Source of the DNA: a virus
IMG/VR virus record: IMGVR_UViG_3300010391_000021
Span: 6,119-70,118 of that record
Direction: 5' to 3' (one strand)
DNA length: 64,000 nt
In this document: positions 1 through 64,000 of the stretch, one piece after another
Numbering within the stretch: position 1 is the stretch's first letter
Layout: each line of letters begins with the position of its first letter
Translations under genes and position numbers: made by a program
The notes under the pieces: generated by a model
Databases searched by the model: none
The model's input: only the letters and a program-made list of their open reading frames with translations
Told to the model about the DNA's origin: nothing

Positions 1-2
1 CT

Positions 3-1103
3 GGATATGGGTGGGAAAAATTGTTTGCAGAACAGATGTGCGAGTATTATCAAAAAGATCACAAATTAGATATACGGATTGTTAGATTTCATAATGTCTA
101 CGGTCCTTTAGGCACGTACGAAGGTGGAAAAGAAAAAGCACCCGCAGCCGTGTGCCGAAAAATGGCGGTAGCTATTGATGGGGATGAAATAGAAGTTTGG
201 GGAGACGGCCAGCAAACCCGATCTTTCATGTATATAGACGATTGTGTCGAAGGATTGGTCAGACTGATGTCTTCGGACTATCAGAAACCTCTTAATTTAG
301 GAACAGAAGAACTTATTTCAGTAAACGGATTGTTTAACAAAGTTGGAGATATCGCCAAAAGACCGTTTTCCAAGAAACATGATTTAACAAAACCCCAAGG
401 AGTTAGAGGCAGAAACTCTGACAATTCGAAACTTCGTGAAGTTCTTGGTTGGGAACCTTCTATCAATTTAGACGAAGGCTTGAGAAAAACATACGAATGG
501 ATTGAATATACAATTCTCCATCGTGTTTCAGCAACCAAATGGGATTCTGAAGGCGGGGAGCACAGCTTACGATTAGACTTTCCTATAAATAATCAGAGTT
601 TGGTTTACGAAGTGGGTGGGTATCGGGGTGAGTGGGCCGCACAGATAGCTAAAAAATACAACCCCACAATCCATATTTTTGAACCTGTCGCAAACTATTA
701 CAAAGAACTATTAAGTCGATTTAGAGAAAACTCCCGAGTCCAAATATTCAACTATGGTCTTTTGGACCATGCGGATTGGAAAGACATCTATTTAGATGGC
801 AGCGGGTCTAGTTTATACGAGGAAAAACCAAACTGTGAAAGAATCCAGTTGGTTGACATATCAACTTTGCCGGTTCCGGACGTAATCAGTATCAATGCGG
901 AAGGGGCGGAATACCCTTTATTACAGAGAATGTTAGAAACAGGTTGGGCACAAAAGTGCAAACACATTCAAATCCAGTTTCACAATGTTCATGTAGGTGC
1001 GCGGGACTTGCGTAAGAAAATTCGACAAGCTTTATCAACGACGCACGAAGAAGTTTTTAATTATCCTTTTGTTTGGGAGCGATGGAGCTTGAAAACCCAA
1101 TAA
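3..1103 (+). CDS. NAD-dependent nucleotide-sugar epimerase (GDP-mannose 3,5-epimerase-like SDR) fused to a C-terminal FkbM-like methyltransferase; 5' truncated by the window edge
   Basis: YGWEK (YxxxK) at nt 6-20; RFHNVYGP, GDGQQTRSFMYIDDCV and GVRGRNSDN motifs; C-terminal half has EVGGYRG, FEP and INAEGAEY FkbM-type motifs. Confidence 0.85.
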   Translation, partial: GYGWEKLFAEQMCEYYQKDHKLDIRIVRFHNVYGPLGTYEGGKEKAPAAVCRKMAVAIDGDEIEVWGDGQQTRSFMYIDDCVEGLVRLMSSDYQKPLNLGTEELISVNGLFNKVGDIAKRPFSKKHDLTKPQGVRGRNSDNSKLREVLGWEPSINLDEGLRKTYEWIEYTILHRVSATKWDSEGGEHSLRLDFPINNQSLVYEVGGYRGEWAAQIAKKYNPTIHIFEPVANYYKELLSRFRENSRVQIFNYGLLDHADWKDIYLDGSGSSLYEEKPNCERIQLVDISTLPVPDVISINAEGAEYPLLQRMLETGWAQKCKHIQIQFHNVHVGARDLRKKIRQALSTTHEEVFNYPFVWERWSLKTQ

Positions 1104-1777
1104 AAATGTATCAAATCCAGTCCTTCTACGAACAGTTTTTGAGATCGGACGATTTGGTGTTTGATATTGGAGCTAACATCGGTTCGAAAACTGAGATTTT
1201 TAGAAACATAGGTTGTAAAGTGATATCAGTCGAACCGCATGATTCGTGCATACCGATACTCAAAAATAAATTCGTAAATGATAGTCAAGTTATTATATTA
1301 CGGAAAGCCCTTGGCGCTTCCGCAGGATCGGCACAGTTAATTACAGGAGAAGCGGCTTGCATTTCTTCTTTATCTCCTGAATGGGTTGCGGCAGTCACCA
1401 AGACCGACCGATTTGGCGGATATAAATGGACAGGAAAACAAACGGTTGAAGTTACCACTCTTGATACTCTGGTTTCCTTCTACGGTGTTCCCGCTTTTAT
1501 AAAAATAGATGTTGAGGGTTTTGAACATAAAGTTTTAGAAGGATTGTCTCAGCCCGTAAAAGCTCTTTCTTTTGAGTTTACGCCTGAGTATCTAGAATCG
1601 GCAGAAAAGTGTATAAAGCATCTTGAAGGTCTGGGTTCTGTGGAGTTCGCTTATTCGGTAAAAGAAACGACGGAAATCCGCCCATTGTGGGTTTCTGGTA
1701 AAGAACTTCTAGAGACTCTTAAAGGGTTTGTAGGAGATACTCAATTATACGGGGATGTGTACGCTAGATTCGTATGA
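1082..1777 (+). CDS. FkbM-family methyltransferase
   Basis: FDIGANIG, VEP and IKIDVEGFE motifs; start uncertain (1082 or 1106). Confidence 0.9.
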   Translation: MELENPIKMYQIQSFYEQFLRSDDLVFDIGANIGSKTEIFRNIGCKVISVEPHDSCIPILKNKFVNDSQVIILRKALGASAGSAQLITGEAACISSLSPEWVAAVTKTDRFGGYKWTGKQTVEVTTLDTLVSFYGVPAFIKIDVEGFEHKVLEGLSQPVKALSFEFTPEYLESAEKCIKHLEGLGSVEFAYSVKETTEIRPLWVSGKELLETLKGFVGDTQLYGDVYARFV

Positions 1778-2433
1778 CCGTCGCACTACTTCTGATCGCC
1801 ACAAGTGAACGATATTGGCAGTATATTAACCCATTAATTGAGTCGGCAAAGAAATTTTTTGTTCCCCATGAAACTTTACTTTTTACAGATAGTCATAAAA
1901 GTTATGGGGCCGATTACCAAGCATACGAGAAAAATCTCGGGTATCCGCAAGCTACATTAAAAAGGTATCACACGTTTCTTGGAATTCGCGATCTGTTAGA
2001 GCACGATTTCAATTACGTTTTTTACGTAGATATTGACGCAATTTTCGTAAGTCCGGTGGGTGATGAAGTATTCTCCAACGGAATCACCGCGACTCTTCAT
2101 CAGAACCAGAAAGTCGATACGCTGATTGAAACCGATCCACGCTCTACTGCGTATCTCCTAAAAGCAGATCAATATTTTTGTGGTGGATTTAATGGTGGAA
2201 CAACCCCGGCATTTCTAAAAATGGCCGAGACGATCAGTAGGAACGTGGACATAGATGAATCGCGGGGCGTGCTTGCAAAGTGGCACGATGAGTCGCATTT
2301 GAACCGCTATCTGTCTGATAATCCTCCGTCTAAAGTTTTGTCATCCGATTACTGCTACCCCGAACCAGAACTTCATAAACCCTGCAATCCTAAGATTGTG
2401 TGTTTGGATAAAAGTTTGCGAGGCGGGCGTTGA
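1774..2433 (+). CDS. Glycosyltransferase family 6 (ABO / alpha-1,3-Gal(NAc) transferase-like)
   Basis: LLIAT start, DID motif, GGFNGG and WHDESHLNRY, typical of GT6. Confidence 0.85.
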   Translation: MTVALLLIATSERYWQYINPLIESAKKFFVPHETLLFTDSHKSYGADYQAYEKNLGYPQATLKRYHTFLGIRDLLEHDFNYVFYVDIDAIFVSPVGDEVFSNGITATLHQNQKVDTLIETDPRSTAYLLKADQYFCGGFNGGTTPAFLKMAETISRNVDIDESRGVLAKWHDESHLNRYLSDNPPSKVLSSDYCYPEPELHKPCNPKIVCLDKSLRGGR

Positions 2434-3080
2434 AAGTTTCGGTCATTGTACCGCTGTACAACAAAGCGGAGTTCGTTGGACAAACCATCGAATCGGTTCT
2501 TGCACAAACCTACAAAAACTTTGAAGTAATAGTCGTAAACGACGGATCAACGGACGATTCGGAAAAGATAGCTGCAAAATATCCAACCAAACTGTTGAAT
2601 ATCTCCAATCGCGGGATTGCCGGAGCAAGAAACGCCGGAGTTTTGAATTCAATAGGCGAAGCAATTCTTCCATTGGACGCGGATGATTGGATCGACCCGA
2701 CATATTTAGAAAAAACAGTTCCGATGATAAGATGCAATGTCGGATTTGTTTCAACCGACATGCAGAGATTTGGGATGCAGGATCAATGCCTGCCCGCCAA
2801 GATTAAAACAGCGAAAGAAGCACTAGAATATAATGAAATTCCGGTTTGCTCTCTTATCCGCCGAGAAGCCTTCTTAGAAACGGGCGGGTACACCCCAAGA
2901 GTTCCAGGATATGAAGATTGGAACATGTGGGTTGAGATTTTGAAACGCGGCTGGAAAATGGCGGTAGTGAACGAGCCTCTATTTCATTATCGCGTTCTTC
3001 TAAATGCCGCGAACGCAGAAGCCGACAAACGCCGAGAAGAATTTACGAAAATTATTCAAGACTTTCACAAAGATGTATGA
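2430..3080 (+). CDS. Glycosyltransferase family 2
   Basis: VSVIVPLYN, VVNDGSTD, ARNAG, LDADD and EDW motifs. Confidence 0.92.
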   Translation: MKVSVIVPLYNKAEFVGQTIESVLAQTYKNFEVIVVNDGSTDDSEKIAAKYPTKLLNISNRGIAGARNAGVLNSIGEAILPLDADDWIDPTYLEKTVPMIRCNVGFVSTDMQRFGMQDQCLPAKIKTAKEALEYNEIPVCSLIRREAFLETGGYTPRVPGYEDWNMWVEILKRGWKMAVVNEPLFHYRVLLNAANAEADKRREEFTKIIQDFHKDV

Positions 3081-3256
3081 AACCAAAACGAATTGGGAAT
3101 TGGAGAAAAACGGCTCTGCTTCTTTATCGTAAATTGCAGGGCAATCGCTGTATTCGGTGCTCATTTCCCGTTGATATCCCGAAAGATGGGGTTTTGTATA
3201 CAATACACGATTCCTTCGCACTTGCTCATCGGCGCAGATGCAAACCGATTCGATAA
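3077..3256 (+). CDS. Small hypothetical protein (59 aa, CxxC)
   Basis: ATGA overlap with the upstream stop and TAATG overlap with the downstream start; translated by hand. Confidence 0.5.
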   Translation: MKPKRIGNWRKTALLLYRKLQGNRCIRCSFPVDIPKDGVLYTIHDSFALAHRRRCKPIR

Positions 3257-4065
3257 TGAATATTGATAAAATCAGAGAATACTGGAATCGCCGTCCATGT
3301 AACATCATGCACTCCGCAAAGGAAGTCGGAAGCAAAGAGTATTGCGATGAGACAGAGCGCAGAAAGTATTTTGTAGAACCGCATATTCCGGCATTCGCGG
3401 AGTTTGAGAAATGGCGCGGCAAGAAGGTTCTTGAGATTGGTTGCGGGATCGGAACGGACACGGTAAACTTCGCCCGCGCAGGGGCGCAAGTAACGGCGAT
3501 TGACTTGTCAGAAAAATCTATTGAAGTTGCCCGCAAACGTTCAGAAGTGAACAACCAAAATATTCGGTTTTATCAGGGCAATGCCGAGAAACTTTATTGT
3601 ACGGTTCCGCTTCAGTCTTTTGATTTGATCTACTCTTTTGGAGCGATTCACCATACGGTAAATCCCGAAAAAATACTGAAACAGATTCGATTGTATTCAA
3701 GACCGTCTAGCACAATCAAGATTATGGTCTATCATAAGTTCTCTTGGAAGGTGTTGCGAATCCTTGTGATTTATGGAAAGTGCCAGTTTTGGAAACTCAA
3801 AGAACTGATTGCAAAGTATTCGGAAGCGGAAACCGGCTGTCCTGTTACACACGCCTATTCTCGGAAGTCTATCCGGAAGCTAATGGAAGATTGCGGATTT
3901 AAGATACAGAAGATCGAAGTCGATCACATTTTTCCATACAGTATTCCTGAATACAAGCAATACGAATACAAGGTTGTTTGGTTCTTTCGTTGGATGCCAA
4001 AAGCGATGTTTCATTGGCTTGAGAAGAAACTCGGATGGCATCTCTTGGTAGAAGCGTGCCCATAG
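3256..4065 (+). CDS. Class I SAM-dependent methyltransferase
   Basis: VLEIGCGIG, IDLS and FDLIYSFGAIHH motifs. Confidence 0.9.
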   Translation: MNIDKIREYWNRRPCNIMHSAKEVGSKEYCDETERRKYFVEPHIPAFAEFEKWRGKKVLEIGCGIGTDTVNFARAGAQVTAIDLSEKSIEVARKRSEVNNQNIRFYQGNAEKLYCTVPLQSFDLIYSFGAIHHTVNPEKILKQIRLYSRPSSTIKIMVYHKFSWKVLRILVIYGKCQFWKLKELIAKYSEAETGCPVTHAYSRKSIRKLMEDCGFKIQKIEVDHIFPYSIPEYKQYEYKVVWFFRWMPKAMFHWLEKKLGWHLLVEACP

Positions 4066-4247
4066 GCGGAGGGGTTTACCAAGCCAAACGAAACACGCAC
4101 ACAATTCAGTATTATAATATGTCTGTAAATAAGTTAAAAGAAACTTTGAGTAATCTAAACCAAGACTTTAAAAATGCAGAATGTCCGGCAGACGCGAGTA
4201 TCACCAAGATTCACATTAATCTTTGCGGACAAGTATTAAAAAAGAAA

Positions 4248-5432
4248 ATGAGCGACATCTCCGTAATCGGATTAGGCAAACTCGGAAGTCCAATGGTCTC
4301 CTGCTTGGCTTCGAGAGGATTCAAAGTAATCGGAGTCGATGTAGATAAGACAAAAGTAGATGCAATAAATAACCGCATCGCACCTGTTTCAGAAACCGGA
4401 CTTCAAGACCTTTTGCAATACGGAGATTATTCAGCTACACAAGACATCGAACAAGCGGTTTTAGAAACAAGCATTACGTTTATAATTGTAGCAACCCCTA
4501 GTGGAGCAGACGGAAAGTTTTCCTTAGAATACGTATTGCCTGTTTGCGAAAAAATAGGAAACTCCCTCCGCAAAAAAGACTCCTTTCACGTAGTTGTGAT
4601 AACAAGTACGGTTATGCCAGGGGACTGTGACGGCCCGATTCTTGAAACATTAGAAAAAACAAGTGGACTAAAATGTGGAGAAGGATTCGGACTTTGCTAC
4701 AATCCCGAATTCATAGCTCTCGGTAGCGTGATAAGAGATTTTCTAAACCCAGATTTCTTGCTTTTAGGAACGTCCGATCCTTTATCAGAATGCCGAGTCC
4801 GGCAAGTATACGAAAAAGTTTGTCCCAACGCCCCGATCAAAAGCATGAGTCGGATCAATGCTGAACTCACCAAGCTAGCGGTTAATACGTTTCTCTGTAC
4901 TAAAATCAGCTACGGGAACATGCTATCCCGAATATGCCAGAACATACCGGGCGCGGATTGCGATGTTGTTTCAAACGCGGTTGGATCGGATAGCCGTATC
5001 GGAAGCAAATGTCTGAAGGGAGGGGTCAGTTATGGCGGCCCCTGTTTGCCCCGCGATACAAAAGCAATGGCGACTTTGGGACAAAGTTTTCCTCTCGTTG
5101 TAGACGCTTTTAATCGACATCAAATTACTTGGTTGGCTGATTTTGTTCAACAGAGGGCAAAAGGCTCTGTAACAATTTTAGGGTTGTCCTATAAAATCGG
5201 AACCGATATAACAGAAGAATCTCCGGGACTGTTGTTACAGCAGGAATTAGAAACGCGCAATGTATTATTGGCTCGAACATATTTAGGAGACACTATTGTA
5301 GTTGTTCAGCCCTGTCCAGAATACAAAGAATTTGACTATTCGGGTAAAACTGTGATAGACTGTTGGAGGTTTTTGAAATATCTCCAAAATGATCCGTCAG
5401 TTGTTTATATTCCTTTAGGAATTGGTAAGTGA
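4248..5432 (+). CDS. UDP-glucose/GDP-mannose 6-dehydrogenase family protein
   Basis: GLGKLG Rossmann motif, STVMPG, NPEF, GGPCLPRD; the start could instead be 4119. Confidence 0.92.
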   Translation: MSDISVIGLGKLGSPMVSCLASRGFKVIGVDVDKTKVDAINNRIAPVSETGLQDLLQYGDYSATQDIEQAVLETSITFIIVATPSGADGKFSLEYVLPVCEKIGNSLRKKDSFHVVVITSTVMPGDCDGPILETLEKTSGLKCGEGFGLCYNPEFIALGSVIRDFLNPDFLLLGTSDPLSECRVRQVYEKVCPNAPIKSMSRINAELTKLAVNTFLCTKISYGNMLSRICQNIPGADCDVVSNAVGSDSRIGSKCLKGGVSYGGPCLPRDTKAMATLGQSFPLVVDAFNRHQITWLADFVQQRAKGSVTILGLSYKIGTDITEESPGLLLQQELETRNVLLARTYLGDTIVVVQPCPEYKEFDYSGKTVIDCWRFLKYLQNDPSVVYIPLGIGK

Positions 5433-5918
5433 ATGCCAAGAATATATACAAGAAAATCTATACCTACAGAAAAAGCGTGTAAAACCTGCCACAATCTTTT
5501 TTCCATTGAGAACTACAGGCAAGTTACACAACCATCTCCTGCCGGAAAGAATCCATACGTTTATCGCAGGCCCAATTGCAAAGAGTGCGAAAGCCTTATC
5601 AGCAAAAAGAAACAAAGTCTCATAAGAACACCCGAAAGAACAAAAAGGATTCATCTCAAACAATATTTCAACTTGACCACAGAAGAGTGGAATTTCATTT
5701 TTGCTTGTCAAGGTAAAAAATGTGCGATCTGCGGAATTCAAGAGAAAATTGGTCGTGGTTGGTGTACCGATCACGATCATAAGACCGGAAAAGTGAGAGG
5801 AATTTTGTGCTGTAATTGCAATTTGATGATTGGACTTGCAAAGGACAGAAAACAAGTTTTAACTAACTCAATTTCTTATTTGGAAGATTTCGAAAAACCG
5901 CTCATTCAAGTAATCTGA
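5433..5918 (+). CDS. Endonuclease VII-like HNH endonuclease
   Basis: CAIC...DHDHKTGKVRGILCCNCN. Confidence 0.9.
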   Translation: MPRIYTRKSIPTEKACKTCHNLFSIENYRQVTQPSPAGKNPYVYRRPNCKECESLISKKKQSLIRTPERTKRIHLKQYFNLTTEEWNFIFACQGKKCAICGIQEKIGRGWCTDHDHKTGKVRGILCCNCNLMIGLAKDRKQVLTNSISYLEDFEKPLIQVI

Positions 5919-6574
5919 TGACGCCAAAACGTTTAATCGCGTGTATCTCGTGCCATTCGTATGTTTATCCTAAACACGATCAAGGCGGGGCGCATCACAA
6001 CGGCCCAAACGAATCCCGGTCAAAGGCAATTAGAGAAACTTGGTTTCGAACGTGGAAACTGAAGTATAGCGATCAGATCGATTTGAAGTTTTTTCTCGGT
6101 CGGTCGGCAAGCGTTCCTCGCGAAGATGAAGTTTTTTTAGATTGCGCGGACGATTACTACAGTCTTCCCCGCAAAGTTCAAAAAATGTTTGAATGGGCGG
6201 CAGAGCGCGACTACGATCAAGTAGCTAAGATTGATGATGATGTTTGGCTGTGGGTAGATCGCCTACTAAGCAATTTAGACAACACGGACTATAAAGGATT
6301 CGTTCTTGAATCCGCAGATGGGAAATACACAAGCGGTACGGCGTATTGGTTGAGCAACAAAGCGATGAAGATTATCGCGGCGGCTCCTTGGAACCCTACC
6401 GATTGGGCGGAGGATAAATGGGTCGGAAAAGTTCTTGCAGAACACGGCATCTTTCCCGTTCACGATGAGCGGTTTCAATGCTGCCATTGTAAGCAATGCA
6501 AAATCCGGTATCCCGAATCGGACAGGATTTCAACTCACACCGTTGATCCAAAAGAAATGTATGTCCGCGTATGA
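5918..6574 (+). CDS. GT31-like (galactosyltransferase-type) glycosyltransferase
   Basis: AIRETW, DDYYSLPRK, KIDDD, SGTAYWLS and EDKWVG motifs. Confidence 0.75.
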   Translation: MTPKRLIACISCHSYVYPKHDQGGAHHNGPNESRSKAIRETWFRTWKLKYSDQIDLKFFLGRSASVPREDEVFLDCADDYYSLPRKVQKMFEWAAERDYDQVAKIDDDVWLWVDRLLSNLDNTDYKGFVLESADGKYTSGTAYWLSNKAMKIIAAAPWNPTDWAEDKWVGKVLAEHGIFPVHDERFQCCHCKQCKIRYPESDRISTHTVDPKEMYVRV

Positions 6575-6968
6575 TCTCTTTTTCGATGGTGGGTTCAAAA
6601 ACAAGATAGCATCTTTTGGCTTTGTTCTGTTTCTTGATAGCAAAGAAATCGACAGAGGATGGGGGGTGATCGGTCAAGGAAGTTACATGACTGAGACTGT
6701 TGCGGAGTATTACGGTCTTTCGGCGGGATTAGATTCATTTGTGCGGCACGTTGATCGGCCTTGTTCGGTTCTGAACGTTTACGGCGATTCCGCCCACGTA
6801 ATTGGACAGGTTAAAAAAATCGGAAAGCCGCGCCATCATTTGCAGGAACTTCAAGTTATAGAATTCAAGCTAAATCAGATCAAACAGACGACCCGAGTGA
6901 GTATTTCCTGGGTGCCTCGCGAAAAAAATAAAATCGCAAACGATTTAGCTAAAAAGTTACGACTATGA
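6561..6968 (+). CDS. Ribonuclease HI family protein
   Basis: FDGG, AEYYGL, GDS and WVPREKNKIANDLA motifs. Confidence 0.85.
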   Translation: MSAYDLFFDGGFKNKIASFGFVLFLDSKEIDRGWGVIGQGSYMTETVAEYYGLSAGLDSFVRHVDRPCSVLNVYGDSAHVIGQVKKIGKPRHHLQELQVIEFKLNQIKQTTRVSISWVPREKNKIANDLAKKLRL

Positions 6969-7022
6969 TTCTAATCTATCCGGCTTGCTAACCGCATAAC
7001 CGGATTAAAAAAGGAATAAAAT

Positions 7023-7640
7023 ATGGCTATTGTTGTTGCTCAAGCTCCTGTTGCGTTCGCCGCAACTCTTACAACTGTTACTGGAACCAGTCAACAGATT
7101 TTTCAGGTTAGCACTGCCGGTGTCACGGCGGGTCTAACAGCTGGTAATCTTTATTTGGACTCTCCTTCTTCCAACCTTCTGAATGGTCGTAGATTCAGAG
7201 TAACGGCGGGTGGGTGGATTCTGGCTCACGGCGCTACCCAGACTGTGGCCCCAGAGCTTCAAATTTTCCCGTGGAATACCAGCGTTGCTGGTGCTAAAAC
7301 CGCAAGCGGAACCGCCACTATTACGGCTGGCGCTTCGGGAGCATTGACTTCTGGAACTTATTACAATTTCCTAATCAGCCAAGAGTTCTTGGGAACGGCT
7401 ACACAGGATACTGTGACCTGTTTTCCAGCAACGGTTTATGTAGGAACAGCGGCTATTAGTGTTACGGTAGGAGCGTCTGTGACTGTCGATTTCAGTACAG
7501 CATCGCAAACTATGCCCATTACTGGCATCAATTCCTCTACTGATTATCCTCTGGCGTCGTTTGCGGTATCATTCGCGAATAGCGTTGCGGATACTGTTGA
7601 AACGGCGGCATTGACCACCTTTGTACTTGAAGTGGTCTAA
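7023..7640 (+). CDS. Thr/Ala-rich putative virion protein
   Basis: AAGGA RBS; beta-strand-like T/A/G/V composition shared with the structural genes. Confidence 0.55.
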   Translation: MAIVVAQAPVAFAATLTTVTGTSQQIFQVSTAGVTAGLTAGNLYLDSPSSNLLNGRRFRVTAGGWILAHGATQTVAPELQIFPWNTSVAGAKTASGTATITAGASGALTSGTYYNFLISQEFLGTATQDTVTCFPATVYVGTAAISVTVGASVTVDFSTASQTMPITGINSSTDYPLASFAVSFANSVADTVETAALTTFVLEVV

Positions 7641-7656
7641 TCTGAAATAGGTACGC

Positions 7657-8058
7657 ATGATTCCTACGAATCTAGATGAAAAGCAGGCAGAACTCTTGAT
7701 TAAGAACCAAGAGAAACGCGCTGCTCAGAATAGTAAAAACGCCTCGGGTCCGCGAAAGAAGGCCAACCAGCCAACTGAGCGGACCAGGCGTTCTGCTATT
7801 CCGGGTCTTATTATAAAAATCAGAGACCCCAAGACCTCGGCACGAGACGCCTCGTATCTTGTTTATCAAATTGATTGTATAAAAAAGAAGAAAGATTTTT
7901 TGACATATTGCGAGTTTTTTAAACAGTATCAACCGAAAGAAGATGAATCTAATGAGAATGTGCCGCGAGACTTTCGAATCAAAGAAATGGCCGCCCCGAA
8001 TAATCAGGTGGAAGAACATCTACGGCAAGCCGAGTCACCTTATGGTCTCGGAAAATAG
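7657..8058 (+). CDS. Hypothetical protein
   Basis: 133-aa ORF packed into the operon. Confidence 0.55.
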   Translation: MIPTNLDEKQAELLIKNQEKRAAQNSKNASGPRKKANQPTERTRRSAIPGLIIKIRDPKTSARDASYLVYQIDCIKKKKDFLTYCEFFKQYQPKEDESNENVPRDFRIKEMAAPNNQVEEHLRQAESPYGLGK

Positions 8059-8233
8059 GGTCTATTGCTCTTTGTGCGAGACTCTGTTGTTCAATTTCGA
8101 ACCGGAGGTTTTGGAGAGTTTCTACAAAGACCACATCCATCCGGCCCCGCATAAATTGGGAAAAGTCTACCCTTGGATAGAGGAAGAATCGGTCGATCCG
8201 CTGAACGGACGTTGCATAAATTAGGGGGATGCC

Positions 8234-8602
8234 GTGACTTCTGACAGAACCCTAAAACGCTGGTATCGGAAAATCAATAAGAAGTTTTTCTATAACGAAC
8301 TTACTAATAAAGTTTGCGTGCAATGGGGAGACGAGCAAGACGATTTTGCTTACGAAGAGATAGAAAATTGTTATGGATTCGCTGATCGCGGTTACGGTCG
8401 CCACGAATATATAATTATTTTGAATCGTGAAAAATGCTCTGATGCCCTTAGCACATTGGGCACTTTGATTCACGAAATGATCCACCTTGCAACCGGACTT
8501 CGCGACAACCACGGGCCTGTGTTTGAGGCTTGGAGACAGAAATTAGGGGATCGCGGCATTTTCAAGAAACACGCCTTGCGCCGCAACGCAACAATTTTCT
8601 AA
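8234..8602 (+). CDS. SprT-like zinc metalloprotease
   Basis: INKKFF...TLIHEMIH...HGPVF (HExxH). Confidence 0.8.
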   Translation: MTSDRTLKRWYRKINKKFFYNELTNKVCVQWGDEQDDFAYEEIENCYGFADRGYGRHEYIIILNREKCSDALSTLGTLIHEMIHLATGLRDNHGPVFEAWRQKLGDRGIFKKHALRRNATIF

Positions 8603-8880
8603 TGTTAGATGATTACAAAATCGGAGAACCTTGGCATTGTAGCAGTTGTGGTTTTTTCATGTTCAACCGGCGCTTCGTTGATGGCGACTTTTACCCTGTC
8701 GAAGGCGCTCCGCAATCGAGATTTATCTCAACTAAATATCCGAGAGTCTGCTCAGTGTGTTTTGACCTTCATCTTATTTTAGATACGTCCGATTATTGGA
8801 AAAGACTTGAAAGCACGAAGCGCGAAAACGAAAAGAAGAATAAGAGACTTTTTCCCGGTAAAAACTATTTTACAGCATGA
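8602..8880 (+). CDS. Hypothetical protein with two CxxC motifs
   Basis: TAATG coupling; CSSC and CSVC. Confidence 0.55.
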   Translation: MLDDYKIGEPWHCSSCGFFMFNRRFVDGDFYPVEGAPQSRFISTKYPRVCSVCFDLHLILDTSDYWKRLESTKRENEKKNKRLFPGKNYFTA

Positions 8881-8888
8881 GGGATTGT

Positions 8889-9662
8889 ATGAAGTCTTTC
8901 GCGATTTTCTTTGTATTGCTAATTGCCAGTCTTGCCGCCGCACAGACATCTAAAACCGATGTTGAGTACATAAATGATGTTCTGTACCCCGCCACAACCT
9001 TGCTTTATTCTCAGGATTCCGAAGGCGGAATGAGAATGCGCTGTACGGCGACCGCAATTGAGAAAAATAAAACTGGATACGTATTTGTAACTGCCGCGCA
9101 TTGTGCGTGCGAAGACGACACGGATCGTCATACGGTATCCCCCGAAAAAGCCTTCTTTTTCATCACACCGGACGAGCAAGATAGCAAGACGTTCCTGAAA
9201 GCTCAAGCAGTTGGCTGCGGTTATCGTCACAAAGGCGACGATTTCGCGCTGTTTCAGGTAGACACAAAGGCTGTTTTTCCAATAGTAGCGTTGGGAAAAG
9301 ACCCGTCTGTTATTGAATCGGTTGTGAACATTGCAAGTCCTTTGGGTCTGGGAAAGCAAGTCTTTTTGGGCAGCGTATCGGCTCCTGCGTTAGACCGCCC
9401 CGTGGTTGAAGGGGATATCAACTGGACCGGAGTTGTCCTGCTTCAGATGTTCGGAGTAAATGGCGGGTCTAGTGGTAGCGCAGTTGTTTGCTTGGACCAA
9501 CATGCTATTTGCGGTTTCGTAGTCGGCTCTATCGGCCAGACAACCATGACGGCGATGCCCGTCAGCCGACTGATTTTAGTTAGAGATGGGATAGCCAAAG
9601 GAACGTATAAAGCGTGGCAACCCGATATGGACAAACCGCCATCATCTGATGGGAAGAAATAA
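8889..9662 (+). CDS. Secreted trypsin-like serine protease
   Basis: Signal-peptide-like N-terminus (MKSFAIFFVLLIASLAAA); triad motifs TAAHC, DFAL and GSSGS. Confidence 0.85.
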   Translation: MKSFAIFFVLLIASLAAAQTSKTDVEYINDVLYPATTLLYSQDSEGGMRMRCTATAIEKNKTGYVFVTAAHCACEDDTDRHTVSPEKAFFFITPDEQDSKTFLKAQAVGCGYRHKGDDFALFQVDTKAVFPIVALGKDPSVIESVVNIASPLGLGKQVFLGSVSAPALDRPVVEGDINWTGVVLLQMFGVNGGSSGSAVVCLDQHAICGFVVGSIGQTTMTAMPVSRLILVRDGIAKGTYKAWQPDMDKPPSSDGKK

Positions 9663-9840
9663 TGTATAAAATTATCGCATGGATTCTGCTCGGCGCAGTA
9701 TTGGCCCTAAGCGCAGAAATTCTGTATCAAAATAAAGTAATACAAAATCAAAGGACGACTATCGAGTTTCTTTTCTATACTTGCGAGGGTCAGGATCAGT
9801 GAGCGGAGAAGCAAATAACCGATTAAGCAGATACCTCTAA

Positions 9841-10323
9841 ATGCGTGAAGTTTACAAAGGACTCTGGGTTGGGCCAGAAGAAGACGTGCCAAAAGCAAGG
9901 GAAAAAGGCATGAGTATAATACATGCCTGTAAAGAAGGACCCTACAGCCATCGTTCAGTTCTGGACTACAAGAGCCTTGGCGCTCCAAAAGGCTCGGAAT
10001 ACCTTGTAGCCAGACGCGGCAAGGAAGTATACATCAATCTGGTGGACTCAGACGATCCGAATTTTATACCAGATGACGCTGTAAACGCCGCGCTCGTGTT
10101 TATAAAAGAAAATCTCGATAAGAACCAATCGGTATTTATCCATTGTAATGAAGGCAAGAGCCGCGCACCGAGTTTAGCTTTTTTGTATCTGTATTCAATT
10201 GGCAAATTGCCCAGAGAGTTTCACAACGCTCTGCGAACGTTTAGGACTCTTTATCCAGACTACGATCCCGCCATTGGGATGCAACTATACTCCAAAAAGA
10301 GAATCCGCGAATTGAAAAGGTAG
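9841..10323 (+). CDS. Dual-specificity / tyrosine protein phosphatase
   Basis: HCNEGKSR = CX5R motif. Confidence 0.88.
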   Translation: MREVYKGLWVGPEEDVPKAREKGMSIIHACKEGPYSHRSVLDYKSLGAPKGSEYLVARRGKEVYINLVDSDDPNFIPDDAVNAALVFIKENLDKNQSVFIHCNEGKSRAPSLAFLYLYSIGKLPREFHNALRTFRTLYPDYDPAIGMQLYSKKRIRELKR

Positions 10324-10326
10324 ATT

Positions 10327-10989
10327 ATGCCAGCCGACAACGTATTAGGTGACATGGTAAGTGCCGCGATAAAAGCCTGGAAGACCGGAGCCGTAAAAAC
10401 GGGGTATGAAGAAGCCCCCAAAGCCGGAAGAGCCTATGGCGAAAAAATAAAAATGGCGCGAGAAGCTCTCAGACCTCTTGCTCCTGAACCAGAACCGATG
10501 ACGCCTGTTATGCCCGGAGCCGGAGTGGATAAGATCAATCCAAAAGCCGCCAAATACGGGGATAGGCCCGGAGAAAAGCGCCCCGAAACTATGGGCACTT
10601 TCAAAAAAGGCGGAGAAGTTCCTAAAACGGGCGTGTACAAAATGCACAAGGGAGAGCAAGTTATGACTCCCGAGCAGAAAAACAAAATGCGCGATATGCT
10701 CAGTTTGGCCGAATCGACTCTTGGGCACGATGCACCCCCAGAACCCCAAAAACCCCCCAAGGAAGGCAGGGCGATGCACGTCCGCAAGCTGGATGATAAA
10801 AGCTTTCATATTCGGCACGAGCATACACATCCAATGGATCACCCAGATGCGGAATATTCGGCCAAAGATTTGAAAGAACTGCATAAACACATGGACGACC
10901 ATTGGGGTGAGGCAAAAGAAACTCCTATGGAGGAATCCCAAGAATCACCCAAAGTAGCGATGGCCGAAAAAGCAGCCGGAGTAGAATAA
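10327..10989 (+). CDS. Hypothetical protein (Pro/His/Met-rich)
   Basis: ORF with RBS upstream of the terminase. Confidence 0.6.
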   Translation: MPADNVLGDMVSAAIKAWKTGAVKTGYEEAPKAGRAYGEKIKMAREALRPLAPEPEPMTPVMPGAGVDKINPKAAKYGDRPGEKRPETMGTFKKGGEVPKTGVYKMHKGEQVMTPEQKNKMRDMLSLAESTLGHDAPPEPQKPPKEGRAMHVRKLDDKSFHIRHEHTHPMDHPDAEYSAKDLKELHKHMDDHWGEAKETPMEESQESPKVAMAEKAAGVE

Positions 10990-11114
10990 GGAGAATCGTG
11001 TTTTTAGTTTACATGGCAATTGGATTTGTATTGGGTGCCGCGTTTCCTGGCGTCATCCGCAAGATTCGCGAATACGCGCAAGCAAAGGCAGCAGACGCTA
11101 AAAAAAGACTGTAA

Positions 11115-12914
11115 ATGGGACAAGAGAAACTAACAGAGCAGTTCAAAAAGGAAGTCTTAACTCCGTGGTGGGCAAAAAACGCCTACCGAGTCAAAGAAGA
11201 ATATGGTTTTGATTTAGCGGAAGAAGGATTGAAATTGCGCTACAGAGCGCAAACAGACCTTTTTTGGCTCTGTAATATTCTCGGCAAAACGAAGTTACGC
11301 GGAAAAAGAAAGTGGAAAGATTACGAAATAGACACCCACCAAGAGATGGTGGATTTATTCGTATCTAAAGACCCGTCCTACCGTTCTTTCGAAGAATTTG
11401 CTGTAGCGGACAAGAAACCACATAACAGACTGTTGCTCGTTCCTCGTGGCGGATATAAAAGCACAATAGATATTGTTGATTGTGTTCAGTGGACGGTCTG
11501 CTTTCCAAATATCGCCATGCTGGTATTAACAGGCCGTCTTGATCTCGCTGTTAAATTTGTCGGCGAATATACCAAATATTTTACTTTGCAAGAAGACCGA
11601 ACTCCGAGAATAATGGACGACGGAAAAATAAGTCTTTTTCAAGTCCTATTTCCAGAACACCTGAGTACGGAAAATGAAACTAAACGGGATGAGTATACGA
11701 CTCCGGCCCGAAGAGCGGATATTAAAGAGCCGACAATATGGGCCGCAAGTATTGAGCAGAGTCTTGCAGGATTTCACTTTGACGTTCTGAAACTAGACGA
11801 TGTAGTTACAGAAGAAAATTCCAAAACACAAATCAGATTGCAAGACATCAATCGTCGTGTAAGCGTTGATGAAGCCATGCTACACCCCTACGGCTACTAC
11901 GATAAAATAGGGACCTGGTACGACATCAGCGATTTATACGGCATCACGCTCAAGAATGAGGAAGTTCTAAAAGCGGATGGAAGAGAACCAGAAACGCTAT
12001 CTTTAGTTCGGGCGGCTTTATGGTTGAAACCTGAAGCAATCGCAAAAAGTGTTACGGAAGATACCGCTAAAGAAGACGATTACATGATATGGTTTCCTGA
12101 AGGTTTGACATACGATTTCTTGATGTCAAAGAAACGGTCAAATCAAGAAACTTTTGCAATCAAGTATCTCAATAATCCTTTAGCCGCACATATAGCAAAA
12201 TTCTCCCGAGAATTAATGGTTTCTCGGACAGTAGATACTTTGCCCCAATCCGGTGTTGTATTCGAAGCGTGGGATTTGGGATACTCCGAGAAGAAATCGG
12301 CGTGCTATACGGTTGGCATCGCGGGAATGTTTACCAGCCAAGGTATTTACATTATTGACATGGAGCGGGGCCGATACGGAGAGTATGAACTGCCGGAAGT
12401 AATGGCAGCGTTTGCCGCGAAATGGAAGCCGCGCCGCGTAGCTGTAGAAGATTCGATGGGTGCTCGGTGGTTGAACACCGGGATTCGTCAAGCGCAGGAA
12501 AAGTTTAGAACGCACATTCCTTTTGAATTTGTTCCGCTCGGCAAGGGAACTAAGACAAACTCCAAGGAAGTAAAAGCAAAAGGCGCGGCAAATCTTCTGG
12601 GAAGCGGGCGGTTGTTTTTCTGGAAAGCAATGGCGGGGTTGGGTGAAATTTACAACGAACTTGAATCCTTCCCCAAAGGGGCGTATAAAGACATCGTTTG
12701 TTCGTTGTCTTTGCTCGTAAATCACTTCTCAAATTACGCAGATATTTCAGTATACACCCCGATCAGTATCAATGACCGGATGGATAGAGTAAAACACGAC
12801 ATGATCTACGGTTTGGGGGCGTTTGCTCCGAAAGTTCAAGACTCTACATTAATTGCTCTGCAAGGACCGAATGAGATGGATCGCGATCCTATAACAGAGG
12901 CAGGATTATTTTGA
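11115..12914 (+). CDS. terL: Terminase large subunit
   Basis: Walker A region LLLVPRGGYKST, Walker B LKLDD, RNase H-fold WDLGYS and FPKGAYKD; lies upstream of the portal. Confidence 0.88.
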   Translation: MGQEKLTEQFKKEVLTPWWAKNAYRVKEEYGFDLAEEGLKLRYRAQTDLFWLCNILGKTKLRGKRKWKDYEIDTHQEMVDLFVSKDPSYRSFEEFAVADKKPHNRLLLVPRGGYKSTIDIVDCVQWTVCFPNIAMLVLTGRLDLAVKFVGEYTKYFTLQEDRTPRIMDDGKISLFQVLFPEHLSTENETKRDEYTTPARRADIKEPTIWAASIEQSLAGFHFDVLKLDDVVTEENSKTQIRLQDINRRVSVDEAMLHPYGYYDKIGTWYDISDLYGITLKNEEVLKADGREPETLSLVRAALWLKPEAIAKSVTEDTAKEDDYMIWFPEGLTYDFLMSKKRSNQETFAIKYLNNPLAAHIAKFSRELMVSRTVDTLPQSGVVFEAWDLGYSEKKSACYTVGIAGMFTSQGIYIIDMERGRYGEYELPEVMAAFAAKWKPRRVAVEDSMGARWLNTGIRQAQEKFRTHIPFEFVPLGKGTKTNSKEVKAKGAANLLGSGRLFFWKAMAGLGEIYNELESFPKGAYKDIVCSLSLLVNHFSNYADISVYTPISINDRMDRVKHDMIYGLGAFAPKVQDSTLIALQGPNEMDRDPITEAGLF

Positions 12915-12943
12915 CTGTTCAGTTCTGAACAAGGAGATTCCAA

Positions 12944-13216
12944 ATGCCAGTTTCAACCGTTACACCGGCCAATATTATCAGCACGACCCGTACTGCGGCT
13001 ACAAATGCCGCAAGCAGCACAGCGACCCCGTATGATTCCGGAACAATCACAACTTGGGCGCTACCAGGAAAACCCGCGCAAAAACTCGTGGATGGAACCC
13101 AGAGTTATTCGACTCTAAAGGGTCAAGTATTTGCCGACTTCGCGAGTTCAAACATTCTCGCAACGGCGACTACTTCTCTTTCTACGCAAGAAGGCACTCC
13201 CCGCCAAAACGACTAA
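12944..13216 (+). CDS. Small Thr-rich putative virion protein
   Basis: AAGGAG RBS; 90 aa. Confidence 0.55.
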   Translation: MPVSTVTPANIISTTRTAATNAASSTATPYDSGTITTWALPGKPAQKLVDGTQSYSTLKGQVFADFASSNILATATTSLSTQEGTPRQND

Positions 13217-13485
13217 TGGAGCGCGATTCCAAAAGAGGCGAACGCTTGGCAGGGTGGACGCACTTCGCGTTCTCCGCTCTATACTTTCTGGCTCTTTTAT
13301 GGCATTTGAAATCCATTAAAGAGCATTGGTCAAGATGAAGCAAGTCTCGGCGTATACGAAGGACGAGAATGGCGAAGAAAGATTTTTCACTCGCTTATCT
13401 TGCGGGTGCGAATTTCCCGTTCCGCCTTCGGTGCTCTTTGAAAAAGACGTTCCCTGCCCGTTACATGAAGAACAAAGGTATCTAA

Positions 13486-15570
13486 ATGGCTCTGATTAAT
13501 CGAGATGGCAATCCGAACAAAGTCCTCGAAGGGACCGATTTCACTAATCAAGGTGAAACCAAGACCATTGAAGATGACTTAGCTCTTGTCGTGGGGTGTG
13601 CTGAAAAATCAGAATCTTGGATTAGTTCGAAACAATGGAACCTCTTATGGCGCGATGCGGACCTGCTCTTCCAAAGTCCGCGTCCCATGTCTGTTTACGA
13701 AAATACTTATGTATTAGAACCAAACGTCACCCGTTTCACCGTCGCCAAAGTAGTAAACGCTATCGTTCCCCAACTCTACAAAGGTCTTTTCTTTGAAGAC
13801 CCGCCAATGGTCTTACGCCCTCGTCCGGGGACTTCCCAAGAAATCACTGACGCCAAAACCGCTGTAATAGCTTTTCTTCTTGACGAATGCAATTTCAAAC
13901 GCGAAGTCAAGTGGGGGTTGGAGCAACTTGCCCATTTGGGAACTGGAATTTGGAAATGGGGAGTAGAGAGAGTAGAAAAAGAAACTCGTCGCCGTCTCAG
14001 CACTGAGATTTCGATTGAAGGAGTCGCGGGGCAAACAGAAAAAATAAGTCTTGACGAAGACCCCAAGATTGATATCAAGACCAAGACTGTTTGGAAGCCC
14101 TTCTTCGAATTCAGACCTCTTAGCCGCGTTCTTGTCGATCCAGGTCTAAAAGTCGGGGATATTCGCGAAGCTGGATATGTAATCGACGTTCGTTACATGG
14201 ATTTCTACCAGCTTAAAGACCTGAAAGACAACAACTCCAAAGACGGCAAAGCGATGGACGGATGGACTTGGGGCGAATATTATTCTGATGCAAAATTAAA
14301 AGAACTTTGGAATCCGCCCGTTGAGGGTTTGGAGACTCCCGGCCCGCTCCGTACCGATGTACAGACGCAAGTTACGGGCATTGTCCACCACGGCGAAGAG
14401 GACGTATACACCAACAGCGCAGACCCTCTCGCCAAGAAATTGGAAGTTCTGGAGTATTGGGATAAGCGCCGGAAAATTCTTGTTCTAAATCGTAGAAAAG
14501 CAATCTTTATCGGCGAGAATGGGTTCAAGAAAATCTGTTTCCTGTCCGCCAATTGGTGGAACCGTCCCAAAGCCTTTTATGGCATGGGCATTGGTCTGAC
14601 CGTTGGGCAAAACCAGCGTGTAGATCAGGGCACAATCAACAGTATTCTGAAGATTCTAAGTTTCGGCGTAAATCCTATTTATTTGCGGAGCCGGGATTCA
14701 AACTCTCCAACCCAGATGATCCGGACAGGAATCGGTAAGATTCTCACAGTTGATGGTGCGGCAACTGGCGCTTTCCACCTTCTTGAGACTCCGAAAGTCC
14801 CTGCCGAAACGTGGGCGGCATTACAGAATTCAGAAGCGAATACGGAATCGACTACTGGCGCGGATCAGGCTTTGGTGCAGGGATCGACCGCAGGCCCGCG
14901 CACGGGTATGGGGCGCTCGGCAGCCGGAGCAAACCATCTTGCGTCCGCATCCGCTACTCGTCTTGATGGGCCGTTAGACAATTTTATCGATCAGGTCTTT
15001 GTGCCGTTCCTTTATGTTCTGGACGATTTGGTATTCAACTACCTATCCGATCAGGAAATCAAGGACATTCTAGGAGAAGAACTTGGCAAAGAATATGTAG
15101 TAAAAATGCAGGAATACCACGATGCAAAAGTCATGTTCGAAGTCCTTGCCGGTTCGAGTCTTGCAGCGAAGCGCGTAATGGCACAGTCTTTGACCCTGAT
15201 TACTCAGATTCTACAGAATCCGGAGATTCAGACTTTCTTGGCCGAAGTACAAGGCAAATACATCGATTGGGAAGTCATCCTCGGTATGTGGCTCGAAGCT
15301 TCCGAATGGAAGGATCGTCAGGATGTTGTCAAACCGATGACTCCTGAAATGAAGGCGGCGTTGCAAGCAAAACAACAACAGCAAGCGACTTCTGCTTTAC
15401 AAACTCAGATGACTCTGAACGACCAGAAAGCGCAGCAAAAGTCGCAAATGGAGGATCAAGCGGCAGATAATCGAGTAAAGCGGGACATCGTTCGTCAAGC
15501 CATGAAGTCGCAGTCCATGAGTATGGCGGTTGAAGGCGCTCCGGCTGAACGCGGATTCGGGGATATTTAA
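13486..15570 (+). CDS. Portal protein (P22-like)
   Basis: 694 aa between terL and scaffold; GTGIWK, FYGMGIG motifs and a Gln-rich C-terminal coiled coil. Confidence 0.8.
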   Translation: MALINRDGNPNKVLEGTDFTNQGETKTIEDDLALVVGCAEKSESWISSKQWNLLWRDADLLFQSPRPMSVYENTYVLEPNVTRFTVAKVVNAIVPQLYKGLFFEDPPMVLRPRPGTSQEITDAKTAVIAFLLDECNFKREVKWGLEQLAHLGTGIWKWGVERVEKETRRRLSTEISIEGVAGQTEKISLDEDPKIDIKTKTVWKPFFEFRPLSRVLVDPGLKVGDIREAGYVIDVRYMDFYQLKDLKDNNSKDGKAMDGWTWGEYYSDAKLKELWNPPVEGLETPGPLRTDVQTQVTGIVHHGEEDVYTNSADPLAKKLEVLEYWDKRRKILVLNRRKAIFIGENGFKKICFLSANWWNRPKAFYGMGIGLTVGQNQRVDQGTINSILKILSFGVNPIYLRSRDSNSPTQMIRTGIGKILTVDGAATGAFHLLETPKVPAETWAALQNSEANTESTTGADQALVQGSTAGPRTGMGRSAAGANHLASASATRLDGPLDNFIDQVFVPFLYVLDDLVFNYLSDQEIKDILGEELGKEYVVKMQEYHDAKVMFEVLAGSSLAAKRVMAQSLTLITQILQNPEIQTFLAEVQGKYIDWEVILGMWLEASEWKDRQDVVKPMTPEMKAALQAKQQQQATSALQTQMTLNDQKAQQKSQMEDQAADNRVKRDIVRQAMKSQSMSMAVEGAPAERGFGDI

Positions 15571-16403
15571 TGAGCGGAGAAATGAAAGGTGTTGACGGAA
15601 CCGCCAAAAGTGGGTTCGTTCAAAACTCGGAAAATAAAGGTCCCAGAACTTGCGGCAATTGTGTATGGATGGGAATGGAGAGTTGTGGCAATGAATTAGT
15701 TATTCTCGATCCCGAAGTTCCCAAAAACGAAGATGGTAGAGCGCCCGTCGATAAAGACGATTGCTGTAACGGATTCCAATCCAAAGGCAACGCAATCATC
15801 TATGCAGTTCGTCACGGAAGAACACAAAACAACAAAGACAAGAAATTCCGGGGATGGATTGAAGTTCCGATTGATTCTCAAGGAGTCAAAGAAGGAAAAC
15901 TAGCCCGCAAATATTTAGAAGACAAGGGCATCAAAAGAGTGTTTTGTTCAGACATGGGGCGGGCGGTTGAAACTGCAAAACTTGTACTGCCGAGCAAGCG
16001 GGCGGAAAAAAATCCGAAACTTCGCCCTTGGGATGTTGGTATTTTCTCCGGCAAAGAAAGAGATGCCGCCCAAGAAATCTTCAATAAATTTATCGATAAT
16101 CCCGAAGTTCCCATTCCAGACGGAGAATCCTTAAAAGAATTCTCTGATCGGATGAAGAAAGAAATTACCAAATACATAAAGGAAGCGCAAGAAGACGGTT
16201 CTATCCTTTTAGTATTTCATAGTTCTAATTGCATACAGATGGAAAAGATCATCGAAGGCAAAGACGAATTGGGTCGTCCCGAAGATGTTGATAGGGTATT
16301 GCCCGGTGGAATTATGTGTGTTTTAGACCAAGGCGATGCGGGGTTGAAAGTAGAAGTTATTTTTGGATCACAACCGGAAAAGCCGGGAAATTACGGGAGT
16401 TAA
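15570..16403 (+). CDS. Histidine phosphatase (phosphoglycerate mutase family) with an N-terminal Cys-rich domain
   Basis: VRHG, SDMGRAVETA, GES and VFH motifs; N-terminal CGNC..C..CC. Confidence 0.85.
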   Translation: MSGEMKGVDGTAKSGFVQNSENKGPRTCGNCVWMGMESCGNELVILDPEVPKNEDGRAPVDKDDCCNGFQSKGNAIIYAVRHGRTQNNKDKKFRGWIEVPIDSQGVKEGKLARKYLEDKGIKRVFCSDMGRAVETAKLVLPSKRAEKNPKLRPWDVGIFSGKERDAAQEIFNKFIDNPEVPIPDGESLKEFSDRMKKEITKYIKEAQEDGSILLVFHSSNCIQMEKIIEGKDELGRPEDVDRVLPGGIMCVLDQGDAGLKVEVIFGSQPEKPGNYGS

Positions 16404-16409
16404 GAATCT

Positions 16410-16718
16410 ATGGTTGGGCCGGATTATAAAATTTCAGAAGCGGAACGAACCCACTTAGTTGGTCTCAGCACGCAGCCGGGTTTCCAAGTTCTGCTTAACA
16501 TTTGCGAAGCCACTGTCGAACAATTTAAAGTAGACATGATTAATGCCGACTGTACGAATACGGCGGAAGTTTTGTCGTAGCATAATTTGGCCAAAGCCGC
16601 TGCGATGTTTTGGGCGAGAGTAGCCAACCGAGTCAATACCGAGCAACAGATTTATCTCGGCCAAAAGCAATCTGCCGAGATTCAGCCGGATGTTACTGCT
16701 GAACTTTTTAGCAATTAA
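16410..16718 (+). pseudogene. Head-module gene (102 codons) interrupted by one in-frame TAG at 16578-16580
   Basis: Hand translation MVGPDYKISEAERTHLVGLSTQPGFQVLLNICE...EVLS*HNLAKAAAMFW...ELFSN fills the gap up to the scaffold gene. Confidence 0.6.
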
Positions 16719-16755
16719 AGACCCTAATCTATAACCATAATTGGAGATGTTATTT

Positions 16756-17625
16756 ATGCCTGAAGAAATTGTTCCAGCACCAGAAGTTGCGGTAGTTCCT
16801 GAACCGCCTAAAGAATTTCGATACGAATACCAGCCAAAGGATGAAAGCGGAAATCCGTTAGGCAATAAACAGGTCGTGATCGCGACTACGCCAGAAGAGG
16901 CGGTAGAAAAAATCGCGCAAATGCACCAAGAAGCGATCAAGTTTATTCGTAAACAGAGTCGCGACCTCCGTCTTGGAGTGGTGTTCAACGATGAAATCCC
17001 ACAAGACGCCCCTCGTGTCAAGGCAGGGCAGTACGAGATTGAACCCATTCCTTTGACCGCAGAAGAAAGATTAGAAGTAACTCAGAACATCAACGATCCA
17101 GAGAATTTTGAGAAAGCTGCGCGGCTGATTGTTCGAAGTCAGATTGGTGATCCAGACGCCGTTCGCGCAGTAGTTGGAGATCAGAAACGCAGAATCGCGG
17201 CGATTGACGCCCGCGAACAAGCAGAAGCTTTCGTCCGGTCAACTCCTGATTATTTTGTATGCCCGCAGAATTTTGAAACTATCGCCAACTGGATGATTAA
17301 AAATGATCTTGAGCCGGTTAAGGCAAACTTCAAACTTGCTTTCGAGGGTCTCAAAGAGTATTTGGTTTCGCGTCCGGTTGTGGAGCCTGTTGTTCCTGCT
17401 CCAGTTCCAACACCTGTTGCAGCGCCGGTTGCAGAAACGCCTGCTGCGGTTGCTTCTGAATCGAAACGTCCCGTATCATCGGGACTGACCCGCGAGAATT
17501 CTTCGGACAGCGGCCCCGTATCCAAAAAAGGATACACCCCCGCCGAGATCGATAAGATGTCGGCAGATGAATACAAGCAGAAGGTTTTAGTGCCGGAATT
17601 CAGAGCGAGTCGGCAGAAGGCGTAA
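16756..17625 (+). CDS. Capsid scaffolding protein
   Basis: Acidic helical protein with a Pro/Ala linker and C-terminal IDKMSADEYK, upstream of the MCP; GGAG RBS. Confidence 0.7.
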   Translation: MPEEIVPAPEVAVVPEPPKEFRYEYQPKDESGNPLGNKQVVIATTPEEAVEKIAQMHQEAIKFIRKQSRDLRLGVVFNDEIPQDAPRVKAGQYEIEPIPLTAEERLEVTQNINDPENFEKAARLIVRSQIGDPDAVRAVVGDQKRRIAAIDAREQAEAFVRSTPDYFVCPQNFETIANWMIKNDLEPVKANFKLAFEGLKEYLVSRPVVEPVVPAPVPTPVAAPVAETPAAVASESKRPVSSGLTRENSSDSGPVSKKGYTPAEIDKMSADEYKQKVLVPEFRASRQKA

Positions 17626-18029
17626 TGATTCGGCGGTACGAATCTCGCGACTTCGAAGATGTTGACTTCTTGCAACGTGATTTCTATCTTCGCCCCGCAA
17701 CTCAAGAAGAATTGCGGGGCAAGTTAGAAAACCCCTCGTGGGTAGCGGACGAAGATGGTGTTATTGGCTGCTTGATAACTTGTCCAGATGCGGACAAAAC
17801 TCTGATCTGGAGTGTAATCGTTGCCCGCCCCTGTCGCGGGAAAGGAATCGGCTCGGCGTTATTAGAAGCGGCAGAATCGTTCTATTATGGAACTAAATTG
17901 ACGCTCTATGTAGAACCAACCAATCCTGCCAAGAGTCTGTATGAGAAACGCGGATATCGAGCCGCGCAACTAATAAAAGGATTTTACGGCAAAGGGTATG
18001 ACGCCGTAGAGATGTACAAAATTTGCTAA
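17625..18029 (+). CDS. GNAT (RimI-like) acetyltransferase
   Basis: RGKGIGSALL and NPAKSLYEKRGY motifs. Confidence 0.88.
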   Translation: MIRRYESRDFEDVDFLQRDFYLRPATQEELRGKLENPSWVADEDGVIGCLITCPDADKTLIWSVIVARPCRGKGIGSALLEAAESFYYGTKLTLYVEPTNPAKSLYEKRGYRAAQLIKGFYGKGYDAVEMYKIC

Positions 18030-18170
18030 GAACGCGGATTACGTTCGAGGCCCCAACGTTTGCGTGAGGGATTCACTTCGGGTTCTCAGCCCAAAGCCTC
18101 AACCTATCTGATCGGATTATCAGAGCGGACGGCGCATAAGAGCAGCTTCGGCTGAACTTAATTAAGAAGG
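18030..18170 (+). promoter_or_regulatory. Structured 5' leader of the major capsid gene
   Basis: Hairpins gaacg-CGGATTA-cgttc, gtga-GGGAT-tcac, ctgat-CGGATT-atcag and cagc-TTCG-gctg just before the AAGG RBS. Confidence 0.5.
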
Positions 18171-18176
18171 TAAACT

Positions 18177-20739
18177 ATGGCTTTTTCACCGGCTAAATGG
18201 TAAGCTGGCCGGATTAAATCTTGCCAAATCGGTGAACATCTGGTATAATTAATACTAGACAATACCGAGGAAACCTTATGAACAATACAAACAAATGGTC
18301 GTATCTGGCCGGAGTATTCGATGGAGAGGGGTCTGTAGGAATTGCGATTCATAAACTCAATTCTTCAACCCATCTTGTTATTTCTCTTTCAAGCACCAAT
18401 ATCGAACTGATGGAATGGTGCATAAAACATTTTGGGGGTGTCTACTATACGCAAAGTCGGGGAACTCACCGAATTGAATATAAATGGATGCCAAAAGGAA
18501 AGAAAAACCGAGAAGTTTTTTTTCTCGGAATTCTTCCATATCTCATCATTAAGAGAAAACAAGTTTTATTGGCCTTGGAATATGATAGGCTAGGTTCTCA
18601 CAATCCCGAAGCACGAACAAAAATGCGAGAACAGATGCTCTCTTTCAACAAGGGTTCTGTAGAGACTAATACGCAAGACGCGGCTCCCGCCGTGATGATC
18701 GAGTCCGAACTCATTGGGGACAATGAGAGTGCACCGGATGTGAATCCGGGTTTTGATTGGGCCGCTTTGCAGCGACTCAGACAAATTTAGCCTAAACACC
18801 GTTAGGCAATAACCAGTCAAATCTGCCTCAGTCTACTGTGCGCTATTATGACAAAAAGTTCCGCGAGAACTTGAAGGCACAGACCCCCTTCGTCGCTTGC
18901 TCCGAACGTTTGGACCTACCGATGAAGAGTGGCAACCAGTATAACATGTATTTGTACGTTCCTCTGGCCGCGAATACTTCGCAGACCACGGAAGGTACTG
19001 TAGGTAGTTCCGTTTCGGTTAGCGTTCTGAATACTTCGGCCACGATTGGCGAATACGCAGACTACGCCAACTTCTCTTCGCTGTCCCTCGCAACTGCGAT
19101 TGACAACACCGTAGAGAACGTTGCCCGCGAAATGGCGTATCGTCTGGGTGAATCTCTGTCCGCTCTCGTCCGCGCAACTGCTGACGGCGCGAATACGGTT
19201 GACTCAAGCGTTCGCACTTTGCTATCCGCGACAAGCACCACGAGTTTCACAACTCTGTCGCTGACCTACATCCGTAACGCCGTCCAGAGTTTGGCCGGTC
19301 GTTCGGTTCGCCCGTTCGATGAGGCTTCCAAAGCGTATGCTGGCGTTATCCATTTCTAAAAGGGTGGATATAAAACTTGACTAAATCGGTGGACATCTAT
19401 ATAATATAGACAATACCGAGGTAAGGTCCAATGTTTCAAATAGACAAGACAAAATGCTCGTATCTGGGCGGCTTGGTTGATGGTGAGGGCAATATTTGCA
19501 TCTGGCGTACCGAATCCCGTGCGCATGATTATAAAGTCTCTGGAAAGACCTATGGGTCCTTCAATTTGAGGCTGCATATTGCAAACACCAGCTTAACACT
19601 CATGAAATGGTTAGTCTCGAATTTTGGCGGTGTTTATCACTGCAAAAGAGAAGCCACAGATAAGCATGCAACTGCTTATGAATGGCGTCCAAAAGGCGAG
19701 GGAAACACAAAACGTACTCTTCTGGCGATTTTGCCTTATCTCGTGATTAAACGAGAGCAAGCAATTCTGGCACTCAAATATATTGATCTGCCACAACAAG
19801 CGCCCAAAGAACGTGAACTAATCTACCAACGCATGAGACAGCTAAACCAAAAAGGACCCAAAACCGTAACGACTAATACGTCAAGCCCTGATGAAAGTCA
19901 GGTGAAGATAGAGTCTGATCTCATAGGCGACTATGAGTGTGACCCTGCGGTGACGCAGGACTCCTAAACAAAAATACCTTTCGCCCTTGGCGATGTGCTG
20001 GCAGACAACAGCAACGACAGCCCTATCGACATTTTGAAGCGCACCCCGCAAGGTTATGCTCGTTTGGATGAAATTATCTCAACCGACCTAACCGAAGTCA
20101 TCAACTTCCCGACTTCCGGCGTAAGTTTCTTCCAGTCGAACCTCGTAACCACGACTGCCAATTATAATGACGGAACGCACGGCGCTGTTACTGGCCTGAC
20201 CGCGCTTCGGACTTATATCTTCGGCAGAGATGGCATCTACAGCATCAACCTTGGTGCTCAGGGTGACACGGGCTTTGGCGACGGCGAATGGCGCAATATT
20301 CGCTGCAATATCGTTCAGAACGCTGAACCGAGCGTCGCTGATCCTAGCGGGCTGATCCCAGGTTGGACTTCGTATCGTGTACATTTTACGACCTCGCTTG
20401 GGCCAGACACCACAATTCGTATGAGACAGCTAGATGCCGCCAGCGCAATAAGTTAATTGTTTTCAGCCAATTACAACTGAATACATTTTACTATTACGCA
20501 CGGAAACCTAATGCGAATTTAAAACTTGACCTGATTGACTTGAAACCTGAAATGGCAACAAGGCGGAACCCGAAAGGGACCGTGAGAGACTAAGCGGTCG
20601 AGCGCCGAAAGGTGATGCGATAGTCCGAACATACGGGAACAAAACCGTATGAGGTTGGCAGAAATGACCAATCTCAACAGCGTAAGTTGTTGATAACAGG
20701 GCGATTAGGGAAATCGACGCAGCCAGCGCAATTTCGTAA
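18177..20739 (+). CDS. Major capsid protein (N4-gp56-like), spliced: join(18177..18194,18805..19353,19977..20420,20704..20739), 348 aa
   Basis: The exons join in frame: MAFSPA|GNNQSNLPQ...YAGVIH|PFALGDVL...DTTIR|IREIDAASAIS; IGEYADY and IHP motifs; follows the scaffold. Confidence 0.85.
18221..18249 (+). promoter_or_regulatory. sigma70-type promoter inside the intron 1 core
   Basis: TTGCCA-17nt-TATAAT, then GAGG and the ATG at 18278. Confidence 0.75.
18278..18790 (+). CDS. Single-motif LAGLIDADG homing endonuclease (intron 1)
   Basis: WSYLAGVFDGEGSV, FGG and ILPYLIIKRKQ motifs. Confidence 0.92.
   Translation: MNNTNKWSYLAGVFDGEGSVGIAIHKLNSSTHLVISLSSTNIELMEWCIKHFGGVYYTQSRGTHRIEYKWMPKGKKNREVFFLGILPYLIIKRKQVLLALEYDRLGSHNPEARTKMREQMLSFNKGSVETNTQDAAPAVMIESELIGDNESAPDVNPGFDWAALQRLRQI
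19377..19405 (+). promoter_or_regulatory. sigma70-type promoter inside the intron 2 core
   Basis: TTGACT-17nt-TATAAT, then GAGG/AAGG and the ATG at 19431. Confidence 0.78.
19431..19967 (+). CDS. Single-motif LAGLIDADG homing endonuclease (intron 2)
   Basis: SYLGGLVDGEGNI, NFGG and ILPYLVIKREQA motifs. Confidence 0.92.
   Translation: MFQIDKTKCSYLGGLVDGEGNICIWRTESRAHDYKVSGKTYGSFNLRLHIANTSLTLMKWLVSNFGGVYHCKREATDKHATAYEWRPKGEGNTKRTLLAILPYLVIKREQAILALKYIDLPQQAPKERELIYQRMRQLNQKGPKTVTTNTSSPDESQVKIESDLIGDYECDPAVTQDS
20421..20703 (+). mobile_element. Group I intron 3 in the MCP (283 nt, no endonuclease), with a copy of the last exon in its P1 loop
   Basis: P1 aattcgU/Gcgaatt (20513-20519); P10 cctaat/attagg; P3 cttgacc/ggtcgag; P7 GACTA/TAGTC; P9 catacgg/ccgtatg; terminal G20703. 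Confidence 0.88.
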
Positions 20740-20747
20740 GATTTTGC

Positions 20748-20776
20748 TTGACACTGCGTTAGTTCTTTGATACACT
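20748..20776 (+). promoter_or_regulatory. sigma70-type promoter
   Basis: TTGACA-17nt-TACACT. Confidence 0.7.
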
Positions 20777-20856
20777 ATTGTTGATGCATCAAATTGGAAA
20801 AGAGGCGGGTGCCTTCATCATCCGCCTCCGATCCGATTCCCTATGAAGGAGGGAAC

Positions 20857-20973
20857 ATGATAGGTGAAAAATATTTTAGATATGAAGTTTTGATGTTTGC
20901 TTGGAAAGAAAAACAACAAAGATATTATTTATGTGTTTGTGAATGCGGCGCGTTGCGATGCGCGGCGGTTTGA
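20857..20973 (+). pseudogene. 38-codon N-terminal remnant of an HNH/AP2-type endonuclease
   Basis: MIGEKYFRYEVL...YYLCVCECG resembles the G..FGRL.V...C.CDCG start of these genes; strong GGAGG RBS. Confidence 0.55.
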
Positions 20974-21230
20974 TATACTAATAATTGTATAAATTGCGAG
21001 GCAAAATGGTAAACGATACTACAACTGGCGAGAACATCTCAATCAACCCGAACTACGTTCCACAACAGCAGCATGTTTGTCCCAACTGCGGATTCTGCCC
21101 ATGTTGCGGACGAAGGGCTGTTCAGCCCTATCCAGTATTTCAACCGCCGGGTTACTTCCTTTTCCTCCGGAACTCAAAACATTAATTAATTGCGCGGCAG
21201 GACGACACTAACCTTATCTAAGGAAACAAC

Positions 21231-21611
21231 ATGGCAATCACCCAGATTCTCGTTGCTTCGCCCGCAAATGAAAACATCTTCACCGATACCGCAATGGGCG
21301 CGACAATTGACGCCGTAAAAGCGTCTTCCGCTACCGTGTATTATGTTCAGGTGGATAATTCTGCAAATGGCGCGGCAAGTTATGTAAAACTGTATAATGT
21401 CGCCAGCGGCAGCGTTGTGGTTGGAACCACGGTTCCCGATCAAGTCATCTTTGTTCCAGGAAATGCCAGAGTGACCGAGGTTTATACTACGGTTGCGGCC
21501 CCCGGCAAAGCGTTTGGAACCGCCCTCAGCGCGGCTTGCACGACCGCTGGAGGCACGGCGGGAAACACAGGTCCGAGTTCTTCAGTTGTTGTTACGATTG
21601 TGTACGCATAA
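21231..21611 (+). CDS. Putative virion (capsid decoration-type) protein
   Basis: AAGGA RBS; T/A/V-rich beta protein downstream of the MCP. Confidence 0.6.
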   Translation: MAITQILVASPANENIFTDTAMGATIDAVKASSATVYYVQVDNSANGAASYVKLYNVASGSVVVGTTVPDQVIFVPGNARVTEVYTTVAAPGKAFGTALSAACTTAGGTAGNTGPSSSVVVTIVYA

Positions 21612-21868
21612 GAGGCGAAATTGCGCGGCAGGCCACAAGGAAGCAAGAACAAATCGAAGTGTTCAGTTCCGGACAATGTTCACGTATCGTGTACAAACTC
21701 CCCGCTTGAACAACATGTCGGCAAGGTAGTCGGCTACTATTTAGAAGGAGAGCGGGCCGGGTATTTGCTATCCTACACGGATACAAAAGCCAAGGTCAAG
21801 CCTATTGCCGCGTATAAAGGCGTCTCCCCGCATTCTGTAACCGTCCCGATTGGGCACTTGACGATACT

Positions 21869-22075
21869 ATGACTCCTCTGGACAAATTCTTCTTTGGATT
21901 CAAGATTGTTACACTGTACTTAGGCGGGGCGCTCGGAATTGTCATTACGGCGTTGTCCATCTTAGCCTTTGGAACTCCGCTCGGATTCATCATGCTATTG
22001 CTCGGAATCGGATGTATGTGGTTTTCGTCCAATCTCAGTAAGACTCTAGCCGAAGAAATCAAAAAACAAGTTTAG
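21869..22075 (+). CDS. Small membrane protein
   Basis: Two hydrophobic segments. Confidence 0.55.
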   Translation: MTPLDKFFFGFKIVTLYLGGALGIVITALSILAFGTPLGFIMLLLGIGCMWFSSNLSKTLAEEIKKQV

Positions 22076-22573
22076 TGTCCCTAAAGAACACGCGGTCGGA
22101 TTACCAACTGTTCAGACGGACAACATGCGGGTGGTAGTTGATGGCCAGAACACCTTCCGCGTCGGCTCTGTAGCGACCGATCACCGTCTATAGATGTCCG
22201 ATTTCTTTTCGGGAGGCAACATGTGGTATCAGACTTGTCCGTGTTGCCTTCGTTTTCTCTGTAAAAAATCTCTAAAAGAATCTATTCGTTGTTTGTGCGG
22301 GTTTTTATGGCCGTAACTATTCAAGATTTTATAAAATCATTGCGGCGCAATCCCGATCCTCTAACAACCTTCGTCCCCGAAGACAATCCCCAAATTACTC
22401 TTGATTTTTGTATTTGGCTGCATCGCAACTTCAATGAACTGGTGAAAGAAAATGAGACGATTAAATTGGACAGCGGTTTTTGAGCGCATTATTGCTGGTG
22501 TTATTAGCGGCGTGGTAAGTGGAATTATCGTAGGTGCGATTGTATTTTTCTCGCGGTTCCATTGGGGGGTAAA

Positions 22574-23161
22574 ATGACTAAACCCCGTTGGGAGTCTTAT
22601 GCTGATGAAATTATAGGCAAAGACACGCCCGAGATGGAAGCCGCAATCGCTGAATATGCGAAAAATAGATACGAGGGAAAAAGTTCTTCGCAAAACGAAG
22701 AAGAACTTGCCCGATGGAAAGAAGGAAATTCTGAAATAGCTAAAGAATACCAATGGGTAAAGCCGGAAGAATACGCTGACGAAGCGGCGCGGGTTGGTCG
22801 CGTAATGAGTCACGAAGAGTTTATTAGAATTTTGAGAAATAAACTCCACCTTACGTGCTTTTATCGAGAGATGAATCATCCCCAAAAGATTGCATTATGG
22901 GCAACGAAAAGAGAAGGATTGGTCCCAGAAAGCGTTGGTTGGGTAAAGCGCGGACTCACCACCGAACTTTCTATCATGCGTTTTGACGATCACGGGGTTC
23001 CTGTGGATGAGAAGTTTAGAGGATGGCGCAGCGTTTTGATGAATTTAGTTATGAAAGGTTTTCTAAAAGAACATGATGTTCGTAAAGTATTCGGACGAGC
23101 TAAAGGGTCTTGTAGTGAAAAATACAATTCTTTTATGCAGCAATTTAGGACGGTAGTATGA
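22574..23161 (+). CDS. Hypothetical protein
   Basis: GGGGG RBS before the ATG; 195 aa. Confidence 0.6.
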   Translation: MTKPRWESYADEIIGKDTPEMEAAIAEYAKNRYEGKSSSQNEEELARWKEGNSEIAKEYQWVKPEEYADEAARVGRVMSHEEFIRILRNKLHLTCFYREMNHPQKIALWATKREGLVPESVGWVKRGLTTELSIMRFDDHGVPVDEKFRGWRSVLMNLVMKGFLKEHDVRKVFGRAKGSCSEKYNSFMQQFRTVV

Positions 23162-23616
23162 GACCCGGACGGCCTATAAAAGATGGATATAAAATTTGTT
23201 ACAAGTGTAATCAAAATCTTCCTGTATCAGAATACTATAAAGCCTCAAGACGAAAAGAAGGTTTAGAGGATTGGTGTAAAAAGTGCACCAAAGATCGCTC
23301 AAAAAGTTACTATAAAAAAAACAAAAGATGTCTAAAGAACTCTCAGCGTTTGCGTATATACGGAATCACAGAATCAGAATATAAGAAGATTTTTGTATTA
23401 CAAGGAGAATGTTGTGCCATTTGCTGGACAACGAACCCTAATAGTAAAGACTGGCACATAGATCACGATCATATAACCAATAAAGTTAGAGGTATTCTTT
23501 GCAGCGATTGTAACCGTCTATTGGGCGGAGCACGAGACAATCCAAACATTCTTAAACTCGGTATCAAATATTTAATGAAACCAGGAATCGTTGACATAGA
23601 GAGAGTTGTTGCATAA
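23158..23616 (+). CDS. Endonuclease VII-like HNH endonuclease
   Basis: CAIC...IDHDHITNKVRGILCSDCN. Confidence 0.9.
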   Translation: MRPGRPIKDGYKICYKCNQNLPVSEYYKASRRKEGLEDWCKKCTKDRSKSYYKKNKRCLKNSQRLRIYGITESEYKKIFVLQGECCAICWTTNPNSKDWHIDHDHITNKVRGILCSDCNRLLGGARDNPNILKLGIKYLMKPGIVDIERVVA

Positions 23617-23936
23617 TGACTTTACTATACTTAGTCGCGCTAATGCTGGATGGAATTGCGGGGTTTTTTGACGCGCATATTACCGACATCGGCATTCGCA
23701 AAGGTGTCGCCGTAGAAGGCAACGAATTTATGACGAAGTTGTTCAGAACTGTACGACCCAAGTTCTGGCAAATCTCAGTTTATAACTTTGGCCAGACGGC
23801 CTTACTTTCGGTTCCGGGAGTATTCGGTATTGTTTATAACAACAACCCCTTGATTTTCCTCAGCGCCGTCATGTTGTCTACAGACGCCGCAGGACACGTA
23901 AAAGCATTCTTTGCGTGGAGAAAGTTGGGAGTCTAA
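23616..23936 (+). CDS. Membrane protein
   Basis: Hydrophobic helices with a D..T...G..EGN motif. Confidence 0.55.
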   Translation: MTLLYLVALMLDGIAGFFDAHITDIGIRKGVAVEGNEFMTKLFRTVRPKFWQISVYNFGQTALLSVPGVFGIVYNNNPLIFLSAVMLSTDAAGHVKAFFAWRKLGV

Positions 23937-24506
23937 TTGATCGTTTATAAGATAACGAATCTATTTTATGGGACTTCATATATCGGAAAAACTGTTCACT
24001 CTTTAGAAAGAAGATGGATTCAACACCTAAGCGACGCTATTGCCGGAAGTGAATTTTACCTACATCGGGCAATAAGAAAATATGGGCCGGATTCCTTCTC
24101 TAAGGAAATTATTTGCGAATGTGATAGTCAAGAACAGATGTCTGAAATTGAAAAATTTTGTATTATAGCCTTTGATACGAAAGCTCCTAGTGGCTACAAC
24201 ATGACAGATGGAGGAGATGGTCAATCTGGTCGGAGACATTCTCAAAAATCAAGAGATAAAATAGGCGAGGCTCAACGCGGAAGAAAACTACCAGAAGAGT
24301 GGAGAAATAAAATTAGTAAAGCATTAACTGGAATTGTTCGATCTTCCAAATTTTGTAAAGATTTAAGTAATCGATGGAAAGGTAAAACTAAGACGGAAGA
24401 ACAAAGAAAAAAGATAAGCGAAACTTTAAAAGGACGAAAGCTGACAGAAGAACACAGAAAAAACATTGCAGCCGCCCAATTAGGAAAAAAGAGACCAAGA
24501 AAATGA
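23937..24506 (+). CDS. GIY-YIG homing endonuclease with NUMOD3 repeats
   Basis: IVYKITN...YIGKT, GYNMTDGG and H/TEE.R.KIS repeats. Confidence 0.9.
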   Translation: MIVYKITNLFYGTSYIGKTVHSLERRWIQHLSDAIAGSEFYLHRAIRKYGPDSFSKEIICECDSQEQMSEIEKFCIIAFDTKAPSGYNMTDGGDGQSGRRHSQKSRDKIGEAQRGRKLPEEWRNKISKALTGIVRSSKFCKDLSNRWKGKTKTEEQRKKISETLKGRKLTEEHRKNIAAAQLGKKRPRK

Positions 24507-24766
24507 CATATCAAACTCAGGATAGTAGATTGGCTGCGTTTTTTCTTATTAATGGAATTCCCTTCGAGGGAACTGAAACACGCTGCCAAGAGGAAGACGA
24601 CAGAGTTCTCTTGAGATTTCGGATTGACGATGAAGAAAAATTCGCGCAATTAAAAAGAGACTTTTTTGAAGATGGATTAGTTCCCGCATTAGCTTTTGCA
24701 AATTCCATGAAATCAGTTATGCATTTAATTCGCGAGGCAAGGGAACTTGCCCGTGACGCCCGATAA
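24503..24766 (+). CDS. Hypothetical protein
   Basis: Coupled ORF beginning YQTQDSRLAAF. Confidence 0.6.
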   Translation: MTYQTQDSRLAAFFLINGIPFEGTETRCQEEDDRVLLRFRIDDEEKFAQLKRDFFEDGLVPALAFANSMKSVMHLIREARELARDAR

Positions 24767-24799
24767 CGAACCTTACCTATACCATAATTGGAGAACACC

Positions 24800-25402
24800 A
24801 TGTCAGACGACTTCAAAGTAGCAAAAAAGAAAACCTCGCAAGAATTGATTAACGCGAATCTTGACGATCTCACCAATGAAGAATTAGATCGTAGAACGGC
24901 AGTTATCCGCGCAAGCAAGGAAGAAGCCGATCTTCAGGACATTAAAGAACGCTTGGCTGATCGCGATAATAAACGTACCATGAGAGGGGATGGGTTTCGT
25001 TCTCGCGGCAGAGAGCTTAATAAGACGCAGCGAGATCAGGAACTTCATCAATCGAAGTGCAGTCATCGTAAAGGCGGTCGTGGGCTGGAAGCCATTCAAA
25101 TTGGTGGAAATGCCGGGGATTACGCGGTGATCCGTCATTTGCTTCCGTGGAATGTTTGGTATCAACGTTGCCAGCGGTGCGGGAAGACTTGGAAACCGCC
25201 CAACGATCTAGATTATAAAATGGACACTCCAGAAGGCAAAGAAGCCTTCGAAGCGGCCAAAAAAGTTTATGCAGACGCTTTAGCTTGGCCGACCGACAAC
25301 ATACCAAGTACGGGGATCACATTTCAACATCATAGCGATGACGCAGACACGTCCGCTAGAAAGTTTGTACATGAAACCGTAAAGAATGTAAATCTTCGAT
25401 AA
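24800..25402 (+). CDS. Hypothetical protein with CxH/CxxC zinc motif
   Basis: GGAG RBS; CSHRKGG and CQRC. Confidence 0.6.
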   Translation: MSDDFKVAKKKTSQELINANLDDLTNEELDRRTAVIRASKEEADLQDIKERLADRDNKRTMRGDGFRSRGRELNKTQRDQELHQSKCSHRKGGRGLEAIQIGGNAGDYAVIRHLLPWNVWYQRCQRCGKTWKPPNDLDYKMDTPEGKEAFEAAKKVYADALAWPTDNIPSTGITFQHHSDDADTSARKFVHETVKNVNLR

Positions 25403-25650
25403 TGACCAATTATTTGAAATCAATAGCGAGTCTCGTCACAGCCGGGACAGTTTATTACTTGACCAAAGTGAGTTGGGATAAATCAAAAAACAGATTTGTA
25501 GTTCATGTAAAGAACAAACATCTAGGTCGTTTCGATAACGAAATAAAGGCTGCCCTATTTTATGATGTAGCTGCAAGAGCCTATTTTGGAGAGTTTGCTA
25601 AAACAAATTTCAATCTTTGTCCTTTGACTGTGGGAGTTTCCGATGCCTAA
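25402..25650 (+). CDS. Stand-alone AP2 DNA-binding domain (probable HNH-AP2 remnant)
   Basis: HLGRFDNEIKAALFYDVAARAYFGEFAKTNF. Confidence 0.8.
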   Translation: MTNYLKSIASLVTAGTVYYLTKVSWDKSKNRFVVHVKNKHLGRFDNEIKAALFYDVAARAYFGEFAKTNFNLCPLTVGVSDA

Positions 25651-26083
25651 TACGCAGCTTTTCCCTCAGTCAACTTTCCCAATTGCGGGAGACGTTACTT
25701 CAACCCCCGGAAACCCTTTTGTCGTTACCACGGGTATACAGAATACGGGCGTAGTCGCGACAAAACCCACAGACGGGCAAGTTTATGTTTATGTTGCTGA
25801 AGTAGACAAATGGGTTCCTGCCGATCCAGTGGTTTCGGGGCCAAACACCGTAGGAACCGCTTCTACCGCCCCGCCCGTTCAAGTTGGCGGGATTGACGAA
25901 GGCAATTTAGTTCGCGAATTGCGAATAGATACTTATGGCGGGATACGCGCCCCGCGTATTGAAGAAAAATTGGATATTCTTGTTTTAGAAATCCGAGCGT
26001 TAAAAGCAGCAGTTATCAATTTAGACAAAACGGCCAACGATCAAGATTTTGTGGCTGACCAATTTCAAAGTGAGGTAGTTTAA
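25643..26083 (+). CDS. Putative virion protein
   Basis: Fibre-like motif PTDGQVYVY....WVP. Confidence 0.55.
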   Translation: MPNTQLFPQSTFPIAGDVTSTPGNPFVVTTGIQNTGVVATKPTDGQVYVYVAEVDKWVPADPVVSGPNTVGTASTAPPVQVGGIDEGNLVRELRIDTYGGIRAPRIEEKLDILVLEIRALKAAVINLDKTANDQDFVADQFQSEVV

Positions 26084-26754
26084 TGTTTACCCAAGTACAA
26101 GTCGGCCCGCAAACCGTTAACGACGGTTCTACTCCCATCGCCCGTGGTGGTAAAGGCGGCGACGTTATCGTTTCCGAACTTCATGGTCGGTTTTATGAGC
26201 AGACTTATCGCGGAAACATTTATTCCATCGGTTGTGCGCTTACCGCGCTTTCCACTGCTACTTTCCTATTGACCTCTTCTGCACAACCCATTGTTGGCAT
26301 ATGGAACCCCCCGACTTCCACTGTAAATTTGGTTCCTTTGCAAGCGATGTTGGTGGACGAAATAAACAACGTCACGTCTGTGGCTCCTGGTGCGTTTGTG
26401 TGGGCGTCATCCGTTGGTAATACCGCCTTGACCGCTGGCTTGGCTCCATTTAATCGAAAAACGCTAGCATCCTCCGGTTCTCAGGCAAAAGCCTTTTCTC
26501 TTTCAACGGCCAGTCTCCTGACCGGATTGACAAACAACGTGGTAGTTTTTGAACCTGCGGAATTCAATACCGCATCTGGTCTGCTGACTACTACGGTTGC
26601 GGCAGCCACACCCACACCTTCTGTAAGTGGAGTTCAGAATTTCGACGGCAGCTTGATTGTTCCTCCGGGCGGCATCCTTGTTCTCTTAAATACCGTCTCT
26701 TCCGTCACACACAGCGTTGCTTCAAGAATCATGTGGGAAGAAGTCGCATTGTAA
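26083..26754 (+). CDS. Putative virion protein
   Basis: GAGG RBS; T/A/S-rich, ending IVPPGG...WEE. Confidence 0.6.
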   Translation: MFTQVQVGPQTVNDGSTPIARGGKGGDVIVSELHGRFYEQTYRGNIYSIGCALTALSTATFLLTSSAQPIVGIWNPPTSTVNLVPLQAMLVDEINNVTSVAPGAFVWASSVGNTALTAGLAPFNRKTLASSGSQAKAFSLSTASLLTGLTNNVVVFEPAEFNTASGLLTTTVAAATPTPSVSGVQNFDGSLIVPPGGILVLLNTVSSVTHSVASRIMWEEVAL

Positions 26755-26755
26755 T

Positions 26756-28081
26756 ATGGCTCTAAATCAAACTCTCGGTACGGCGGCAAATCCGGTTCGC
26801 ACAGTCTTAACAGGGAAATCTTATCCTGGTAGTAAATACCTCGATGTTGTTACCGATTCATACGGTTCGTTACAAGTTGTAGTTGGCGGTCAGGCGGCGG
26901 ACGCTTTCGGTCGGTTGCGAGTCGCGCAGCCCGTAGCTTTGTTTGATGCACAGTTCCAGTATGATACTCAACCGCTGTTATTTCAAACCAGCGTAGTTGG
27001 TTCTGGCTCGGTAGCTAAGACTGCGAACGAATCGTCTTTGACACTTTCTACGGGCGGAACTACCTCTACATGGGGCGCTGTAAACCAAACCAAACTTTAC
27101 ATGAGATACGAACCGGGGAAATCTCAACAGATTGTAATGACGGCGGTTCTCGGTGTAAAGAAGTCCAATGTTCGCTCTCGCATAGGATATTTCGATACAA
27201 ATGATGGAGTTTACTTCGAAATGGACGGAGCGGACGGTGCGAGTGTAAACGTGAGAACAAGCACGAGCGGCTCTCCTGTAGAGTCTGTTCATGTGCTTCA
27301 AGCTAACTGGAATTTCGATCCAATGGACGGGACGGGCGTTAGTGGCGTTGTGCTTGATTTCTCAAAAGCACAAATATTTGTGATTGATCTTCAATGGCTC
27401 GGAGAAGGGCGTGTTCGCTACGGTTTTTTTGTAAACGGCGTCTTGCTAATTTGTCACCAATACTACGCCGCCAATGTTATTGATTCACCGTACATGAATA
27501 CGGCGAACTTACCCTGCCGAGCCGAGATTTTCAATACCAGCACCGCAGCAACAACAACCACGATGAAACAGGTTTGCATGACCGTTGCGACGGAAGGCGG
27601 TTCGGAATACCCACAAGCGTATAATTTTGTTGCCAGCAATGGTACTACATCCATTACCATCAGTACGCGGCGAACTGTGCTGAGTATTCAACCTAAGACA
27701 ACGTTCAATAGCATCACGAATAGAACTAAGATCACACCTACGGCAGTGACTGTATTGACTTCAAGCGGCTCGGTGTATTGGGAACTTGTTTACAATCCCA
27801 CGCTGACCGGAACCCCTTCTTGGACCTCTGTGGATGCCAACAGCGGCGTAAACTACGATGTCGCCAATACGACACTTACGGGCGGAACTGTCATAGCTTC
27901 TGGATTTTCTTCTGGAGCGGGCGATACCGCACGCGGTACGAACATAGAACCCTTGATTGGGGCCGTTCCCTTGACGTTGGATTATGCTGGGTCTACGGCG
28001 GACATTTTGTCCATTGTTTGCACGGCGTTCACCGGCTCGGTCGTTACTAACGCGCACATGGACTGGACAGAGATTAGATAA
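26756..28081 (+). CDS. Virion structural protein
   Basis: DAFGRLRV, YEPGKSQ and IDLQWLGEG motifs seen in phage structural proteins. Confidence 0.65.
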   Translation: MALNQTLGTAANPVRTVLTGKSYPGSKYLDVVTDSYGSLQVVVGGQAADAFGRLRVAQPVALFDAQFQYDTQPLLFQTSVVGSGSVAKTANESSLTLSTGGTTSTWGAVNQTKLYMRYEPGKSQQIVMTAVLGVKKSNVRSRIGYFDTNDGVYFEMDGADGASVNVRTSTSGSPVESVHVLQANWNFDPMDGTGVSGVVLDFSKAQIFVIDLQWLGEGRVRYGFFVNGVLLICHQYYAANVIDSPYMNTANLPCRAEIFNTSTAATTTTMKQVCMTVATEGGSEYPQAYNFVASNGTTSITISTRRTVLSIQPKTTFNSITNRTKITPTAVTVLTSSGSVYWELVYNPTLTGTPSWTSVDANSGVNYDVANTTLTGGTVIASGFSSGAGDTARGTNIEPLIGAVPLTLDYAGSTADILSIVCTAFTGSVVTNAHMDWTEIR

Positions 28082-28310
28082 ATGCTACGGCAAACCTCAA
28101 AAATCTACATAACCGTAACATCGTCCGCATCTGGACACCAGCAAGCCGCGCTTATCGCAAGCGGAAAACTAATAGAAACGATACTTTCTTTGGGGCACTT
28201 ATCTGGAACCCTTGGCGGAGGGGCACAAAATCCTCCTAAGATTGTCGCAACTTTGTTCAGTTCCGGACTTTTAAATAGCATCGATTCTATTGGCAGTTTT
28301 TAAGGAATAC

Positions 28311-29387
28311 ATGGCGAATTCTACAATTACGGTTCAAAATTTAGTCGATGACGCCGCATCAAACGGCGACCTCGCCCCTACGCTGGCTACAGGCGGATTC
28401 GGGGACCAACCGGCGTTGCGGATAGCTGATACGGTAATGGCCGCTATGCTGCTCGGCGGTCCAAACGGCCAGCCTTATAATTGGAAATGGAATCGATTCA
28501 ACGTCAATTCCTTTCCTATAATCAGTTGGCAGCAGGATTATTTTGTCCCCGGCATCGTAACTCTTGGCTGGCTTGAACGTTGTTGGGCAAACGAGTATAA
28601 CCTTACATCTCAGCCGAAGCCTAAGATTCCGATGGAAGTTCGCAAGGATTTACAGGAAACTTATCAACAGACCGGGTATCCATCTAAGATTTGCTGGCTT
28701 CCGAATAAACTTTTATTCACCGGCACTTGGGGTTCTACCGCTCTCCAGACACCTACGGGGCAGAACAACCCTGGAGCTAATGTTGTCTATACCAACCCCA
28801 TCGGAGCAACTACTCAGCCATCGAATCCCATTACTCAGATTACCGATCCAAATGGCAATCTTTGGGTAGTTACGACTTATGGAACTTGCGGGGCAACACA
28901 ACCCGTTTGGCCAACCACTATCGTCTATCCGACTTTAGCGAACCCTACCGCTACCGCGACAACTCAAACAGACGGCAGCGTGACTTGGACTGCGATCAAT
29001 CCCAATGGACAGGGATTCAGGCTCTCGCCCATTCCTCCGCAGCAAGGTCAAGTCTGGACAATCAATCCAATCGCGCAATCGCGCATTAATTTATTTACCT
29101 CGCTAACACAAACAATCGATCCAGTTCCGGACGATCTCTACATGTATTTCCGGGACGGATTTTTCGCGCAATGTTACCGGAGACATCCCGATCCAAAGAT
29201 TCGTTCAAAATTTACACAAGAATGGTCGCTCTGGTTGAAGAGTCTTGATGACGCTGTAAAAAGATATGATCGCGAGATGGACGACTATGGTTTTTATCCT
29301 TCGAACGCTGGCGTGATGGACACGGGACGCGGTGCCGGTTGGTATGGCCCCGCATGGCCCTTTGCCGGATGGCCTGGTGGCTGGTAG
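28311..29387 (+). CDS. Putative head-tail adaptor protein, paralog of 32300..33211
   Basis: Shares MANS, P.nW.WN, QDY and DP.PD motifs with the 32300 gene; inserted W-rich module. Confidence 0.55.
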   Translation: MANSTITVQNLVDDAASNGDLAPTLATGGFGDQPALRIADTVMAAMLLGGPNGQPYNWKWNRFNVNSFPIISWQQDYFVPGIVTLGWLERCWANEYNLTSQPKPKIPMEVRKDLQETYQQTGYPSKICWLPNKLLFTGTWGSTALQTPTGQNNPGANVVYTNPIGATTQPSNPITQITDPNGNLWVVTTYGTCGATQPVWPTTIVYPTLANPTATATTQTDGSVTWTAINPNGQGFRLSPIPPQQGQVWTINPIAQSRINLFTSLTQTIDPVPDDLYMYFRDGFFAQCYRRHPDPKIRSKFTQEWSLWLKSLDDAVKRYDREMDDYGFYPSNAGVMDTGRGAGWYGPAWPFAGWPGGW

Positions 29388-29411
29388 ATTTTGAATAAAT
29401 AGGAGAACAAA

Positions 29412-29684
29412 ATGAGTTTTGAATTCAAACCATACACCACAAGTCAGGTTTCGGTAACAGGTTCAGCAACGCTAATCGTTGCCGCAAACCCGAGCCGTTC
29501 CTCTGTTGTTATAACTCAACTCGGAACTACTGATGTTTACGTAGGCGCTTCTGCTGTCACCACAACAACCGGCGATCTGCTTACCGGCACCAAAGGTACG
29601 GCCAAAACCTACACTACAACGGCTGCTATTTATGGCATTACGAGCGGATCGGCGCAAAGCGTGAGTTACTTCGAGGCTCAATGA
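29412..29684 (+). CDS. Small virion protein, paralog A
   Basis: QVSVTG.AT...NPSRS...GTTDVY...GTKG...IYGITSG shared with 29939..30208. Confidence 0.7.
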   Translation: MSFEFKPYTTSQVSVTGSATLIVAANPSRSSVVITQLGTTDVYVGASAVTTTTGDLLTGTKGTAKTYTTTAAIYGITSGSAQSVSYFEAQ

Positions 29685-29929
29685 AAAAGTGGATTAGACA
29701 CTTGCTGAAACGGCTGATTATTTGGGCGCTGGAATATGACCCATCTTTGCGCCCGTTTGAAATCAAATTGGTGGATACTCCTGTGGGAAAAGAAGCGGAT
29801 GCAGAAGCGGATGTAGTAGACGTAATAGAATCTATTGTGAACGAGCCTATAGCTTCTTTTGCGAACGAGCCTGTAGTTTCTTTCCCGCCATATCTCGATA
29901 TAAGAACTCCAAGAAAATCTCATCGTTAG
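29681..29929 (+). CDS. Hypothetical protein
   Basis: ATGA-coupled ORF between the two paralogs. Confidence 0.5.
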   Translation: MKKWIRHLLKRLIIWALEYDPSLRPFEIKLVDTPVGKEADAEADVVDVIESIVNEPIASFANEPVVSFPPYLDIRTPRKSHR

Positions 29930-29938
29930 GGGACAAAT

Positions 29939-30208
29939 ATGTTCCAGAACTATCCCTTTCAATCTAATCAGGTCTCGGTAACAGGCGCGGCAACGCAGAT
30001 CGCGCCGAAAAATCCGTCTCGTTCAGGCATTGTAATCATACAACACGGGACTACTGACGTTTATTTGGGCGAAGCCAATGTTACCACATCTAACGGTGCT
30101 TTGCTGGTAGGAACCAAAGGCGCGGGTCTCGCTTTCTCTACTACTAACGCTATCTACGGAATCACTTCTGGCGCAGCCCAGACTATCAGCTTTCTCGAAA
30201 CTCAATAG
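29939..30208 (+). CDS. Small virion protein, paralog B
   Basis: High visible identity to 29412..29684. Confidence 0.7.
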   Translation: MFQNYPFQSNQVSVTGAATQIAPKNPSRSGIVIIQHGTTDVYLGEANVTTSNGALLVGTKGAGLAFSTTNAIYGITSGAAQTISFLETQ

Positions 30209-30217
30209 AAATAATCC

Positions 30218-32299
30218 ATGAATAAACAATATGTAGTTCCCGTCATTAGCGGAGGCGGCGGCGCGGGCGGTTCAGGAACCGTGGCATCTGTTGCCATGAC
30301 AGTTCCTACGGAGTTGTCCGTATCTGGATCGCCTATTACTACGTCTGGAACTCTCGCTCTTACTTGGGGCGCGGCTTCTGGTAATAAAATCGTGGCGTCT
30401 CCCGCCGATGGGTCGAGCGGAGCGTATGCGGGCCGCGCACTCGTTGCTTTAGATATTCCTAATCTCGCCGCTTCTAAAATCACATCTGGAGTTCTTGCTC
30501 TTGCACAAGGCGGGAATACGTTCTCGCTACTTGGCGATGTAATCTATGGTGGAGTTGCCGCCGCGCCAACCGTTCTTTCCGGCAATATTACAGCCACCAA
30601 GATGTATCTTTCCCAGACGGGATCGGGAGCGGTGTCTGCCGCGCCTGCGTGGGCGCAAATCAATTACGCGGACATGACCGGCACTACGCCCACTCCGCCA
30701 TCTGGTACTGTTCTATGGTCTGCATTAGGCAACGCTGGTGCCGCTCTAACTCTCGCTAACGCTGGAAACGCAACTACATTTAGTCAAACATCCGCCGTAA
30801 CTTGGGGTTGGAACAATACCACAACTGCAACTTCAGGCGGGGTCACGGCGTCGTCTCCTATTATCAGTCTGGGCGGGCGTTTATTCAGTTCAGGCGTGGA
30901 CACTGCCGCAACATGGACTGCCCAGAACTTGATGAGTCCGACTACGGCTCTCGTAGGAACGATTTCAAACGCTGTAGAAACTTCTGGCAGCGTTGTCACT
31001 CTGACTATCGGTGCTCACTCATTCGTAGTCGGCAACATGATTACGTGTATAAATTTGAGCACCTTTACGTGGCTAAATAATCAGAATGCCCGAATTACCG
31101 CTATCGCCGCTACGACTATTTCCTTTACTGATCCGACTACTCATGGCACACAAGGTAGCGCGGCTCAGACTGGCACGGTAGTCCAGATTCCAACCAGCAC
31201 CTTGCCTCTCACCCCGTCAGGTTCGGCGGGCGATTCTCTTGTAATCATCCCTGCTGGTGGAGGTTTAGCCGGATCAAGTCTGTCATCTTTTGGGTTTCAG
31301 TTTGCAGGACAACCCGCGCATACTGGTTTTGCATTGGATAGTACGTCTCAAGGTGGTTTGAGTATTGCTACTATCGGCGGGGCTGGAGTAACTGCGCTTA
31401 AATTTTACACAGGTGCAGTTGGAGCGGTGACAGCGAAGGGTACCATCAGCGTCGGCGACTCTTCCGCTGGAAATAGTACAGTTCAACTCAGTGCTTCTGC
31501 TTCTAACTTTTCAGTAGAATTGCGGGCAGTCTGTACTACTAATGTCACCAACCCGTGCGTATTATTCGGTAATAATAGCAATCTCACGGCGACGGCTAAC
31601 AATCAGATAGGTTTTGGATTCGGATACACGAAGAATGCTTCCACTTCGATGGTCTTCGCTCCTACGAGCGGGACAGCGACCTTCCAAGCTCTCGTCAACA
31701 AGTACAGCGTCAATCAAACAGGCGGAGCGAACGGAGCAGTTACAGGTCTGCTTGTCAACGCTGTAGAGACGGCAGTAGGCGGAACTCATCTATTACTCGA
31801 TCTACAAGCAGGAGCAACAGGCGGAACGTCTGAATTTGCGGTAAATAATACTGGTATTGTTACTAAATACAACGCTATCACTACTGTAAGCAACGGCGTT
31901 CCCGGAATCTACGGAACTGCGGATTTGACCGCTCAGACTGCGGCCAAAACAGCCACAACTTTATACACCCCAACTGCAACAGGATTGTATAGAATCTCTG
32001 TTTATTTGAAAGTAACAACTGTCGCCAGCGCATCATCAGTCCTTGGTGGAACAACTGGCGTTACAATTACTTATACAGATGGAACAGATAGTGTCGCCCA
32101 GAGTGTGGTTGCTCGGTTAGCCACGCAAGCAGGGGCCGCCGCAATTGTCAACGCTGGAAATACAACTGCTACTTCATTGCAAGGCGAAGTAACTATCTAC
32201 GCCAAGACAGGCGTTGCTATTCAGTATGCGATTGACTATACCAGTGTCAATGCCGCTGAAATGGCGTATGAGGCGCATTTGAAAGCCGAGGCTCTCTAA
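30218..32299 (+). CDS. Tail fibre/spike-like protein
   Basis: GSGTVASV..SGSPITTSGT and DIPNLAASKITSGVL fibre motifs; G/T/A/S-rich. Confidence 0.7.
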   Translation: MNKQYVVPVISGGGGAGGSGTVASVAMTVPTELSVSGSPITTSGTLALTWGAASGNKIVASPADGSSGAYAGRALVALDIPNLAASKITSGVLALAQGGNTFSLLGDVIYGGVAAAPTVLSGNITATKMYLSQTGSGAVSAAPAWAQINYADMTGTTPTPPSGTVLWSALGNAGAALTLANAGNATTFSQTSAVTWGWNNTTTATSGGVTASSPIISLGGRLFSSGVDTAATWTAQNLMSPTTALVGTISNAVETSGSVVTLTIGAHSFVVGNMITCINLSTFTWLNNQNARITAIAATTISFTDPTTHGTQGSAAQTGTVVQIPTSTLPLTPSGSAGDSLVIIPAGGGLAGSSLSSFGFQFAGQPAHTGFALDSTSQGGLSIATIGGAGVTALKFYTGAVGAVTAKGTISVGDSSAGNSTVQLSASASNFSVELRAVCTTNVTNPCVLFGNNSNLTATANNQIGFGFGYTKNASTSMVFAPTSGTATFQALVNKYSVNQTGGANGAVTGLLVNAVETAVGGTHLLLDLQAGATGGTSEFAVNNTGIVTKYNAITTVSNGVPGIYGTADLTAQTAAKTATTLYTPTATGLYRISVYLKVTTVASASSVLGGTTGVTITYTDGTDSVAQSVVARLATQAGAAAIVNAGNTTATSLQGEVTIYAKTGVAIQYAIDYTSVNAAEMAYEAHLKAEAL

Positions 32300-33211
32300 A
32301 TGGCAAATAGTTCAATCAGACTTCTCGACTCCCTCGAATTTTGTAAAAAATTTGTGTATAATCGACCTTTGTCTTTGGGTAGTTTCAAGGAGCCTATTCT
32401 AACTGCGGCTAATATAATCAAACAAACCATTCTCGGCCCGCCTTTCTCTTGGCGCTGGAATAATGGTGTAACTGGATTTTATTGCACAGCGAACGTTCAG
32501 GACTATAAACTTGGAAATTGGGCGGCTTCTACTGCGTTTTCTTCCGCTTTCAGGATCATAGACACAAACAGCAATTCTCAGCGAGTTACTACAGCGGGAA
32601 CAAGCGGGGCGTCTGCACCGTCGTGGAATAACACCACAGCCGGAACTACCGCAGATGGGTCGGTTGTGTGGACGAACGATGGCCCGATTGCAAATTCAAC
32701 CCCCAATTATACTTTTGGCTGGATTGATGTAGCATCGGTGCAGGATATCGCTCCGACTACGCCAAAATGGTACGAGATGTCACCCAAACTCAGTCTTGCT
32801 TTGGAATCTTCTCGCGCAAGACCAACCAACGTGTCTGCTCAATTTGACAATGCCGCTGGAGTGATTACTTTTCGTTTGATGCCGGTTCCGGATGTGGCGT
32901 ATCCCATCTCTCTTACAATTCAGCAAAAGTCCGCGCTTTTTACAAGTCTAAACGGAACTTGGGACCCGATTCCAGACGAATACAGTTACATTTATCAGAC
33001 TGGTCTTTTGGCTTTGATTCTTATGTATGCCGACGACCCAAGATTTTCTGCTATGAATCAGAAATTTGTGGCGCACTTGCTCGGAGCCGCGCAAGGTCTG
33101 ACAGACACCGAACGCAACATCTTTTTAAACAATTGGCTGGCATTGAGCGGTCAGGCTTCTTTGAATAATCTCAACCTCCAACAAGGCACGCAAGCGAGGA
33201 ATGTTCTATAG
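32300..33211 (+). CDS. Putative head-tail adaptor protein
   Basis: Paralog of the 28311 gene; lies just before the large tail gene. Confidence 0.55.
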   Translation: MANSSIRLLDSLEFCKKFVYNRPLSLGSFKEPILTAANIIKQTILGPPFSWRWNNGVTGFYCTANVQDYKLGNWAASTAFSSAFRIIDTNSNSQRVTTAGTSGASAPSWNNTTAGTTADGSVVWTNDGPIANSTPNYTFGWIDVASVQDIAPTTPKWYEMSPKLSLALESSRARPTNVSAQFDNAAGVITFRLMPVPDVAYPISLTIQQKSALFTSLNGTWDPIPDEYSYIYQTGLLALILMYADDPRFSAMNQKFVAHLLGAAQGLTDTERNIFLNNWLALSGQASLNNLNLQQGTQARNVL

Positions 33212-36200
33212 TGGCTGGCTCTTTACAACTCGCTGGCGCACAACCAAATAAATCGCCGAGATACGCCGCGCTTTATACTTCTCGATTCTTCAGCGGACTC
33301 GTAACCAATCGCAGCCCGCTACGAAGCGCGGGGTCCGCCTACGAAGAACGTTATCTTGGGAATCGCGGAGACGCTCTAATCGACGGGTCAAATTGCGAAA
33401 TCACGCCGCGTTTGACCCTTTCCCGCAGACCCGGCAATCCCGTCTATAACTCGAATAGCTTTACGGGAGTGGATGCTTTTTATTCCTTCCGCGAGTTCAG
33501 TTCTACTACAGAACAGATTCGAGTAATGGTGGATGATTCCGTTGGTTTATACGACGGAACAGGAAGCACCAAAACGCTTGTATGGACGAAGAGTTCCGGA
33601 GCAGGTCAGGCATACATGCAGTCTGTTGGCAACAATCTGTTTTCGCCAACGGAGTGGATCAGAAAAAATGGGTTCAAACTTTATTTACCAGAAATGCCAG
33701 CGGTTCGTTTCCGAACATCGCAAATAGCACTACACTTAGCGGCACAACCCCTTTTCTAAGCACATACGTTATAGATAGCAACGGCAGTCTTCAGCAACTT
33801 CTCGCAACCAAATTAACCACAATCAGCAACGTTGCCTATACAAGCGCAACGAATACGCTGACTTTGACGGTTGCTTCGACGGCTGGAATGGTCGCGAACG
33901 ATCTTCAGATTTGTTGGGGGTTGGCTACTGCGACTTGGCTCAACGGCATCACCATAAAAGTAGTTACCGCCGCCGCTACGACTGTTACCGCCACTCTAGT
34001 AAACCAGACTCGCGCCGATTACGGTTCTGCGGCGGATACTGGAACCTTAGCGGCGGCAGTCGGCGGGTCGCCCGTAACAGGAACCGTTCCCACTTGGAGT
34101 ACAACTGTACCCGCAATCGGCAATAACTATCAGGGCGGGATCACAACGGACGGAACTGCGCTGTGGCTGAATAAAGGCAATCCCGTAGAAAATTGGGGAA
34201 TTGTTCAGACCGCTACGGCCCCGACTGTCGCAATAGGATCGTCTACTTCATCGTGGCATGGGAATTATTTTTATTCTTTTGCGGGCGTAATTATAGATTC
34301 CAATGGACACGTTCAGCAAGTTACTACGGCTGGAAAGTCCGGGGCTTCCGCTCCCGCATGGTCAACAACTCTCGGCGGCACTACGACAGACGGAACCGTT
34401 GTTTGGACCCTGATTCAGACTTCCGCTTCTCTGGCGTGGCAGACTCATACTCAATACGGTCCCGCAACGATTACCAATTTTTCCATCACGACCAACGTTG
34501 TAACCGTCATTTGTGCAAACAATTTCAAAGCCAATCAGACTATTTTGATTGCGGGGTTGACTACTGGTACGTATCTGAACGGCCAGTATCTTCTTATCAT
34601 AGCGGCAAGTGCAACTCAGTTTACCGCAGCCTTTACGCACACGAACGTAGGCGCTACACCCGATAGCGGGACGGCGACTCCCGGAACTTTTCTAGTCAAC
34701 AACGCCTCGGGAACAAATTGTTTATTCAAACTTTCCGTCCCGATTACGGCTCCGTATCTAACGGGAACTATAAACGTCCGTGGATGGCTCAGTGACGTTG
34801 CCTTTGATAAATTTTTCCCCGCTCCCGCTGGAGATTTTACTTTTACGTCTCCTTCCTTGAATTGGGAAGGAACCCACGACGGAAACACCTTGATGAACAT
34901 TCTCAATGGTGCGGGGGAGACGACTGGAACAACCGACACTGGACACCACAATCATTGGGAAGCCGCTATTACGGGGAACATTCACATCCGGGTTGCGGGG
35001 CAGTATTCTTTCAATCTGAATCACGATGATGGGGCGTTTTGGGCTTTTGGCGGAACTGCACAAAAAATCAGCGGAGGATTTGTAGAAGCTTCTGGATTCG
35101 CGTCAAGTCCGCATACTGTAACCGCTGTTCAAGGTTATGGTCAGATTACCGGAAATAACGGAGCGGGGGCTTCTCCAGTACAATCTTCCGTATGGAATTT
35201 TCCCACGGTTGGCGACTATCCGTACGAAATCGATTGGGCGAACTGGAAAGACCAATCGGTAATGATTCTGACCGCCAACGGTCAACAGATTTGTCCCACT
35301 CCCGATATGAGCGGAACTACTGCCCCGGTATGGCCTGCTTGGACGACTTCTTTTGCCCCGAATTATCCCAACATAAAAGAAGCAGCAGGACAGTATGTGT
35401 GGAACAACTTAGGGCCGACTACGGACTATGTATGGGCGGCAAATGTCAATTTCACGCTGCCGAATACAACAATCACCGATCCGAATAATAACACAGAGGC
35501 GCCGTATCGAACTGGAGTTAGCGGGAATACGGTTCCGACTTTCGCAAGCGGTTTGAATCAGCTAACCAATGATAATCCAAATCTAATCTGGATCAACAAA
35601 GGCCCTGCGTCGGCTCCAACGCCAGGAACGATTAGTGCGTTTCTTGGCGGGTATCAGTACGCGGTTGCTTTGGTAAATTCGGCCACGAATACTGTATCTA
35701 ATTCACCGCAATTGAGCGTTGCAACGGGTAATTTTATTGGCGCGGCTGGAGTTACCATCACGGGTGGTTTGCCCGCAACAGCCAGCATCGATCCGCAAGC
35801 GGACTATGTAGCGATTTTCAGAACTACGGATGGATTTACTACGCCTTTCCTGATTTCTGGAACTGGAAACTCAATTTACACGATTCCGCTTTCGACTTAT
35901 CTCCAAAACGGGTATAACGACACGGCAAGCGACACACAACTAAACAACTTAATTCAGGCTCCTAGATTTGGAGAAAACACCCCTCCCGCAAGCGGGGCGA
36001 AAAATCTAACATACCATCTTAGTCGGATTTTCTTCAGCATTGGAAACACCGTTTATTGGACCTCTGGACCCGATACTCCTGTCGGAAACGGAGTAGAAGG
36101 CGTTGCTCCGGCAAATACACAAGTATTTCCTTCTCTCGTAACTCGAATTGTCGCCACTACCGTAGGGGCTTTCGTATTTACTGTCTCCGACATTTATGTT

Positions 36201-37043
36201 ATTGTGGGACAGGGAACTACAACGTCTCCAATACAACCCGCGTATCCGTATTTAAAAGGCATAGGTCTTTTGAATTACAACGCTCTGGATGTCAACGGAT
36301 CGGACATCGGATTCTATAGTTCTGATAAACGATTCATTGTATTGAATCCGTCTTCCGGTCCGAGCAATGTGGGCTTCGCACTCAACGATAAATTAGAAGG
36401 GTCTTCTTGGAACGGCTTGAATGTTTATGTCGCATGGCACGCTTTCGGTCAAGATAACGCTTGGTTTGTGGCAGACGGGTCAACAGGATGGTATCGCGTT
36501 ACTCCTACGCCCTCTCCCGAACAGGGGATAACGTGGTCTCCCTTCGCTACGATTGTTGGCGGGGCAAAGGCCGTTAATTCCATCGAAACGTCTCCCGGCG
36601 TTCGCAAACTTCTCGTTGGACCAACAGGTTCCGGTTCTATTCTGAATAGAGATTTTTTAAGCAGCAGTCTAGACGGAACTTCTACCTATACTTGGTATGC
36701 AATTGTAGGAAGTCATGTTCTTGCAACCCCAGGTCAACTTGCTGAGGTCGCTTTCTTATCGACAGATTGTGTTGCGATAGGAACGAAGCCCTCTATTAGC
36801 GTCATTTTTAACGAAGCGTTTCCGTTTTATACGGGGCCGTTTGAACAAATCAATTTCTCAACCCCCGACCCCCCTCAACTACCAGAAAGCAAATCCATAT
36901 ACGGACAAAGATTCTATTTGTCTGAAACTATGGAACCTGCGATCTGTCGTTCAATGCAGTGGAGGATTGACTTCCCGAGCGAGAACGTGAAAAACGAATT
37001 ATTGGCGGCAACAATTTACGGGGCGATTCTCGTGGAAATCTAA
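33211..37043 (+). CDS. Large tail protein (nozzle/stabilisation-like, about 1277 aa) with a PA14-like domain; frameshift at about 33640-33643
   Basis: ORFs 33211..33759 and 33582..37043 join as GNNLF-FANGVDQKKW if one T is added to the T4 run. Confidence 0.65.
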
Positions 37044-37732
37044 TGACGATTGAAGAATCTACGCAAATCGATACATCTAAATACGAGAGAAGACTTCCCT
37101 CCCCACCCCCGGCATCAGAACCTTCCAAGAGTTTGATGCCGGATCGGGATGCTTTACAAATTTGTTCGATGCCCGTCATACCAGGGTCGTTTCCGTCCTC
37201 CGATAATATTCGGGATTTTCATCTTGGCGGATCGGTTCCGCAACAAAGATCACCGCTGCCTCCACCAATCAGTGCTCAAGGCGCGGGAACGAATTCAACA
37301 AGCATAGTAACAAGTTCGGCGTCATCTACTTCAACCAACAACCCGCCATTGGCGCAATCGGCGTCTGTTACAACTCCAGTTTTGAATCCGGGAGATCAAT
37401 TCATCGGAACGATCCTTCTGGCCAAATCTTTTTATTTGATTCAATTGACCGTATCTTTAGGCGCAAGAGTTCAGTTATATTCTACCGCAACATACCAAAG
37501 TCTTGACTTAGGAAGGGCGGTAATAACCCCCGTTGGCCTTGGAACCAATCAAGGTTTGATTTTTGATGCGGCGTTGGATACGGCCCCCATAGTTTGGCAA
37601 TGCAATCCCGTTCCATTAGGGGCAAATGCGGACACTCCGCAGACTAATGCAATCTACGTAACGATTACAAACATCGATGTTGTAAGTTCTCCTGTTTCCG
37701 TGACATTTACATACGTGCCGACACAGAGCTAA
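37043..37732 (+). CDS. Putative tail protein
   Basis: TAATG coupling; Pro/Ser-rich N-terminus and beta-rich C-terminus. Confidence 0.55.
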   Translation: MTIEESTQIDTSKYERRLPSPPPASEPSKSLMPDRDALQICSMPVIPGSFPSSDNIRDFHLGGSVPQQRSPLPPPISAQGAGTNSTSIVTSSASSTSTNNPPLAQSASVTTPVLNPGDQFIGTILLAKSFYLIQLTVSLGARVQLYSTATYQSLDLGRAVITPVGLGTNQGLIFDAALDTAPIVWQCNPVPLGANADTPQTNAIYVTITNIDVVSSPVSVTFTYVPTQS

Positions 37733-37733
37733 C

Positions 37734-38105
37734 ATGATAAATAGAAATTTGACAGAAGAAGACAAGACCCTGCTTGCCGATTGGATCGCCAAAGAACCGG
37801 ACCATAAACACACCCCTGAGTTCTATTTTGAACCGGGCAGCAAAACAATTATGTATCAAGATGAACAGGGTCCGGTCTTCGCGGTGAAGTATTCCTCGGC
37901 TCTTAGAGTTGATGTAGAGTTCAATCCAGAAGCGGAAAAAGATAGAATCAGAGAAGCCTTGAAAATTGTAGTTCCAGATGTGGCCGCGCAAGCGAAAGAT
38001 CAAAAGTTCAAAGAAATCGTATTTACTTCTGTATCTAAACCTCTAATCGCGTTCTGTAGGTTGTTAGGGTTTTCTGCAATACCCGATTATCGGAAGGTCA
38101 TCTAA
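37734..38105 (+). CDS. Hypothetical protein (possible degenerate GNAT at the tail/ejection boundary)
   Basis: MINRNLTEED start and LLGF end; occupies a position typical of podovirus assembly factors. Confidence 0.45.
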   Translation: MINRNLTEEDKTLLADWIAKEPDHKHTPEFYFEPGSKTIMYQDEQGPVFAVKYSSALRVDVEFNPEAEKDRIREALKIVVPDVAAQAKDQKFKEIVFTSVSKPLIAFCRLLGFSAIPDYRKVI

Positions 38106-39077
38106 ATGCAATATGTCTATACAAAAATTGTAATCGACTTGGCCTCTTCAGAAATCCTCGAAAAAGAAGGATTTTGGTACGAAGGTCCCGTTGACATGGC
38201 TTGCGGGGCTTCGCAGCAAGAGAAAGACATTTTTCAAATGCAGAAAAGTGCCTACGCTACTTTACAGGATCAGGCAAGTCAGATTTTCGGGGCGTCTTCT
38301 AAAATTTTCTCCGATCTGACTTCTGCTTTTGAACCTATTTTGGCTGCGGGGCCGGGACAAGAAGGGTATACTGTCCCCCAGAAAGCCGCTTTAGAATCCC
38401 GCGCAATTACTCAAACTGGAGAGGCGTATCGGCACGCACAACAGGCTGCGGGAGAACGCATAGCTGCGTCTGGAGGGGGGCAAGCGGTTCTTCCTGCTGG
38501 ATCAACAGCGGCTCTACAAGCAAGAATCGCCGCAGAAGGCGCAGGGGCGACAGCGGAACAGTTATCCAACATTGATTTACAAAGCGCGGAACGGGGCAGA
38601 CAGAATTGGTTAAGCGCAGCCGGGGTTTTAAGCGGAGCGCCGAGCGTATTCAATCCCGCAACAGGCGCGGCAGAAGCGGGCACGCAAGCGGGAGGAGCAG
38701 CCGCAGGAACGGCCAAAAGCATTACTCAAGCAAATCAAAGTTGGATGCAACCCGTTGCGGGAATCCTTGGCGGGATAGCAGGAGCGGCAACGGCTGGCCT
38801 AACTGGTGGAATGAGCGCGGCAGCCCCCGCTGCTACGGGAGGTTCAGGAAAATGCTACGTCGCTGCTCGGATTTTCGGCGGATGGAACGACCCCCGAACA
38901 ATTCTTGTCCGCAACTATCTCTTTACTCAGTTCAACCGTAGCTGGTATGGGTCTATTCTGACTAAACTCTATGAGAAATATGGCGAGTGGGTGTCTAATC
39001 ACAAGATATTTGTCAAGGCGCTCACTCCGTTATTCAATCTCGCACTTGTAAAAGCAAGAAAGACCGTAAGAGGATAA
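38106..39077 (+). CDS. DNA ejection/pilot protein with a C-terminal CFI-box-CTERM-like domain
   Basis: A/G/Q-rich helix and GxxxG tail, then CYVAARIFG...LVRNYL...YG...LYEKYG. Confidence 0.6.
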   Translation: MQYVYTKIVIDLASSEILEKEGFWYEGPVDMACGASQQEKDIFQMQKSAYATLQDQASQIFGASSKIFSDLTSAFEPILAAGPGQEGYTVPQKAALESRAITQTGEAYRHAQQAAGERIAASGGGQAVLPAGSTAALQARIAAEGAGATAEQLSNIDLQSAERGRQNWLSAAGVLSGAPSVFNPATGAAEAGTQAGGAAAGTAKSITQANQSWMQPVAGILGGIAGAATAGLTGGMSAAAPAATGGSGKCYVAARIFGGWNDPRTILVRNYLFTQFNRSWYGSILTKLYEKYGEWVSNHKIFVKALTPLFNLALVKARKTVRG

Positions 39078-39079
39078 AA

Positions 39080-41425
39080 ATGGCTGGTGAAAATCAAGTA
39101 GGATTTGGAACAGGCGCACAGACTGAAACAAGCGACGTGCCCAATCAAATACCCGTACCCGATTCGTCCGGAACCGGACAAATGCCTCCGTCTGTGGGCG
39201 CTCCCGCTGCCGCGCCGCAAGGACCGCCACAACAGGCGGGACAACCCCCTGTTCAAGCTGTGGCCGCGCATCCTAAAGCTACTCTATTCCATTCAATCCT
39301 CAATGTACTCGGCGGCGGGGATAAGGAACAGTATTCAATTGACCCGCAAACAGGAACAATGAGCACTTCTCGTGTTCCTCAAACTTCCGGAGCATTATCT
39401 AAATCGATTATTGCGGGGGCGCTTACGGGTTTGTTCGCGGGTGCGGGGGAACACGGACCCGGAGCGACGGGCCGCGCATTCCAATCGGGCGGACAGGCTG
39501 TTCAGCAACAGCGCCAAATGCAGGATGCACAGCAAAAAATGGAAGCGCAACAGAATTATGAGCGCCAACAGAAGCAGATAGTGAGTAAGGCTCAGATTTT
39601 CGCAGCAAATTCTCGCGCTATGCTAAACATGTCGCAAGCCGCAAAACTTGGGCAAGAAACAGCAGAAAAATATGTAACAGATTTCGATCCTATTTATGAA
39701 TCGGCACAGCAAGACGGTCGTGTTACCCAAGACAATATTACGGAGCAAGACGCCCTTGCCGCGATAAAAGACGGAAAAATCAACGCAGGAGACCATCAGT
39801 TTATTCCCCGCAAAGCCGTTCCCAACGAAAAAGGCGGAATTGACTATGTAGGTGCAATTATGGAAGATGGTCGTTTTGATCCGAAATCCGATCCAGAAGG
39901 GTGGGCCTCCGCTCAGAAAAATGGATTTATTCCAAAAGGAATTTCCGCTGATGGAGCAAATCTAAAAGTTTCTACCTGGAATCAAATCAAGCAGAAGAAC
40001 GCAATGGTGTCAACTGCTCAAGCAGAAATGAAACTTGTCCACGATAAACTCGGAGCCGTCGCAGAGGCGATGCCTTCTTTTGATGAAGCAATTCAAACTC
40101 CGGGAATGGCTAATGCTTTATCTAAGTTTCAGTCCTATTTGCAAGGGGCTAAAGGATTCGATCCGGTAGCAGCCATTAATCAGATGTCCAAAGAAGTTCC
40201 GGATAAGAAAAATCCGGGACAGATGATTCAAAACCCAGATTCTCGTTACGTTCCCTTGATTTACAAAGCCTTTGGCGGACAGGATATTCTTTATGAGTAT
40301 CAACAAAAAGCTACGGGAAAAGCTCCGGAAATGGACATAAAACAAGCGGTTGCTCTGCGGGCAAAACGCGATGCGGGGCAAGAAGTCGATCCCGATGAAT
40401 TGAAAATGGCCGACAGCGTTTATCAACAGAATATTGGATTAGCAGGGGCCAAAGCGGGAGCGACAGAGCAGGCCAAGCAAGATGTAGCAACCAAAACAGA
40501 AGAGGAACAAGAAAAATTCTTGACCACTCCTTCCGATTGGGATATGGATGCCGCTTTAAAAACCAAACAGATGGATCAATTTGAAGCAGAGAAATATTTG
40601 AAATCAAAAGGTTGGACAATTCCGAAAAATTTTGCAGAACTTTACGCAATCGGTACCGGAGATGTAGACCCCAAAACTGATCCGCAAAAAGGATACAGAG
40701 GCACGGGCATAGTAACTGCTCAAAGTGCTGCTACGTTTATTCGTAAAGCAATTAATCCGAATTTCTCTTCCTCAGATTGGTTGAATAGAAAACAAATAGA
40801 GCAGGAATACTCTTCCAAGAAAGCCAACACCGCTGGCGGAACTATCTACGCGGCGGGTGTTGCTGCGCGGCACTTGCAATCTTTGGAAAAAGCAGCAGGT
40901 GCACTTGCTAACGGAAATATTCAGGCTTTTAATGCGGCTGCCAATGAAGTTGAGGTTCAAACTGGTCAACCCGCCCCAATGGTGTTCGCCGCTATGGCAA
41001 ACAAAGTAAATTCTGAAGTCGAAAAAGTCGTGTCTGGTGGTGCTCCTTTAGAAGCTCAGTTAAAAGAAATGGGCAAGACTCTGCCCACTAAAGCGTCAAT
41101 GAAACAAGTGCGTGGGGTTACAAAAGGATACTTGAACCTCATGGCGGGCCGCATGAGCGAATTAGATTCCGCATACGTCCAAGCAACCGGAAAACACGTT
41201 TCGATTCCTGATGAAGCCAAAGCAATTTATAAAGATCATGGCGAGGGCGTCAACGAGGGCTGGATGTTAGCTAAACCCTCTGGACATCTCCCTACAGATC
41301 GAATTATAAATCCGACAAAACAAGATCAACAGAACCAACCTATTTTTGCCAATTCTCCCGGCAAGCCAAGATTGATGTCTACGGACGGAGGTAAAACGTG
41401 GCAGACGGCACCAGCCCAACAGTAA
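39080..41425 (+). CDS. Internal virion/ejection protein
   Basis: 781 aa, Q/A-rich with a coiled coil. Confidence 0.6.
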   Translation: MAGENQVGFGTGAQTETSDVPNQIPVPDSSGTGQMPPSVGAPAAAPQGPPQQAGQPPVQAVAAHPKATLFHSILNVLGGGDKEQYSIDPQTGTMSTSRVPQTSGALSKSIIAGALTGLFAGAGEHGPGATGRAFQSGGQAVQQQRQMQDAQQKMEAQQNYERQQKQIVSKAQIFAANSRAMLNMSQAAKLGQETAEKYVTDFDPIYESAQQDGRVTQDNITEQDALAAIKDGKINAGDHQFIPRKAVPNEKGGIDYVGAIMEDGRFDPKSDPEGWASAQKNGFIPKGISADGANLKVSTWNQIKQKNAMVSTAQAEMKLVHDKLGAVAEAMPSFDEAIQTPGMANALSKFQSYLQGAKGFDPVAAINQMSKEVPDKKNPGQMIQNPDSRYVPLIYKAFGGQDILYEYQQKATGKAPEMDIKQAVALRAKRDAGQEVDPDELKMADSVYQQNIGLAGAKAGATEQAKQDVATKTEEEQEKFLTTPSDWDMDAALKTKQMDQFEAEKYLKSKGWTIPKNFAELYAIGTGDVDPKTDPQKGYRGTGIVTAQSAATFIRKAINPNFSSSDWLNRKQIEQEYSSKKANTAGGTIYAAGVAARHLQSLEKAAGALANGNIQAFNAAANEVEVQTGQPAPMVFAAMANKVNSEVEKVVSGGAPLEAQLKEMGKTLPTKASMKQVRGVTKGYLNLMAGRMSELDSAYVQATGKHVSIPDEAKAIYKDHGEGVNEGWMLAKPSGHLPTDRIINPTKQDQQNQPIFANSPGKPRLMSTDGGKTWQTAPAQQ

Positions 41426-43647
41426 GTCTTCCCGCAGGGTATTCTTTGGAATCTGGCGCGGCTCCTTCTGGTCTTCCAGCAGGATATACCGCCGAATCTG
41501 CGCCTGCCGCGCAACCGTCCACATCTGAACAAACGGGTGTCTTGGAAAGAGCCGGGAAAGGAGTTGCTGCGAGTGCTGCGGAAAGTCTAGTGGGGTTGGG
41601 CAAGATCGGGAGCAAGATTCCGGGAATGCCCTACATTGCTGAAAAAGCAGGCGATATAATGGGCCTGCCAAAATTACCAGCAGAAGTAGACCCTTATAAA
41701 ACAGTTGAAGAAGGAATCAAACCGGCAGTTGCAGAAGCAACAAGCACACCAGCGGGGATGATTGGGTATGGCGGGGAAGTTCTAACTGAATTTCTGTTAG
41801 GAGACGCTGCGCTAAAAGCTCTACCATTAGCCGAAAAACTCAGTCATGTTTCGTCTGTAGTGAAGATTTTTGAAAAATCTCCCCGCATAATGAGAGCCGT
41901 TCAATCCGGCGCGGACCTCGCAAAATTAGAAACTTATCTAAATCCAAATGAACTTGAGTTTTTAACCAAGTCTCCTGTGATTCGTCGTTTAGTTACAGCA
42001 GGCACGGAAGCATTGCGGTTGGGAACCGTTCAGGCCGCGCAAACTGGAGTAAAAACTGGAGACGTAAAAGAAGCGGCAAAAGCGGGCGGAGAAATGGGTC
42101 TTGTTTCTGCCGCTCTCGGCATTCCAACGAGTTTGGCGGGAGGATTAGCCGAACGCGCAGGAAAACTCGGTAAAACTCTTGAGACAGCTAAGAAAGGTGT
42201 TTCTGAGGCAGAAGCAGTCGCCAAAGGTGCGGAGGCTATTAAAGAACCGGAAGTTTCTGCTATTGGAACAACTCTTCGTGAGACTCCCAAACCGTTAATT
42301 GAGGCTCCCGCAGCGGGTGTAGTTCCCGAGCATAAAGAAATCGCTTCTGTCGCCGCTCAAGCGGTCAATAAAACAGAAGATGCGATGCATAAGACTTATG
42401 ATGAAGGGGTCAAGAAGATTACTTCTGATCTTGCGGGAAAAACTATCGCTTTAGATGAAAGCCCCCTCGCGCAAGCCGCAAAAGAAGCCCGAGCCGCGTT
42501 AGCCCAAGAACCCAAAGGTTTGACCGAAAGACTTGGAAAATCTTTGCAGGGAATGATTCCAGGAACTGAACGTGGCGAGAAAATGGTGGGTGCCTTGCTT
42601 GGAGAGGGAAAGAAAGCAGAAGACGTAACTCCTTCTTGGTTGTTAGGCGAAGAAGTCAAGGGAACCGCCGCAGCCGAAGCGCCAAAAGCAGAAGCATTGA
42701 CTGTTGATAATCTTGTTAATTACCGGCAACGTTTGACCAAAATGCTGCCTCAGTTGGCTTACGACGATCCCAATAAACAAGTGCTTTATAAACTTGTAAA
42801 TGGAGTGGATGATACCATTCAGAAAATGGCGGATGCTTCAGGGAAACCTGAAATTTCAGATTTCTATAAAGGTCTCCGCAATCAATACAAGGATCAGGTT
42901 CAGTTTTTCAATTCTGCTTCTGCAAAATCTGCGGGGAACCCTCTACGCCATCAGGTCGCGCAAAAACTCCAATCAGAAACTTTGAATAACGTTCCTCAGT
43001 ATCTCTTAGGCGGCAACAATAGTTTGGCGAAGGTTCAGGTTGCCAAAGAACTTCTCGGACAAGAAAGCGTGGACAATCTCGCCTCGCAAACCATAAGACG
43101 TTGGGCGGCAGATGCCGTAAATCCGGAAACAGGAAAACTCAATCCCAAGAAATTAATCGACCAATGGAATAAAATTCCTGCCGATACTCGCGGCGAATTT
43201 TTCTCAAAAGCAAGCAATAACTATCGCCAAATGATCGACGATCTGAACAAAAGTCCGGAAGTGAACAAACAGACTTTAGACCGCTTGAACGCTCTTATCC
43301 GTTTTGGAGTATTTCCAATTGCGGGGGCGGTAGTTGGCCGAGAGACTCAACAGCAAACGAGAATTCCTCGCGCCGAAATTTGGGGAGCCTTGGCTGGAAT
43401 GTTGTATGGCGGCGGGCGCAGAGAAATGGCGAATGACATGATTAAGTTCATGGCAGAGCATCCGAGCTATCTCAAAACTGCTGGAAAAGTAGCAGAAGCC
43501 GCGAAACCTGTCGCGAAAGCTGTTGGTCCCGCTGTGAAACAACAAGTCGGGCAGATGAAACCGAATCTGACTGATGTATACGGCGGCGCAGAAAGGCCCC
43601 TAAGCGAGCCTATCCAAAAAGAACAAGGAGTGTACACAAACCAATGA
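41398..43647 (+). CDS. Internal virion/ejection protein
   Basis: 749 aa, A/K/E/G-rich, with LPAGY repeats at the N-terminus. Confidence 0.6.
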   Translation: MADGTSPTVSLPAGYSLESGAAPSGLPAGYTAESAPAAQPSTSEQTGVLERAGKGVAASAAESLVGLGKIGSKIPGMPYIAEKAGDIMGLPKLPAEVDPYKTVEEGIKPAVAEATSTPAGMIGYGGEVLTEFLLGDAALKALPLAEKLSHVSSVVKIFEKSPRIMRAVQSGADLAKLETYLNPNELEFLTKSPVIRRLVTAGTEALRLGTVQAAQTGVKTGDVKEAAKAGGEMGLVSAALGIPTSLAGGLAERAGKLGKTLETAKKGVSEAEAVAKGAEAIKEPEVSAIGTTLRETPKPLIEAPAAGVVPEHKEIASVAAQAVNKTEDAMHKTYDEGVKKITSDLAGKTIALDESPLAQAAKEARAALAQEPKGLTERLGKSLQGMIPGTERGEKMVGALLGEGKKAEDVTPSWLLGEEVKGTAAAEAPKAEALTVDNLVNYRQRLTKMLPQLAYDDPNKQVLYKLVNGVDDTIQKMADASGKPEISDFYKGLRNQYKDQVQFFNSASAKSAGNPLRHQVAQKLQSETLNNVPQYLLGGNNSLAKVQVAKELLGQESVDNLASQTIRRWAADAVNPETGKLNPKKLIDQWNKIPADTRGEFFSKASNNYRQMIDDLNKSPEVNKQTLDRLNALIRFGVFPIAGAVVGRETQQQTRIPRAEIWGALAGMLYGGGRREMANDMIKFMAEHPSYLKTAGKVAEAAKPVAKAVGPAVKQQVGQMKPNLTDVYGGAERPLSEPIQKEQGVYTNQ

Positions 43648-43696
43648 AGTGCTATGAAGTCGAGAATATAAAGCAAAGAAACGAGTGATAAAATAA

Positions 43697-44158
43697 ATGG
43701 GATATTCAGTTGGATTAGGATACGGAGCGCCTCCACAAGCACAAACGGTTGGAAACCCCCGCTTTGAATCGCTCATCAAAAGTCTCTTATGCTTGACCGC
43801 TTGGCGGTTTGGCAAAGAATACGGAGGGCACCTCCCTACTTTGATGATTATGCATTGCCTCCGCAATCGCCACACGGCAGGATGGTCTCCTTGGTTACAG
43901 ATTATAGAAAATGTGCCAAAGTTCTCCGCAACTCTTGAACAACCGACCGGGATGCCTGAAACCTGGGATAGAAACTTCGTAAAGATTCTCAGCGAAGTTG
44001 ATAGTGTAATGGATTCAACGTCTAAAGATTTGGTAAACAAAGCGAAATATTTTGGAGATTTGAATAACGTGACGAATCCGTGGTTCCTCGAAAATATTGC
44101 GCGTAACCCAGAACATACACGAGTTGCCGATATGGGCACGCTCGTATTTTGGTCATAA
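43697..44158 (+). CDS. Hypothetical protein, possibly a degenerate SleB-like cell-wall hydrolase
   Basis: LCLTAWRFGKEYGG..MIMHCLRNR and AKYF resemble the Hydrolase_2 layout. Confidence 0.4.
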   Translation: MGYSVGLGYGAPPQAQTVGNPRFESLIKSLLCLTAWRFGKEYGGHLPTLMIMHCLRNRHTAGWSPWLQIIENVPKFSATLEQPTGMPETWDRNFVKILSEVDSVMDSTSKDLVNKAKYFGDLNNVTNPWFLENIARNPEHTRVADMGTLVFWS

Positions 44159-44168
44159 GGAATAATAA

Positions 44169-45374
44169 ATGCCCGATCTTCAAATTTACGGTGGAAATTT
44201 TCAAGATTTAGAAGGAAATCCGCTTAATAAGGGATACCTTCTTTTGGAATTAAGCCACGATGAAAGTGCGACCAATGCTTCTTCTCAAACGGTTGCAGGG
44301 CTAAAACTCCGTATTACTTTAGATTCTATGGGCAGCATTCCACTTATCCCTGCTACCAACGTATGGTCAAGCACGGCATTGCTCCCGAGTGGGTCTTTCT
44401 ACATTGTGCGCTGCTTCAAGAGCGACGGCACAGAGGCGTGGGCCGTGCCGCAATATTGGACTCTCGTTTCCACCCCGAATCCTCTAAACGTAGGAACCAT
44501 CGTGCCGAGCAACCCTCCTGGAGCGGGAGGCAGCGGCGGACTGACACTGCTACTCCAAACGAACTCTGTCAACAACGGAAATCAATCAAAATTAAATCTG
44601 AAGAACGGAACGAACATCGCCATTACAGATGATGGAGTGGGCGGCGTAACAGTCACGAGCACTGCCTCCGGTTTACCCACTCCCGATATTGGTAAATTTT
44701 CTCTATGGACCGCAGCAAGAAGCGGAGCTAGTACCGCCACTTCTATATTCGGATCGATGGGGGATATTCCCAATGTGGGGGGTAACGGGAATTTTACAGG
44801 TCCGTTGGGACCTACTGCCACAGAGGATGTCTATGCCACAATAAGCACCACATCCCCTACTGCCCAAAGTGAAGCTCTATTTTCATCGGGATCGACTTCT
44901 TCTCTAGTAGGAAATTGGTGGACAGGCCGCGCCATTACTTTTGAAGCAAAGGTAATGTTGGAAGATGCGGGATCGCTTCTTAACGCTCGTGTTTGGGTGG
45001 GATTACTCAACGGAACCAGTCCTTTATCCGCAGACACTACTGACACCCCTGCTGGAAAAGTAATAGCTTTTAGATACAGTTCCGCTGGTTCAGCGTCAGA
45101 TTGGTTCGCAGTTACAGCCGTAGACGCCTCTAATATTACGGCATCTGATACTCTTGTTTTAGGTTCTAATAATGTTGTCACATTCAAAATTATATGGACT
45201 CCGGGAGTTAGCGCGGATTTTTACATCAATGGTGTTTTAGTTAATACTAATGCTACCAACATCCCCCCGTCTAATGTGGCCATGTTTCCCTTTCTTTCTG
45301 TTCATAGTAAAACAGGCGCGACATCGGTTTTGTTGGATGTTATGTACGTCTACGTTGTTTCTCCTCCAGTTTAA
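44169..45374 (+). CDS. Receptor-binding / tail fibre protein with a lectin-like C-terminal domain
   Basis: FQDLEGNPL N-terminal anchor, LNLKNGTNIAIT linker and FYINGVLV jelly-roll motif. Confidence 0.65.
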   Translation: MPDLQIYGGNFQDLEGNPLNKGYLLLELSHDESATNASSQTVAGLKLRITLDSMGSIPLIPATNVWSSTALLPSGSFYIVRCFKSDGTEAWAVPQYWTLVSTPNPLNVGTIVPSNPPGAGGSGGLTLLLQTNSVNNGNQSKLNLKNGTNIAITDDGVGGVTVTSTASGLPTPDIGKFSLWTAARSGASTATSIFGSMGDIPNVGGNGNFTGPLGPTATEDVYATISTTSPTAQSEALFSSGSTSSLVGNWWTGRAITFEAKVMLEDAGSLLNARVWVGLLNGTSPLSADTTDTPAGKVIAFRYSSAGSASDWFAVTAVDASNITASDTLVLGSNNVVTFKIIWTPGVSADFYINGVLVNTNATNIPPSNVAMFPFLSVHSKTGATSVLLDVMYVYVVSPPV

Positions 45375-45392
45375 TTAAACAAGGAAGCCAAA

Positions 45393-45650
45393 ATGTCAGC
45401 CGATCTAGGTGAGATTATTCTATCCGAGCTTCGAGATACTCGCAAGGAAATGAACGAAGAGTTCACAGAATTGCGCCAACGCTCAACGGCTATCGAAACT
45501 AATCACCAACCATTCTTCGCTACGGGCGGAGGTAAGGATCAGATTGAAGACGACATCGAAGACCTGAAGAAAAGCAAATATTATGCTCTTGGTGGGGCAG
45601 GGGTGTTGGCAGTCTGCGGTAATTGGTTTCTACACAAATTAGGAATTTAA
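45393..45650 (+). CDS. Coiled-coil protein with a C-terminal TM segment (holin/XhlA-like)
   Basis: Coiled coil followed by ALGGAGVLAVCG. Confidence 0.5.
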   Translation: MSADLGEIILSELRDTRKEMNEEFTELRQRSTAIETNHQPFFATGGGKDQIEDDIEDLKKSKYYALGGAGVLAVCGNWFLHKLGI

Positions 45651-45740
45651 GAAAGCAAGGGATCGAACGATGTTTCCCAAAAACACCGCTGCCAAAATTA
45701 TAACTTTTGCCGGAATTTTACAAGGCGGATTTACCCTCCG

Positions 45741-46085
45741 CTAACGGTTGTCTCCCTCTGACTTGATTACATTCCTTGCGAGACGGTCAAGGAGTTTATT
45801 TGCGTTCATCTGGGCGACTTCTTCTAACGAGGAACCGATAGACCAAGCAAACGCCGCCGTGTACCAAAGCACGTCACCGACCTCCTTCATCAAATCCAAT
45901 TGTTCTTCTGCTGTAAGTTCTGTCCCAAGCTGCTTCCCTCTATTGCGGAGCAGCTTTTTGATTTTCTCGGCAATTTCACCAGACTCCCCACACAAACCCA
46001 ATACCGGATAAGTAAGAGATTTTTCATCTCTGCCAGGATACTGCGCGGTTTTCTGAACCACAGCTTCATACTGTTCGAATGTCAT
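45741..46085 (-). CDS. MazG-like nucleotide pyrophosphohydrolase
   Basis: LGLCGESGEIAE, KEVGDVLWY and N..KL..R motifs. Confidence 0.9.
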   Translation of the reverse strand: MTFEQYEAVVQKTAQYPGRDEKSLTYPVLGLCGESGEIAEKIKKLLRNRGKQLGTELTAEEQLDLMKEVGDVLWYTAAFAWSIGSSLEEVAQMNANKLLDRLARNVIKSEGDNR

Positions 46086-46480
46086 GCGCCGCAACTACCT
46101 CCTCGGGTAATTTCACAAATGTCTTGTGATTCTACAAAAGTTTCTCCTACATGTTTTACTGCTGTTGAATATTTGATAGGTGTCAGTGGTTGGCCGTTTC
46201 TTGATCCATCTGGATAGGCAGTAATACCCCGCAATTGGGGAAGATACTTCATCAATGTGCGGCCAAATTTTTGCACGGTATCTTTGTTATTCGATTCCGA
46301 CCCCCATTGTGGAAGGTTGATTGTCGATGAAATTGCGTGGTCAACGTATTTTTGAACATGCGCCTGAAATGCAATCCGGCGTTCTACGTCTTCGGCTAGC
46401 ACATAGGCATCCTCGATCTGTTCAGGATCAATTCCTTTTTGCTCTACAAGCCGTTTTACCGTTGGATCAAGCACGTATTG

Positions 46481-46903
46481 CTGGCACGGACAAGAGCCTG
46501 TCCTCGGAGATCGGAAGGGTGGACATCTTCGATTGACCTTTCGTCGACTTCGCCCTCAGCGATGTGCCCGGCCTTGATAAGCTCTCGGAGCCACTTCGCG
46601 GCGAATGGATCGATTTCATTGTAATAGGCACTCACAGGATCGTCTTTCCACAGCGAATACATAGCCGCCCTTCGCTATCACATGCCCCGTGATAGTGCCA
46701 CGCCTCCGGAAAGCCAAACCATGAATACCATTTCCACCATTTGAACTTATGGCCCAGAACGCGACATACCCGCGCCCACCGAGGACCGTCTACCCATAGT
46801 CTCCGTGGGCGGCTTCCACCGACGCCCAACTTTCGCCAATCGCTCATAAATGTAACTTTACCACGTCTGTACAGGATGTCAATAGCCCACGCCACTATTT
46901 TTT
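46481..46903 (-). mobile_element. Foreign insert in the RNR gene: promoter, 71-aa ORF (46632..46847) and a 45-codon N-terminal fragment of a C5 DNA methyltransferase (46501..46635)
   Basis: Removing it restores in-frame WHY|QYVLDP; SAYYNEIDPFAAKWLRELIKAGHIAEGEVDERSIEDV resembles phage Dcm N-termini; TTGACA-16-TAAAGT. Confidence 0.7.
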
Positions 46904-47129
46904 GTAGTGCCAAACGCTACCCTTGGCATAGCGGCGTTTGAATGCCGAGCAGAAGATCGGCTCTAAACTCGTGGTCGTTTCTGCGATTATGCCGATTGTT
47001 CCTGTTGGGGCGATTGCGCGGGTCTTTATGGGCTTGCTCAAATCCCACTCATCTGCGTATTGCGCGGCGGCTTTGCCGCTTGCCGCGTAAATCTCAAGAT
47101 ACTTGTCCAGTTCTGAACAAGCCCCGTAA

Positions 47130-47614
47130 TTATCGTATCCCTCAAAGTAGGATAGAATTTGTCTGTTTTTATTGCCGCACAAACGTATAGCCGCGCTTTG
47201 AAATCCTTGTTTGTCTCCCTTAAGTGAGGGTTTTCCTCCGTCTCCGAATATAATTCCGTGTTGAATTCCAGCTAAACTTGATTTTAATTTAAGAATACCC
47301 GCCCCAAATACTTGGTAGAGATAATCCTTTGTTTTCAACTGTTCAGTTGTTGCTTCTCTTTTAGTCAAACTCCTTCTTGATTTTCTATCTAAGTTTTTAG
47401 CAATTCTCCAAGAATGGCCCGCTGTTGCAAATAGTTCTTTTTTTATTCCGGCGCGTTGAATGACTACCTTTTGCAAATCTTGAACACCAAAATTTTTTAT
47501 CTCCGCCTCCACCCAAGCCCCTTTTGAAGACATGAGCACCGTTTTACTACCCGATAATTCTTTTAAAGTTTTCGTACCATATCGAGTAACGATGCGCGTT
47601 TCCCCTGCATAACA
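47130..47614 (-). mobile_element. N-terminal half of an intein in the RNR
   Basis: CYAGETRIVTRYG (block A), ATAGHSW (block B) and GIIFGDGG (LAGLIDADG); no HN terminus. Confidence 0.8.
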
Positions 47615-47854
47615 ATTTTGCGTTTGATGAAACTGCCGTCCAGTTGCGTACAGATACCGCCCACCTGGAATAAATTTTCGTTGATTGATGTATTCAACTA
47701 CTTGGTCAATCAGGTCTTTCTTTGCGCCTACGGCTTTTAGAACGGTTTTTCCTACTCGATTGGCGAGGTCCTGCCAAGTTTCAGTTTCGTGGTGTAAATA
47801 TTTTTGGGCCAAGACGGTCTTGGCGAAGACAGACATTCCTTGCATTTTCTTTCC

Positions 47855-48319
47855 TTATTTTGGTTGTTTGGTTTCTATTTCTTTTTGAAGCAAGGCCAAG
47901 GCCCGCCATGCTAATTTTGCAGAGTGACGAACGCCGTCTACATCGAGAGTTCCTCGTTGTAAAAAGTGACGAAGGAGAGTATCCGATTCATCGGACGATT
48001 TACTTCTTGACCAATGCAATGGTTGTCCCGGATTGTGCTGCTCGTTTCCTAAATAGGAGATGTGCGATACGGCAACGATTGCATCGGGAAAATAATCCAT
48101 AAATCCGCTGGCTATTGGAAACTGTTTACGCTCACCTGCTTCGGTTGGTAGGGTAGTTGCACGGGTCGGAGCGCCTCCGATACCCAACATTCTTGGATCG
48201 TCTTTCACTCTCGCCTCGCAAGTATGGTCTAGAAAATCGTTAGGGGTAAATAGAGTATTACATTCGTGACAATACCAGCTAGTTAATCTTGTTAGTATAG
48301 AGTTCATGGAATCGGTCAA
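47855..48319 (-). CDS. dATP/dGTP diphosphohydrolase (DUF5664-like)
   Basis: YFPDAIVAV...GNEQH...W...LLRH...HSAKLAWRALA. Confidence 0.75.
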   Translation of the reverse strand: MTDSMNSILTRLTSWYCHECNTLFTPNDFLDHTCEARVKDDPRMLGIGGAPTRATTLPTEAGERKQFPIASGFMDYFPDAIVAVSHISYLGNEQHNPGQPLHWSRSKSSDESDTLLRHFLQRGTLDVDGVRHSAKLAWRALALLQKEIETKQPK

Positions 48320-48830
48320 GGAACAGTTTCTCTACGACTTCTGGCGCTAAAGGAATAATCAACGTTTCGAGCGGCGCTCCGTCGTCAGTTGCGTCCCAAG
48401 GAATCGGGGCAGGCCCGATTAAATCTCTCTGCTCTGTTCTAAGCAAAACGTTATCAATCTTTTTGACCGATGCGGGCATTTCATAATCCAAACCGAATCT
48501 ATCACAAATAGTCAGCATCAGATTTTTTTCTATCTTCTGATACGCCGTGCCCATCTCGCTATACTTCTTGAGTGGTCGTGGTAAATCCACGAGATAGGCT
48601 TCTGAGGCGTCGTGGAGTAGTGCCCACAGAGCATCTTGCTCCGGGACCAAATAACTTGCCCGAAAGGAATGCTCGGCTACGCCGTAAAACTTCTTGATGT
48701 GCCCCGCAAACCTACATTGATACGCCAAAGCATGAGCAATGTCTCGTATGTCGATTTCCTCAATGCGAGGTTCCACGGGCCAAAAGGCAATTCCGGTAAA
48801 AGTTTGAATCCATCCGTTAGGGTTTCTCAT
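48279..48830 (-). CDS. HD-domain 5'-deoxynucleotidase (YfdR-like)
   Basis: DIAHALA..CRFAGH, VAEHS and LLHDASEAY motifs. Confidence 0.88.
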   Translation of the reverse strand: MRNPNGWIQTFTGIAFWPVEPRIEEIDIRDIAHALAYQCRFAGHIKKFYGVAEHSFRASYLVPEQDALWALLHDASEAYLVDLPRPLKKYSEMGTAYQKIEKNLMLTICDRFGLDYEMPASVKKIDNVLLRTEQRDLIGPAPIPWDATDDGAPLETLIIPLAPEVVEKLFLDRFHELYTNKIN

Positions 48831-48997
48831 AGTTCAGCCAAATTTGATAGATCGATTGCTTTCTCTATCAGTTCTTCGAGCGGATAAAACTCATCCCATT
48901 CATTCTCCTCTGCCAAAATGAGTGCGCGGCGGAGTGAAACAATCGCTTCTCCAAGTTCGTTCAATAGGAGAATGCGCTTGTGTTTACGGTTAGCCAT
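48827..48997 (-). CDS. Small hypothetical protein (56 aa)
   Basis: Hand-translated [18 protein letters not shown]..., coupled to both neighbours. Confidence 0.5.
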   Translation of the reverse strand: MANRKHKRILLLNELGEAIVSLRRALILAEENEWDEFYPLEELIEKAIDLSNLAEL

Positions 48998-49271
48998 TGT
49001 CCAACACCGATTTTTCCTTTTCTGGTTTTACCACTTTTACCAACCCTAAGCATTGCCCATTCGGAAGCGGTATCGCAGTAGAAGTCATCTGCACGCCTAC
49101 AATAACCATTGGCGGGGGGAGTTCTCCTTGTGGTTGCGGACCGGACAGGGACACACCTCTGGCGATTTCTCCAGTTTCGATCTTGATGATCTGACCGACG
49201 ATTTGTTCCACTTTCAATACAACTAAATCACCCACTTCGAGTGGGTTTCCAACTAAGTCTACGATCTTCAT
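48990..49271 (-). CDS. Hypothetical protein
   Basis: [12 protein letters not shown]3-like start. Confidence 0.55.
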
Positions 49272-50236
49272 AATCCCTTCCTAATTTCTGCCTCAATCTT
49301 ATCTGCAATTGCGGGATTCTGCTCAAGATATTCTACTACATTAGCCTTGCCTTGTCCAATTCTTTCTCCGTTATAGGAATACCAAGCACCCGATTTATCC
49401 ACAACGCCGCGTAAAGCAGCTAACTCTAATAAGTCACCTTCTCGGCTGATTCCTTTTCCGTATAGTATATCAAATTCTGCTTCCTTGAATGGCGCGGCAA
49501 CTTTATTCTTGACGATCTTCACCTTTGTCCGAGAACCCACGATTGCTTCGCCATCTTTGATTTGAGCGATGCGTCGAATATCGACCCTAATCGACGCATA
49601 AAACTTCAATGCCTTGCCGCCTGTTGTCGTTTCGGGCGACCCCCACATTACTCCGATCTTATCGCGGAGTTGGTTGATGAAGATCAGGCAGCAATTAGAT
49701 TTATGCACGGCGCTAGTGAGCTTACGCATTGCCTGCGACATCATTCGAGCTTGCAATCCCATCTGGCTGTCGCCATAGTCCCCGTCAAGCTCATTCTTTG
49801 GGATCAACGCGGCCACGCTATCAATTACAAGAACGTCAATCTCCCCGCTCTTGATAAGAGCATCCGCAATCTCTAATGCTTGCTCTCCGTAGTCGGGCTG
49901 CGAAACCAAAAGGTTGTCAGTGTCCACGCCAAGATTTTTGGCATACTTGGGATCAAGGGCGTGCTCGGCGTCTATAAACGCCGCCATTCCCCCCGCTTTT
50001 TGTGCATTGGCGATGACATGCAGCGCCGCCGTTGTCTTGCCCGAAGATTCGGGGCCGTAGATTTCCACTACCCGGCCTCGCGGAAGCCCGCCGACTCCAA
50101 GAGCTTCATCAAACGATAAGCATCCGGTAGAGATCACATCCACAGGAACGTGATCGTGATCCCCCAAACGAAGCAGCGAACCTTTGCCAAACTGCTTATC
50201 GATTTTGGCTCTTGCATTATCCAATTCTTTTCCCAC
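49268..50236 (-). CDS. recA: Recombinase A
   Basis: [34 protein letters not shown] and KNKVAAPF motifs. Confidence 0.97.
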
Positions 50237-51349
50237 TTACCATCTCCGATACTTATCAAGTTTTTCATAGAATTTTTTGTCGTAGAAGGGCATCCATTCG
50301 ACCTGAAATCGATTGATTTCCCCCGTATCCGCTTGGTGGAATCGAATGATCGTCCCTCCAACGTGTGCTTGAATCTTTAGTTTGCGGAGAAAAGGGGTTT
50401 GATCCTGAGTACATCCTGTTTGCACAGTATGAACTTCTCGGGAATACCCCTGATTATACTTGTGGTAATGACCGGCCAATAGGATGTGCGGTTTCTCTCC
50501 GCCCTGAAACGATTCTACTATCTTTTGTTCAGTGTAGCTAATGGCGTATGTGCTGCCCCCTCCTGGATGCATGACCCGCATCCATGCTTCGCCTTTCGGG
50601 GCCTTAAATTTAACATCAGCTTCCACGTGCCCGATCCATTGAAGATCGTTTCGTCCTTCGTCTTGCGCGGCGGATTCCAGCAATCGACCAATGTTCACAC
50701 CCTCTCGATTGATGTACCAGCCTTCGTGATCGTCTCCTGTGATGAATTTTGTAGTAATTCCATCGCGGCGGGGATAATTCTTGGCGTTGTATTCAACTTG
50801 TCGCCCCATCCCGCTCGGCCCAATCAGGTCGAACTTATTGAATCGGGCCTCGCCTTCAATCATGTTGCCGGTGTGATAAACAGTATCAATTCCTTCAGCT
50901 TCATAGATGTCATAAAGACATTCAGCCACATCAAGGCGGCAATACTTTGAATACAGATGGGTATCTCCCATCGCCCCAAACTTATACCATTTTCCGCCAT
51001 CCACAAAATCTTCCGACTTTACAATTTCCGTTCCTCCTGGCGGCAGGGCTTTATCAATGCTTACTTCGTTATGATCTAATTGAACATTATGCCCCGATGC
51101 TTGGAGGCGGGTAACTGACGCTTCCGCAACTTTTGGAGATACTCCTAGTTTATTGGCCAACTCCGAAAGTGTGAGCTTTTTGCCCAAAAGGAATTTCTTG
51201 GTTTTGGCGTCTGTTCCGTCTGAACTGATAGGTTCGGTAGCCAATCCGCGAAATGGATTCGTACCCTTGCATCCACACGTCTTATTGTCGTCTCGAAACG
51301 TCTTGACTTCTCCACAACCTAGACACGTTCTTTTCACCATTTTAGGCAT
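50237..51349 (-). CDS. Metallophosphoesterase with an N-terminal Zn ribbon and HTH
   Basis: GDTH, HTGN, GDDHE, HPGGG and GHYH motifs. Confidence 0.8.
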   Translation of the reverse strand: MPKMVKRTCLGCGEVKTFRDDNKTCGCKGTNPFRGLATEPISSDGTDAKTKKFLLGKKLTLSELANKLGVSPKVAEASVTRLQASGHNVQLDHNEVSIDKALPPGGTEIVKSEDFVDGGKWYKFGAMGDTHLYSKYCRLDVAECLYDIYEAEGIDTVYHTGNMIEGEARFNKFDLIGPSGMGRQVEYNAKNYPRRDGITTKFITGDDHEGWYINREGVNIGRLLESAAQDEGRNDLQWIGHVEADVKFKAPKGEAWMRVMHPGGGSTYAISYTEQKIVESFQGGEKPHILLAGHYHKYNQGYSREVHTVQTGCTQDQTPFLRKLKIQAHVGGTIIRFHQADTGEINRFQVEWMPFYDKKFYEKLDKYRRW

Positions 51350-51358
51350 AGTTTTCCT

Positions 51359-52069
51359 TTAGAATAGCACAAGTTTTGCAACTAAGACTGCGCCGGTTAC
51401 CGCGCCGCCAATGAAATACTTGAATTTACTTCTCCGTGCGTTTGATTTTATCAGCTTTACCTGAGTAGTGCAAGCATTATTTTGATCTACGATCTGCTTA
51501 TTTAGCCCGGTAATTTGCGCGGCCAGACCCGTATTTAGACTCGTCAAACTCGTTAGTTGCTGGTCTTTATTCGCGATGATCGTAGTTTGGTCCTTGACCG
51601 TTGCCTGAAGTGGCGCGACTTCTTCCAGAGTTTGCGTGGTTTTTAGAGCGGCTTGTCCAGATGCGGACAACCTTCCGTTGTCAACTTTGATTTCCTCGAA
51701 TGGAACCGAAATCAATTGAGACCACCGCAGGGCGAGTGCTTCTTGGGAAAGAGTTGCGTCTCTTGCTTGCTGGTCGGTCGTTTGCTGGCTTCTGGACTGA
51801 ATCGCAGACAATAATAGTTTATTCTGCGCCTGTAGTTGCGCGGCGAGTTTTGCGTATTCCTGTTTTTGTACTTCAACCTGCGCCGCAAGTTGTTGATTCT
51901 GCTTGACTTGCTCCGCAAGTTGTTGTTGAGCAACTGCGTTCTTTCCGACTAATTCGTCATGTTGGTTATCCAAGAAGCGATTTCCGAGATAAAGCACAAC
52001 TACTAAGACCCCCAAACCCAAGACGAGTCGCCAGTGACTTTCAATAAAGGTCAGATACTTTTCGATCAT
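51359..52069 (-). CDS. Spanin-like membrane-anchored coiled-coil protein
   Basis: N-terminal TM, long Q/L coiled coil and C-terminal hydrophobic segment. Confidence 0.55.
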   Translation of the reverse strand: MIEKYLTFIESHWRLVLGLGVLVVVLYLGNRFLDNQHDELVGKNAVAQQQLAEQVKQNQQLAAQVEVQKQEYAKLAAQLQAQNKLLLSAIQSRSQQTTDQQARDATLSQEALALRWSQLISVPFEEIKVDNGRLSASGQAALKTTQTLEEVAPLQATVKDQTTIIANKDQQLTSLTSLNTGLAAQITGLNKQIVDQNNACTTQVKLIKSNARRSKFKYFIGGAVTGAVLVAKLVLF

Positions 52070-52482
52070 TGAAATCTCCTTAGATACTGCGCGGCAGCTT
52101 CCATTCGTTCAGGGTTGTCTCTGAATTTCTGAATCGCTGTATTGTCCATCCAGCAGAGCAGGCCGCGCACAGAATTCTTTTTTAAATCCTTCTTTATCAA
52201 ATTATTGGCGATGTTTTTCTTTCCCGAGTAAGCATAAAAAATTACCCCTCTATAACAAGCATTCGCATCCCACAACCCAGAAGACGATTTATTGATGCTA
52301 ATTTTCACTTTCTGCCAAGCGTGGTCATGGTCTACGTGGAGTCTTTTAGCAAATCCCGATTGATGCCTGTCGCAAATCGCGCAACATTCTTTTTGCTCTG
52401 ACAACATTCTATCATAATCGGCCAAAGTAATGCCGTATTTCTTGCGGTAATACTTATCTCGTTTTTGTTCTTCTTTGGTCAT
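52066..52482 (-). CDS. Endonuclease VII-like HNH endonuclease
   Basis: KYGITLADY...CAIC...HVDHDH...VRGLLC. Confidence 0.85.
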   Translation of the reverse strand: MTKEEQKRDKYYRKKYGITLADYDRMLSEQKECCAICDRHQSGFAKRLHVDHDHAWQKVKISINKSSSGLWDANACYRGVIFYAYSGKKNIANNLIKKDLKKNSVRGLLCWMDNTAIQKFRDNPERMEAAAQYLRRFQ

Positions 52483-52922
52483 TAGTTCATCTGACTCGGT
52501 GCTTTCTGGGATGACAACACCAATTGCGCGATGCTTTGAACAACATGTTGCACTTGGCCATCCGTTAGAATTGCCACGCTATCCCGACTCGCAATCAAAG
52601 TCAAAGTTCGTTTTTGGAATTCCATCTCCGATTTGAGTGTTGCCGCTTCGCGTTCTGATTGAATTGCGCGGTTCATTACCTCCTTAAAATCTTCGTCTCG
52701 GTTCCAATAAGCCCCTCGCCAGTATGCGAGGCGGGAGTATAAACCAAGCCCCGTAAGTAGAAGTCCAGAACTGAACAACCCGATCAAGATTTTCTCCAGC
52801 ATTTCAGCCTTTCTTTTTTCTGATCTTTTTCTTTGGTTCTGGCTTACCAAAAATTTCTTCCCAACGCTCCTTAGTTACTTTAGCAGGCGCGGCGGGCAAA
52901 GTAAAGGTCTTTCCGAGGTACT

Positions 52923-53132
52923 TCACTTCTTTTCAACTCCATTATTTTGCGCGGCCCTTTCGTGAACGTCGTCCATCACGGCTCTCGTAACCAATAAAGT
53001 CTGAATTGAAGCGGCCAATCCCAAGTATGTGGTTGTCAAATGCCCCAAAAAGGCCAGCACAATTCCAGATACCATGAATACGAACGCGAAAAAGCTACTT
53101 TTTCCACCGAAATTGTTGAAAATCCAATTCAT
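52923..53132 (-). CDS. Putative holin
   Basis: 69 aa with two TM segments, next to the endolysin. Confidence 0.55.
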   Translation of the reverse strand: MNWIFNNFGGKSSFFAFVFMVSGIVLAFLGHLTTTYLGLAASIQTLLVTRAVMDDVHERAAQNNGVEKK

Positions 53133-53134
53133 AG

Positions 53135-53554
53135 TTACTCCACTGTAATGTAGATTTCTTGCGCGGCGGCAATCTCCGCTTGCATCTTGGTAAACAACGC
53201 CGCAAATGCCACGCGACTGTTCAGAACTGAACTATCTGTTTTGACTTGGCCGACTAACAAACAGCCTTCGGTATCCGCCGCCGTATTTCCCGAATGAATA
53301 CGCACTCCCGTAAATCCCGGCACATCTAAAATGTGTGGCAGAGGTCGCTGGAATCGATTAGAGAAGTCGATAATTACTTTATACCTACCGCGAGGGATTG
53401 CCGTCTTTCCATCGACCTTCCACGAAGCGACGGGTTGCCCCGCAATTTCTCGAACTTCATCTTCCAAGGTAAAACACTCCTGTACGTTGTCCACATACAA
53501 AGTGCCAATGGTCGCGCCAAGATTACTCGGCTGTCTGGTTACTTTCAGTTCCAT
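53135..53554 (-). CDS. DUF5675-family L,D-peptidase-like endolysin
   Basis: TIGTL, FTLED, TAIPRGRY and IHSGN...TEGCLLVG motifs. Confidence 0.85.
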   Translation of the reverse strand: MELKVTRQPSNLGATIGTLYVDNVQECFTLEDEVREIAGQPVASWKVDGKTAIPRGRYKVIIDFSNRFQRPLPHILDVPGFTGVRIHSGNTAADTEGCLLVGQVKTDSSVLNSRVAFAALFTKMQAEIAAAQEIYITVE

Positions 53555-53813
53555 TTATAGAACCTCCAAATATCCGGGGCGAATTATAAACTCACTTCCC
53601 TCCGCCGCTTCGTAAGCAAAAGCTTCTTCTTGTTTAAAAAACACTGCAACAGGTGATCCATAGATACGTCGTTTTTCTTTTTTATCAAAATATGTAAACC
53701 GATTTTGCGGGTCTATTCCGATTGGAAGATAATTGGTTGGTCCGTTTGGTTCTTCTTGCCAAGATTCTGTAGTTCCTTTCGGCCACGTAATTATCCAAAC
53801 TTTAATTCTATGC

Positions 53814-54272
53814 TTAATTATTGGTTTCGACATTTGCCTTCTCCGGGAATGGCAATTTCATTTGTGGGTTCGCGGCCTCGATTGCCGCTTGTGCTTCTGC
53901 TGTGACTTGCAGACCTTCTTGTGCTTTGGCCAATACCGCTTTCGCGGTCAAAGGCGGAACGTAGGCATACTGGAGCCAGTCCCGAGCGCAACCCGGCCCG
54001 CAGAAAACAACAACTATTTTCTCATCCAATGGATTTGGATGAATCTTGATGAGACTGAAGAACCCATCGGGCAGAGATGCGACGGACTTCTGTGCCTCGT
54101 TTTCATTCCAAATCAAAGGCAAGCGGTTCCCGTATCGCGCTTCGTGTCTCGGGGAATCACAATAGACCTCAACGTCCGTTACCTGCGCGATGATGTTATC
54201 GCGGTCGGTAATTGTGAATTCCTTGCCTTCTGCATCTTTGATAGTTAGAGTATTCTTTACAATTGCGCCCAT
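53814..54272 (-). CDS. Hypothetical protein
   Basis: GGAGG RBS; CD..H and C..C. Confidence 0.55.
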   Translation of the reverse strand: MGAIVKNTLTIKDAEGKEFTITDRDNIIAQVTDVEVYCDSPRHEARYGNRLPLIWNENEAQKSVASLPDGFFSLIKIHPNPLDEKIVVVFCGPGCARDWLQYAYVPPLTAKAVLAKAQEGLQVTAEAQAAIEAANPQMKLPFPEKANVETNN

Positions 54273-54424
54273 TAGTTTACCTCCAAGCAGTCTACAAACT
54301 CTACTTCACATTCCGTTGCGCGGTCTCTTACGATTTCCAGAGCGAAGGTTTGTGCGTCGTGGTCGTTTTCCGCGTCTACTTTTATAATAGAAAAAATTCC
54401 AACTTCGTATTTCATGTTTAACCT

Positions 54425-54673
54425 CTAAATGACATCATTTTGATCGAACCCGCAAACAGGGCAATTGTAGTCGTTTTCGTCCTGATACGAAAAATCCTTG
54501 CTTGAACAGATCGGACAAGCGTTAAAGATATTTGATTCATCCGAACTGTCTTCTTCAATCTTGCGCGGTGGGTTGATTCCTTTGTTCATAACTGAACAGC
54601 CCGAACAAAATGGATTCTGTTCTCCTTCAATGTCTGCGGGCAAGTAAACATCGTGTTCACAGCGCCGAAGCAT
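54425..54673 (-). CDS. Zn-ribbon protein
   Basis: CPIC and CPVC. Confidence 0.5.
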   Translation of the reverse strand: MLRRCEHDVYLPADIEGEQNPFCSGCSVMNKGINPPRKIEEDSSDESNIFNACPICSSKDFSYQDENDYNCPVCGFDQNDVI

Positions 54674-54838
54674 CTTTCAGACTTTCTTCGAATGAATTGA
54701 ACCCCACTTGGTCGTTATAAAACCAATCCCAAGCCGTAGTTGTATCGGCGACCTTGAGTTTGCGAATTGCTTGACTGTATAATTTTTCTCGTTGCCTTTC
54801 AAGATCGGCCATTTGTTTCTTGAATTGCCGCGCAATTT

Positions 54839-55186
54839 TCAATCGTTCAGAAATTTTTGCCATTGTGGTTTCCTCTTTCCGTGTTCTAAATTCAAATGAC
54901 AATCCGCGCATAAAACTTCGCTATTGTGCAATCCAGGTGTTCCGCCTTTTCCACGTGTTTGTCTTTCGTGTAGATGAGCATTCATGTTTATTGGTCGCCC
55001 GCAATCTACGCATTCATTATCTTGGATTACCAAAAGTTGTTTCTTGATTTCTCTTTCTGCTTCAATTTTCGGCCACTGAGCTACACTCTCGGGAGGCATG
55101 AAAAGCGCCTCGCCATCTTTCTTTAGAATCCTTATGACCCTTTTAGTTGTGGGGTCGATTTCGCACATTACACGGCTACGAGGCAC
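54839..55186 (-). CDS. HNH endonuclease
   Basis: CVDC...HLHE..RGKGG...NSEVLCADCH. Confidence 0.75.
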   Translation of the reverse strand: MPRSRVMCEIDPTTKRVIRILKKDGEALFMPPESVAQWPKIEAEREIKKQLLVIQDNECVDCGRPINMNAHLHERQTRGKGGTPGLHNSEVLCADCHLNLEHGKRKPQWQKFLND

Positions 55187-55504
55187 CGTTGTACCAATCT
55201 ACGAATTTGTTAAACTCTTTGCGGATCAATTCAATCTTGACTTTAGAATACTTTCCAGGTTCTTGTAAAACAATGATAATCTTTGGAAAATCCAAGATAA
55301 TCCAATGCTTAGACGTATTGTAGGCAAAATTTCAAGAGAATTTAACCAGCATGGAAAACACACCCTATAAGTGCCATATCTATAGGGATAATATGCTTTA
55401 TCTCCGACATCTCTTGTGAGTTTAATTTCAATCCCAATCGGAATTTTAATATCAAAGTTTCTGACACAAACACTACACGTCCAAGATTCCGCGTGTTTTT
55501 TCAT

Positions 55505-56191
55505 TTACTTTACCTCCGGTTCGTATGTAGCCAAAAATTCTCTAATCCATCGTGTCAAAATCTCCTTACGAGTCGGCGCGGCAGTTTCATTCCAGTCCGT
55601 CACAACAATTTGTAAAGGAGGGTCAACCCGACATGCAACCGAAACGGCCCGATAAAACTCCTCGCGTTCTCCGTTACTAAAGAAAACGCCTGCCAAAGAC
55701 ATCCAAATGCCTTTTTCGCCTTCATCACGAGCACCGTAGTTATCTGCGATAAGCTCCTGAACTTGCTGGAGGGTGGTGTTTGGGTCTTTCGCGGCGGTAA
55801 GTAATTCGTCTGATGGTTTCTTGCCTGACTTTTTCACTGCGCTTGCGAGGGCGGAAGCCTTAGAGATTCCGATGTTCGTCAAATCCTCGGGAGGAATGTA
55901 GGGAAGAAGCTGTTTCGCGATTCCGGCGCAAGCGTACAAACGGGTCCTGCCTTTGCCCACCATCGGAGCAATGGATTCTAAAAAACTATTAAAAGACTTG
56001 TGATTGCCCCAAAGCAACCAGAATTTATTTTCACGTGCTTCTTCGAGCAATGTTCCGACTTTTACAAAATCGGCATCAAGCTGTTGTTCATTAATTTTAA
56101 TAGAATCCAGCACTCGATCAAGTTCTAACTTAACCGTGGCGGCTTCTTTCTTCTGCTCGGTTGTCCAGTTCTGAACGATTTGTTCTGTCAT
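55505..56191 (-). CDS. Hypothetical protein
   Basis: 228-aa coupled ORF. Confidence 0.6.
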   Translation of the reverse strand: MTEQIVQNWTTEQKKEAATVKLELDRVLDSIKINEQQLDADFVKVGTLLEEARENKFWLLWGNHKSFNSFLESIAPMVGKGRTRLYACAGIAKQLLPYIPPEDLTNIGISKASALASAVKKSGKKPSDELLTAAKDPNTTLQQVQELIADNYGARDEGEKGIWMSLAGVFFSNGEREEFYRAVSVACRVDPPLQIVVTDWNETAAPTRKEILTRWIREFLATYEPEVK

Positions 56192-56390
56192 TGATAGTCC
56201 TTCAAAGCCTTGATTAGAGTAGGAATTGTGCCTCTACTAAGAACGATGAATTGATCCTCTTGCTGCATAAAAAGAGTTCCACCCGCATCTTCCCCGATAA
56301 TAAAAGCGGTTTCGGGAGTTTCCATCTTATCATTTTCGCCCAAGTCTTGATAAATGACCTTGATTTTGGTGAATTTAGTAGTATCAACAA

Positions 56391-57386
56391 TCATCTTTGC
56401 GCCGCCATTATAAGTTTTTTATTGCCTGATTCTAAGAGCACAGGACCTTTTTCTCCGTTAGCTCCAAACGTTATTTCTCCGTTTACTGATTCAACGAAAT
56501 CCTGAATGTGACTGAAAGTAAAATTGCCAGAAAACTTGACATCTTCGAAAAGCGGGTCTGGCACGATTTGCTCCGCAGCAAGATTTGTCGTGCCAGAACC
56601 GAGGTTTGAATCCACAGAAAGTATAGCAACTCCGTTCTCGAATGTCAAGAGAATTTTATCATCAGCCAAAGGTGCGAGGCCGCGTAAAGCGTTGTTCAGT
56701 TCTTCTCGATCAAATTTATACTTATAGTTCAGTTCTTTAGGAAGTAATTTTGCGAAGTCGGGAAAGGATTTGGCTAGTTTGCGGGAAACCAATGTAGCAT
56801 CTTCTGACTGAAAGTAAAGGTTCTGCTCATCTTCCGAGACCTTGAGAGTCTTGCCTTCGAGAGCCTTTAGTGCTTGCACGGCTGGTACGGGGAGCAATAG
56901 AGTATTTGCGGGGCCGTTCACATCTGAACAAGCCAGCCGCTTGCCATCGCTTCCTGCCGCGTAATTTTTAGAAAGTTGCACGGTTCCGGTGTACGAGAAA
57001 AACTGCCCACTCTCGGTTGCCTGCAAAGCATACATAAGAGCACCATGAATTTCCGGGTACGATAGCGGGATATTCGTGGTAGGAAGCGTGTACTTTGGAA
57101 TGCGCGGCTCCGCAACTAACGGCAAAGTCAATTTTGATCTCTTGGCTTTAATCGTCAGCTTCGATTCGTTAATCGTCAGATCAATCTCGCCGTCCAGCCG
57201 CGCAACGATCTGACCAAATTTTTGCGCGGCGACCCCGCAAACCCCAAGATCAGATTTGAAATCAACCGCCAGTATCAGATTAGGCGCGGTTGCGTAAATC
57301 TTCTCGCCGTCCAAAACGTACAAATCGCTCTGCAATACCGAGAGCTTCTTCAGACAGTTCTTTAGAATTTGCGCCGCAACTTTCAT
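56391..57386 (-). CDS. DNA polymerase III beta sliding clamp-like protein
   Basis: SDGKRL and FPDFAKLLP motifs; three-domain size. Confidence 0.8.
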   Translation of the reverse strand: MKVAAQILKNCLKKLSVLQSDLYVLDGEKIYATAPNLILAVDFKSDLGVCGVAAQKFGQIVARLDGEIDLTINESKLTIKAKRSKLTLPLVAEPRIPKYTLPTTNIPLSYPEIHGALMYALQATESGQFFSYTGTVQLSKNYAAGSDGKRLACSDVNGPANTLLLPVPAVQALKALEGKTLKVSEDEQNLYFQSEDATLVSRKLAKSFPDFAKLLPKELNYKYKFDREELNNALRGLAPLADDKILLTFENGVAILSVDSNLGSGTTNLAAEQIVPDPLFEDVKFSGNFTFSHIQDFVESVNGEITFGANGEKGPVLLESGNKKLIMAAQR

Positions 57387-57565
57387 TCATCATCCTTCAG
57401 AAAAACAATGTCTTCAAAAGTCACGCCTTCTTTGAGCGTACCGTAACGTTGGTAATCCCGCCCGCCATCAATAAAAATATGCCCGCCCTTGCAGGCAACC
57501 CAATCGTGGACAGATACGGATTCTATTACATCTTTACAGATTTTGCAAATTGCGCGGTTTTTCAT
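57383..57565 (-). CDS. Small Zn-ribbon protein
   Basis: NRAICKICKDVIES..HD...C..G..FIDGG. Confidence 0.65.
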   Translation of the reverse strand: MKNRAICKICKDVIESVSVHDWVACKGGHIFIDGGRDYQRYGTLKEGVTFEDIVFLKDDE

Positions 57566-59472
57566 TAGAACATCATCTCCGATTCTTCAGGTTTTTCTTC
57601 AAACGGCGCGATCTGTGCTATTTCCTGGAACGTGCAAATCTTTCCGGCGAAGAGAAGTTTTGTAAACGACGCCCCTGGGCCTTTATCACGAAATTTTTTA
57701 ACGGCGATTTCAGTTACGGGGCTATACTCGTTTTCGCTTTCTTGCCCCGACTCCTTGCCCCCTTTGATTTCGTCTCTGTGGATACTGAATACAGTAGAGG
57801 AATCATTTTGTACAGCTTTTGCTCCATCCAAATCGGATATATGACGAGTTTTTCCTTTGTGTTGTTGATCTGCTTTACGCGCTTGGTGGACAACAATGAA
57901 TTTTAGTTCATAATTCGCGGCGATATTTGTTATTTTCTGCATCGCCGTCGCTTGTTCTTTGTAAACATCTCGCCCCGTTCCGCGACATAAAAAGTGTAGA
58001 TTGTCCAAAACAACCACATCAGGATAAAATGTCTTGATGCCCGATTCAATCAAGTCTAACACTTGGTCAATGGAAGTCAAGGACGTATCGCGGCCAATGT
58101 AGTAGTGAAAGTCGTTACCGAGCATTCGCCCCGCATTTTTATAATCCTCTTCTTCGAGGTTAAGTCTATCTTTTTTAAGGAGATGCGAGGTAAAAATCGT
58201 ATCAATTTGATGCGCGGTTAATTCTGCTTGATAGTTCAAAACGACTTGTTTACATTCGCGGGCGGCATGAATGGTCGCCTGAAAAATCCAAGAACTTTTG
58301 CCTTGCCCCGAATCTGTTGAAAACACTGTAGTTACGGTTCCTGGAAGGATAATGGCCATACTATCGACCGAGGGCCACGGGAAACGCAACCTATCCGGAT
58401 GGTCAATCAGTTTGGTGTGCTCGGCATTTAGAAGGCTGTGCTGGACGCTATAAACGCCGGGAATTGGTTTTGCTTTCGCGGCGGCAACTAAACGGTCTAC
58501 CAATTCGTTGAAGTGCCCCGCCTTTGCGTCAGGATGCCCCAGGAACGCATCATTAGCATCTTTATGCGGCGGAGGCCATTCCAGAGTATAAACGCGTGTA
58601 GCGCCTCCTGAGAGCATTTTCGCCACTTTTGCCATTGCGAGGCGTCCCGCTTCGTCTGCATCCCCTGCCAGAACCACGTATTCTGCCTGTTTTAGAGTTT
58701 CAATCATTTCGGGGGTTGGCGCGGTTGAGGCGTTCGGAAGTGAACAGGCGACAAATCCCGCCTGAACTAAAACCGCTGCATCAAATCCGCCTTCCACGAC
58801 AAAAACAGGGTTCAGTTGGTCAATCAAGTGGCATCCGAGCAAAGTCGCCGTTTTCATGTTTGGCATCTTACGGACTTCTTTGCGAAGAATTGACCGAAAC
58901 TCAATCGCCACAATTTTGTCGTCTTCGATTACGGGCAAGGAAATCCAACCCTTGTCAACGATGTCTTCGATTCCATCCCGCCCCGCAAAACTTGAAATGT
59001 CCTGCTTGTATCCGAAATGAAGTTTGCGGGCCGCGTCCATTCCAATCCCGCGTTCTTGCAGAAGCCAGTTCTGAACGAAGGTGTTTTTCTCAAGCTCGTC
59101 TTCGAGGCGCTTGTGTTCGGGCAAAGTGAATACACGCTTGGGTTCTTCTTTGACATACGGCTGGAAAACCCGCCCCGCAATTTCTTTATCCGCGACCCCG
59201 CAAAATTCTTCTACAATCTCGCAAGCGCGTTTGAAATTGCAATTGTCCATTCGCTGGATAAATTGGAAAATGTTACCGCTTGCATTACACGCACCGAAGC
59301 ACTTCCAAAGCCATACGTTTTCATGATTGTATACTGTGAACGAAGCCGTATCGTCCTTGTGTCCCGGAAGCGGGCATTTCCCGCATAGTTCCTTACCGCG
59401 CTTGTCTAATCTTGCGCGGCTGCGGTAAAGGTTCAGAACCGCAGGAACTTTTTTGAGATCGTCAGGATTCAT
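57565..59472 (-). CDS. Primase-helicase fusion (CHC2 Zn finger, TOPRIM, SF4 helicase)
   Basis: CPLPGH..CFGAC, VVEGGFDA, DAD, GQGKS and VLDNLH motifs. Confidence 0.9.
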   Translation of the reverse strand: MNPDDLKKVPAVLNLYRSRARLDKRGKELCGKCPLPGHKDDTASFTVYNHENVWLWKCFGACNASGNIFQFIQRMDNCNFKRACEIVEEFCGVADKEIAGRVFQPYVKEEPKRVFTLPEHKRLEDELEKNTFVQNWLLQERGIGMDAARKLHFGYKQDISSFAGRDGIEDIVDKGWISLPVIEDDKIVAIEFRSILRKEVRKMPNMKTATLLGCHLIDQLNPVFVVEGGFDAAVLVQAGFVACSLPNASTAPTPEMIETLKQAEYVVLAGDADEAGRLAMAKVAKMLSGGATRVYTLEWPPPHKDANDAFLGHPDAKAGHFNELVDRLVAAAKAKPIPGVYSVQHSLLNAEHTKLIDHPDRLRFPWPSVDSMAIILPGTVTTVFSTDSGQGKSSWIFQATIHAARECKQVVLNYQAELTAHQIDTIFTSHLLKKDRLNLEEEDYKNAGRMLGNDFHYYIGRDTSLTSIDQVLDLIESGIKTFYPDVVVLDNLHFLCRGTGRDVYKEQATAMQKITNIAANYELKFIVVHQARKADQQHKGKTRHISDLDGAKAVQNDSSTVFSIHRDEIKGGKESGQESENEYSPVTEIAVKKFRDKGPGASFTKLLFAGKICTFQEIAQIAPFEEKPEESEMMF

Positions 59473-59999
59473 AATTCTTCAATCCAGTCTTGTTTTATCT
59501 TTCTCTCTACCGTAACAATTGTATCATTGTGCGCGGCTCCGTGCGGAACCAAAAGAATCTCCAATAATTCGTATCCCCGCGTCAATCCAAATCCCATTGA
59601 ATTCCATCCAAAGCAAATTGCGATTCCTTCTGGTTTCAATATTTTATCTAATCCATCTTTGACTCGTTTATAAAGCCGAGAATTTTGTGTATCCTCAACT
59701 TTTACTTCAAGACCAATATTTTGATAACAACGTTTGATTTGGGTAGGAGAATACGGAGGGTCAAACAGAACAGCATCCGCATTTATTTTAATTGTCTCTA
59801 CAAAATCTTCCGCCAGCATATGGTATTCGGCGGACGTATCCGGATTGAGGTCATTTGTTATTGTTCCGCGTTTACTATTGCGGGCAAACGGATCGACGAT
59901 GGTGTCCCTACCAACAAGCCATCTATCAAGCAATTCGGCAACTGGCGGAAGTGAGAAAGTATTGGCGTTGCCCATTGCAAATTTTCGATTCCATTTCAT
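59469..59999 (-). CDS. Amino-DNA methyltransferase (N6A/N4C)
   Basis: VDPFA and FDPPYS motifs. Confidence 0.8.
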   Translation of the reverse strand: MKWNRKFAMGNANTFSLPPVAELLDRWLVGRDTIVDPFARNSKRGTITNDLNPDTSAEYHMLAEDFVETIKINADAVLFDPPYSPTQIKRCYQNIGLEVKVEDTQNSRLYKRVKDGLDKILKPEGIAICFGWNSMGFGLTRGYELLEILLVPHGAAHNDTIVTVERKIKQDWIEEL

Positions 60000-60120
60000 A
60001 ATTCAATCTTTTTGATGCAATAAAATTTTCTAAAATACAGGCAACCCGGACAATTATCAATGTGTGTTTCGTAATGTCTAGTTTTTCCGAGCCATATATC
60101 TAAAATCAACTTGAGATATT

Positions 60121-61233
60121 TCATAATTCAATCTTCGTTGCAGGATCAAATTCTTCTGGCAGCTTTGCGAGTTCTGCTTCTGCCTTATGACGTTCTGATG
60201 CTATTACGTTTTCAAGTTGCGCGGCAGTTTGCTCAGTCTGCTGCTTGCGCTTGCGCTGAGTATAAATAATCTGCTCGGCTTTCTCGCTGAAATCCTTACC
60301 AGCATACTTTACACTGTTCTCGTCCAGGTTGTCCAGAAATTCTTTGAACGCAGATTTGATGTCCGCATCTGAACAGGTTTCAAGCAGCCGCGCAATTTCA
60401 ACAGACTGTTTCTGATTGAAAGTAACCCGCCCATCGGACAAGTATGAAAGTTCGAGAATCAGGGGTTTTACATCTACAGAAGATGAGAACTTCTTATCAA
60501 AGTATTGCTCCGCAACTCTAAGGAAATCGGTCAAAGGGTATCTGATTTCGTCGCCCTGCCGTTCTTTGGCCCAAGTCTCGAAAGCATCCCTAGTTTCAGA
60601 TTGACCCTTCACTCGGGCATAGGATGCCATATCTGCCCATCCCGCATCTTGTGGAAAAATCCTCACCCCAAGAATCTCTAATGATTTGTCTGAGATGTTG
60701 TTTTTGAAACTCACGTTCGCCTCGCTTTCCTCACTGCTAATGCTAATGCTAGAGCTAACCAAACCAACAGCTAACCCTGCGGGATAAGGTCCGGAGTCTA
60801 TCCGGATATGACCGGGAGTTTCGGTATTTTCCGGAATTCCTTCTATATCTGCATTTACAAAGGATTTAAGTCTATCTTGTGGGGGGGTTTTTCCGAGCTT
60901 ATACCTTTTCTTATGCCCGTCAGACGGCAGCAAACCTTCGCTGTCAATTCCGACCCAAAAACCCCATTTCTTGCCATCCCTTGCCGTCCAACGGAACAAA
61001 AGTTTGACTCTTTCGAGTTCAGTCAGAATGGATTCGACGGCTTCCACGTCCACATCTGAACGATTGTAGGCGTAGACTTGAGACCATACGCGGTAGGCAT
61101 CACACTCAAAACTGCCATCCGCCAAAGCAAGGGGGATCATGTTGGAATACTCCGCCCGGAATTTCTCGGGAACAACCAATCTAAGTTTGTCCGACCCCCA
61201 AAGCCGCTCTCCATCAATCAATCTTTTTGGCAT
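60121..61233 (-). CDS. Putative replication initiator/organiser
   Basis: N-terminal MPKRLI..LWGSDK..DG.F HTH-like domain and a low-complexity linker; lies upstream of the primase-helicase. Confidence 0.55.
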   Translation of the reverse strand: MPKRLIDGERLWGSDKLRLVVPEKFRAEYSNMIPLALADGSFECDAYRVWSQVYAYNRSDVDVEAVESILTELERVKLLFRWTARDGKKWGFWVGIDSEGLLPSDGHKKRYKLGKTPPQDRLKSFVNADIEGIPENTETPGHIRIDSGPYPAGLAVGLVSSSISISSEESEANVSFKNNISDKSLEILGVRIFPQDAGWADMASYARVKGQSETRDAFETWAKERQGDEIRYPLTDFLRVAEQYFDKKFSSSVDVKPLILELSYLSDGRVTFNQKQSVEIARLLETCSDADIKSAFKEFLDNLDENSVKYAGKDFSEKAEQIIYTQRKRKQQTEQTAAQLENVIASERHKAEAELAKLPEEFDPATKIEL

Positions 61234-61713
61234 TCTTTCCTCAGAACATCCTATCCAAAATCCAATTCAATACCGCGTTGATGACAAAAATTGCGAGGCA
61301 AACTGCAATAATCGCCCCGCACATGATTGGCAGACTGCCCAACCATCGGGTGAGGTAGAGATTGTCATACATTGCGCGACTCCTCCTCTTGTGGGGCATC
61401 AAGGGGCTTGAGAGACTCCTGTTCAGATGCGGACAATTTCCGTTTTCCACACGCCTCGCATTTTGTTTCGCCGTATTTCGTTTTATACTGGTGACGTTTG
61501 TATTCAATTCCGCCACGCAAACACACGCTCATACTTTCTCCTTTAATTGCGGGGCGTCGCTTCTGCCAAAGTGACAACCGCAAGTACAAGAACCCACTTC
61601 TCTGATGTCCGTACATCCACAAAATTCGCAGTAATCATTTGCGCGGCCCGATGCCAGCAGGCCGTATGTAGTTTGTTCAGATGTGGACTCGTTGCTTCCG
61701 CAAGTTGGACATC

Positions 61714-62526
61714 TCATAATTCCTCTATCCACAAATCCTGTGGTTTGATCTTACCAAGTTTCTTGTCGGCATTATACATCTGAAGCAGCCCCGTAAACCC
61801 ATCAAAAGCAATGTCTATCTGTTCTCTGTTGTAGTGATACGGAATCGTACGATCTTCGCCAATCTGAAGAATGAAAATTTGCTCGGCTCGTTGCCCCGTT
61901 TCTTCTTCCTTGGCTTTGAGATACGCCGCTGTTTGGAATACATAGGTACTGTACACACTCTTGGCGGCCTTGTAATCTACCAAGGACAAAATCCCGTCTA
62001 CATATGACAAATTATCAAGGGTTCCAATGTAGTTGTGCTTGCGGCTGTAGACTCGGGACTCTGTACAAACCGATTTGATCTCGTGTGAATTGAACCACTT
62101 GACGGCCTCATCGAACCGCGCACGAACCGGAGTATCTGCCAATGGCGGGGCAAATTCTTCTGGAGGCAACTTGAAATAGTTCTCCAAAGATCGGTGGGCA
62201 AGAGTACCGACATCGGCAGCTTTCTTTTTTACATCCTTGTATTTTTCTGTTGCTTCCTTCCAAACATCTTCAAGAAATTGCGGGCCGTGAATCTGATCTG
62301 GCAACACGCGCTCACGGCAAATACTAATCGCGCAGTTGACCGCCCATCTCATTAGTGGGGCGCTTTTGTCTTTCTGATCGGTTATAGTAGTAACAGACGG
62401 CGGTTTTACTTTCTCTCCCTTGTCCGTAACTGTATAGCGATTGCGGGATTTATTGGGATCGAAAGTAATGACGACTTCGCCGTTGTACAGATGGGACGTT
62501 TCGATTGGTTTAGGGTCTTCCGTCAT
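61714..62526 (-). CDS. PD-(D/E)XK exonuclease (Cas4/lambda-exo-like)
   Basis: PSVTTI, GTLAH, GTLD, VDYK and Q.AAY motifs. Confidence 0.8.
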   Translation of the reverse strand: MTEDPKPIETSHLYNGEVVITFDPNKSRNRYTVTDKGEKVKPPSVTTITDQKDKSAPLMRWAVNCAISICRERVLPDQIHGPQFLEDVWKEATEKYKDVKKKAADVGTLAHRSLENYFKLPPEEFAPPLADTPVRARFDEAVKWFNSHEIKSVCTESRVYSRKHNYIGTLDNLSYVDGILSLVDYKAAKSVYSTYVFQTAAYLKAKEEETGQRAEQIFILQIGEDRTIPYHYNREQIDIAFDGFTGLLQMYNADKKLGKIKPQDLWIEEL

Positions 62527-63066
62527 CTCTTTTCTTTCAGGTAGAAAGTTACAATTTTCATCGCGCAATCCATTCTGTAAACTTAATAATCCCATACCAT
62601 CCGAGAAAGGAAATAGTCAGGGCGAAAGATAATTCCAAAAATTACGGGGTAGTTTATCATTGCGCGGCTCCTTATAGTCAGCAACTTTACGTAGTCACTT
62701 TTTCAAAATGAACTTTCAAACTCTTTAAGAATAGGTATCCATCCTACTTTAATTTCCCAAGACTCGACCAAGCCAGCGATCCCACCACGCAGCAAGATTA
62801 GCAAGCAAAGGCACGAGGAAGATAAGCCCCGCTGCAACAAATACAATAACCCCAAAAGTTTTTATTCCGACATTTTTTTCATTCATAAAGACTCCTACTT
62901 TACAAAAAATTTATCTTCAATTGCTTCCGCCAGCGCTTCGGCATCGGGTGATGCATCAATCCAAGTTCCATAGTGATCTCCTTGAACAATTTTATGTTCG
63001 CGAACGAAGGATGATATTCTGGCAACAAGTTCATTATAATCTTTTTCATTCATATAGTTGATACCT

Positions 63067-63483
63067 TTAGAAAGGAATATCCGAATCAATTTTTTCTTGT
63101 GTGCGTGCAGCTTGCGGGACGGGTTGTTCAGATGCGGACGATTCCTGCCGCGCATCTAAAAGAACCAACTCATTCCCCACAATAGTGGTCATGTACTTCT
63201 TCTGGCCCGTTGTCTTGTCATCCCAGGATTCGGTTTGGAGGCGGCCTTCAATATAGACCTTGGACCCCTTACGGAGATATTCACTCGCTATCTCAGCCAA
63301 CTTGCTCCAAAGGACAATATTGTGCCACTCAGTTTTCTCATTCCATTGGCCGTCTTTTCCCTTGAACTTTTCAGTAGTTGCGAGGGAGAACTTAGCTAAT
63401 GGCGTTCCTTGTGGAGTGTATTTTGTTTCAACATCTCGACCAAGGTTGCCGATAAGAATTACTTTGTTAATTGATTTGGACAT
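63067..63483 (-). CDS. ssb: Single-stranded DNA-binding protein
   Basis: NKVILIGNLG, TEWH, KGSKVYIEGRL and C-terminal DIPF. Confidence 0.96.
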   Translation of the reverse strand: MSKSINKVILIGNLGRDVETKYTPQGTPLAKFSLATTEKFKGKDGQWNEKTEWHNIVLWSKLAEIASEYLRKGSKVYIEGRLQTESWDDKTTGQKKYMTTIVGNELVLLDARQESSASEQPVPQAARTQEKIDSDIPF

Positions 63484-63591
63484 TTATTTCTTTTCTCCTA
63501 GTTCCAAAACTGGTTCTACTACAATTTCTGTCACATCATCGGCTTCTTCCGCCGTCTGGGCGCCTCGGTTCCTGTGATCCTGAATGAGCCG

Positions 63592-63990
63592 TCATTTACC
63601 AAACTCCGTTTCAGTCTGAATTATAAACATTGAATCAAATGCGCGGCAAACATCAATGATTGGAAGTTTTTTGTCTCTTGCTATTTCAGATATTGCGCGG
63701 CTGTATACCAAGATCAGGAATTTTCCATCAGTATCTTGGAAGTATTTGCGAACATCGCCGCAAAATAATAGATTTTCCGAGTAAAGCAACGGCGTCCCGA
63801 GGGGCCGGAACTGAACTACCGTCCAAGTTTTGGTATCCGTTGGGTGGACGATAAAAGGAGCGACAACCAACGTGCCGAAGTTGAACTGCTTTGGATTTAC
63901 GTATCCAGCAGGGGCGATAGTTGGCTCATACCGATGTTGAACCGCGCCCCGCAAATAGGGAGCGAAAACCGCAAAGAACAGAAGCCACAA
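63592..63990 (-). CDS. Hypothetical exported/membrane protein, probably 5' truncated
   Basis: Hydrophobic N-terminus at the window edge. Confidence 0.45.
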   Translation of the reverse strand: MWLLFFAVFAPYLRGAVQHRYEPTIAPAGYVNPKQFNFGTLVVAPFIVHPTDTKTWTVVQFRPLGTPLLYSENLLFCGDVRKYFQDTDGKFLILVYSRAISEIARDKKLPIIDVCRAFDSMFIIQTETEFGK

Positions 63991-64000
63991 GACAATCGTA

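Follow-up and report, generated by a model that had tools for sequence, protein, structure and literature searches.

We report two introns in the capsid gene of a tailed phage that, on comparison with related sequences, do end in A; a terminal (omega) A in a group I intron was known beforehand from ND5-717, yet the rule at this position is G. In the window (the whole 64-kb stretch of viral DNA that was analysed), the capsid gene is predicted to be split by two group I introns, each with a LAGLIDADG gene. Both are probably mobile omega-A introns spliced by the ordinary two-step pathway.

Results

Positions 18177-20456 of the window hold the gene for the major head (capsid) protein of a tailed phage that is a relative of Tunturiibacter phage Tunturi_3 (all features are on the + strand). 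At the protein level, its product and the major head protein of Tunturi_3 share 83% identity, the match by which exon 2 was recognized. Exon 1 (18177..18194) encodes MAFSPA, an N-terminus that runs uninterrupted into GNNQSNLP in three relatives (L001-L003). Exon 2 (18805..19353; GNNQSNLP...AGVIH) is matched in 80 viral contigs at 79-96% identity, and exon 3 (19977..20456; PFALGDV...) has a frame open to the stop at 20454-20456. The frame is intact in all capsid exons. Exon 3 would end at 20420 if a small downstream element were spliced; the region of this third element (20421-20703) gave zero Rfam matches, even at E 10.

The two inserts occupy exactly 18195-18804 (610 nt) and 19354-19976 (623 nt), and each ends in A. 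At the first site, L001-L003 read CCGGCT|GGCAATAACC (CCGGCT|GGCAAT), which encodes MAFSPA|GNNQ, and a contig of a near-identical phage (run X4) joins 18195 to 18806 and is an intron-less allele; the first insert is therefore 18195-18804. At the second site, 75 of the 81 loci compared are uninterrupted from exon 2 into exon 3. For 79 loci the exon-2 match extends as far as the junction; all the continuous ones in this set have (I/T)H|PF, and CAT19353 must therefore be joined to CCT19977. In the contig of another near-identical phage (run X3), 19352 and 19980 are linked through CCCC, and this intron-less allele has the codons ATC CAC CCC TTC. There is no base ambiguity at the two junctions, and both inserts end in A because a one-base shift fits at neither. 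By exon homology, T(-1)/A(omega) is the unique best junction for intron 2 (W2; score 194 vs 186), and likewise for L082 and L088; the latter two occupy the same insertion site as intron 2 and likewise end in UA. A18804 was read also in the X2 and X3 contigs (two other studies) and A19976 in the X1 contig only, which may be the window's own source. No RNA run was among the sequencing runs listed for this DNA, and the contigs show alleles at the DNA level. The first-pass annotation had read both introns as apparently ending in A, and had placed the second splice site after A19976 from the reading frame and the capsid IH|P motif; both statements agree with the intron-less alleles.

Both elements are identified as group I introns by sub-threshold Rfam matches together with covariation in P3, P7, P9, P9.0 and P9.1. 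At gathering thresholds, Rfam gave no match in the window (25.6 and 20.4 bits vs 50). In the 64-kb window, just two Rfam matches have E<1, those of Intron_gpI to intron 2 (25.6 bits, E 6.5e-4) and intron 1 (20.4 bits, E 0.024 in a 2-kb search). The predicted helices of intron 1 are P1 (region 18189..18212; ccggct at 18189-18194 with ggccgg at 18207-18212, 6 bp including T18194.G18207), P3 (18219-18224/18673-18678), P4 (18229-18234/18263-18268), P5 (18239-18246/18252-18259), P7 (18662-18667/18702-18706, with A18663 bulged) and P8 (18680-18683/18687-18690). T18194, the final base of exon 1, would provide the U for the U.G pair that marks the 5' splice site. Alignment, pair counts and folding place the P9.0 5' strand (A18708, A18709), P9 (18710-18715/18722-18727) and P9.1 (18734-18739/18744-18749, GUGA loop) within 18708..18749.

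Intron 2 has the same predicted layout, with P1 (region 19347..19370; ttatccat with gtggataa, 7 bp including T19353.G19364; Rfam alignment and fold), P3 (19376-19381/19880-19885), P4 (19386-19391/19414-19419), P5 (19396-19401/19405-19410), P6 (19425-19429/19854-19858), P7 (19869-19874/19912-19916, with C19870 bulged) and P8 (19887-19891/19898-19902). The P9.0 5' strand (A19918, U19919), P9 (19920-19925/19932-19937) and P9.1 (19944-19949/19954-19959, GUGA loop) lie within 19918..19959 on the same three kinds of evidence. Folding recovers P1 and P4-P5, and P1 of intron 1 is recovered in the MFE fold.

The helices are also conserved in related introns. P3 is perfectly complementary in 26 of the 29 introns for which both strands were retrieved, in 10 sequence versions, and P7 covaries at two positions (GAGACU with AGUCC or AGCCC; ACGACU with AGUCU; GAUU with AAUC in L111). 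P9, P9.1 and P9.0 together are 95.5% paired across 43 sequences vs 30-49% with the partner slid, and their covariation score was reached by 0 of 500 shuffles. A T precedes the intron in all 26 family junctions examined for P1 and P10, whose exon-end contexts were picked by hand. The G-C pair of P7, the putative guanosine site (G18664-C18705 and G19871-C19915), is retained as had been claimed; it was kept in 40 of the 40 family members listed and is present in omega-A and omega-G members alike.

The 3' tail of intron 1 (18791..18804) consists of CCUAAACA, CCG, UU (18802-18803, the putative P9.0 3' strand) and omega A18804, and that of intron 2 (19963..19976) of CCUAAACA, AAA, AU (19974-19975, the putative P9.0 3' strand) and omega A19976. 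The first-pass annotation had described both ends as CCTAAACA-N4-TA and had seen no G in the last 17 nt of intron 2. The pattern indeed occurs exactly twice in the 64-kb window (18791-18804 and 19963-19976), vs a chance expectation of 0.06, and a count of two was reached in 1 of 100 shuffles; G is absent from 19960-19976. The third base of the tail motif varies among the family (CCCAAACA, CCAAAACA). A search by eye found no conserved pairing partner for CCUAAACA, also when a possible likeness to CCUAAG, which is half of a tetraloop receptor, was considered.

Each intron is predicted to contain a single-motif LAGLIDADG gene that lies in the P6 loop and reads on across the 3' half of the ribozyme. 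The intron 1 ORF (18278..18790, 170 aa) spans P7, P8, P9 and P9.1, and the intron 2 ORF (19431..19967, 178 aa) stops at the UAA within the tail motif; the endonuclease stop codon is inside this motif in 33 of the 43 family members. The LAGLIDADG motifs are YLAGVFDGEG and YLGGLVDGEG. Pfam LAGLIDADG_1 scores the two ORFs at 20.4 and 21.4 bits, under the 23.1 cut-off (E 0.001 for the intron 1 ORF), and both match PHROG 5046 (E 2e-16 and 9e-21, respectively). I-MsoI/I-CreI match residues 5-129 of the intron 2 ORF (E 3.5e-4 to 0.2).

A 2-bp P9.0 that covaries across the 43 related introns places omega at A18804 and A19976. Its two pairs (AU 25/UA 6/GC 1/UG 1 and AU 19/UA 15/CG 1/GC 1) directly precede the terminal intron base. 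A18804 and A19976 are the predicted omega on structural grounds, with which the P1 U.G pair and P10 concur. In intron 2, the guide aaagg (19359-19363) is complementary to ccttt (19977-19981) over 5 bp, the P10 that had been proposed. The guide of intron 1 is gct (18204-18206), and its P10 has just 3 bp, one G.U pair among them. At the IH|PF site the 3' exon starts with CCT in 3 of 3 intron-bearing alleles vs 4 of 76 intron-less contexts (Fisher p 4e-4, relatedness uncorrected). P10 has a median of 5 bp in omega-A vs 1 bp in omega-G introns, a weak difference (12 vs 11 introns, after three more omega-G introns without P1 were dropped; one-sided Mann-Whitney p 0.035, relatedness uncorrected); the script gave a P10 of 2 bp for L040a.

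Across related phages, the family occupies at least 10 capsid-gene sites. Of its 43 members, 13 have A at omega and 27 have G (P9.0 supports 21 of these 27), with L094, L100 and L103 assigned to neither; this amounts to about 60% G and 30% A on the same core. The 13 omega-A members occupy 8 insertion sites and have a covarying P9.0. Automatic junction refinement left 13 of the 43 introns without a flanking match (short exon 1 or cut loci), gave no candidate for L122 and returned ties where shifted sites score equally; the junctions of W1 (intron 1), L027a, L040a and L043a were assigned by hand. Mapped on the endonuclease tree, the omega state requires four changes, of which at least two are forced by well-supported branches; L027 (omega-G) is sister to L043/L049 (omega-A) with support of 100/99. 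Sequence comparison across the family indicates that G or A stands at omega without a corresponding change in the core. The suggestion that omega-A defines an undescribed intron subclass does not survive this comparison.

Discussion

Few bases in any ribozyme are as conserved as the G that ends group I introns, since exon ligation requires this G in the guanosine pocket. In the model ribozymes of the Tetrahymena literature, ligation of the exons is strongly impaired when omega is A. We infer ordinary two-step splicing for both phage introns, and likewise the exact ligation junction. An external guanosine in the P7 pocket would attack after U18194 and U19353, and the freed 5' exon would then attack the bond after A18804 and A19976. 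P9.0 and P10 would be the main hold on the 3' splice site, because A fits the guanosine pocket less well. The benefit of omega-A may be less hydrolysis at the 3' splice site and less intron circularisation, and with fewer side reactions the yield of ligated capsid mRNA would tend to be high. Extracts of PMC8146996 propose the same benefit of a terminal A for ND5-717.

That a nearby G (G18801 or G19983) serves as the true omega, giving a capsid protein slightly unlike its relatives, is very improbable, even though omega-G is the rule among group I introns and the spacing of the tail is not absolutely fixed, because family tails vary from 5 to 7 nt. G18801 is in frame and would add one Leu (MAFSPA-L-GNNQ), but an extra residue after SPA is found in 0 of 81 relatives. 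The first-pass annotation had itself noted this G and preferred A18804 for its P10 and the spacing shared with intron 2, a preference that our results uphold. Its further statement that Gs near the end of intron 2 give a frameshift or a stop is correct with the 5' site after T19353 but not with that site moved to T19354, where G19983 is in frame and PFA becomes S (GVIH-S-LGDV). This product would delete a P and an F that are missing from no continuous allele, and has no P9.0 or P10 support. The P9.0 partners precede A18804 and A19976 and not the G alternatives, P10 fits the A sites only, the intron-less alleles of near-identical phages agree base for base with the A boundaries, and the pattern is the same in ten more members of the family inserted elsewhere. 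Scarcely credible is the explanation of the A ends as an assembly artefact or as decay (dead introns, a defective phage or an unexpressed capsid gene). The window is a metagenome assembly and A19976 is without independent read support, but the contigs from other studies that carry A18804, the in-frame capsid exons at 79-96% identity, the intact intron ORFs, the UA ends of L082 and L088 and the recurrence of omega-A at 8 sites with covarying P9.0 all speak against it.

Two further readings concern the second step itself. Omega-A introns might need a protein for it, either an RNA chaperone of the host or phage or their own LAGLIDADG protein in the role of maturase. In favour of this, a guanosine pocket with a G-C pair binds A poorly, the LAGLIDADG ORFs are intact in both introns, and LAGLIDADG maturases exist in organelles. 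We consider this unlikely. In L098 and L119, which are omega-A members, the ORF is truncated (21 and 70 codons), so that the intron's own LAGLIDADG protein cannot be a general requirement, and the ORFs resemble homodimeric nucleases of the I-CreI/I-MsoI type. It is also possible, if doubtful, that the 3' splice site is picked by a structural ruler and not by a terminal G docked in the P7 pocket, and that ligation is largely indifferent to omega. The ruler would be made up of the A-rich CC(U/C/A)AAACA element and a spacer of some 3 nt, together with P10 and the 2-bp P9.0; A and G would be freely interchangeable, and the truncated L100 and L103 may even have C. If true, the second step of a natural group I ribozyme would here be relaxed or altered. 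Selection might favour such a ribozyme, since an end other than G suppresses hydrolysis at the 3' site and intron circularisation; the transcript concerned must supply hundreds of capsid subunits per virion.

One family of closely related mobile introns combines G or A with the same core in an essential, very highly expressed gene. Sisters that differ in this base, L027 (G) and L043/L049 (A) for example, are matched natural pairs with which to address the strictness of the pocket, compensation by P9.0 and P10, and the non-G end as an adaptation against side reactions. In phage genes of this kind, annotation tools that seek U...G ends will set the exon boundaries wrongly. A literature search across titles, abstracts and text passages, in which the Greek-letter form was unsearchable, found no published omega-A phage intron, and the main text of the Tunturi virus paper (PMC11924767) contains none of the terms 'intron', 'LAGLIDADG' and 'homing endonuclease'.

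Compared with Rfam RF00028 (Intron_gpI, an IA/IB-type core with R and S elements), the introns align at the J8/7-P7 'S' element GAAGAUAGAGUC, the P7 5' strand GACUAA, P1, P3-P6 and P9. They differ in scoring 20-26 bits vs a gathering threshold of 50, in that P2 was not seen, and in the family-specific tail CC(U/C/A)AAACA and the variable omega. The group I introns of mycobacteriophage LittleE and lactococcal phage Tuc2009 are likewise mobile, carry homing endonucleases and interrupt a major capsid gene; extracts of PMC3706429 describe them as splicing efficiently late in infection. The LittleE intron has a G end after U and an HNH gene on the opposite strand (same extracts), whereas the family described here has LAGLIDADG genes running through the ribozyme core, many sites per gene and often an A end.

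Omega-G is near-universal but not strictly defining in group I introns, because published exceptions exist. The first-pass annotation had named coral ND5 introns as an example of rare omega-A cases; beyond corals, there is a 23S rRNA intron of Coxiella burnetii, Cbu.L1917. The omega of this intron is reportedly A, and it is said to splice in vitro. Cbu.L1917, a self-splicing group I intron, is reported at title level to lack the canonical omega-G (Raghavan et al. 2007, J Bacteriol 189:6572; cited in PMC5423948 and PMC11270868); it is a single element in a bacterial rRNA gene, whereas the phage introns form a polymorphic family in a protein gene. In ND5-717 of hexacoral mitochondria (sea anemones, corals and mushroom corals), omega is A and the exons are joined precisely in vivo, according to extracts of PMC6545197 and PMC8146996. 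In the phage introns the terminal A is read from DNA, and ligation after it is predicted. Like the phage introns, ND5-717 is a group I intron with a terminal A for G in an essential protein gene. As described there, it is mitochondrial, obligatory, vertically inherited and without a homing endonuclease, with giant P8 inserts that hold whole genes and back-splicing in some lineages; the phage introns are small, mobile and LAGLIDADG-encoding. The likeness drawn here is one of features, and unlike in ND5-717, omega-A and omega-G coexist within the phage intron family.

The major head gene is interrupted by two inserts that end in A

In this region a tailed phage encodes its major head protein, from a start ATG at 18177. 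Exon 2 (18805-19353) shares 83% protein identity with the protein annotated as major head protein in Tunturiibacter phage Tunturi_3. Two inserts split the gene, intron 1 (18195-18804, 610 nt) and intron 2 (19354-19976, 623 nt), and each carries an ORF with a LAGLIDADG motif. Rfam at gathering thresholds gave no match in the window; with E-value thresholds, the only matches below E = 1 across the whole window are to Intron_gpI, one per insert (20.4 bits for intron 1, 25.6 bits for intron 2). Immediately upstream of the capsid gene lies a 134-aa ORF (17625-18029), where the Tunturi_3 gene is annotated as an acetyltransferase, and the order portal ... acetyltransferase - head protein is common to both phages.

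Eighty of the 256 IMG/VR relatives of exon 2 were taken for comparison. Exon 2 continues uninterrupted into exon 3 in 75 of the 81 loci compared, and these alleles read (I/T)H|PF at the intron 2 site, with P and F invariant. At the intron 1 site, the three closest relatives (L001-L003) read ATGGC.TTTTC.CCGGCT|GGCAATAACC, that is, MAFSPA|GNNQSNLP. Contigs from four public runs (X1-X4) were aligned to the region and provided alleles of near-identical phages: an X3 contig, intron-less at the intron 2 site, links 19352 to 19980 through CCCC (ATC CAC CCC TTC), and an X4 contig, intron-less at the intron 1 site, joins 18195 to 18806. Because these intron-less alleles fix the junctions, the inserts are 18195-18804 and 19354-19976, and because the flanking bases differ at each junction the boundaries are unable to slide. 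The final base of both inserts is A. A18804 is also read in X2 and X3 contigs; A19976 is covered by the X1 contig alone, possibly the window's own source. The tail CCTAAACA-N4-TA, which the first-pass annotation had pointed out at both intron ends, occurs exactly twice in the window (18791-18804 and 19963-19976; 0.06 expected by chance).

The terminal A occupies the omega position of a group I fold

Exon homology gives the end of an insert and not the behaviour of the ribozyme, so a structural definition of omega, the last intron base, was sought. The tail motif was found in eight introns within the first 80 loci, and scanning viral contigs for a pattern that combines the P9 consensus with this motif returned 54 loci; pooled with the initial set and the window, they gave 43 distinct 3' domains (alignment A1). 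P9, P9.1 and a 2-bp P9.0 are 95.5% paired in this alignment, versus 30-49% with slid partners, and their covariation score was reached by none of 500 shuffles. P9.0 joins the last two J7/9 bases to the two bases directly before the last intron base, in the versions AA/UU, AU/AU, UG/CA, UA/UA, AC/GU, GU/AC and UU/AA (one pair: AU 25, UA 6, GC 1, UG 1; the other: AU 19, UA 15, CG 1, GC 1). The covarying alignment pairs A18708-A18709 with U18802-U18803 in intron 1 and A19918-U19919 with A19974-U19975 in intron 2. A18804 and A19976 each directly follow the P9.0 3' strand, so structure and homology both identify them as omega.

The remaining helices are those of a group I intron. The P3 strands are perfectly complementary in 26 of the 29 introns with both strands retrieved, in ten sequence versions, and P7 covaries (GAGACU opposite AGUCC or AGCCC; ACGACU opposite AGUCU). 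The G-C pair of the guanosine site, adjoining the bulged base in P7, is kept in all 40 introns listed, as had been noted for the window. Both 5' splice sites have a U.G pair in P1. P10 is 3 bp in intron 1 and 5 bp in intron 2 (aaagg/ccttt), and the earlier placement of the intron 2 splice after A19976 from this P10 and the IH|P motif stands. The 3' exon start CCT, needed for P10, is found at IH|PF in three of three intron-bearing alleles versus 4 of 76 intron-less contexts; the near-identical, intron-less X3 allele has CAC CCC in place of CAU|CCU. In intron 1 alone, the MFE fold allows GCCUAA (18790-18795) to pair with UUAGGC (18802-18807), spanning the 3' splice site; this predicted hairpin would be in competition with P9.0 and P10. 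An additional hairpin (~18752-18785), absent from the other members, is also present in intron 1.

The endonuclease ORFs of the family (43 members; window 18278-18790 and 19431-19967) extend across the P7, P3', P8, P9 and P9.1 segments of the ribozyme in which they lie. The actual nuclease domain reaches to about residue 130, and the stop is a UAA within the CCUAAACA tail motif in 33 of 43 members. Both window ORFs (18278-18787 and 19431-19964) strongly match PHROG 5046, labelled 'HNH endonuclease', a label that looks wrong for proteins with LAGLIDADG motifs and matches to I-MsoI and I-CreI.

Omega varies within one intron family

When a constant spacing is assumed, 21 of the 43 introns end in G, 14 in A, four in T and four in C. 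Tails can be 5 to 7 nt long, and omega was reassigned with this variation allowed, using P9.0 and exon homology. This gives A in 13 introns (both window introns, L040, L043, L049, two in L065, L082, L088, L089, L098, L119 and L130) and G in 27, of which 21 have P9.0 support and six do not; three (L094, L100, L103) stay unassigned. By P9.0 spacing, L100 (tail CTGTTC) and L103 (tail CTTGTTC) would have C as last base; both of these loci end short of the 5' exon. A second scan that did not require the tail motif found further omega-A and omega-G members (L156 and L157, for example, have A).

The P7 strands are identical between omega-A and omega-G members. On a maximum-likelihood tree of the 33 endonuclease ORFs that reach 160 residues (the other 10, shorter or cut, were omitted), omega requires four changes, and well-supported branches force at least two of them; the sister of L043/L049 (A) is L027 (G), with support 100/99. 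From the counts, the shared P7 and the tree, omega-A is therefore recurrent yet does not define a subclass. The first-pass reading thus survives in part: omega-A is real, but it does not mark an undescribed intron subclass, and the family tolerates either base.

The LAGLIDADG introns occupy at least ten capsid-gene sites in related phages (L027, L040, L043, L049, L065, L082-L135), several in some genes, including junctions that we read as MAF|SPA, SPA|GNN, KA|QTPF, NQY|EMF, YEM|FMY, TIG|EYA, GEY|ADY, GV|IHPF, IH|PF, KH|TP and KHT|P.

A further small, intron-like element lies at the 3' end of the window's head gene (20418-20739). Past ACA ATT CGT (end 20420) the frame continues as MRQLDAASAIS-stop; ~283 nt on, the C-terminus is repeated as IREIDAASAIS-stop (20704-20739), and R and S elements like those of group I introns (gagacuaag...gauagucc) lie between the copies. 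Splicing from U20420 to G20703 would produce TTIR|IREIDAASAIS, which matches L001 exactly; the unspliced RNA would also yield a full-length protein of equal length. The X3 and X4 contigs depart from the window after 20417, then run into C-terminal coding sequence, and appear to be alleles without this insert. An Rfam search of the element gave no match even at E 10. Its ORF-less core of ~140 nt (20531-20673) recurs with 72-93% identity in many of the compared phage loci, frequently in several copies (three each in L155 and L104; L027 5789-5941; L043 4929-5073 and 5186-5341), and appears to form a second family of small, intron-like elements in these capsid genes.

Probable splicing with A at omega

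Both window introns have a group I anatomy, fixed boundaries and a canonical guanosine pocket, and they probably splice by the ordinary two-step pathway. The 3' splice site would be held by P9.0 and P10 while A takes the usual place of G in the pocket. P10 is 2-9 bp in omega-A introns (median 5, n = 12) and 0-8 bp in omega-G introns (median 1, n = 11; three more without P1 were dropped), a difference (one-sided Mann-Whitney p = 0.035) to be read as no more than a hint, given the relatedness of the introns and our own choice of junction contexts. Splicing of omega-A introns might instead need a protein helper, which we consider unlikely; the omega-A members L098 and L119 have ORF remnants only.

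Comparison with known introns

Our literature search, in which the Greek-letter spelling was not searchable and supplements were outside scope, found no publication that describes phage introns with omega-A or an omega-polymorphic family. A Coxiella 23S intron reportedly 'lacks the canonical omegaG', judging by a title. Group I introns in capsid genes are already known from phages LittleE and Tuc2009, and the LittleE intron ends in a G after U (PMC3706429). Omega-A is shared with the hexacoral mitochondrial intron ND5-717, and by analogy the logic proposed there (PMC8146996), in which A at omega would reduce 3'-site hydrolysis and circularisation, would also fit a capsid transcript.

Follow-up and report, generated by a model that had tools for sequence, protein, structure and literature searches.

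Splicing has been assumed to be the sole reason why group I introns are tolerated in protein-coding genes. Self-splicing introns of this class reportedly occur in the major capsid gene of Cluster J mycobacteriophages, and the locus described here shares with those phages the interruption of the major capsid gene by group I introns. In some phage group I introns an in-frame stop has been described shortly after the 5′ splice site (PMC3984707). In collaborative homing, an intron without an open reading frame (ORF) is paired with a free-standing endonuclease, as in the cyanophage S-PM2 psbA intron and F-CphI, which has an endonuclease VII motif, or in T4 mobE and nrdB (PMC3984707, PMC6083498). 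In fungal mitochondria, mORF elements form gene hybrids, as in Allomyces macrogynus atp6 and in Glomus atp6, atp9, cox2 and nad3 (PMC3630166).

We analyzed 64,000 nucleotides of viral DNA (hereafter the window; positions 6,119 to 70,118 of IMG/VR record IMGVR_UViG_3300010391_000021), in which the third intron of a capsid gene carries a second copy of the end of that gene. The features of the gene that bear on this arrangement are the following.

18177 to 20739, plus strand: major capsid (head) protein gene with four exons and three group I introns, from ORFs, sequence and tblastn
19977 to 20420, plus strand: capsid exon 3, aligning to Tunturi_3 residues 190-332; the 5′ boundary is approximate
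20421 to 20703, plus strand: group I intron 3, 283 nt, without an endonuclease ORF, from family alignment and covariation
20421 to 20456, plus strand: in-loop copy of the capsid tail (tail A), MRQLDAASAIS and a stop, in frame with exon 3, from sequence
20704 to 20739, plus strand: exon 4 (tail B), IREIDAASAIS and a stop, matching the Tunturi_3 C-terminus and the family consensus ending

The gene was located by tblastn with the Tunturi_3 head protein, a homologue annotated as ‘major head protein’, as the query. Exon 2 matches the major head protein family phrog_1357 (E 1.4e-15), and the capsid protein is 73-92% identical to relatives, among them proteins to which JGI has given the name ‘N4-gp56 family major capsid protein’; by similarity to these named members it is of the N4 gp56 type. 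A Pfam search with the capsid protein gave no match. Intron 3 lies eleven codons before the capsid stop. The frame of exon 3, whose 3′ end is set by the P1 helix and by the nearest related intron (L218), runs from ...SLGPDTTIR straight into tail A. Unspliced RNA would end ...TTIR-MRQLDAASAIS* and spliced RNA ...TTIR-IREIDAASAIS*, and the C-terminus of the Tunturi_3 major head protein, whose gene is intron-less, reads ...DTTIRIREIDAASAIS*. Translated in six frames, the window has DAASAIS only in tails A and B. An earlier sequence-only reading had proposed that the P1 loop of the intron encodes a second capsid C-terminus; the second copy is real, with coordinates and both frames as proposed, and we could confirm that the predicted RNAs, unspliced and spliced, both encode a full-length capsid protein. 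Its description of the intron as fail-safe extends to intron 3 only: introns 1 and 2 contain in-frame stops of their own.

The fungal hybrids are among the nearest known parallels. In the available descriptions (PMC3630166), those hybrids place a foreign in-frame copy of a C-terminus upstream of the displaced native one; the window has an in-frame copy in the corresponding position, which would likewise be foreign on the reading favoured below. Both are tied to endonuclease-driven recombination, in the window by the proposed origin, and in both the inserted copy is the more divergent. The mORF hybrids as described there, however, carry an endonuclease ORF between the copies, whereas the window has only ribozyme sequence; the insert in the window lies in a group I P1 loop, so that splicing could still restore the native ending; and the host is a phage capsid gene with an insert of only 74 nt. 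These fungal cases provide a precedent, as far as they are described, for the insertion of foreign C-termini by endonuclease elements (PMC3630166). The likeness to the described cases of collaborative homing lies in an ORF-less intron near the end of a gene with an endonuclease VII-type gene directly downstream. In the window that nuclease gene is a remnant (it is full-length in L219 and L006); the intron lacks an ORF as in those systems but has no intact endonuclease gene beside it, and the descriptions consulted mention no duplicated exon for those systems (PMC3984707, PMC6083498). As in the phage introns with an early stop, in the portion of that account available, the upstream frame continues past the 5′ splice site and ends short of the catalytic core (PMC3984707); there the product is truncated, whereas here the read-through adds 11 codons that reproduce the missing exon and complete the protein. 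A search of the literature outside subscription journals and supplements found no description of an intron-borne copy of a downstream exon in a phage.

The elements of intron 3 on which splicing would depend are as follows.

20507 to 20519, plus strand: internal guide, made up of the P10 strand CCUAAU (20507-20512) and the P1 3′ strand GCGAAUU (20513-20519), read from sequence
20525 to 20626, plus strand: ribozyme core with P3, P4-P6, P7 and P8, from alignment and covariation, with P7 by eye
20703, plus strand: terminal (omega) G, 5 nt past the family-conserved TAACA, with spacing as in L218 and L180

P1 pairs the last 7 nt of exon 3 (20414-20420, AAUUCGU) with 20513-20519, with a U.G pair at the splice site; it is present in the minimum free energy (MFE) folds and is extended by 2 pairs in RNAfold. 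P10 pairs 20704-20709 (AUUAGG) with 20507-20512. The 7-bp P1, 6-bp P10 and omega G of the sequence-only reading were thus verified in the sequence. The splice sites are confirmed by the intron-less ending of Tunturi_3 and by the near-identical L218 intron at the same junction, and the exon junctions of L218 and L180, the references for the terminal-G spacing, are unambiguous. The view of the sequence-only reading that the ribozyme is intact was also borne out: in a 40-sequence family alignment, intron 3 has every conserved block and forms P3 (20525-20531 with 20596-20602), P4, P5, P6, P8 and P9.0, and of 32 predicted family pairs, all of which it forms, 30 show compensatory changes. This covariation covers P3-P6 and P8; P9 was read by eye, as was P7 (20587-20592 with 20621-20626), from the conserved AGACUA/UAGUC blocks. 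In P3 and in the P1 guide, which co-varies with the exon, the window and L218 differ by compensatory changes.

The phage intron family to which intron 3 belongs is large, and its helices are supported by covariation. The core of intron 3 is 88% identical to that of L218 and the intron is 76% identical to one in the RNR gene of CRP-118; in a tree of intron cores its terminal branch measures 0.022, the median being 0.18. Rfam model RF00028 gave no match in the window at the gathering threshold, and in a permissive run intron 3 (20421-20703) was unmatched even at E ≤ 10; introns 1 and 2 reached 20-25 bits, where the gathering score is 50. Of the ORFs of at least 30 aa, a single one touches intron 3; it has 76 aa, begins with TTG, is out of frame and overlaps the exon. 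The folds predict that P1 can form around a self-folding loop of 92 nt, which makes it probable that splicing to the consensus tail is still possible.

The loop owes its length to two overlapping features.

20424 to 20497, plus strand: 74-nt block missing from the L218 intron, comprising codons 2-11 of tail A with its stop, plus about 41 nt of spacer, from global pairwise alignment
20457 to 20506, plus strand: spacer resembling the 3′UTR of a capsid gene, from a match to the L003 3′UTR and from folding

Aligned with the short loop of L218, the loop of the window shows one clean gap of 74 nt, whose right edge can be placed anywhere in 20497-20509. About 41 nt of the block are capsid 3′UTR-like DNA, and the spacer contains a 13-nt exact match to the L003 3′UTR, reached by 2 of 500 shuffles, in collinear position (offset 28 vs 25). 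A single indel and a spacer collinear with the capsid 3′UTR are features that a captured capsid end would show. Spacer and tail A together are predicted to fold into a hairpin that extends P1 (fold z-score -2.95). By a crude script and the alignment, P1 loops in the family are usually roughly 7-25 nt, a rough guide, as the script located P1 in 50 of 100 introns and several of its long-loop calls (e.g., L123) were wrong.

The two tails are identical at 24 of 36 nt and at 8 of 11 residues, with seven sense codons changed, four of them synonymously. Among 121 related proteins, 47 end in IREIDAASAIS, 34 in QRQIDAASAIS and 24 in MRQIDAASAIS, and tails A and B are of ordinary standing allele types of the capsid family that are common in intron-less relatives. 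The codon differences thus trace back to separate lineages and do not bear out the selection at the protein level on both copies that had been suggested. Tail A is of the MRQ type, whereas exon 4 and the closest capsid relatives (L003-L006 and the relative in runs X2/X4) are of the IRE type, which would fit a foreign origin of tail A, although tail B itself lies inside the diverged tract described below. We found no close source allele for tail A among natural tails, the best being L066 at 29 of 36 nt, and no relative exceeded about 75-85% nt identity along exon 3 in a sliding-identity search for a donor. In-situ duplication followed by drift was considered and rejected: tail A is a standing MRQ allele type, the spacers past the two stops are unrelated, and changes of I to M and of E to Q would have had to recreate a natural allele by chance.

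Related introns show that the copy is neither unique nor universal. The nearest intron, L218, occupies the same site with a normal short P1 loop and no copy, whereas L220, a second and more distant intron at the site, about 80% alike (about 20% core divergence), has its own in-frame copy, LRTIDAASAIS*. The expectation that the loop copy would be conserved in frame among homologous introns was therefore upheld by L220 and contradicted by L218. Intron relatives otherwise stop the upstream frame within 0-4 codons of the intron. Tail A and the L220 copy agree at 25 of 36 nt, below the natural median of 27 of 36, which argues against special kinship between the loop copies. In both loops DAASAIS and the stop are unchanged despite four synonymous codon differences between the copies, and both loops are predicted to fold with P1 preserved. 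Each also has a residue absent from 64 distinct natural tails, L at position 4 in the window and T at position 3 in L220, while all three exon-2 tails at the intron site are the exact consensus; this hints that the loop copy may be under weaker constraint.

A tail copy is present in two of the three distinct introns at the site of intron 3 and in none of 12 at neighbouring sites, a distribution that speaks against capture as the whole account and for which selection is an equally possible explanation. The intron tree comprised 49 distinct cores matching three motif anchors (L083, L219 and L221 were dropped as duplicates, and introns lacking the anchors were uncounted). In AU tests named after the tree had been seen, neither a single clade of copy-bearing introns (p 0.20) nor one of all three introns at the site (p 0.40) was rejected. 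An ancestral copy that stayed in frame while the cores diverged by about 20% is thus conceivable, and such a history would speak for selection. Composite introns nevertheless appear rare in the family: pattern scans for further cases returned only L220, and in a second round none, from IMG/VR (the window's record excluded), one locus, the contig of L219, from metagenomes, and none from genome contigs. A looser pattern gave 29 loci, none with a tail copy; most were intron-less genes, and a few had an intron 4 nt upstream or between P and D.

Two features mark the DNA around and beyond the capsid stop.

20857 to 20973, plus strand: remnant of an endonuclease VII-type gene, free-standing, with 34 codons of homology up to a stop, by comparison with L006
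20309 to 20958, plus strand: tract diverging from the nearest relative (runs X2/X4), from contig comparison

The remnant agrees in 28 of 34 residues with the N-terminus of the L006 protein (239 aa), which matches Pfam Endonuclease_7 (E 7.9e-16). By the same Pfam family the gene is intact in L219, L006 and L180, directly downstream of the capsid gene in each; in L220 an HNH nuclease gene takes this position. The X2/X4 relative is intron-less at the site of intron 3, has an IRE-type tail, and has 238 nt in place of 20418-20958; identity to it is about 99% to the left of the tract and 98% to the right. The right edge coincides with the end of the nuclease-gene homology, and tail B lies inside the tract. 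Relative to this nearest relative, 20309-20958 is a recombinant tract that ends inside the truncated nuclease gene. A protein search for the X2-like relative gave a best match of 92%.

We give a probability of about 0.5 to the reading that intron 3 is an ORF-less, splicing-competent intron whose P1 loop captured the 3′ end of an intron-less capsid allele from another lineage. The captured piece would be the tail and some 3′UTR of that allele, left behind when a double-strand break was repaired between alleles with and without the intron. The endonuclease whose free-standing gene lies downstream of the capsid gene in relatives would probably have made this break. Because exon homology 3′ of the intron site is only 36 bp, a heterologous end, copied from or belonging to the intron-less allele, may have escaped trimming and been joined at the 5′ extremity of the intron. 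A junction at that point would automatically be in frame, and, since unspliced RNA would then end in a near-natural tail, intron 3 would have become optional. The analysis brought up no positive sign of maintenance or regulation of the in-loop copy, which looks like a tolerated by-product.

A possible though doubtful account has selection keep the in-loop tail as a spare ending, a recurrent adaptive feature of introns near the capsid gene end that would free the capsid from splicing or give two isoforms. In its favour are the intact in-frame copies that two introns as different as those of the window and L220 carry at one site, the preserved P1 folds, the intact DAASAIS and stop, and the failure of the AU tests to reject a single origin. 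Two fresh captures of alleles already under selection, however, would predict the same pattern, and the residues unseen among natural tails, the lack of a copy in the sister intron L218 and the rarity of composites (only L220 in the IMG/VR scans, which excluded the window's own record) point the other way. Splicing of introns 1 and 2 would also still be required. Considerably less probable is that the intron is dead, the gene ending at 20456 with ribozyme and tail B an unspliced 3′UTR relic, tail B being likened to the displaced native C-terminus of a mORF hybrid. The complete unspliced frame, the lack of an Rfam match and a P1 loop far above the family norm, as roughly gauged, would fit this, but no sign of decay is seen: conserved blocks and helices are all kept, the terminal branch is very short, P1 and P10 match the exons perfectly with P1 formed in the MFE fold, and tail B is the exact consensus.

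We regard it as very improbable that the locus is an assembly chimera in which an MRQ-type strain without the intron was joined to an IRE-type strain that has it, even though the tails are of different allele types and the comparison rested on contigs rather than raw reads. A 52-kb Logan contig of run X1, from a second assembler, covers 19900-21100 with 2 differences; X1 is probably the source sample of the window, which makes this a second assembly rather than independent data. The longest repeat common to the tails is 11 nt, too short for a graph jump, a jump there would yield a hybrid tail and not the observed layout, and L220 shows the same architecture independently.

At this locus, the coding sequence would render the splicing of one intron dispensable. 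With an insert-free close relative (L218) and a second, independent-looking case (L220) both known, it could serve as a direct test of the cost of incomplete splicing in a highly expressed late gene. A broader generalization, that introns near the ends of phage capsid genes recurrently acquire and selectively keep an in-frame spare exon copy, seems to us unlikely. If it were true, the spare copy would be a general strategy, leaving a parasite that is harmless when splicing fails or yielding two capsid tail isoforms, and the locus described here, L218 and L220 would represent the before and after states. The arrangement also carries a warning for annotation: gene callers will mistake the unspliced ending for the genuine one, as happened with L220. 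Our findings suggest that capture of a C-terminus, a process described for endonuclease elements of fungal mitochondria, may also occur inside a ribozyme without destroying it.

The capsid gene lies within a 70-kb IMG/VR virus record, and the features considered here are as follows.

18177-20739, + strand: major capsid gene, with three intervening sequences
20421-20703, + strand: intron 3, the third interruption of the capsid gene and the subject of this finding
17625-18029: GNAT acetyltransferase gene, upstream of the capsid gene, as it also is in Tunturi_3

Exon 3, as read from the sequence, ends with ...SLGPDTTIR at 20420. The unspliced frame continues as MRQLDAASAIS and a stop (20421-20456, tail A), and the sequence 3' of 20703 reads IREIDAASAIS and a stop (20704-20739, tail B); the tails are identical at 24 of 36 nt and 8 of 11 residues. 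P1 pairs 20414-20420 with 20513-20519, with a U.G pair at the junction, P10 pairs 20704-20709 with 20507-20512, and the terminal G is at 20703. The sequence-only reading had described this layout, and its coordinates, both frames, P1, P10 and the terminal G are confirmed. Because the intron-less major head protein of Tunturi_3 ends in ...DTTIRIREIDAASAIS before its stop, splicing of intron 3 would restore the canonical ending exactly.

Rfam gave no match for intron 3. The core of intron 3 has 76% identity to an intron of Roseobacter phage CRP-118 that lies in the ribonucleotide reductase gene. Motif scans of IMG/VR for this intron family recovered 16 stretches, then at least 119; among the matches listed, 83 of 122 core-motif matches have an AGACTAA block just 5' of the motif and were therefore counted as introns. 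Intron 3 keeps all conserved blocks of a 40-sequence alignment, from which RNAalifold predicted helices P3, P4, P5, P6, P8 and P9.0; compensatory changes occur in 30 of the 32 predicted pairs, all of which the window intron can form. These observations argue for a real ribozyme. Nothing in the comparisons suggests decay, since the terminal branch of intron 3 in the core tree is short (0.022 vs a median of 0.18), compensatory differences separate it from the related locus L218 in P3 and the P1 guide, and tail B is the exact consensus ending. Ribonucleotide reductase genes of marine phages are split by the same compact family (CRP-118; related loci L084-L099), the TAA stop being formed by the last exon base and the first two intron bases.

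Tails A and B are both of allele types common in the capsid family. Capsid C-termini in 81 other capsid loci are of IRE, MRQ or QRQ type, named from the first three of the last 11 residues, and none of these loci has an intron core within 400 nt 3' of the stop. Among 121 related proteins, 47 end in IREIDAASAIS, 34 in QRQIDAASAIS, 24 in MRQIDAASAIS and 16 otherwise; none ends in MRQLDAASAIS. The closest capsid relatives (L003-L006, 91-92% amino acid identity) are of IRE type, and the median pairwise difference between natural tails is 9 of 36 nt. The codon differences between tails A and B are therefore at the level expected between two lineages and uninformative about selection after duplication. 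The earlier interpretation is supported in part: the intact ribozyme stands, and the use of codon differences as a sign of such selection does not hold.

A search for the family 3' end joined to the 11-codon tail matched three IMG/VR loci and, among metagenomes, one locus that duplicates one of the three. In L218, whose sequence L219 and L221 share, an intron interrupts the gene at the very junction of intron 3; its core and the window's are 88% identical and pair as sisters in a tree built from 49 cores (SH-aLRT 99). The L218 P1 loop is short, the upstream frame ending after M-S-W. Global alignment of the two loops leaves a single 74-nt gap (20424-20497), directly 3' of the intron's first three bases, ATG, and the block comprises tail codons 2-11, the stop and about 41 nt more. 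An exact 13-mer of the window spacer recurs, collinearly placed, in the 3'UTR of L003-L005, a match length that only 2 of 500 shuffles reach. The block and this match together indicate that the loop contains an intron-less capsid gene's end, including 3'UTR, with L218 as the 'before' state.

At this junction L220 contains an intron of the family that is less closely related (nearest core L138, 84%). The L220 P1 loop opens with its own in-frame copy, ...TTIR-LRTIDAASAIS and a stop, from which 15 nt lead to the guide; exon 2 again reads IREIDAASAIS. RNAfold places P1 around a hairpin built from the loop copy in both the window and L220. The sequence-only reading would have been refuted by homologous introns without an in-frame loop copy, and that refutation fails in part, a copy being present in L220 and absent from L218. 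With the window included, two of three distinct introns at the intron 3 junction carry one. None of 12 distinct introns at three neighbouring junctions (P|D, 4 nt upstream, 6 nt downstream) has one, L233 and L239 being placed among the 12 from the search table alone. The window and L220 copies agree at 25 of 36 nt (natural-tail median 27 of 36) and are thus no closer mutually than random natural tails. AU tests rejected neither a single clade of copy-bearing introns (p 0.20) nor one of all three introns at the site (p 0.40), so that one origin followed by loss and two independent captures would fit equally well.

A near relative is present on contigs from two sequencing runs (X2, X4) that belong to a different study. 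It has 2 differences from the window across 19980-20308, is about 20% different over 20309-20417, lacks introns 2 and 3, its capsid frame running directly into an IRE-type tail, and meets the window again at 20959 with 98% identity (238 nt vs 541 in the window). Homology to a free-standing nuclease gene ends at 20958, coinciding with this tract edge (20958/20959).

Window 20857-20973: nuclease gene remnant, first 34 codons, 28 of 34 identical to L006
L006 3602-4321, L219 7495-8265 and L180 10078-10845: endonuclease VII-type genes directly 3' of the capsid gene (239-256 aa; Pfam Endonuclease_7, E 1e-12 to 1e-15)
Window 23158-23616: endonuclease VII protein gene (Pfam E 8.7e-22)
Window 23937-24506: GIY-YIG and NUMOD3 protein gene, nearby

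L220 has an HNH-type gene at the corresponding place (phrog_374, E 2.8e-46). The composite intron thus sits within a converted tract that has an illegitimate junction at its boundary, and homing nucleases have shaped the surroundings.

Introns 1 and 2 contain LAGLIDADG-like ORFs (Pfam 20-21 bits, just below cut-off), have sub-threshold Rfam group I scores (25 and 20 bits; gathering score 50) and bring the upstream exon to an in-frame stop (MAFSPAKW and ...VIHF). At the intron 2 junction, compared over 19330-19980, the intron-less X2/X4 relative departs from the window only in the His and Pro codons on either side, and there only synonymously; either a change that confers nuclease resistance or co-conversion over a very short tract could explain this. 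Introns of intron 3's family occur at many positions in relatives of this gene. The capsid family is an intron hot spot (L007-L082, L089, L116, L123, L156, L180, L224, L232 and others), interrupted at residues ~22-24, 52-55, 89-91 and 187-188 and at four junctions within the last 20 codons, and a single gene can hold several introns from one ribozyme family.

Only 36 bp of exon sequence lie 3' of the intron 3 junction, and the alleles have no homology beyond the stop. We infer a nuclease-made break near the junction or stop codon, after which a strand with an intron-less allele's end would escape trimming and be joined to, or prime synthesis at, the intron's first bases. Such a join would be in frame by construction, and would account for the junction lying 0-4 nt from the intron start in both the window and L220 and for unequal 3'UTR carry-over, which amounts to about 41 nt in the window and is nil in L220. 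The P10 guide CCUAAU (20507-20512; also in the L218 loop) resembles natural tails ending ...TCC TAA then T, a likeness that may be coincidental or may have provided microhomology at the join.

Neither L at position 4 (window copy) nor T at position 3 (L220 copy) occurs in any of 64 distinct natural tails, and L at position 1 (L220) is rare. Given these unusual residues beside the consensus tail B, and a ribozyme without signs of decay, we expect that most transcripts would still be spliced and that the unspliced product would be a viable, near-natural capsid variant. The back-up ending may be selected, neutral or a second isoform.

Collaborative homing pairs ORF-less introns with free-standing nucleases, and in the cases described the arrangement resembles that of the window (PMC3984707; PMC6083498). 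In the fungal mORF gene hybrids that PMC3630166 describes, an in-frame insertion supplies a foreign C-terminus and displaces the native one, the same logic as proposed here, whereas in the window the displaced ending would be recoverable by splicing. The locus combines a group I intron, a collaborative homing context and a probable mORF-like C-terminus capture. In L220 (4086-4964, - strand) a mechanical ORF list ends the capsid ORF at the unspliced ...LRTIDAASAIS. Database proteins from composite-intron loci may end in the loop-encoded tail.

Follow-up and report, generated by a model that had tools for sequence, protein, structure and literature searches.

Sigma70-like promoter motifs within the core helices of nuclease-bearing group I introns in a phage capsid gene

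The intron nucleases of phage T4 are transcribed from promoters internal to their introns, and for I-TevI the relevant passages of the same paper describe autorepression through an operator overlapping the promoter in the intron (PMC2988022). A group I intron in a phage capsid gene is known from mycobacteriophage LittleE and, as cited there, from lactococcal phage Tuc2009; the sections of that paper used here report that the LittleE capsid intron is spliced during late expression, and its main text contains no occurrence of the word “promoter” (Pope et al, 2013; PMC3706429). A literature search conducted mostly outside subscription journals returned no description of a sigma70 promoter located in the core helices of a group I intron. 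Promoters within introns are already known from T4; the novelty of the locus described here lies in the class of the putative promoter, in its position within core helices and in how it recurs among many uncultured phages.

The locus lies in a 64,000-nt stretch of phage DNA (the window), in which three group I introns interrupt the major capsid gene; all features described below are on the plus strand. Exon 1 (18177..18194, encoding MAFSPA) is colinear with the uninterrupted major head protein of Tunturi_3, a relative from which the host is judged to be probably an acidobacterium. It is followed by intron 1 (18195..18804, 610 nt), exon 2 (18805..19353; phrog_1357 major head protein, E 1.4e-15; 82.6% identity to Tunturi_3), intron 2 (19354..19976, 623 nt), exon 3 (19977..20420, again colinear with Tunturi_3), intron 3 (20421..20703, 283 nt) and exon 4 (20704..20739), which encodes IREIDAASAIS and a stop codon and is the same as the Tunturi_3 C-terminus. 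A LAGLIDADG-type open reading frame (ORF) lies in the P6 loop of both intron 1 and intron 2; intron 3 has no nuclease ORF, and the capsid reading frame runs on through its first 36 nt. DNA contigs contain intron-less alleles for all three positions, in run X4 for intron 1, in run X3 for intron 2 (joining 19352 to 19980) and in both runs for intron 3, and the intron junctions are consistent with these alleles and with the uninterrupted homologue. The locus thus resembles LittleE and Tuc2009 in combining a group I intron in the major capsid gene with an ORF for an apparently I-CreI-like LAGLIDADG nuclease, but here a single capsid gene holds three introns, and the ORFs of two lie on the sense strand, whereas LittleE, as described in the sections cited, has its nuclease on the opposite strand and an intron that ends in G (PMC3706429).

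No match in the window reaches the gathering score of the Rfam group I family RF00028 (50 bits): intron 1 reaches 20.4 bits and intron 2 25.2 bits, and intron 3 gives no Rfam match at E ≤ 10. Scores also vary among 11 ORF-less relatives with the P4/P4' pattern, four of which pass RF00028 at the pattern site (L217, 72.7; L246, 64.3; L216, 59.7; L012, 56.1), while three fall under gathering (L193, 47.5; L174, 39.0; L161, 34.2) and four (L200, L237, L186, L215) have no match at E ≤ 0.01. The two ORF-bearing relatives scored here, L005 (33.2) and L040 (31.7), are both under gathering, and a large ORF insert probably lowers the RF00028 score.

Core helices were assigned by hand and by comparison with homologues. 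The 5' splice sites are marked by P1 U.G pairs (U18194.G18207, U19353.G19364 and U20420.G20513 in introns 1, 2 and 3), and the 3' exons can form P10 pairings of 3, 5 and 6 bp, respectively; in intron 3, P1 has 7 bp (20414-20420 with 20513-20519) and P10 joins 20704-20709 to 20507-20512. P3 pairs 18219-18224 with 18673-18678 in intron 1 and 19376-19381 with 19880-19885 in intron 2, with six of six pairs in each. P5 is formed by 18239-18246 with 18252-18259 and by 19396-19401 with 19405-19410, the P4' strand occupies 18264-18268 and 19415-19419, and P7 and J8/7 motifs were found in the core. In all 41 homologues whose 3' core was located, P3/P3' retains five or six of six pairs with many different sequences, which indicates covariation, and folding predicts P5 as a single hairpin in 47/47 ORF-bearing and 24/24 ORF-less introns.

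Introns 1 and 2 terminate in A, and intron 3 in the canonical G. Uninterrupted capsid genes, with which the locus is colinear, define these A ends, and the intron-less allele also defines that of intron 2. A known intron that likewise lacks the terminal G is the hexacoral mitochondrial ND5-717 group I intron, whose exons are correctly ligated in vivo according to the part of the source cited; the same part describes a giant mitochondrial intron with strictly vertical inheritance that is removed by back-splicing (PMC6545197), whereas introns 1 and 2 are mobile phage introns known from sequence. If the A-terminated introns splice, the exception known from coral mitochondria would extend to mobile phage introns.

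The nuclease ORF of intron 1 (18278..18790, 170 aa) spans P7, P3', P8, P7' and P9, and that of intron 2 (19431..19967, 178 aa) spans the 3' ribozyme core. Each protein has a single LAGLIDADG motif at residues 9-20 (YLAGVFDGEG and YLGGLVDGEG). The two score 20.4 and 21.4 bits against PF00961, below the cut-off of 23.1, and match phrog_5046 (E 2e-16 and 9e-21), which PHROGs labels “HNH endonuclease”; the PDB matches are I-MsoI (E 3.5e-4) and I-CreI (E 0.06). Introns 1 and 2 are paralogous, so that the promoter-like sites described next do not represent two independent events; their nucleases, however, are only 37% identical to each other.

In intron 1, a -35-like hexamer, TTGCCA (18221..18226), is followed by an extended -10, TGgTATAAT (18241..18249; TG at 18241-18242, TATAAT at 18244-18249), and in intron 2 TTGACT (19377..19382) is followed by TATAAT (19400..19405). 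Both sites have a 17-nt spacer and match the consensus at 11 of 12 positions. From the helix coordinates, the -35-like hexamers span the downstream portion of the P3 5' strand together with J3/4, and TATAAT sits in the P5 stem and loop, reaching into the 3' strand in intron 2. The spacer is preserved by offsetting lengths: relative to intron 2, intron 1 is one base shorter after TTG and one base longer before TATAAT. Sigma70 transcripts usually start 7-8 nt past the -10, which would place the start of the nuclease mRNAs at 18256..18257 and 19412..19413, with leaders of about 21 and 19 nt. The GAGG ribosome-binding sites (RBSs) at 18267..18270 and 19418..19421 each share the last two nucleotides of P4'. 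Intron 3 keeps TTGACC (20526-20531), and its short P5 (CCUGAAAUGG) lacks TATAAT. An earlier note on this DNA had proposed that the P3 5' strand doubles as a -35 with TATAAT in P5 17 nt further on, that GAGG overlaps the 3' strand of P4, and that intron 3 retains the TTG hexamer alone; each of these statements agrees with the sequence, and its description of ribozyme helices, promoter-like hexamers and RBS on common DNA is correct as anatomy.

Both sites stand out within the window. They are the top two of 31 promoter-like sites in 10000-29999, and with a weight matrix of E. coli frequencies, which may not be the consensus of the host, they rank second and third among the sigma70-like sites on both strands of the 64 kb; twenty block shuffles of the window gave two sites of equal strength in total. 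They are also the only matches to TTG-N20-TATAAT in the window, where 0.54 are expected. At least two such matches occurred in 14 of 100 shuffles, and the total of 31 is not enriched over shuffles of 10000-29999 (mean 25.5, sd 5.4). These last two figures favor a reading in which an A+U-rich P5 and a P3 set by the ribozyme mimic a promoter by chance, and the likeness has been inherited unused in one ORF-bearing clade.

A survey of homologous introns bears on this reading. Homologues were collected from public contigs by pattern scans anchored only on P4/P4', so that the sampling was blind to P3 and P5. Among the 139 unique matches, 47 introns have a LAGLIDADG ORF, L035 is counted with them, and 24 introns are ORF-less, leaving 67 others; the compared set consists of 72 unique introns, 48 ORF-bearing and 24 ORF-less. 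When each P5 segment was shuffled 2000 times, the -10 motif was stronger than expected from composition at p ≤ 0.01 in 23/48 ORF-bearing and 0/24 ORF-less introns (28/48 and 0/24 at p ≤ 0.05; Fisher p = 9e-6 for ORF-bearing versus ORF-less, with kinship ignored). By -10 score the counts are 26/48 and 1/24, and the one ORF-less case is wrongly placed. The motif is thus restricted to ORF-bearing relatives: a -10 in P5 tracks the presence of an ORF, as the earlier note had proposed should be checked, and the ORF-less relatives, whose sharing of the motif it had named as evidence against the idea, lack it. That composition-preserving shuffles separate the two classes argues against chance mimicry.

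Conservation within the motif points the same way. In the 27 best sites, T (23/27) and G (22/27) precede the hexamer at -3 and -2, position -1 carries 0.06 bits, and the hexamer has an invariant T, A and T, although the same letters were used for selection; the consensus is TGnTAnAnT. Of these sites, 18 have a 17-nt spacer and nine an 18-nt spacer; the -10 starts 8-10 nt past the P4 5' strand in 27/27, and in 22/27 it ends 22-37 nt before the start codon. A TTG in P3 is present in 24/26 introns with a -10 and in 10/22 without one (Fisher 5e-4); it also occurs in 7/24 ORF-less introns and is therefore partly a feature of the ribozyme. The motif and its spacing are kept although P5 differs widely in both length and sequence, over long branches and across nuclease lineages diverged to 37% identity, which is difficult to reconcile with an unused inheritance. 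Three ORF-less introns retain an ORF-type 3' core, and the -10 is decayed in two of them (L215, TCTATT; L186, TATAGG) and absent from the third (L161); decay in derivatives that have no ORF likewise counts against chance and descent.

The motif is scattered among deep lineages of the nuclease tree, on which its distribution needs 11 changes, at least four of them on well-supported branches; this breadth speaks for a promoter. By score, 22 of the 48 ORF-bearing relatives lack the -10 though they too lie in capsid genes, so a promoter would be dispensable for persistence of the intron. With relatedness controlled, on a tree from a 57-column segment of the 3' core, three independent ORF-gain/ORF-loss pairs were available on supported branches, too few for a sign test; the motif changed in the same direction as the ORF in 1.2 of them on average and never in the opposite one, and the association was not significant (p 0.25-1). 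This result is in line with chance and descent. Set against the shuffles, the conserved layout and the decayed motifs, we still regard that reading as unlikely.

Motifs such as RENLKA and QSLAGR, assessed by eye, place both promoter-bearing and promoter-less introns in capsid genes, so that this set offers no contrast between late and early genes. PHROGs profiles were run on 37 of the 49 exon references. Of the 26 that came from ORF-bearing introns, four match phrog_1357 major head protein, and the remaining 22, mostly short, have no PHROGs match.

Comparable sites occur in other intron families. L299/L302 carry TTGACA-17-TATAAT from P5'/J5/4 to P6, just upstream of the ORF; L285a has TAGACA-18-TGgTATAAT and L285b, within a 5' hairpin, TTGAAT-17-TGgTATAAT, both also just upstream of the ORF. 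In L366, TTGACA-17-TGgTATAAT lies within P8, and a 158-aa ORF begins 59 nt further on. In a sister family, 7 of 13 introns with a LAGLIDADG ORF have a site scoring at least 10 upstream of it; the ORF-less introns of that family were searched over a longer region, which makes a comparison by ORF presence unfair, and we therefore use individual cases. These families suggest a rule that would hold for phage group I introns in general, which we offer as a tentative proposal that could well fail: an ORF would bring with it a host-type promoter (sigma70, often with an extended -10) threaded through the helix that precedes it, namely P3/P5 for ORFs in the P6 loop, P5'/P6 in the sister family and P8 where the ORF lies beyond P9. 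Identical nucleotides would thereby be jointly selected as catalytic RNA, promoter, RBS and coding 3' core. Many members of the clade, introns 1 and 2 included, have A in place of the supposedly universal terminal G and yet must splice to yield a working capsid protein.

A second explanation for the conserved P5 is that it acts as RNA, as a site for an intron protein of maturase type or as a tertiary contact, and that its likeness to a promoter is incidental. The motif does lie within a helix of the catalytic core, and the CUG...CAG base of P5 is kept on both strands in motif-bearing introns. Organellar LAGLIDADG proteins that act as maturases are known and provide a precedent. What an RNA-level role accounts for poorly is the geometry: the linear distance of the hexamer from P4 is fixed in all 27 best sites, whereas its location in P5 shifts from intron to intron between 5' stem, loop and 3' strand. 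A free position -1 between conserved TG and TA is more readily explained by contacts with polymerase than by a helix, the -10 co-occurs with a TTG 17-18 nt upstream, and the other families carry full consensus promoters in different helices. Taken together, these observations make a purely RNA-level function improbable. That the sites bind a protein for some other purpose, as a nuclease operator or as a promoter mainly for another product such as downstream capsid exon transcripts, is very unlikely: a T4 operator does overlap the intron promoter (PMC2988022, in the passages cited), and transcripts from the sites would continue into exon 2 or exon 3, but the P3-P5 region shows by eye no likeness to exon junction sequences, the distance between -10 and start codon fits a dedicated nuclease mRNA, and the downstream exons alone could not encode the capsid protein.

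We therefore consider the sites in introns 1 and 2 to be probable internal sigma70 promoters, a variant of the T4 arrangement. More broadly, it appears fairly likely, as far as the sequence can tell, that these are mobile group I introns whose core from P3 to P6 doubles in DNA as an expression cassette for their own LAGLIDADG homing endonuclease. In the proposed mechanism, TTG in P3 and J3/4 would serve as the -35 and TGnTAnAnT in P5 as the extended -10, and host RNA polymerase with the primary sigma factor would initiate within the intron, in the P5 3' strand or J5/4, a nuclease mRNA with a short leader. GAGG in P4'/P6 would be its RBS, with the AUG about 20 nt past the predicted start. An mRNA initiated in this way would lack P1-P5 and so could not fold into the ribozyme, and production of the nuclease could proceed even when the capsid gene is not transcribed. 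Early nuclease expression independent of late capsid transcription, as the earlier note had suggested, may follow from this arrangement.

The predicted arrangement shares several features with T4: a same-strand promoter would lie within a self-splicing intron just upstream of a homing-endonuclease ORF, the nuclease transcript would be nested in that of the host gene and timed differently, and the RBS is located in RNA structure. In the T4 case, phage middle and late promoters lie in early or middle genes, whereas here host sigma70-like sites lie in a late capsid gene, so that the timing logic would be reversed. Unlike in T4, the -35, the -10, the predicted start and the RBS fall inside the core helices P3, P5 and P4'/P6, and the nucleases are of the LAGLIDADG type rather than GIY-YIG and HNH. 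Unmasking of the RBS from a hairpin has been demonstrated for T4 in the passages cited (PMC2988022). Here the RBS overlaps P4' and P6 in the ribozyme fold, and a comparison of leaders initiated at the promoter with leaders initiated at P3, by local partition-function folding with P6 and tertiary structure left out, gave no gain in RBS accessibility from starting at the promoter (median unpaired probability 0.27 versus 0.27 for the longer transcripts; higher in 15/27).

If the sites are used, a selfish intron would have solved a problem of timing: its nuclease must cut the intron-less capsid gene of a co-infecting phage and so has to be made before late capsid transcription. The solution would pack promoter, start and RBS into about 50 nt that also fold as P3-P4-P5-P6, making these introns a dense natural example of overlapping DNA-level and RNA-level codes. 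If true, it would also be of practical use as a rule by which intron ORFs in phage metagenomes can be annotated.

The window belongs to a 70-kb uncultured virus record. Of the named phages, Tunturiibacter phage Tunturi_3, whose host is an acidobacterium, is the nearest relative; its uninterrupted major head protein gene encodes a protein 82.6% identical to the window ORF at 18838-19356. Alignment of this protein to the window, with P1 and P10 read by hand, divides the capsid gene into four exons (18177-18194, 18805-19353, 19977-20420 and 20704-20739) and three group I introns: intron 1 (18195-18804), intron 2 (19354-19976) and intron 3 (20421-20703). The junctions were confirmed by DNA contigs from other samples (sequencing runs X3 and X4; run X1, probably the source of the window DNA, is not independent). 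One X4 contig links 18195 to 18806, one X3 contig links 19352 to 19980 with four other nucleotides in between, and contigs of both runs continue past 20417 into intron-less C-terminal coding sequence. Since other samples contain intron-less alleles, the introns are carried by some close relatives and missing from others, which is expected of mobile elements. Rfam group I scores are weak in the window (25.2 bits for intron 2 and 20.4 bits for intron 1, against a gathering threshold of 50), and the search of the window gave no Rfam match for intron 3; among ORF-less relatives with the same P4 and P4' sequences, four pass the gathering threshold and seven others do not.

A GNAT acetyltransferase gene (17625-18029) immediately precedes the capsid gene, and Tunturi_3 is annotated with this gene order too. 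Directly at each insertion site (18189-18195; 19349-19353 with 19977-19979; 20415-20420 with 20704-20712), the intron-less alleles carry changes relative to the window that are mostly synonymous, such as CAC CCC versus CAT/CCT and AGG ATT CGA versus CGT/ATT AGG; where intron 1 is inserted, Ser in the intron-less allele corresponds to Gly in the predicted spliced product of the window. These differences are compatible with nuclease target-site divergence. The capsid gene family is a hot spot for introns: of 80 homologous loci (L258-L337), 68 lack a gap of intron size, and introns are present in the other 12 and in the window, at about nine distinct positions, close to Tunturi_3 protein residues 6, 23, 187, 189, 212, 270, 296, 319 and 332. 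One X3 contig matches intron 1 as far as 18220, where it changes to another 5' core, which is of the sister type (P4 UCGGGG) and lacks TTG and TATAAT; this suggests that the insertion site holds a recombinant or an alternative intron. One viral contig (L174:443-1990) has six tandem Rfam group I intron matches in about 1.6 kb, three of them above gathering.

The earlier note had proposed that the ribozyme cores of introns 1 and 2 double as sigma70 promoters and ribosome-binding sites (RBS), and every sequence element it listed was found in place. TTGCCA at 18221 and TTGACT at 19377 occupy the 3' part of the P3 5' strand and J3/4, TATAAT follows in the P5 hairpin at 18244 and 19400 after a spacer of exactly 17 nt, and the GAGG RBS covers the final two bases of P4'. 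Intron 1 also has a TG two bases upstream of the hexamer, that is, an extended -10. In the ORF-less intron 3, P3 contains TTGACC, and the short P5 lacks TATAAT. The elements of introns 1 and 2 are probably internal sigma70-type promoters for the intron nucleases. The two sites are the top two of 31 promoter-like sites in 20 kb, a total that is not above chance for that stretch, and they rank second and third window-wide by a weight matrix of E. coli frequencies, which may not be the host's consensus. With the same matrix, twenty shuffled windows gave two sites in all of equal strength; two exact occurrences of TTG-N20-TATAAT are not rare by themselves, being reached in 14 of 100 shuffles. Two further strong sigma70-like sites with TG are present in the window: TTGACA-17-TACACT on the plus strand (20748-20776), 9 nt past the capsid stop codon, and TTGACA-17-TATACT on the minus strand (56620-56648), the best site in the window, within a 331-aa minus-strand ORF.

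Public contigs were scanned for the P4 5' strand and J5/4-P4' alone (AAATCGGTG, 8-38 nt, CAATACCGA), with P3 and P5 unconstrained. The scan yielded at least 121 loci in viral contigs, and a narrower pattern 61 loci in viral and 70 in metagenome contigs, with 2 loci in genome contigs; after removal of duplicates, at least 139 distinct matches remained. Among the matches listed, 47 introns have a LAGLIDADG ORF starting at most 45 nt from P4' (48 with locus L035, whose motif the regular expression missed), 24 introns are ORF-less, 14 of them in the same GGAAA subclade, and the remaining 67 are either introns carrying an ORF of another kind or chance matches in coding DNA. A best P3-to-P4' score of at least 10.8 is reached by 27 of the 47 ORF-bearing introns listed, one of which (L057) is not of the P3/P5 type, and by one of the 24 ORF-less introns listed (L215), which has a poor -10. 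The comparison favours the suggestion that a -10 in P5 tracks ORF presence: when each intron's own P5 segment was shuffled 2000 times, sites with p<=0.01 were found only in ORF-bearing introns (23/48, versus 0/24 ORF-less, among the matches listed). A weakness is that the motif is missing from about half of the relatives with an ORF, though they too are in capsid genes. The two classes differ (Fisher 9e-6, Mann-Whitney 7e-5) when introns are treated as independent, which they are not; in a phylogeny-controlled test, which had too few independent contrasts, the association did not reach significance.

The motif in P5 is more likely a promoter than a feature of the helix. The 27 best sites share an extended -10 signature, with TG at -3/-2 in 22-23 of 27, an uninformative -1 and the hexamer T-A-t-a-a/c-T, which starts 8-10 nt past the P4 5' strand in 27/27. 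Because P5 varies in length (13-33 nt), the hexamer lies in the 5' stem, in the loop or reaches the 3' strand, depending on the intron; a fixed linear and a variable structural register match the prediction for a DNA signal. The -10 goes together with TTG at the -35 position, which is present in 24 of 26 introns with a -10 and in 10 of 22 without; TTG in P3 is in part also a ribozyme feature, being found in 7 of the 24 ORF-less introns. On the long-branched nuclease tree, the motif is scattered (11 state changes, at least 4 on well-supported branches) and has therefore been kept or regained across large divergence. Three introns (L215, L186 and L161) are ORF-less, yet have a 3' core of the ORF-bearing type; the first two contain broken versions of the motif and L161 none.

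In other intron families of the same capsid genes, the consensus promoters are placed in different helices, in each case shortly before the ORF of that intron. These comprise a perfect TTGACA-17-TATAAT from the P5 3' strand to P6 (L299/L302), TAGACA-18-TGgTATAAT (L285a), TTGAAT-17-TGgTATAAT in a 5' hairpin (L285b) and a perfect TTGACA-17-TGgTATAAT inside P8, about 73-100 nt past P4' (L366), where a 158-aa ORF starts beyond P9, 59 nt downstream of the -10.

The ORFs of introns 1 and 2 encode single-motif LAGLIDADG-type proteins of 170 and 178 aa, which are 37% identical to each other, score slightly under the Pfam PF00961 cut-off, match phrog_5046 (E 2e-16 and 9e-21) and have I-MsoI and I-CreI as best solved-structure matches. 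Both ORFs run across P7, P3', P8, J8/7, P7' and P9 (18660-18790 and 19865-19967), so bases of the ribozyme core code for a conserved C-terminal peptide, K-I-E-S-D/E-L-x-G-D. Another 300-400 nt of ORF are located in the P8 loop of six relatives (L021, L041, L052, L152, L171 and L223).

Introns 1 and 2 end in A (18804 and 19976) instead of the canonical G, as judged by colinearity with uninterrupted capsid genes and, for intron 2, also by an intron-less allele. A terminal A is shared by relatives at three further capsid sites (L324, L051, L240, L299/L302 and L032) and by L057 and L179 at the site of intron 2; L021 has the same tail, with its 3' exon not identified. The clade tail, C[CT]UAAAC plus 7 nt, ends in A in some relatives and in G in others, and the G-binding pair in P7 is retained. 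Coral mitochondria offer a case of a group I intron that lacks the terminal G and is nonetheless spliced (PMC6545197). The first 36 nt of intron 3 (20421-20456) extend the capsid frame by MRQLDAASAIS before a stop, a peptide that closely resembles IREIDAASAIS from exon 4, so a full-length capsid protein could also be made from unspliced RNA.

Nuclease promoters inside introns have a precedent in phage T4, where middle and late promoters within the introns drive transcription of the three intron endonucleases, an RBS hairpin forms solely in transcripts started upstream, and the I-TevI promoter is repressed by I-TevI itself (PMC2988022). The arrangement proposed for the window introns resembles this system in outline, but differs from it in promoter class, in a timing logic that would be reversed and in having the whole cassette inside core helices. 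Simple folding gave no sign that the RBS is freed in promoter-initiated mRNA. A capsid-gene intron with a LAGLIDADG gene, there antisense, is reported for mycobacteriophage LittleE (PMC3706429); the literature searched, with incomplete coverage, did not describe any sigma70 promoter within the core helices of group I introns. Judging by promoter class only, the nucleases may be expressed early and independently of capsid transcription.
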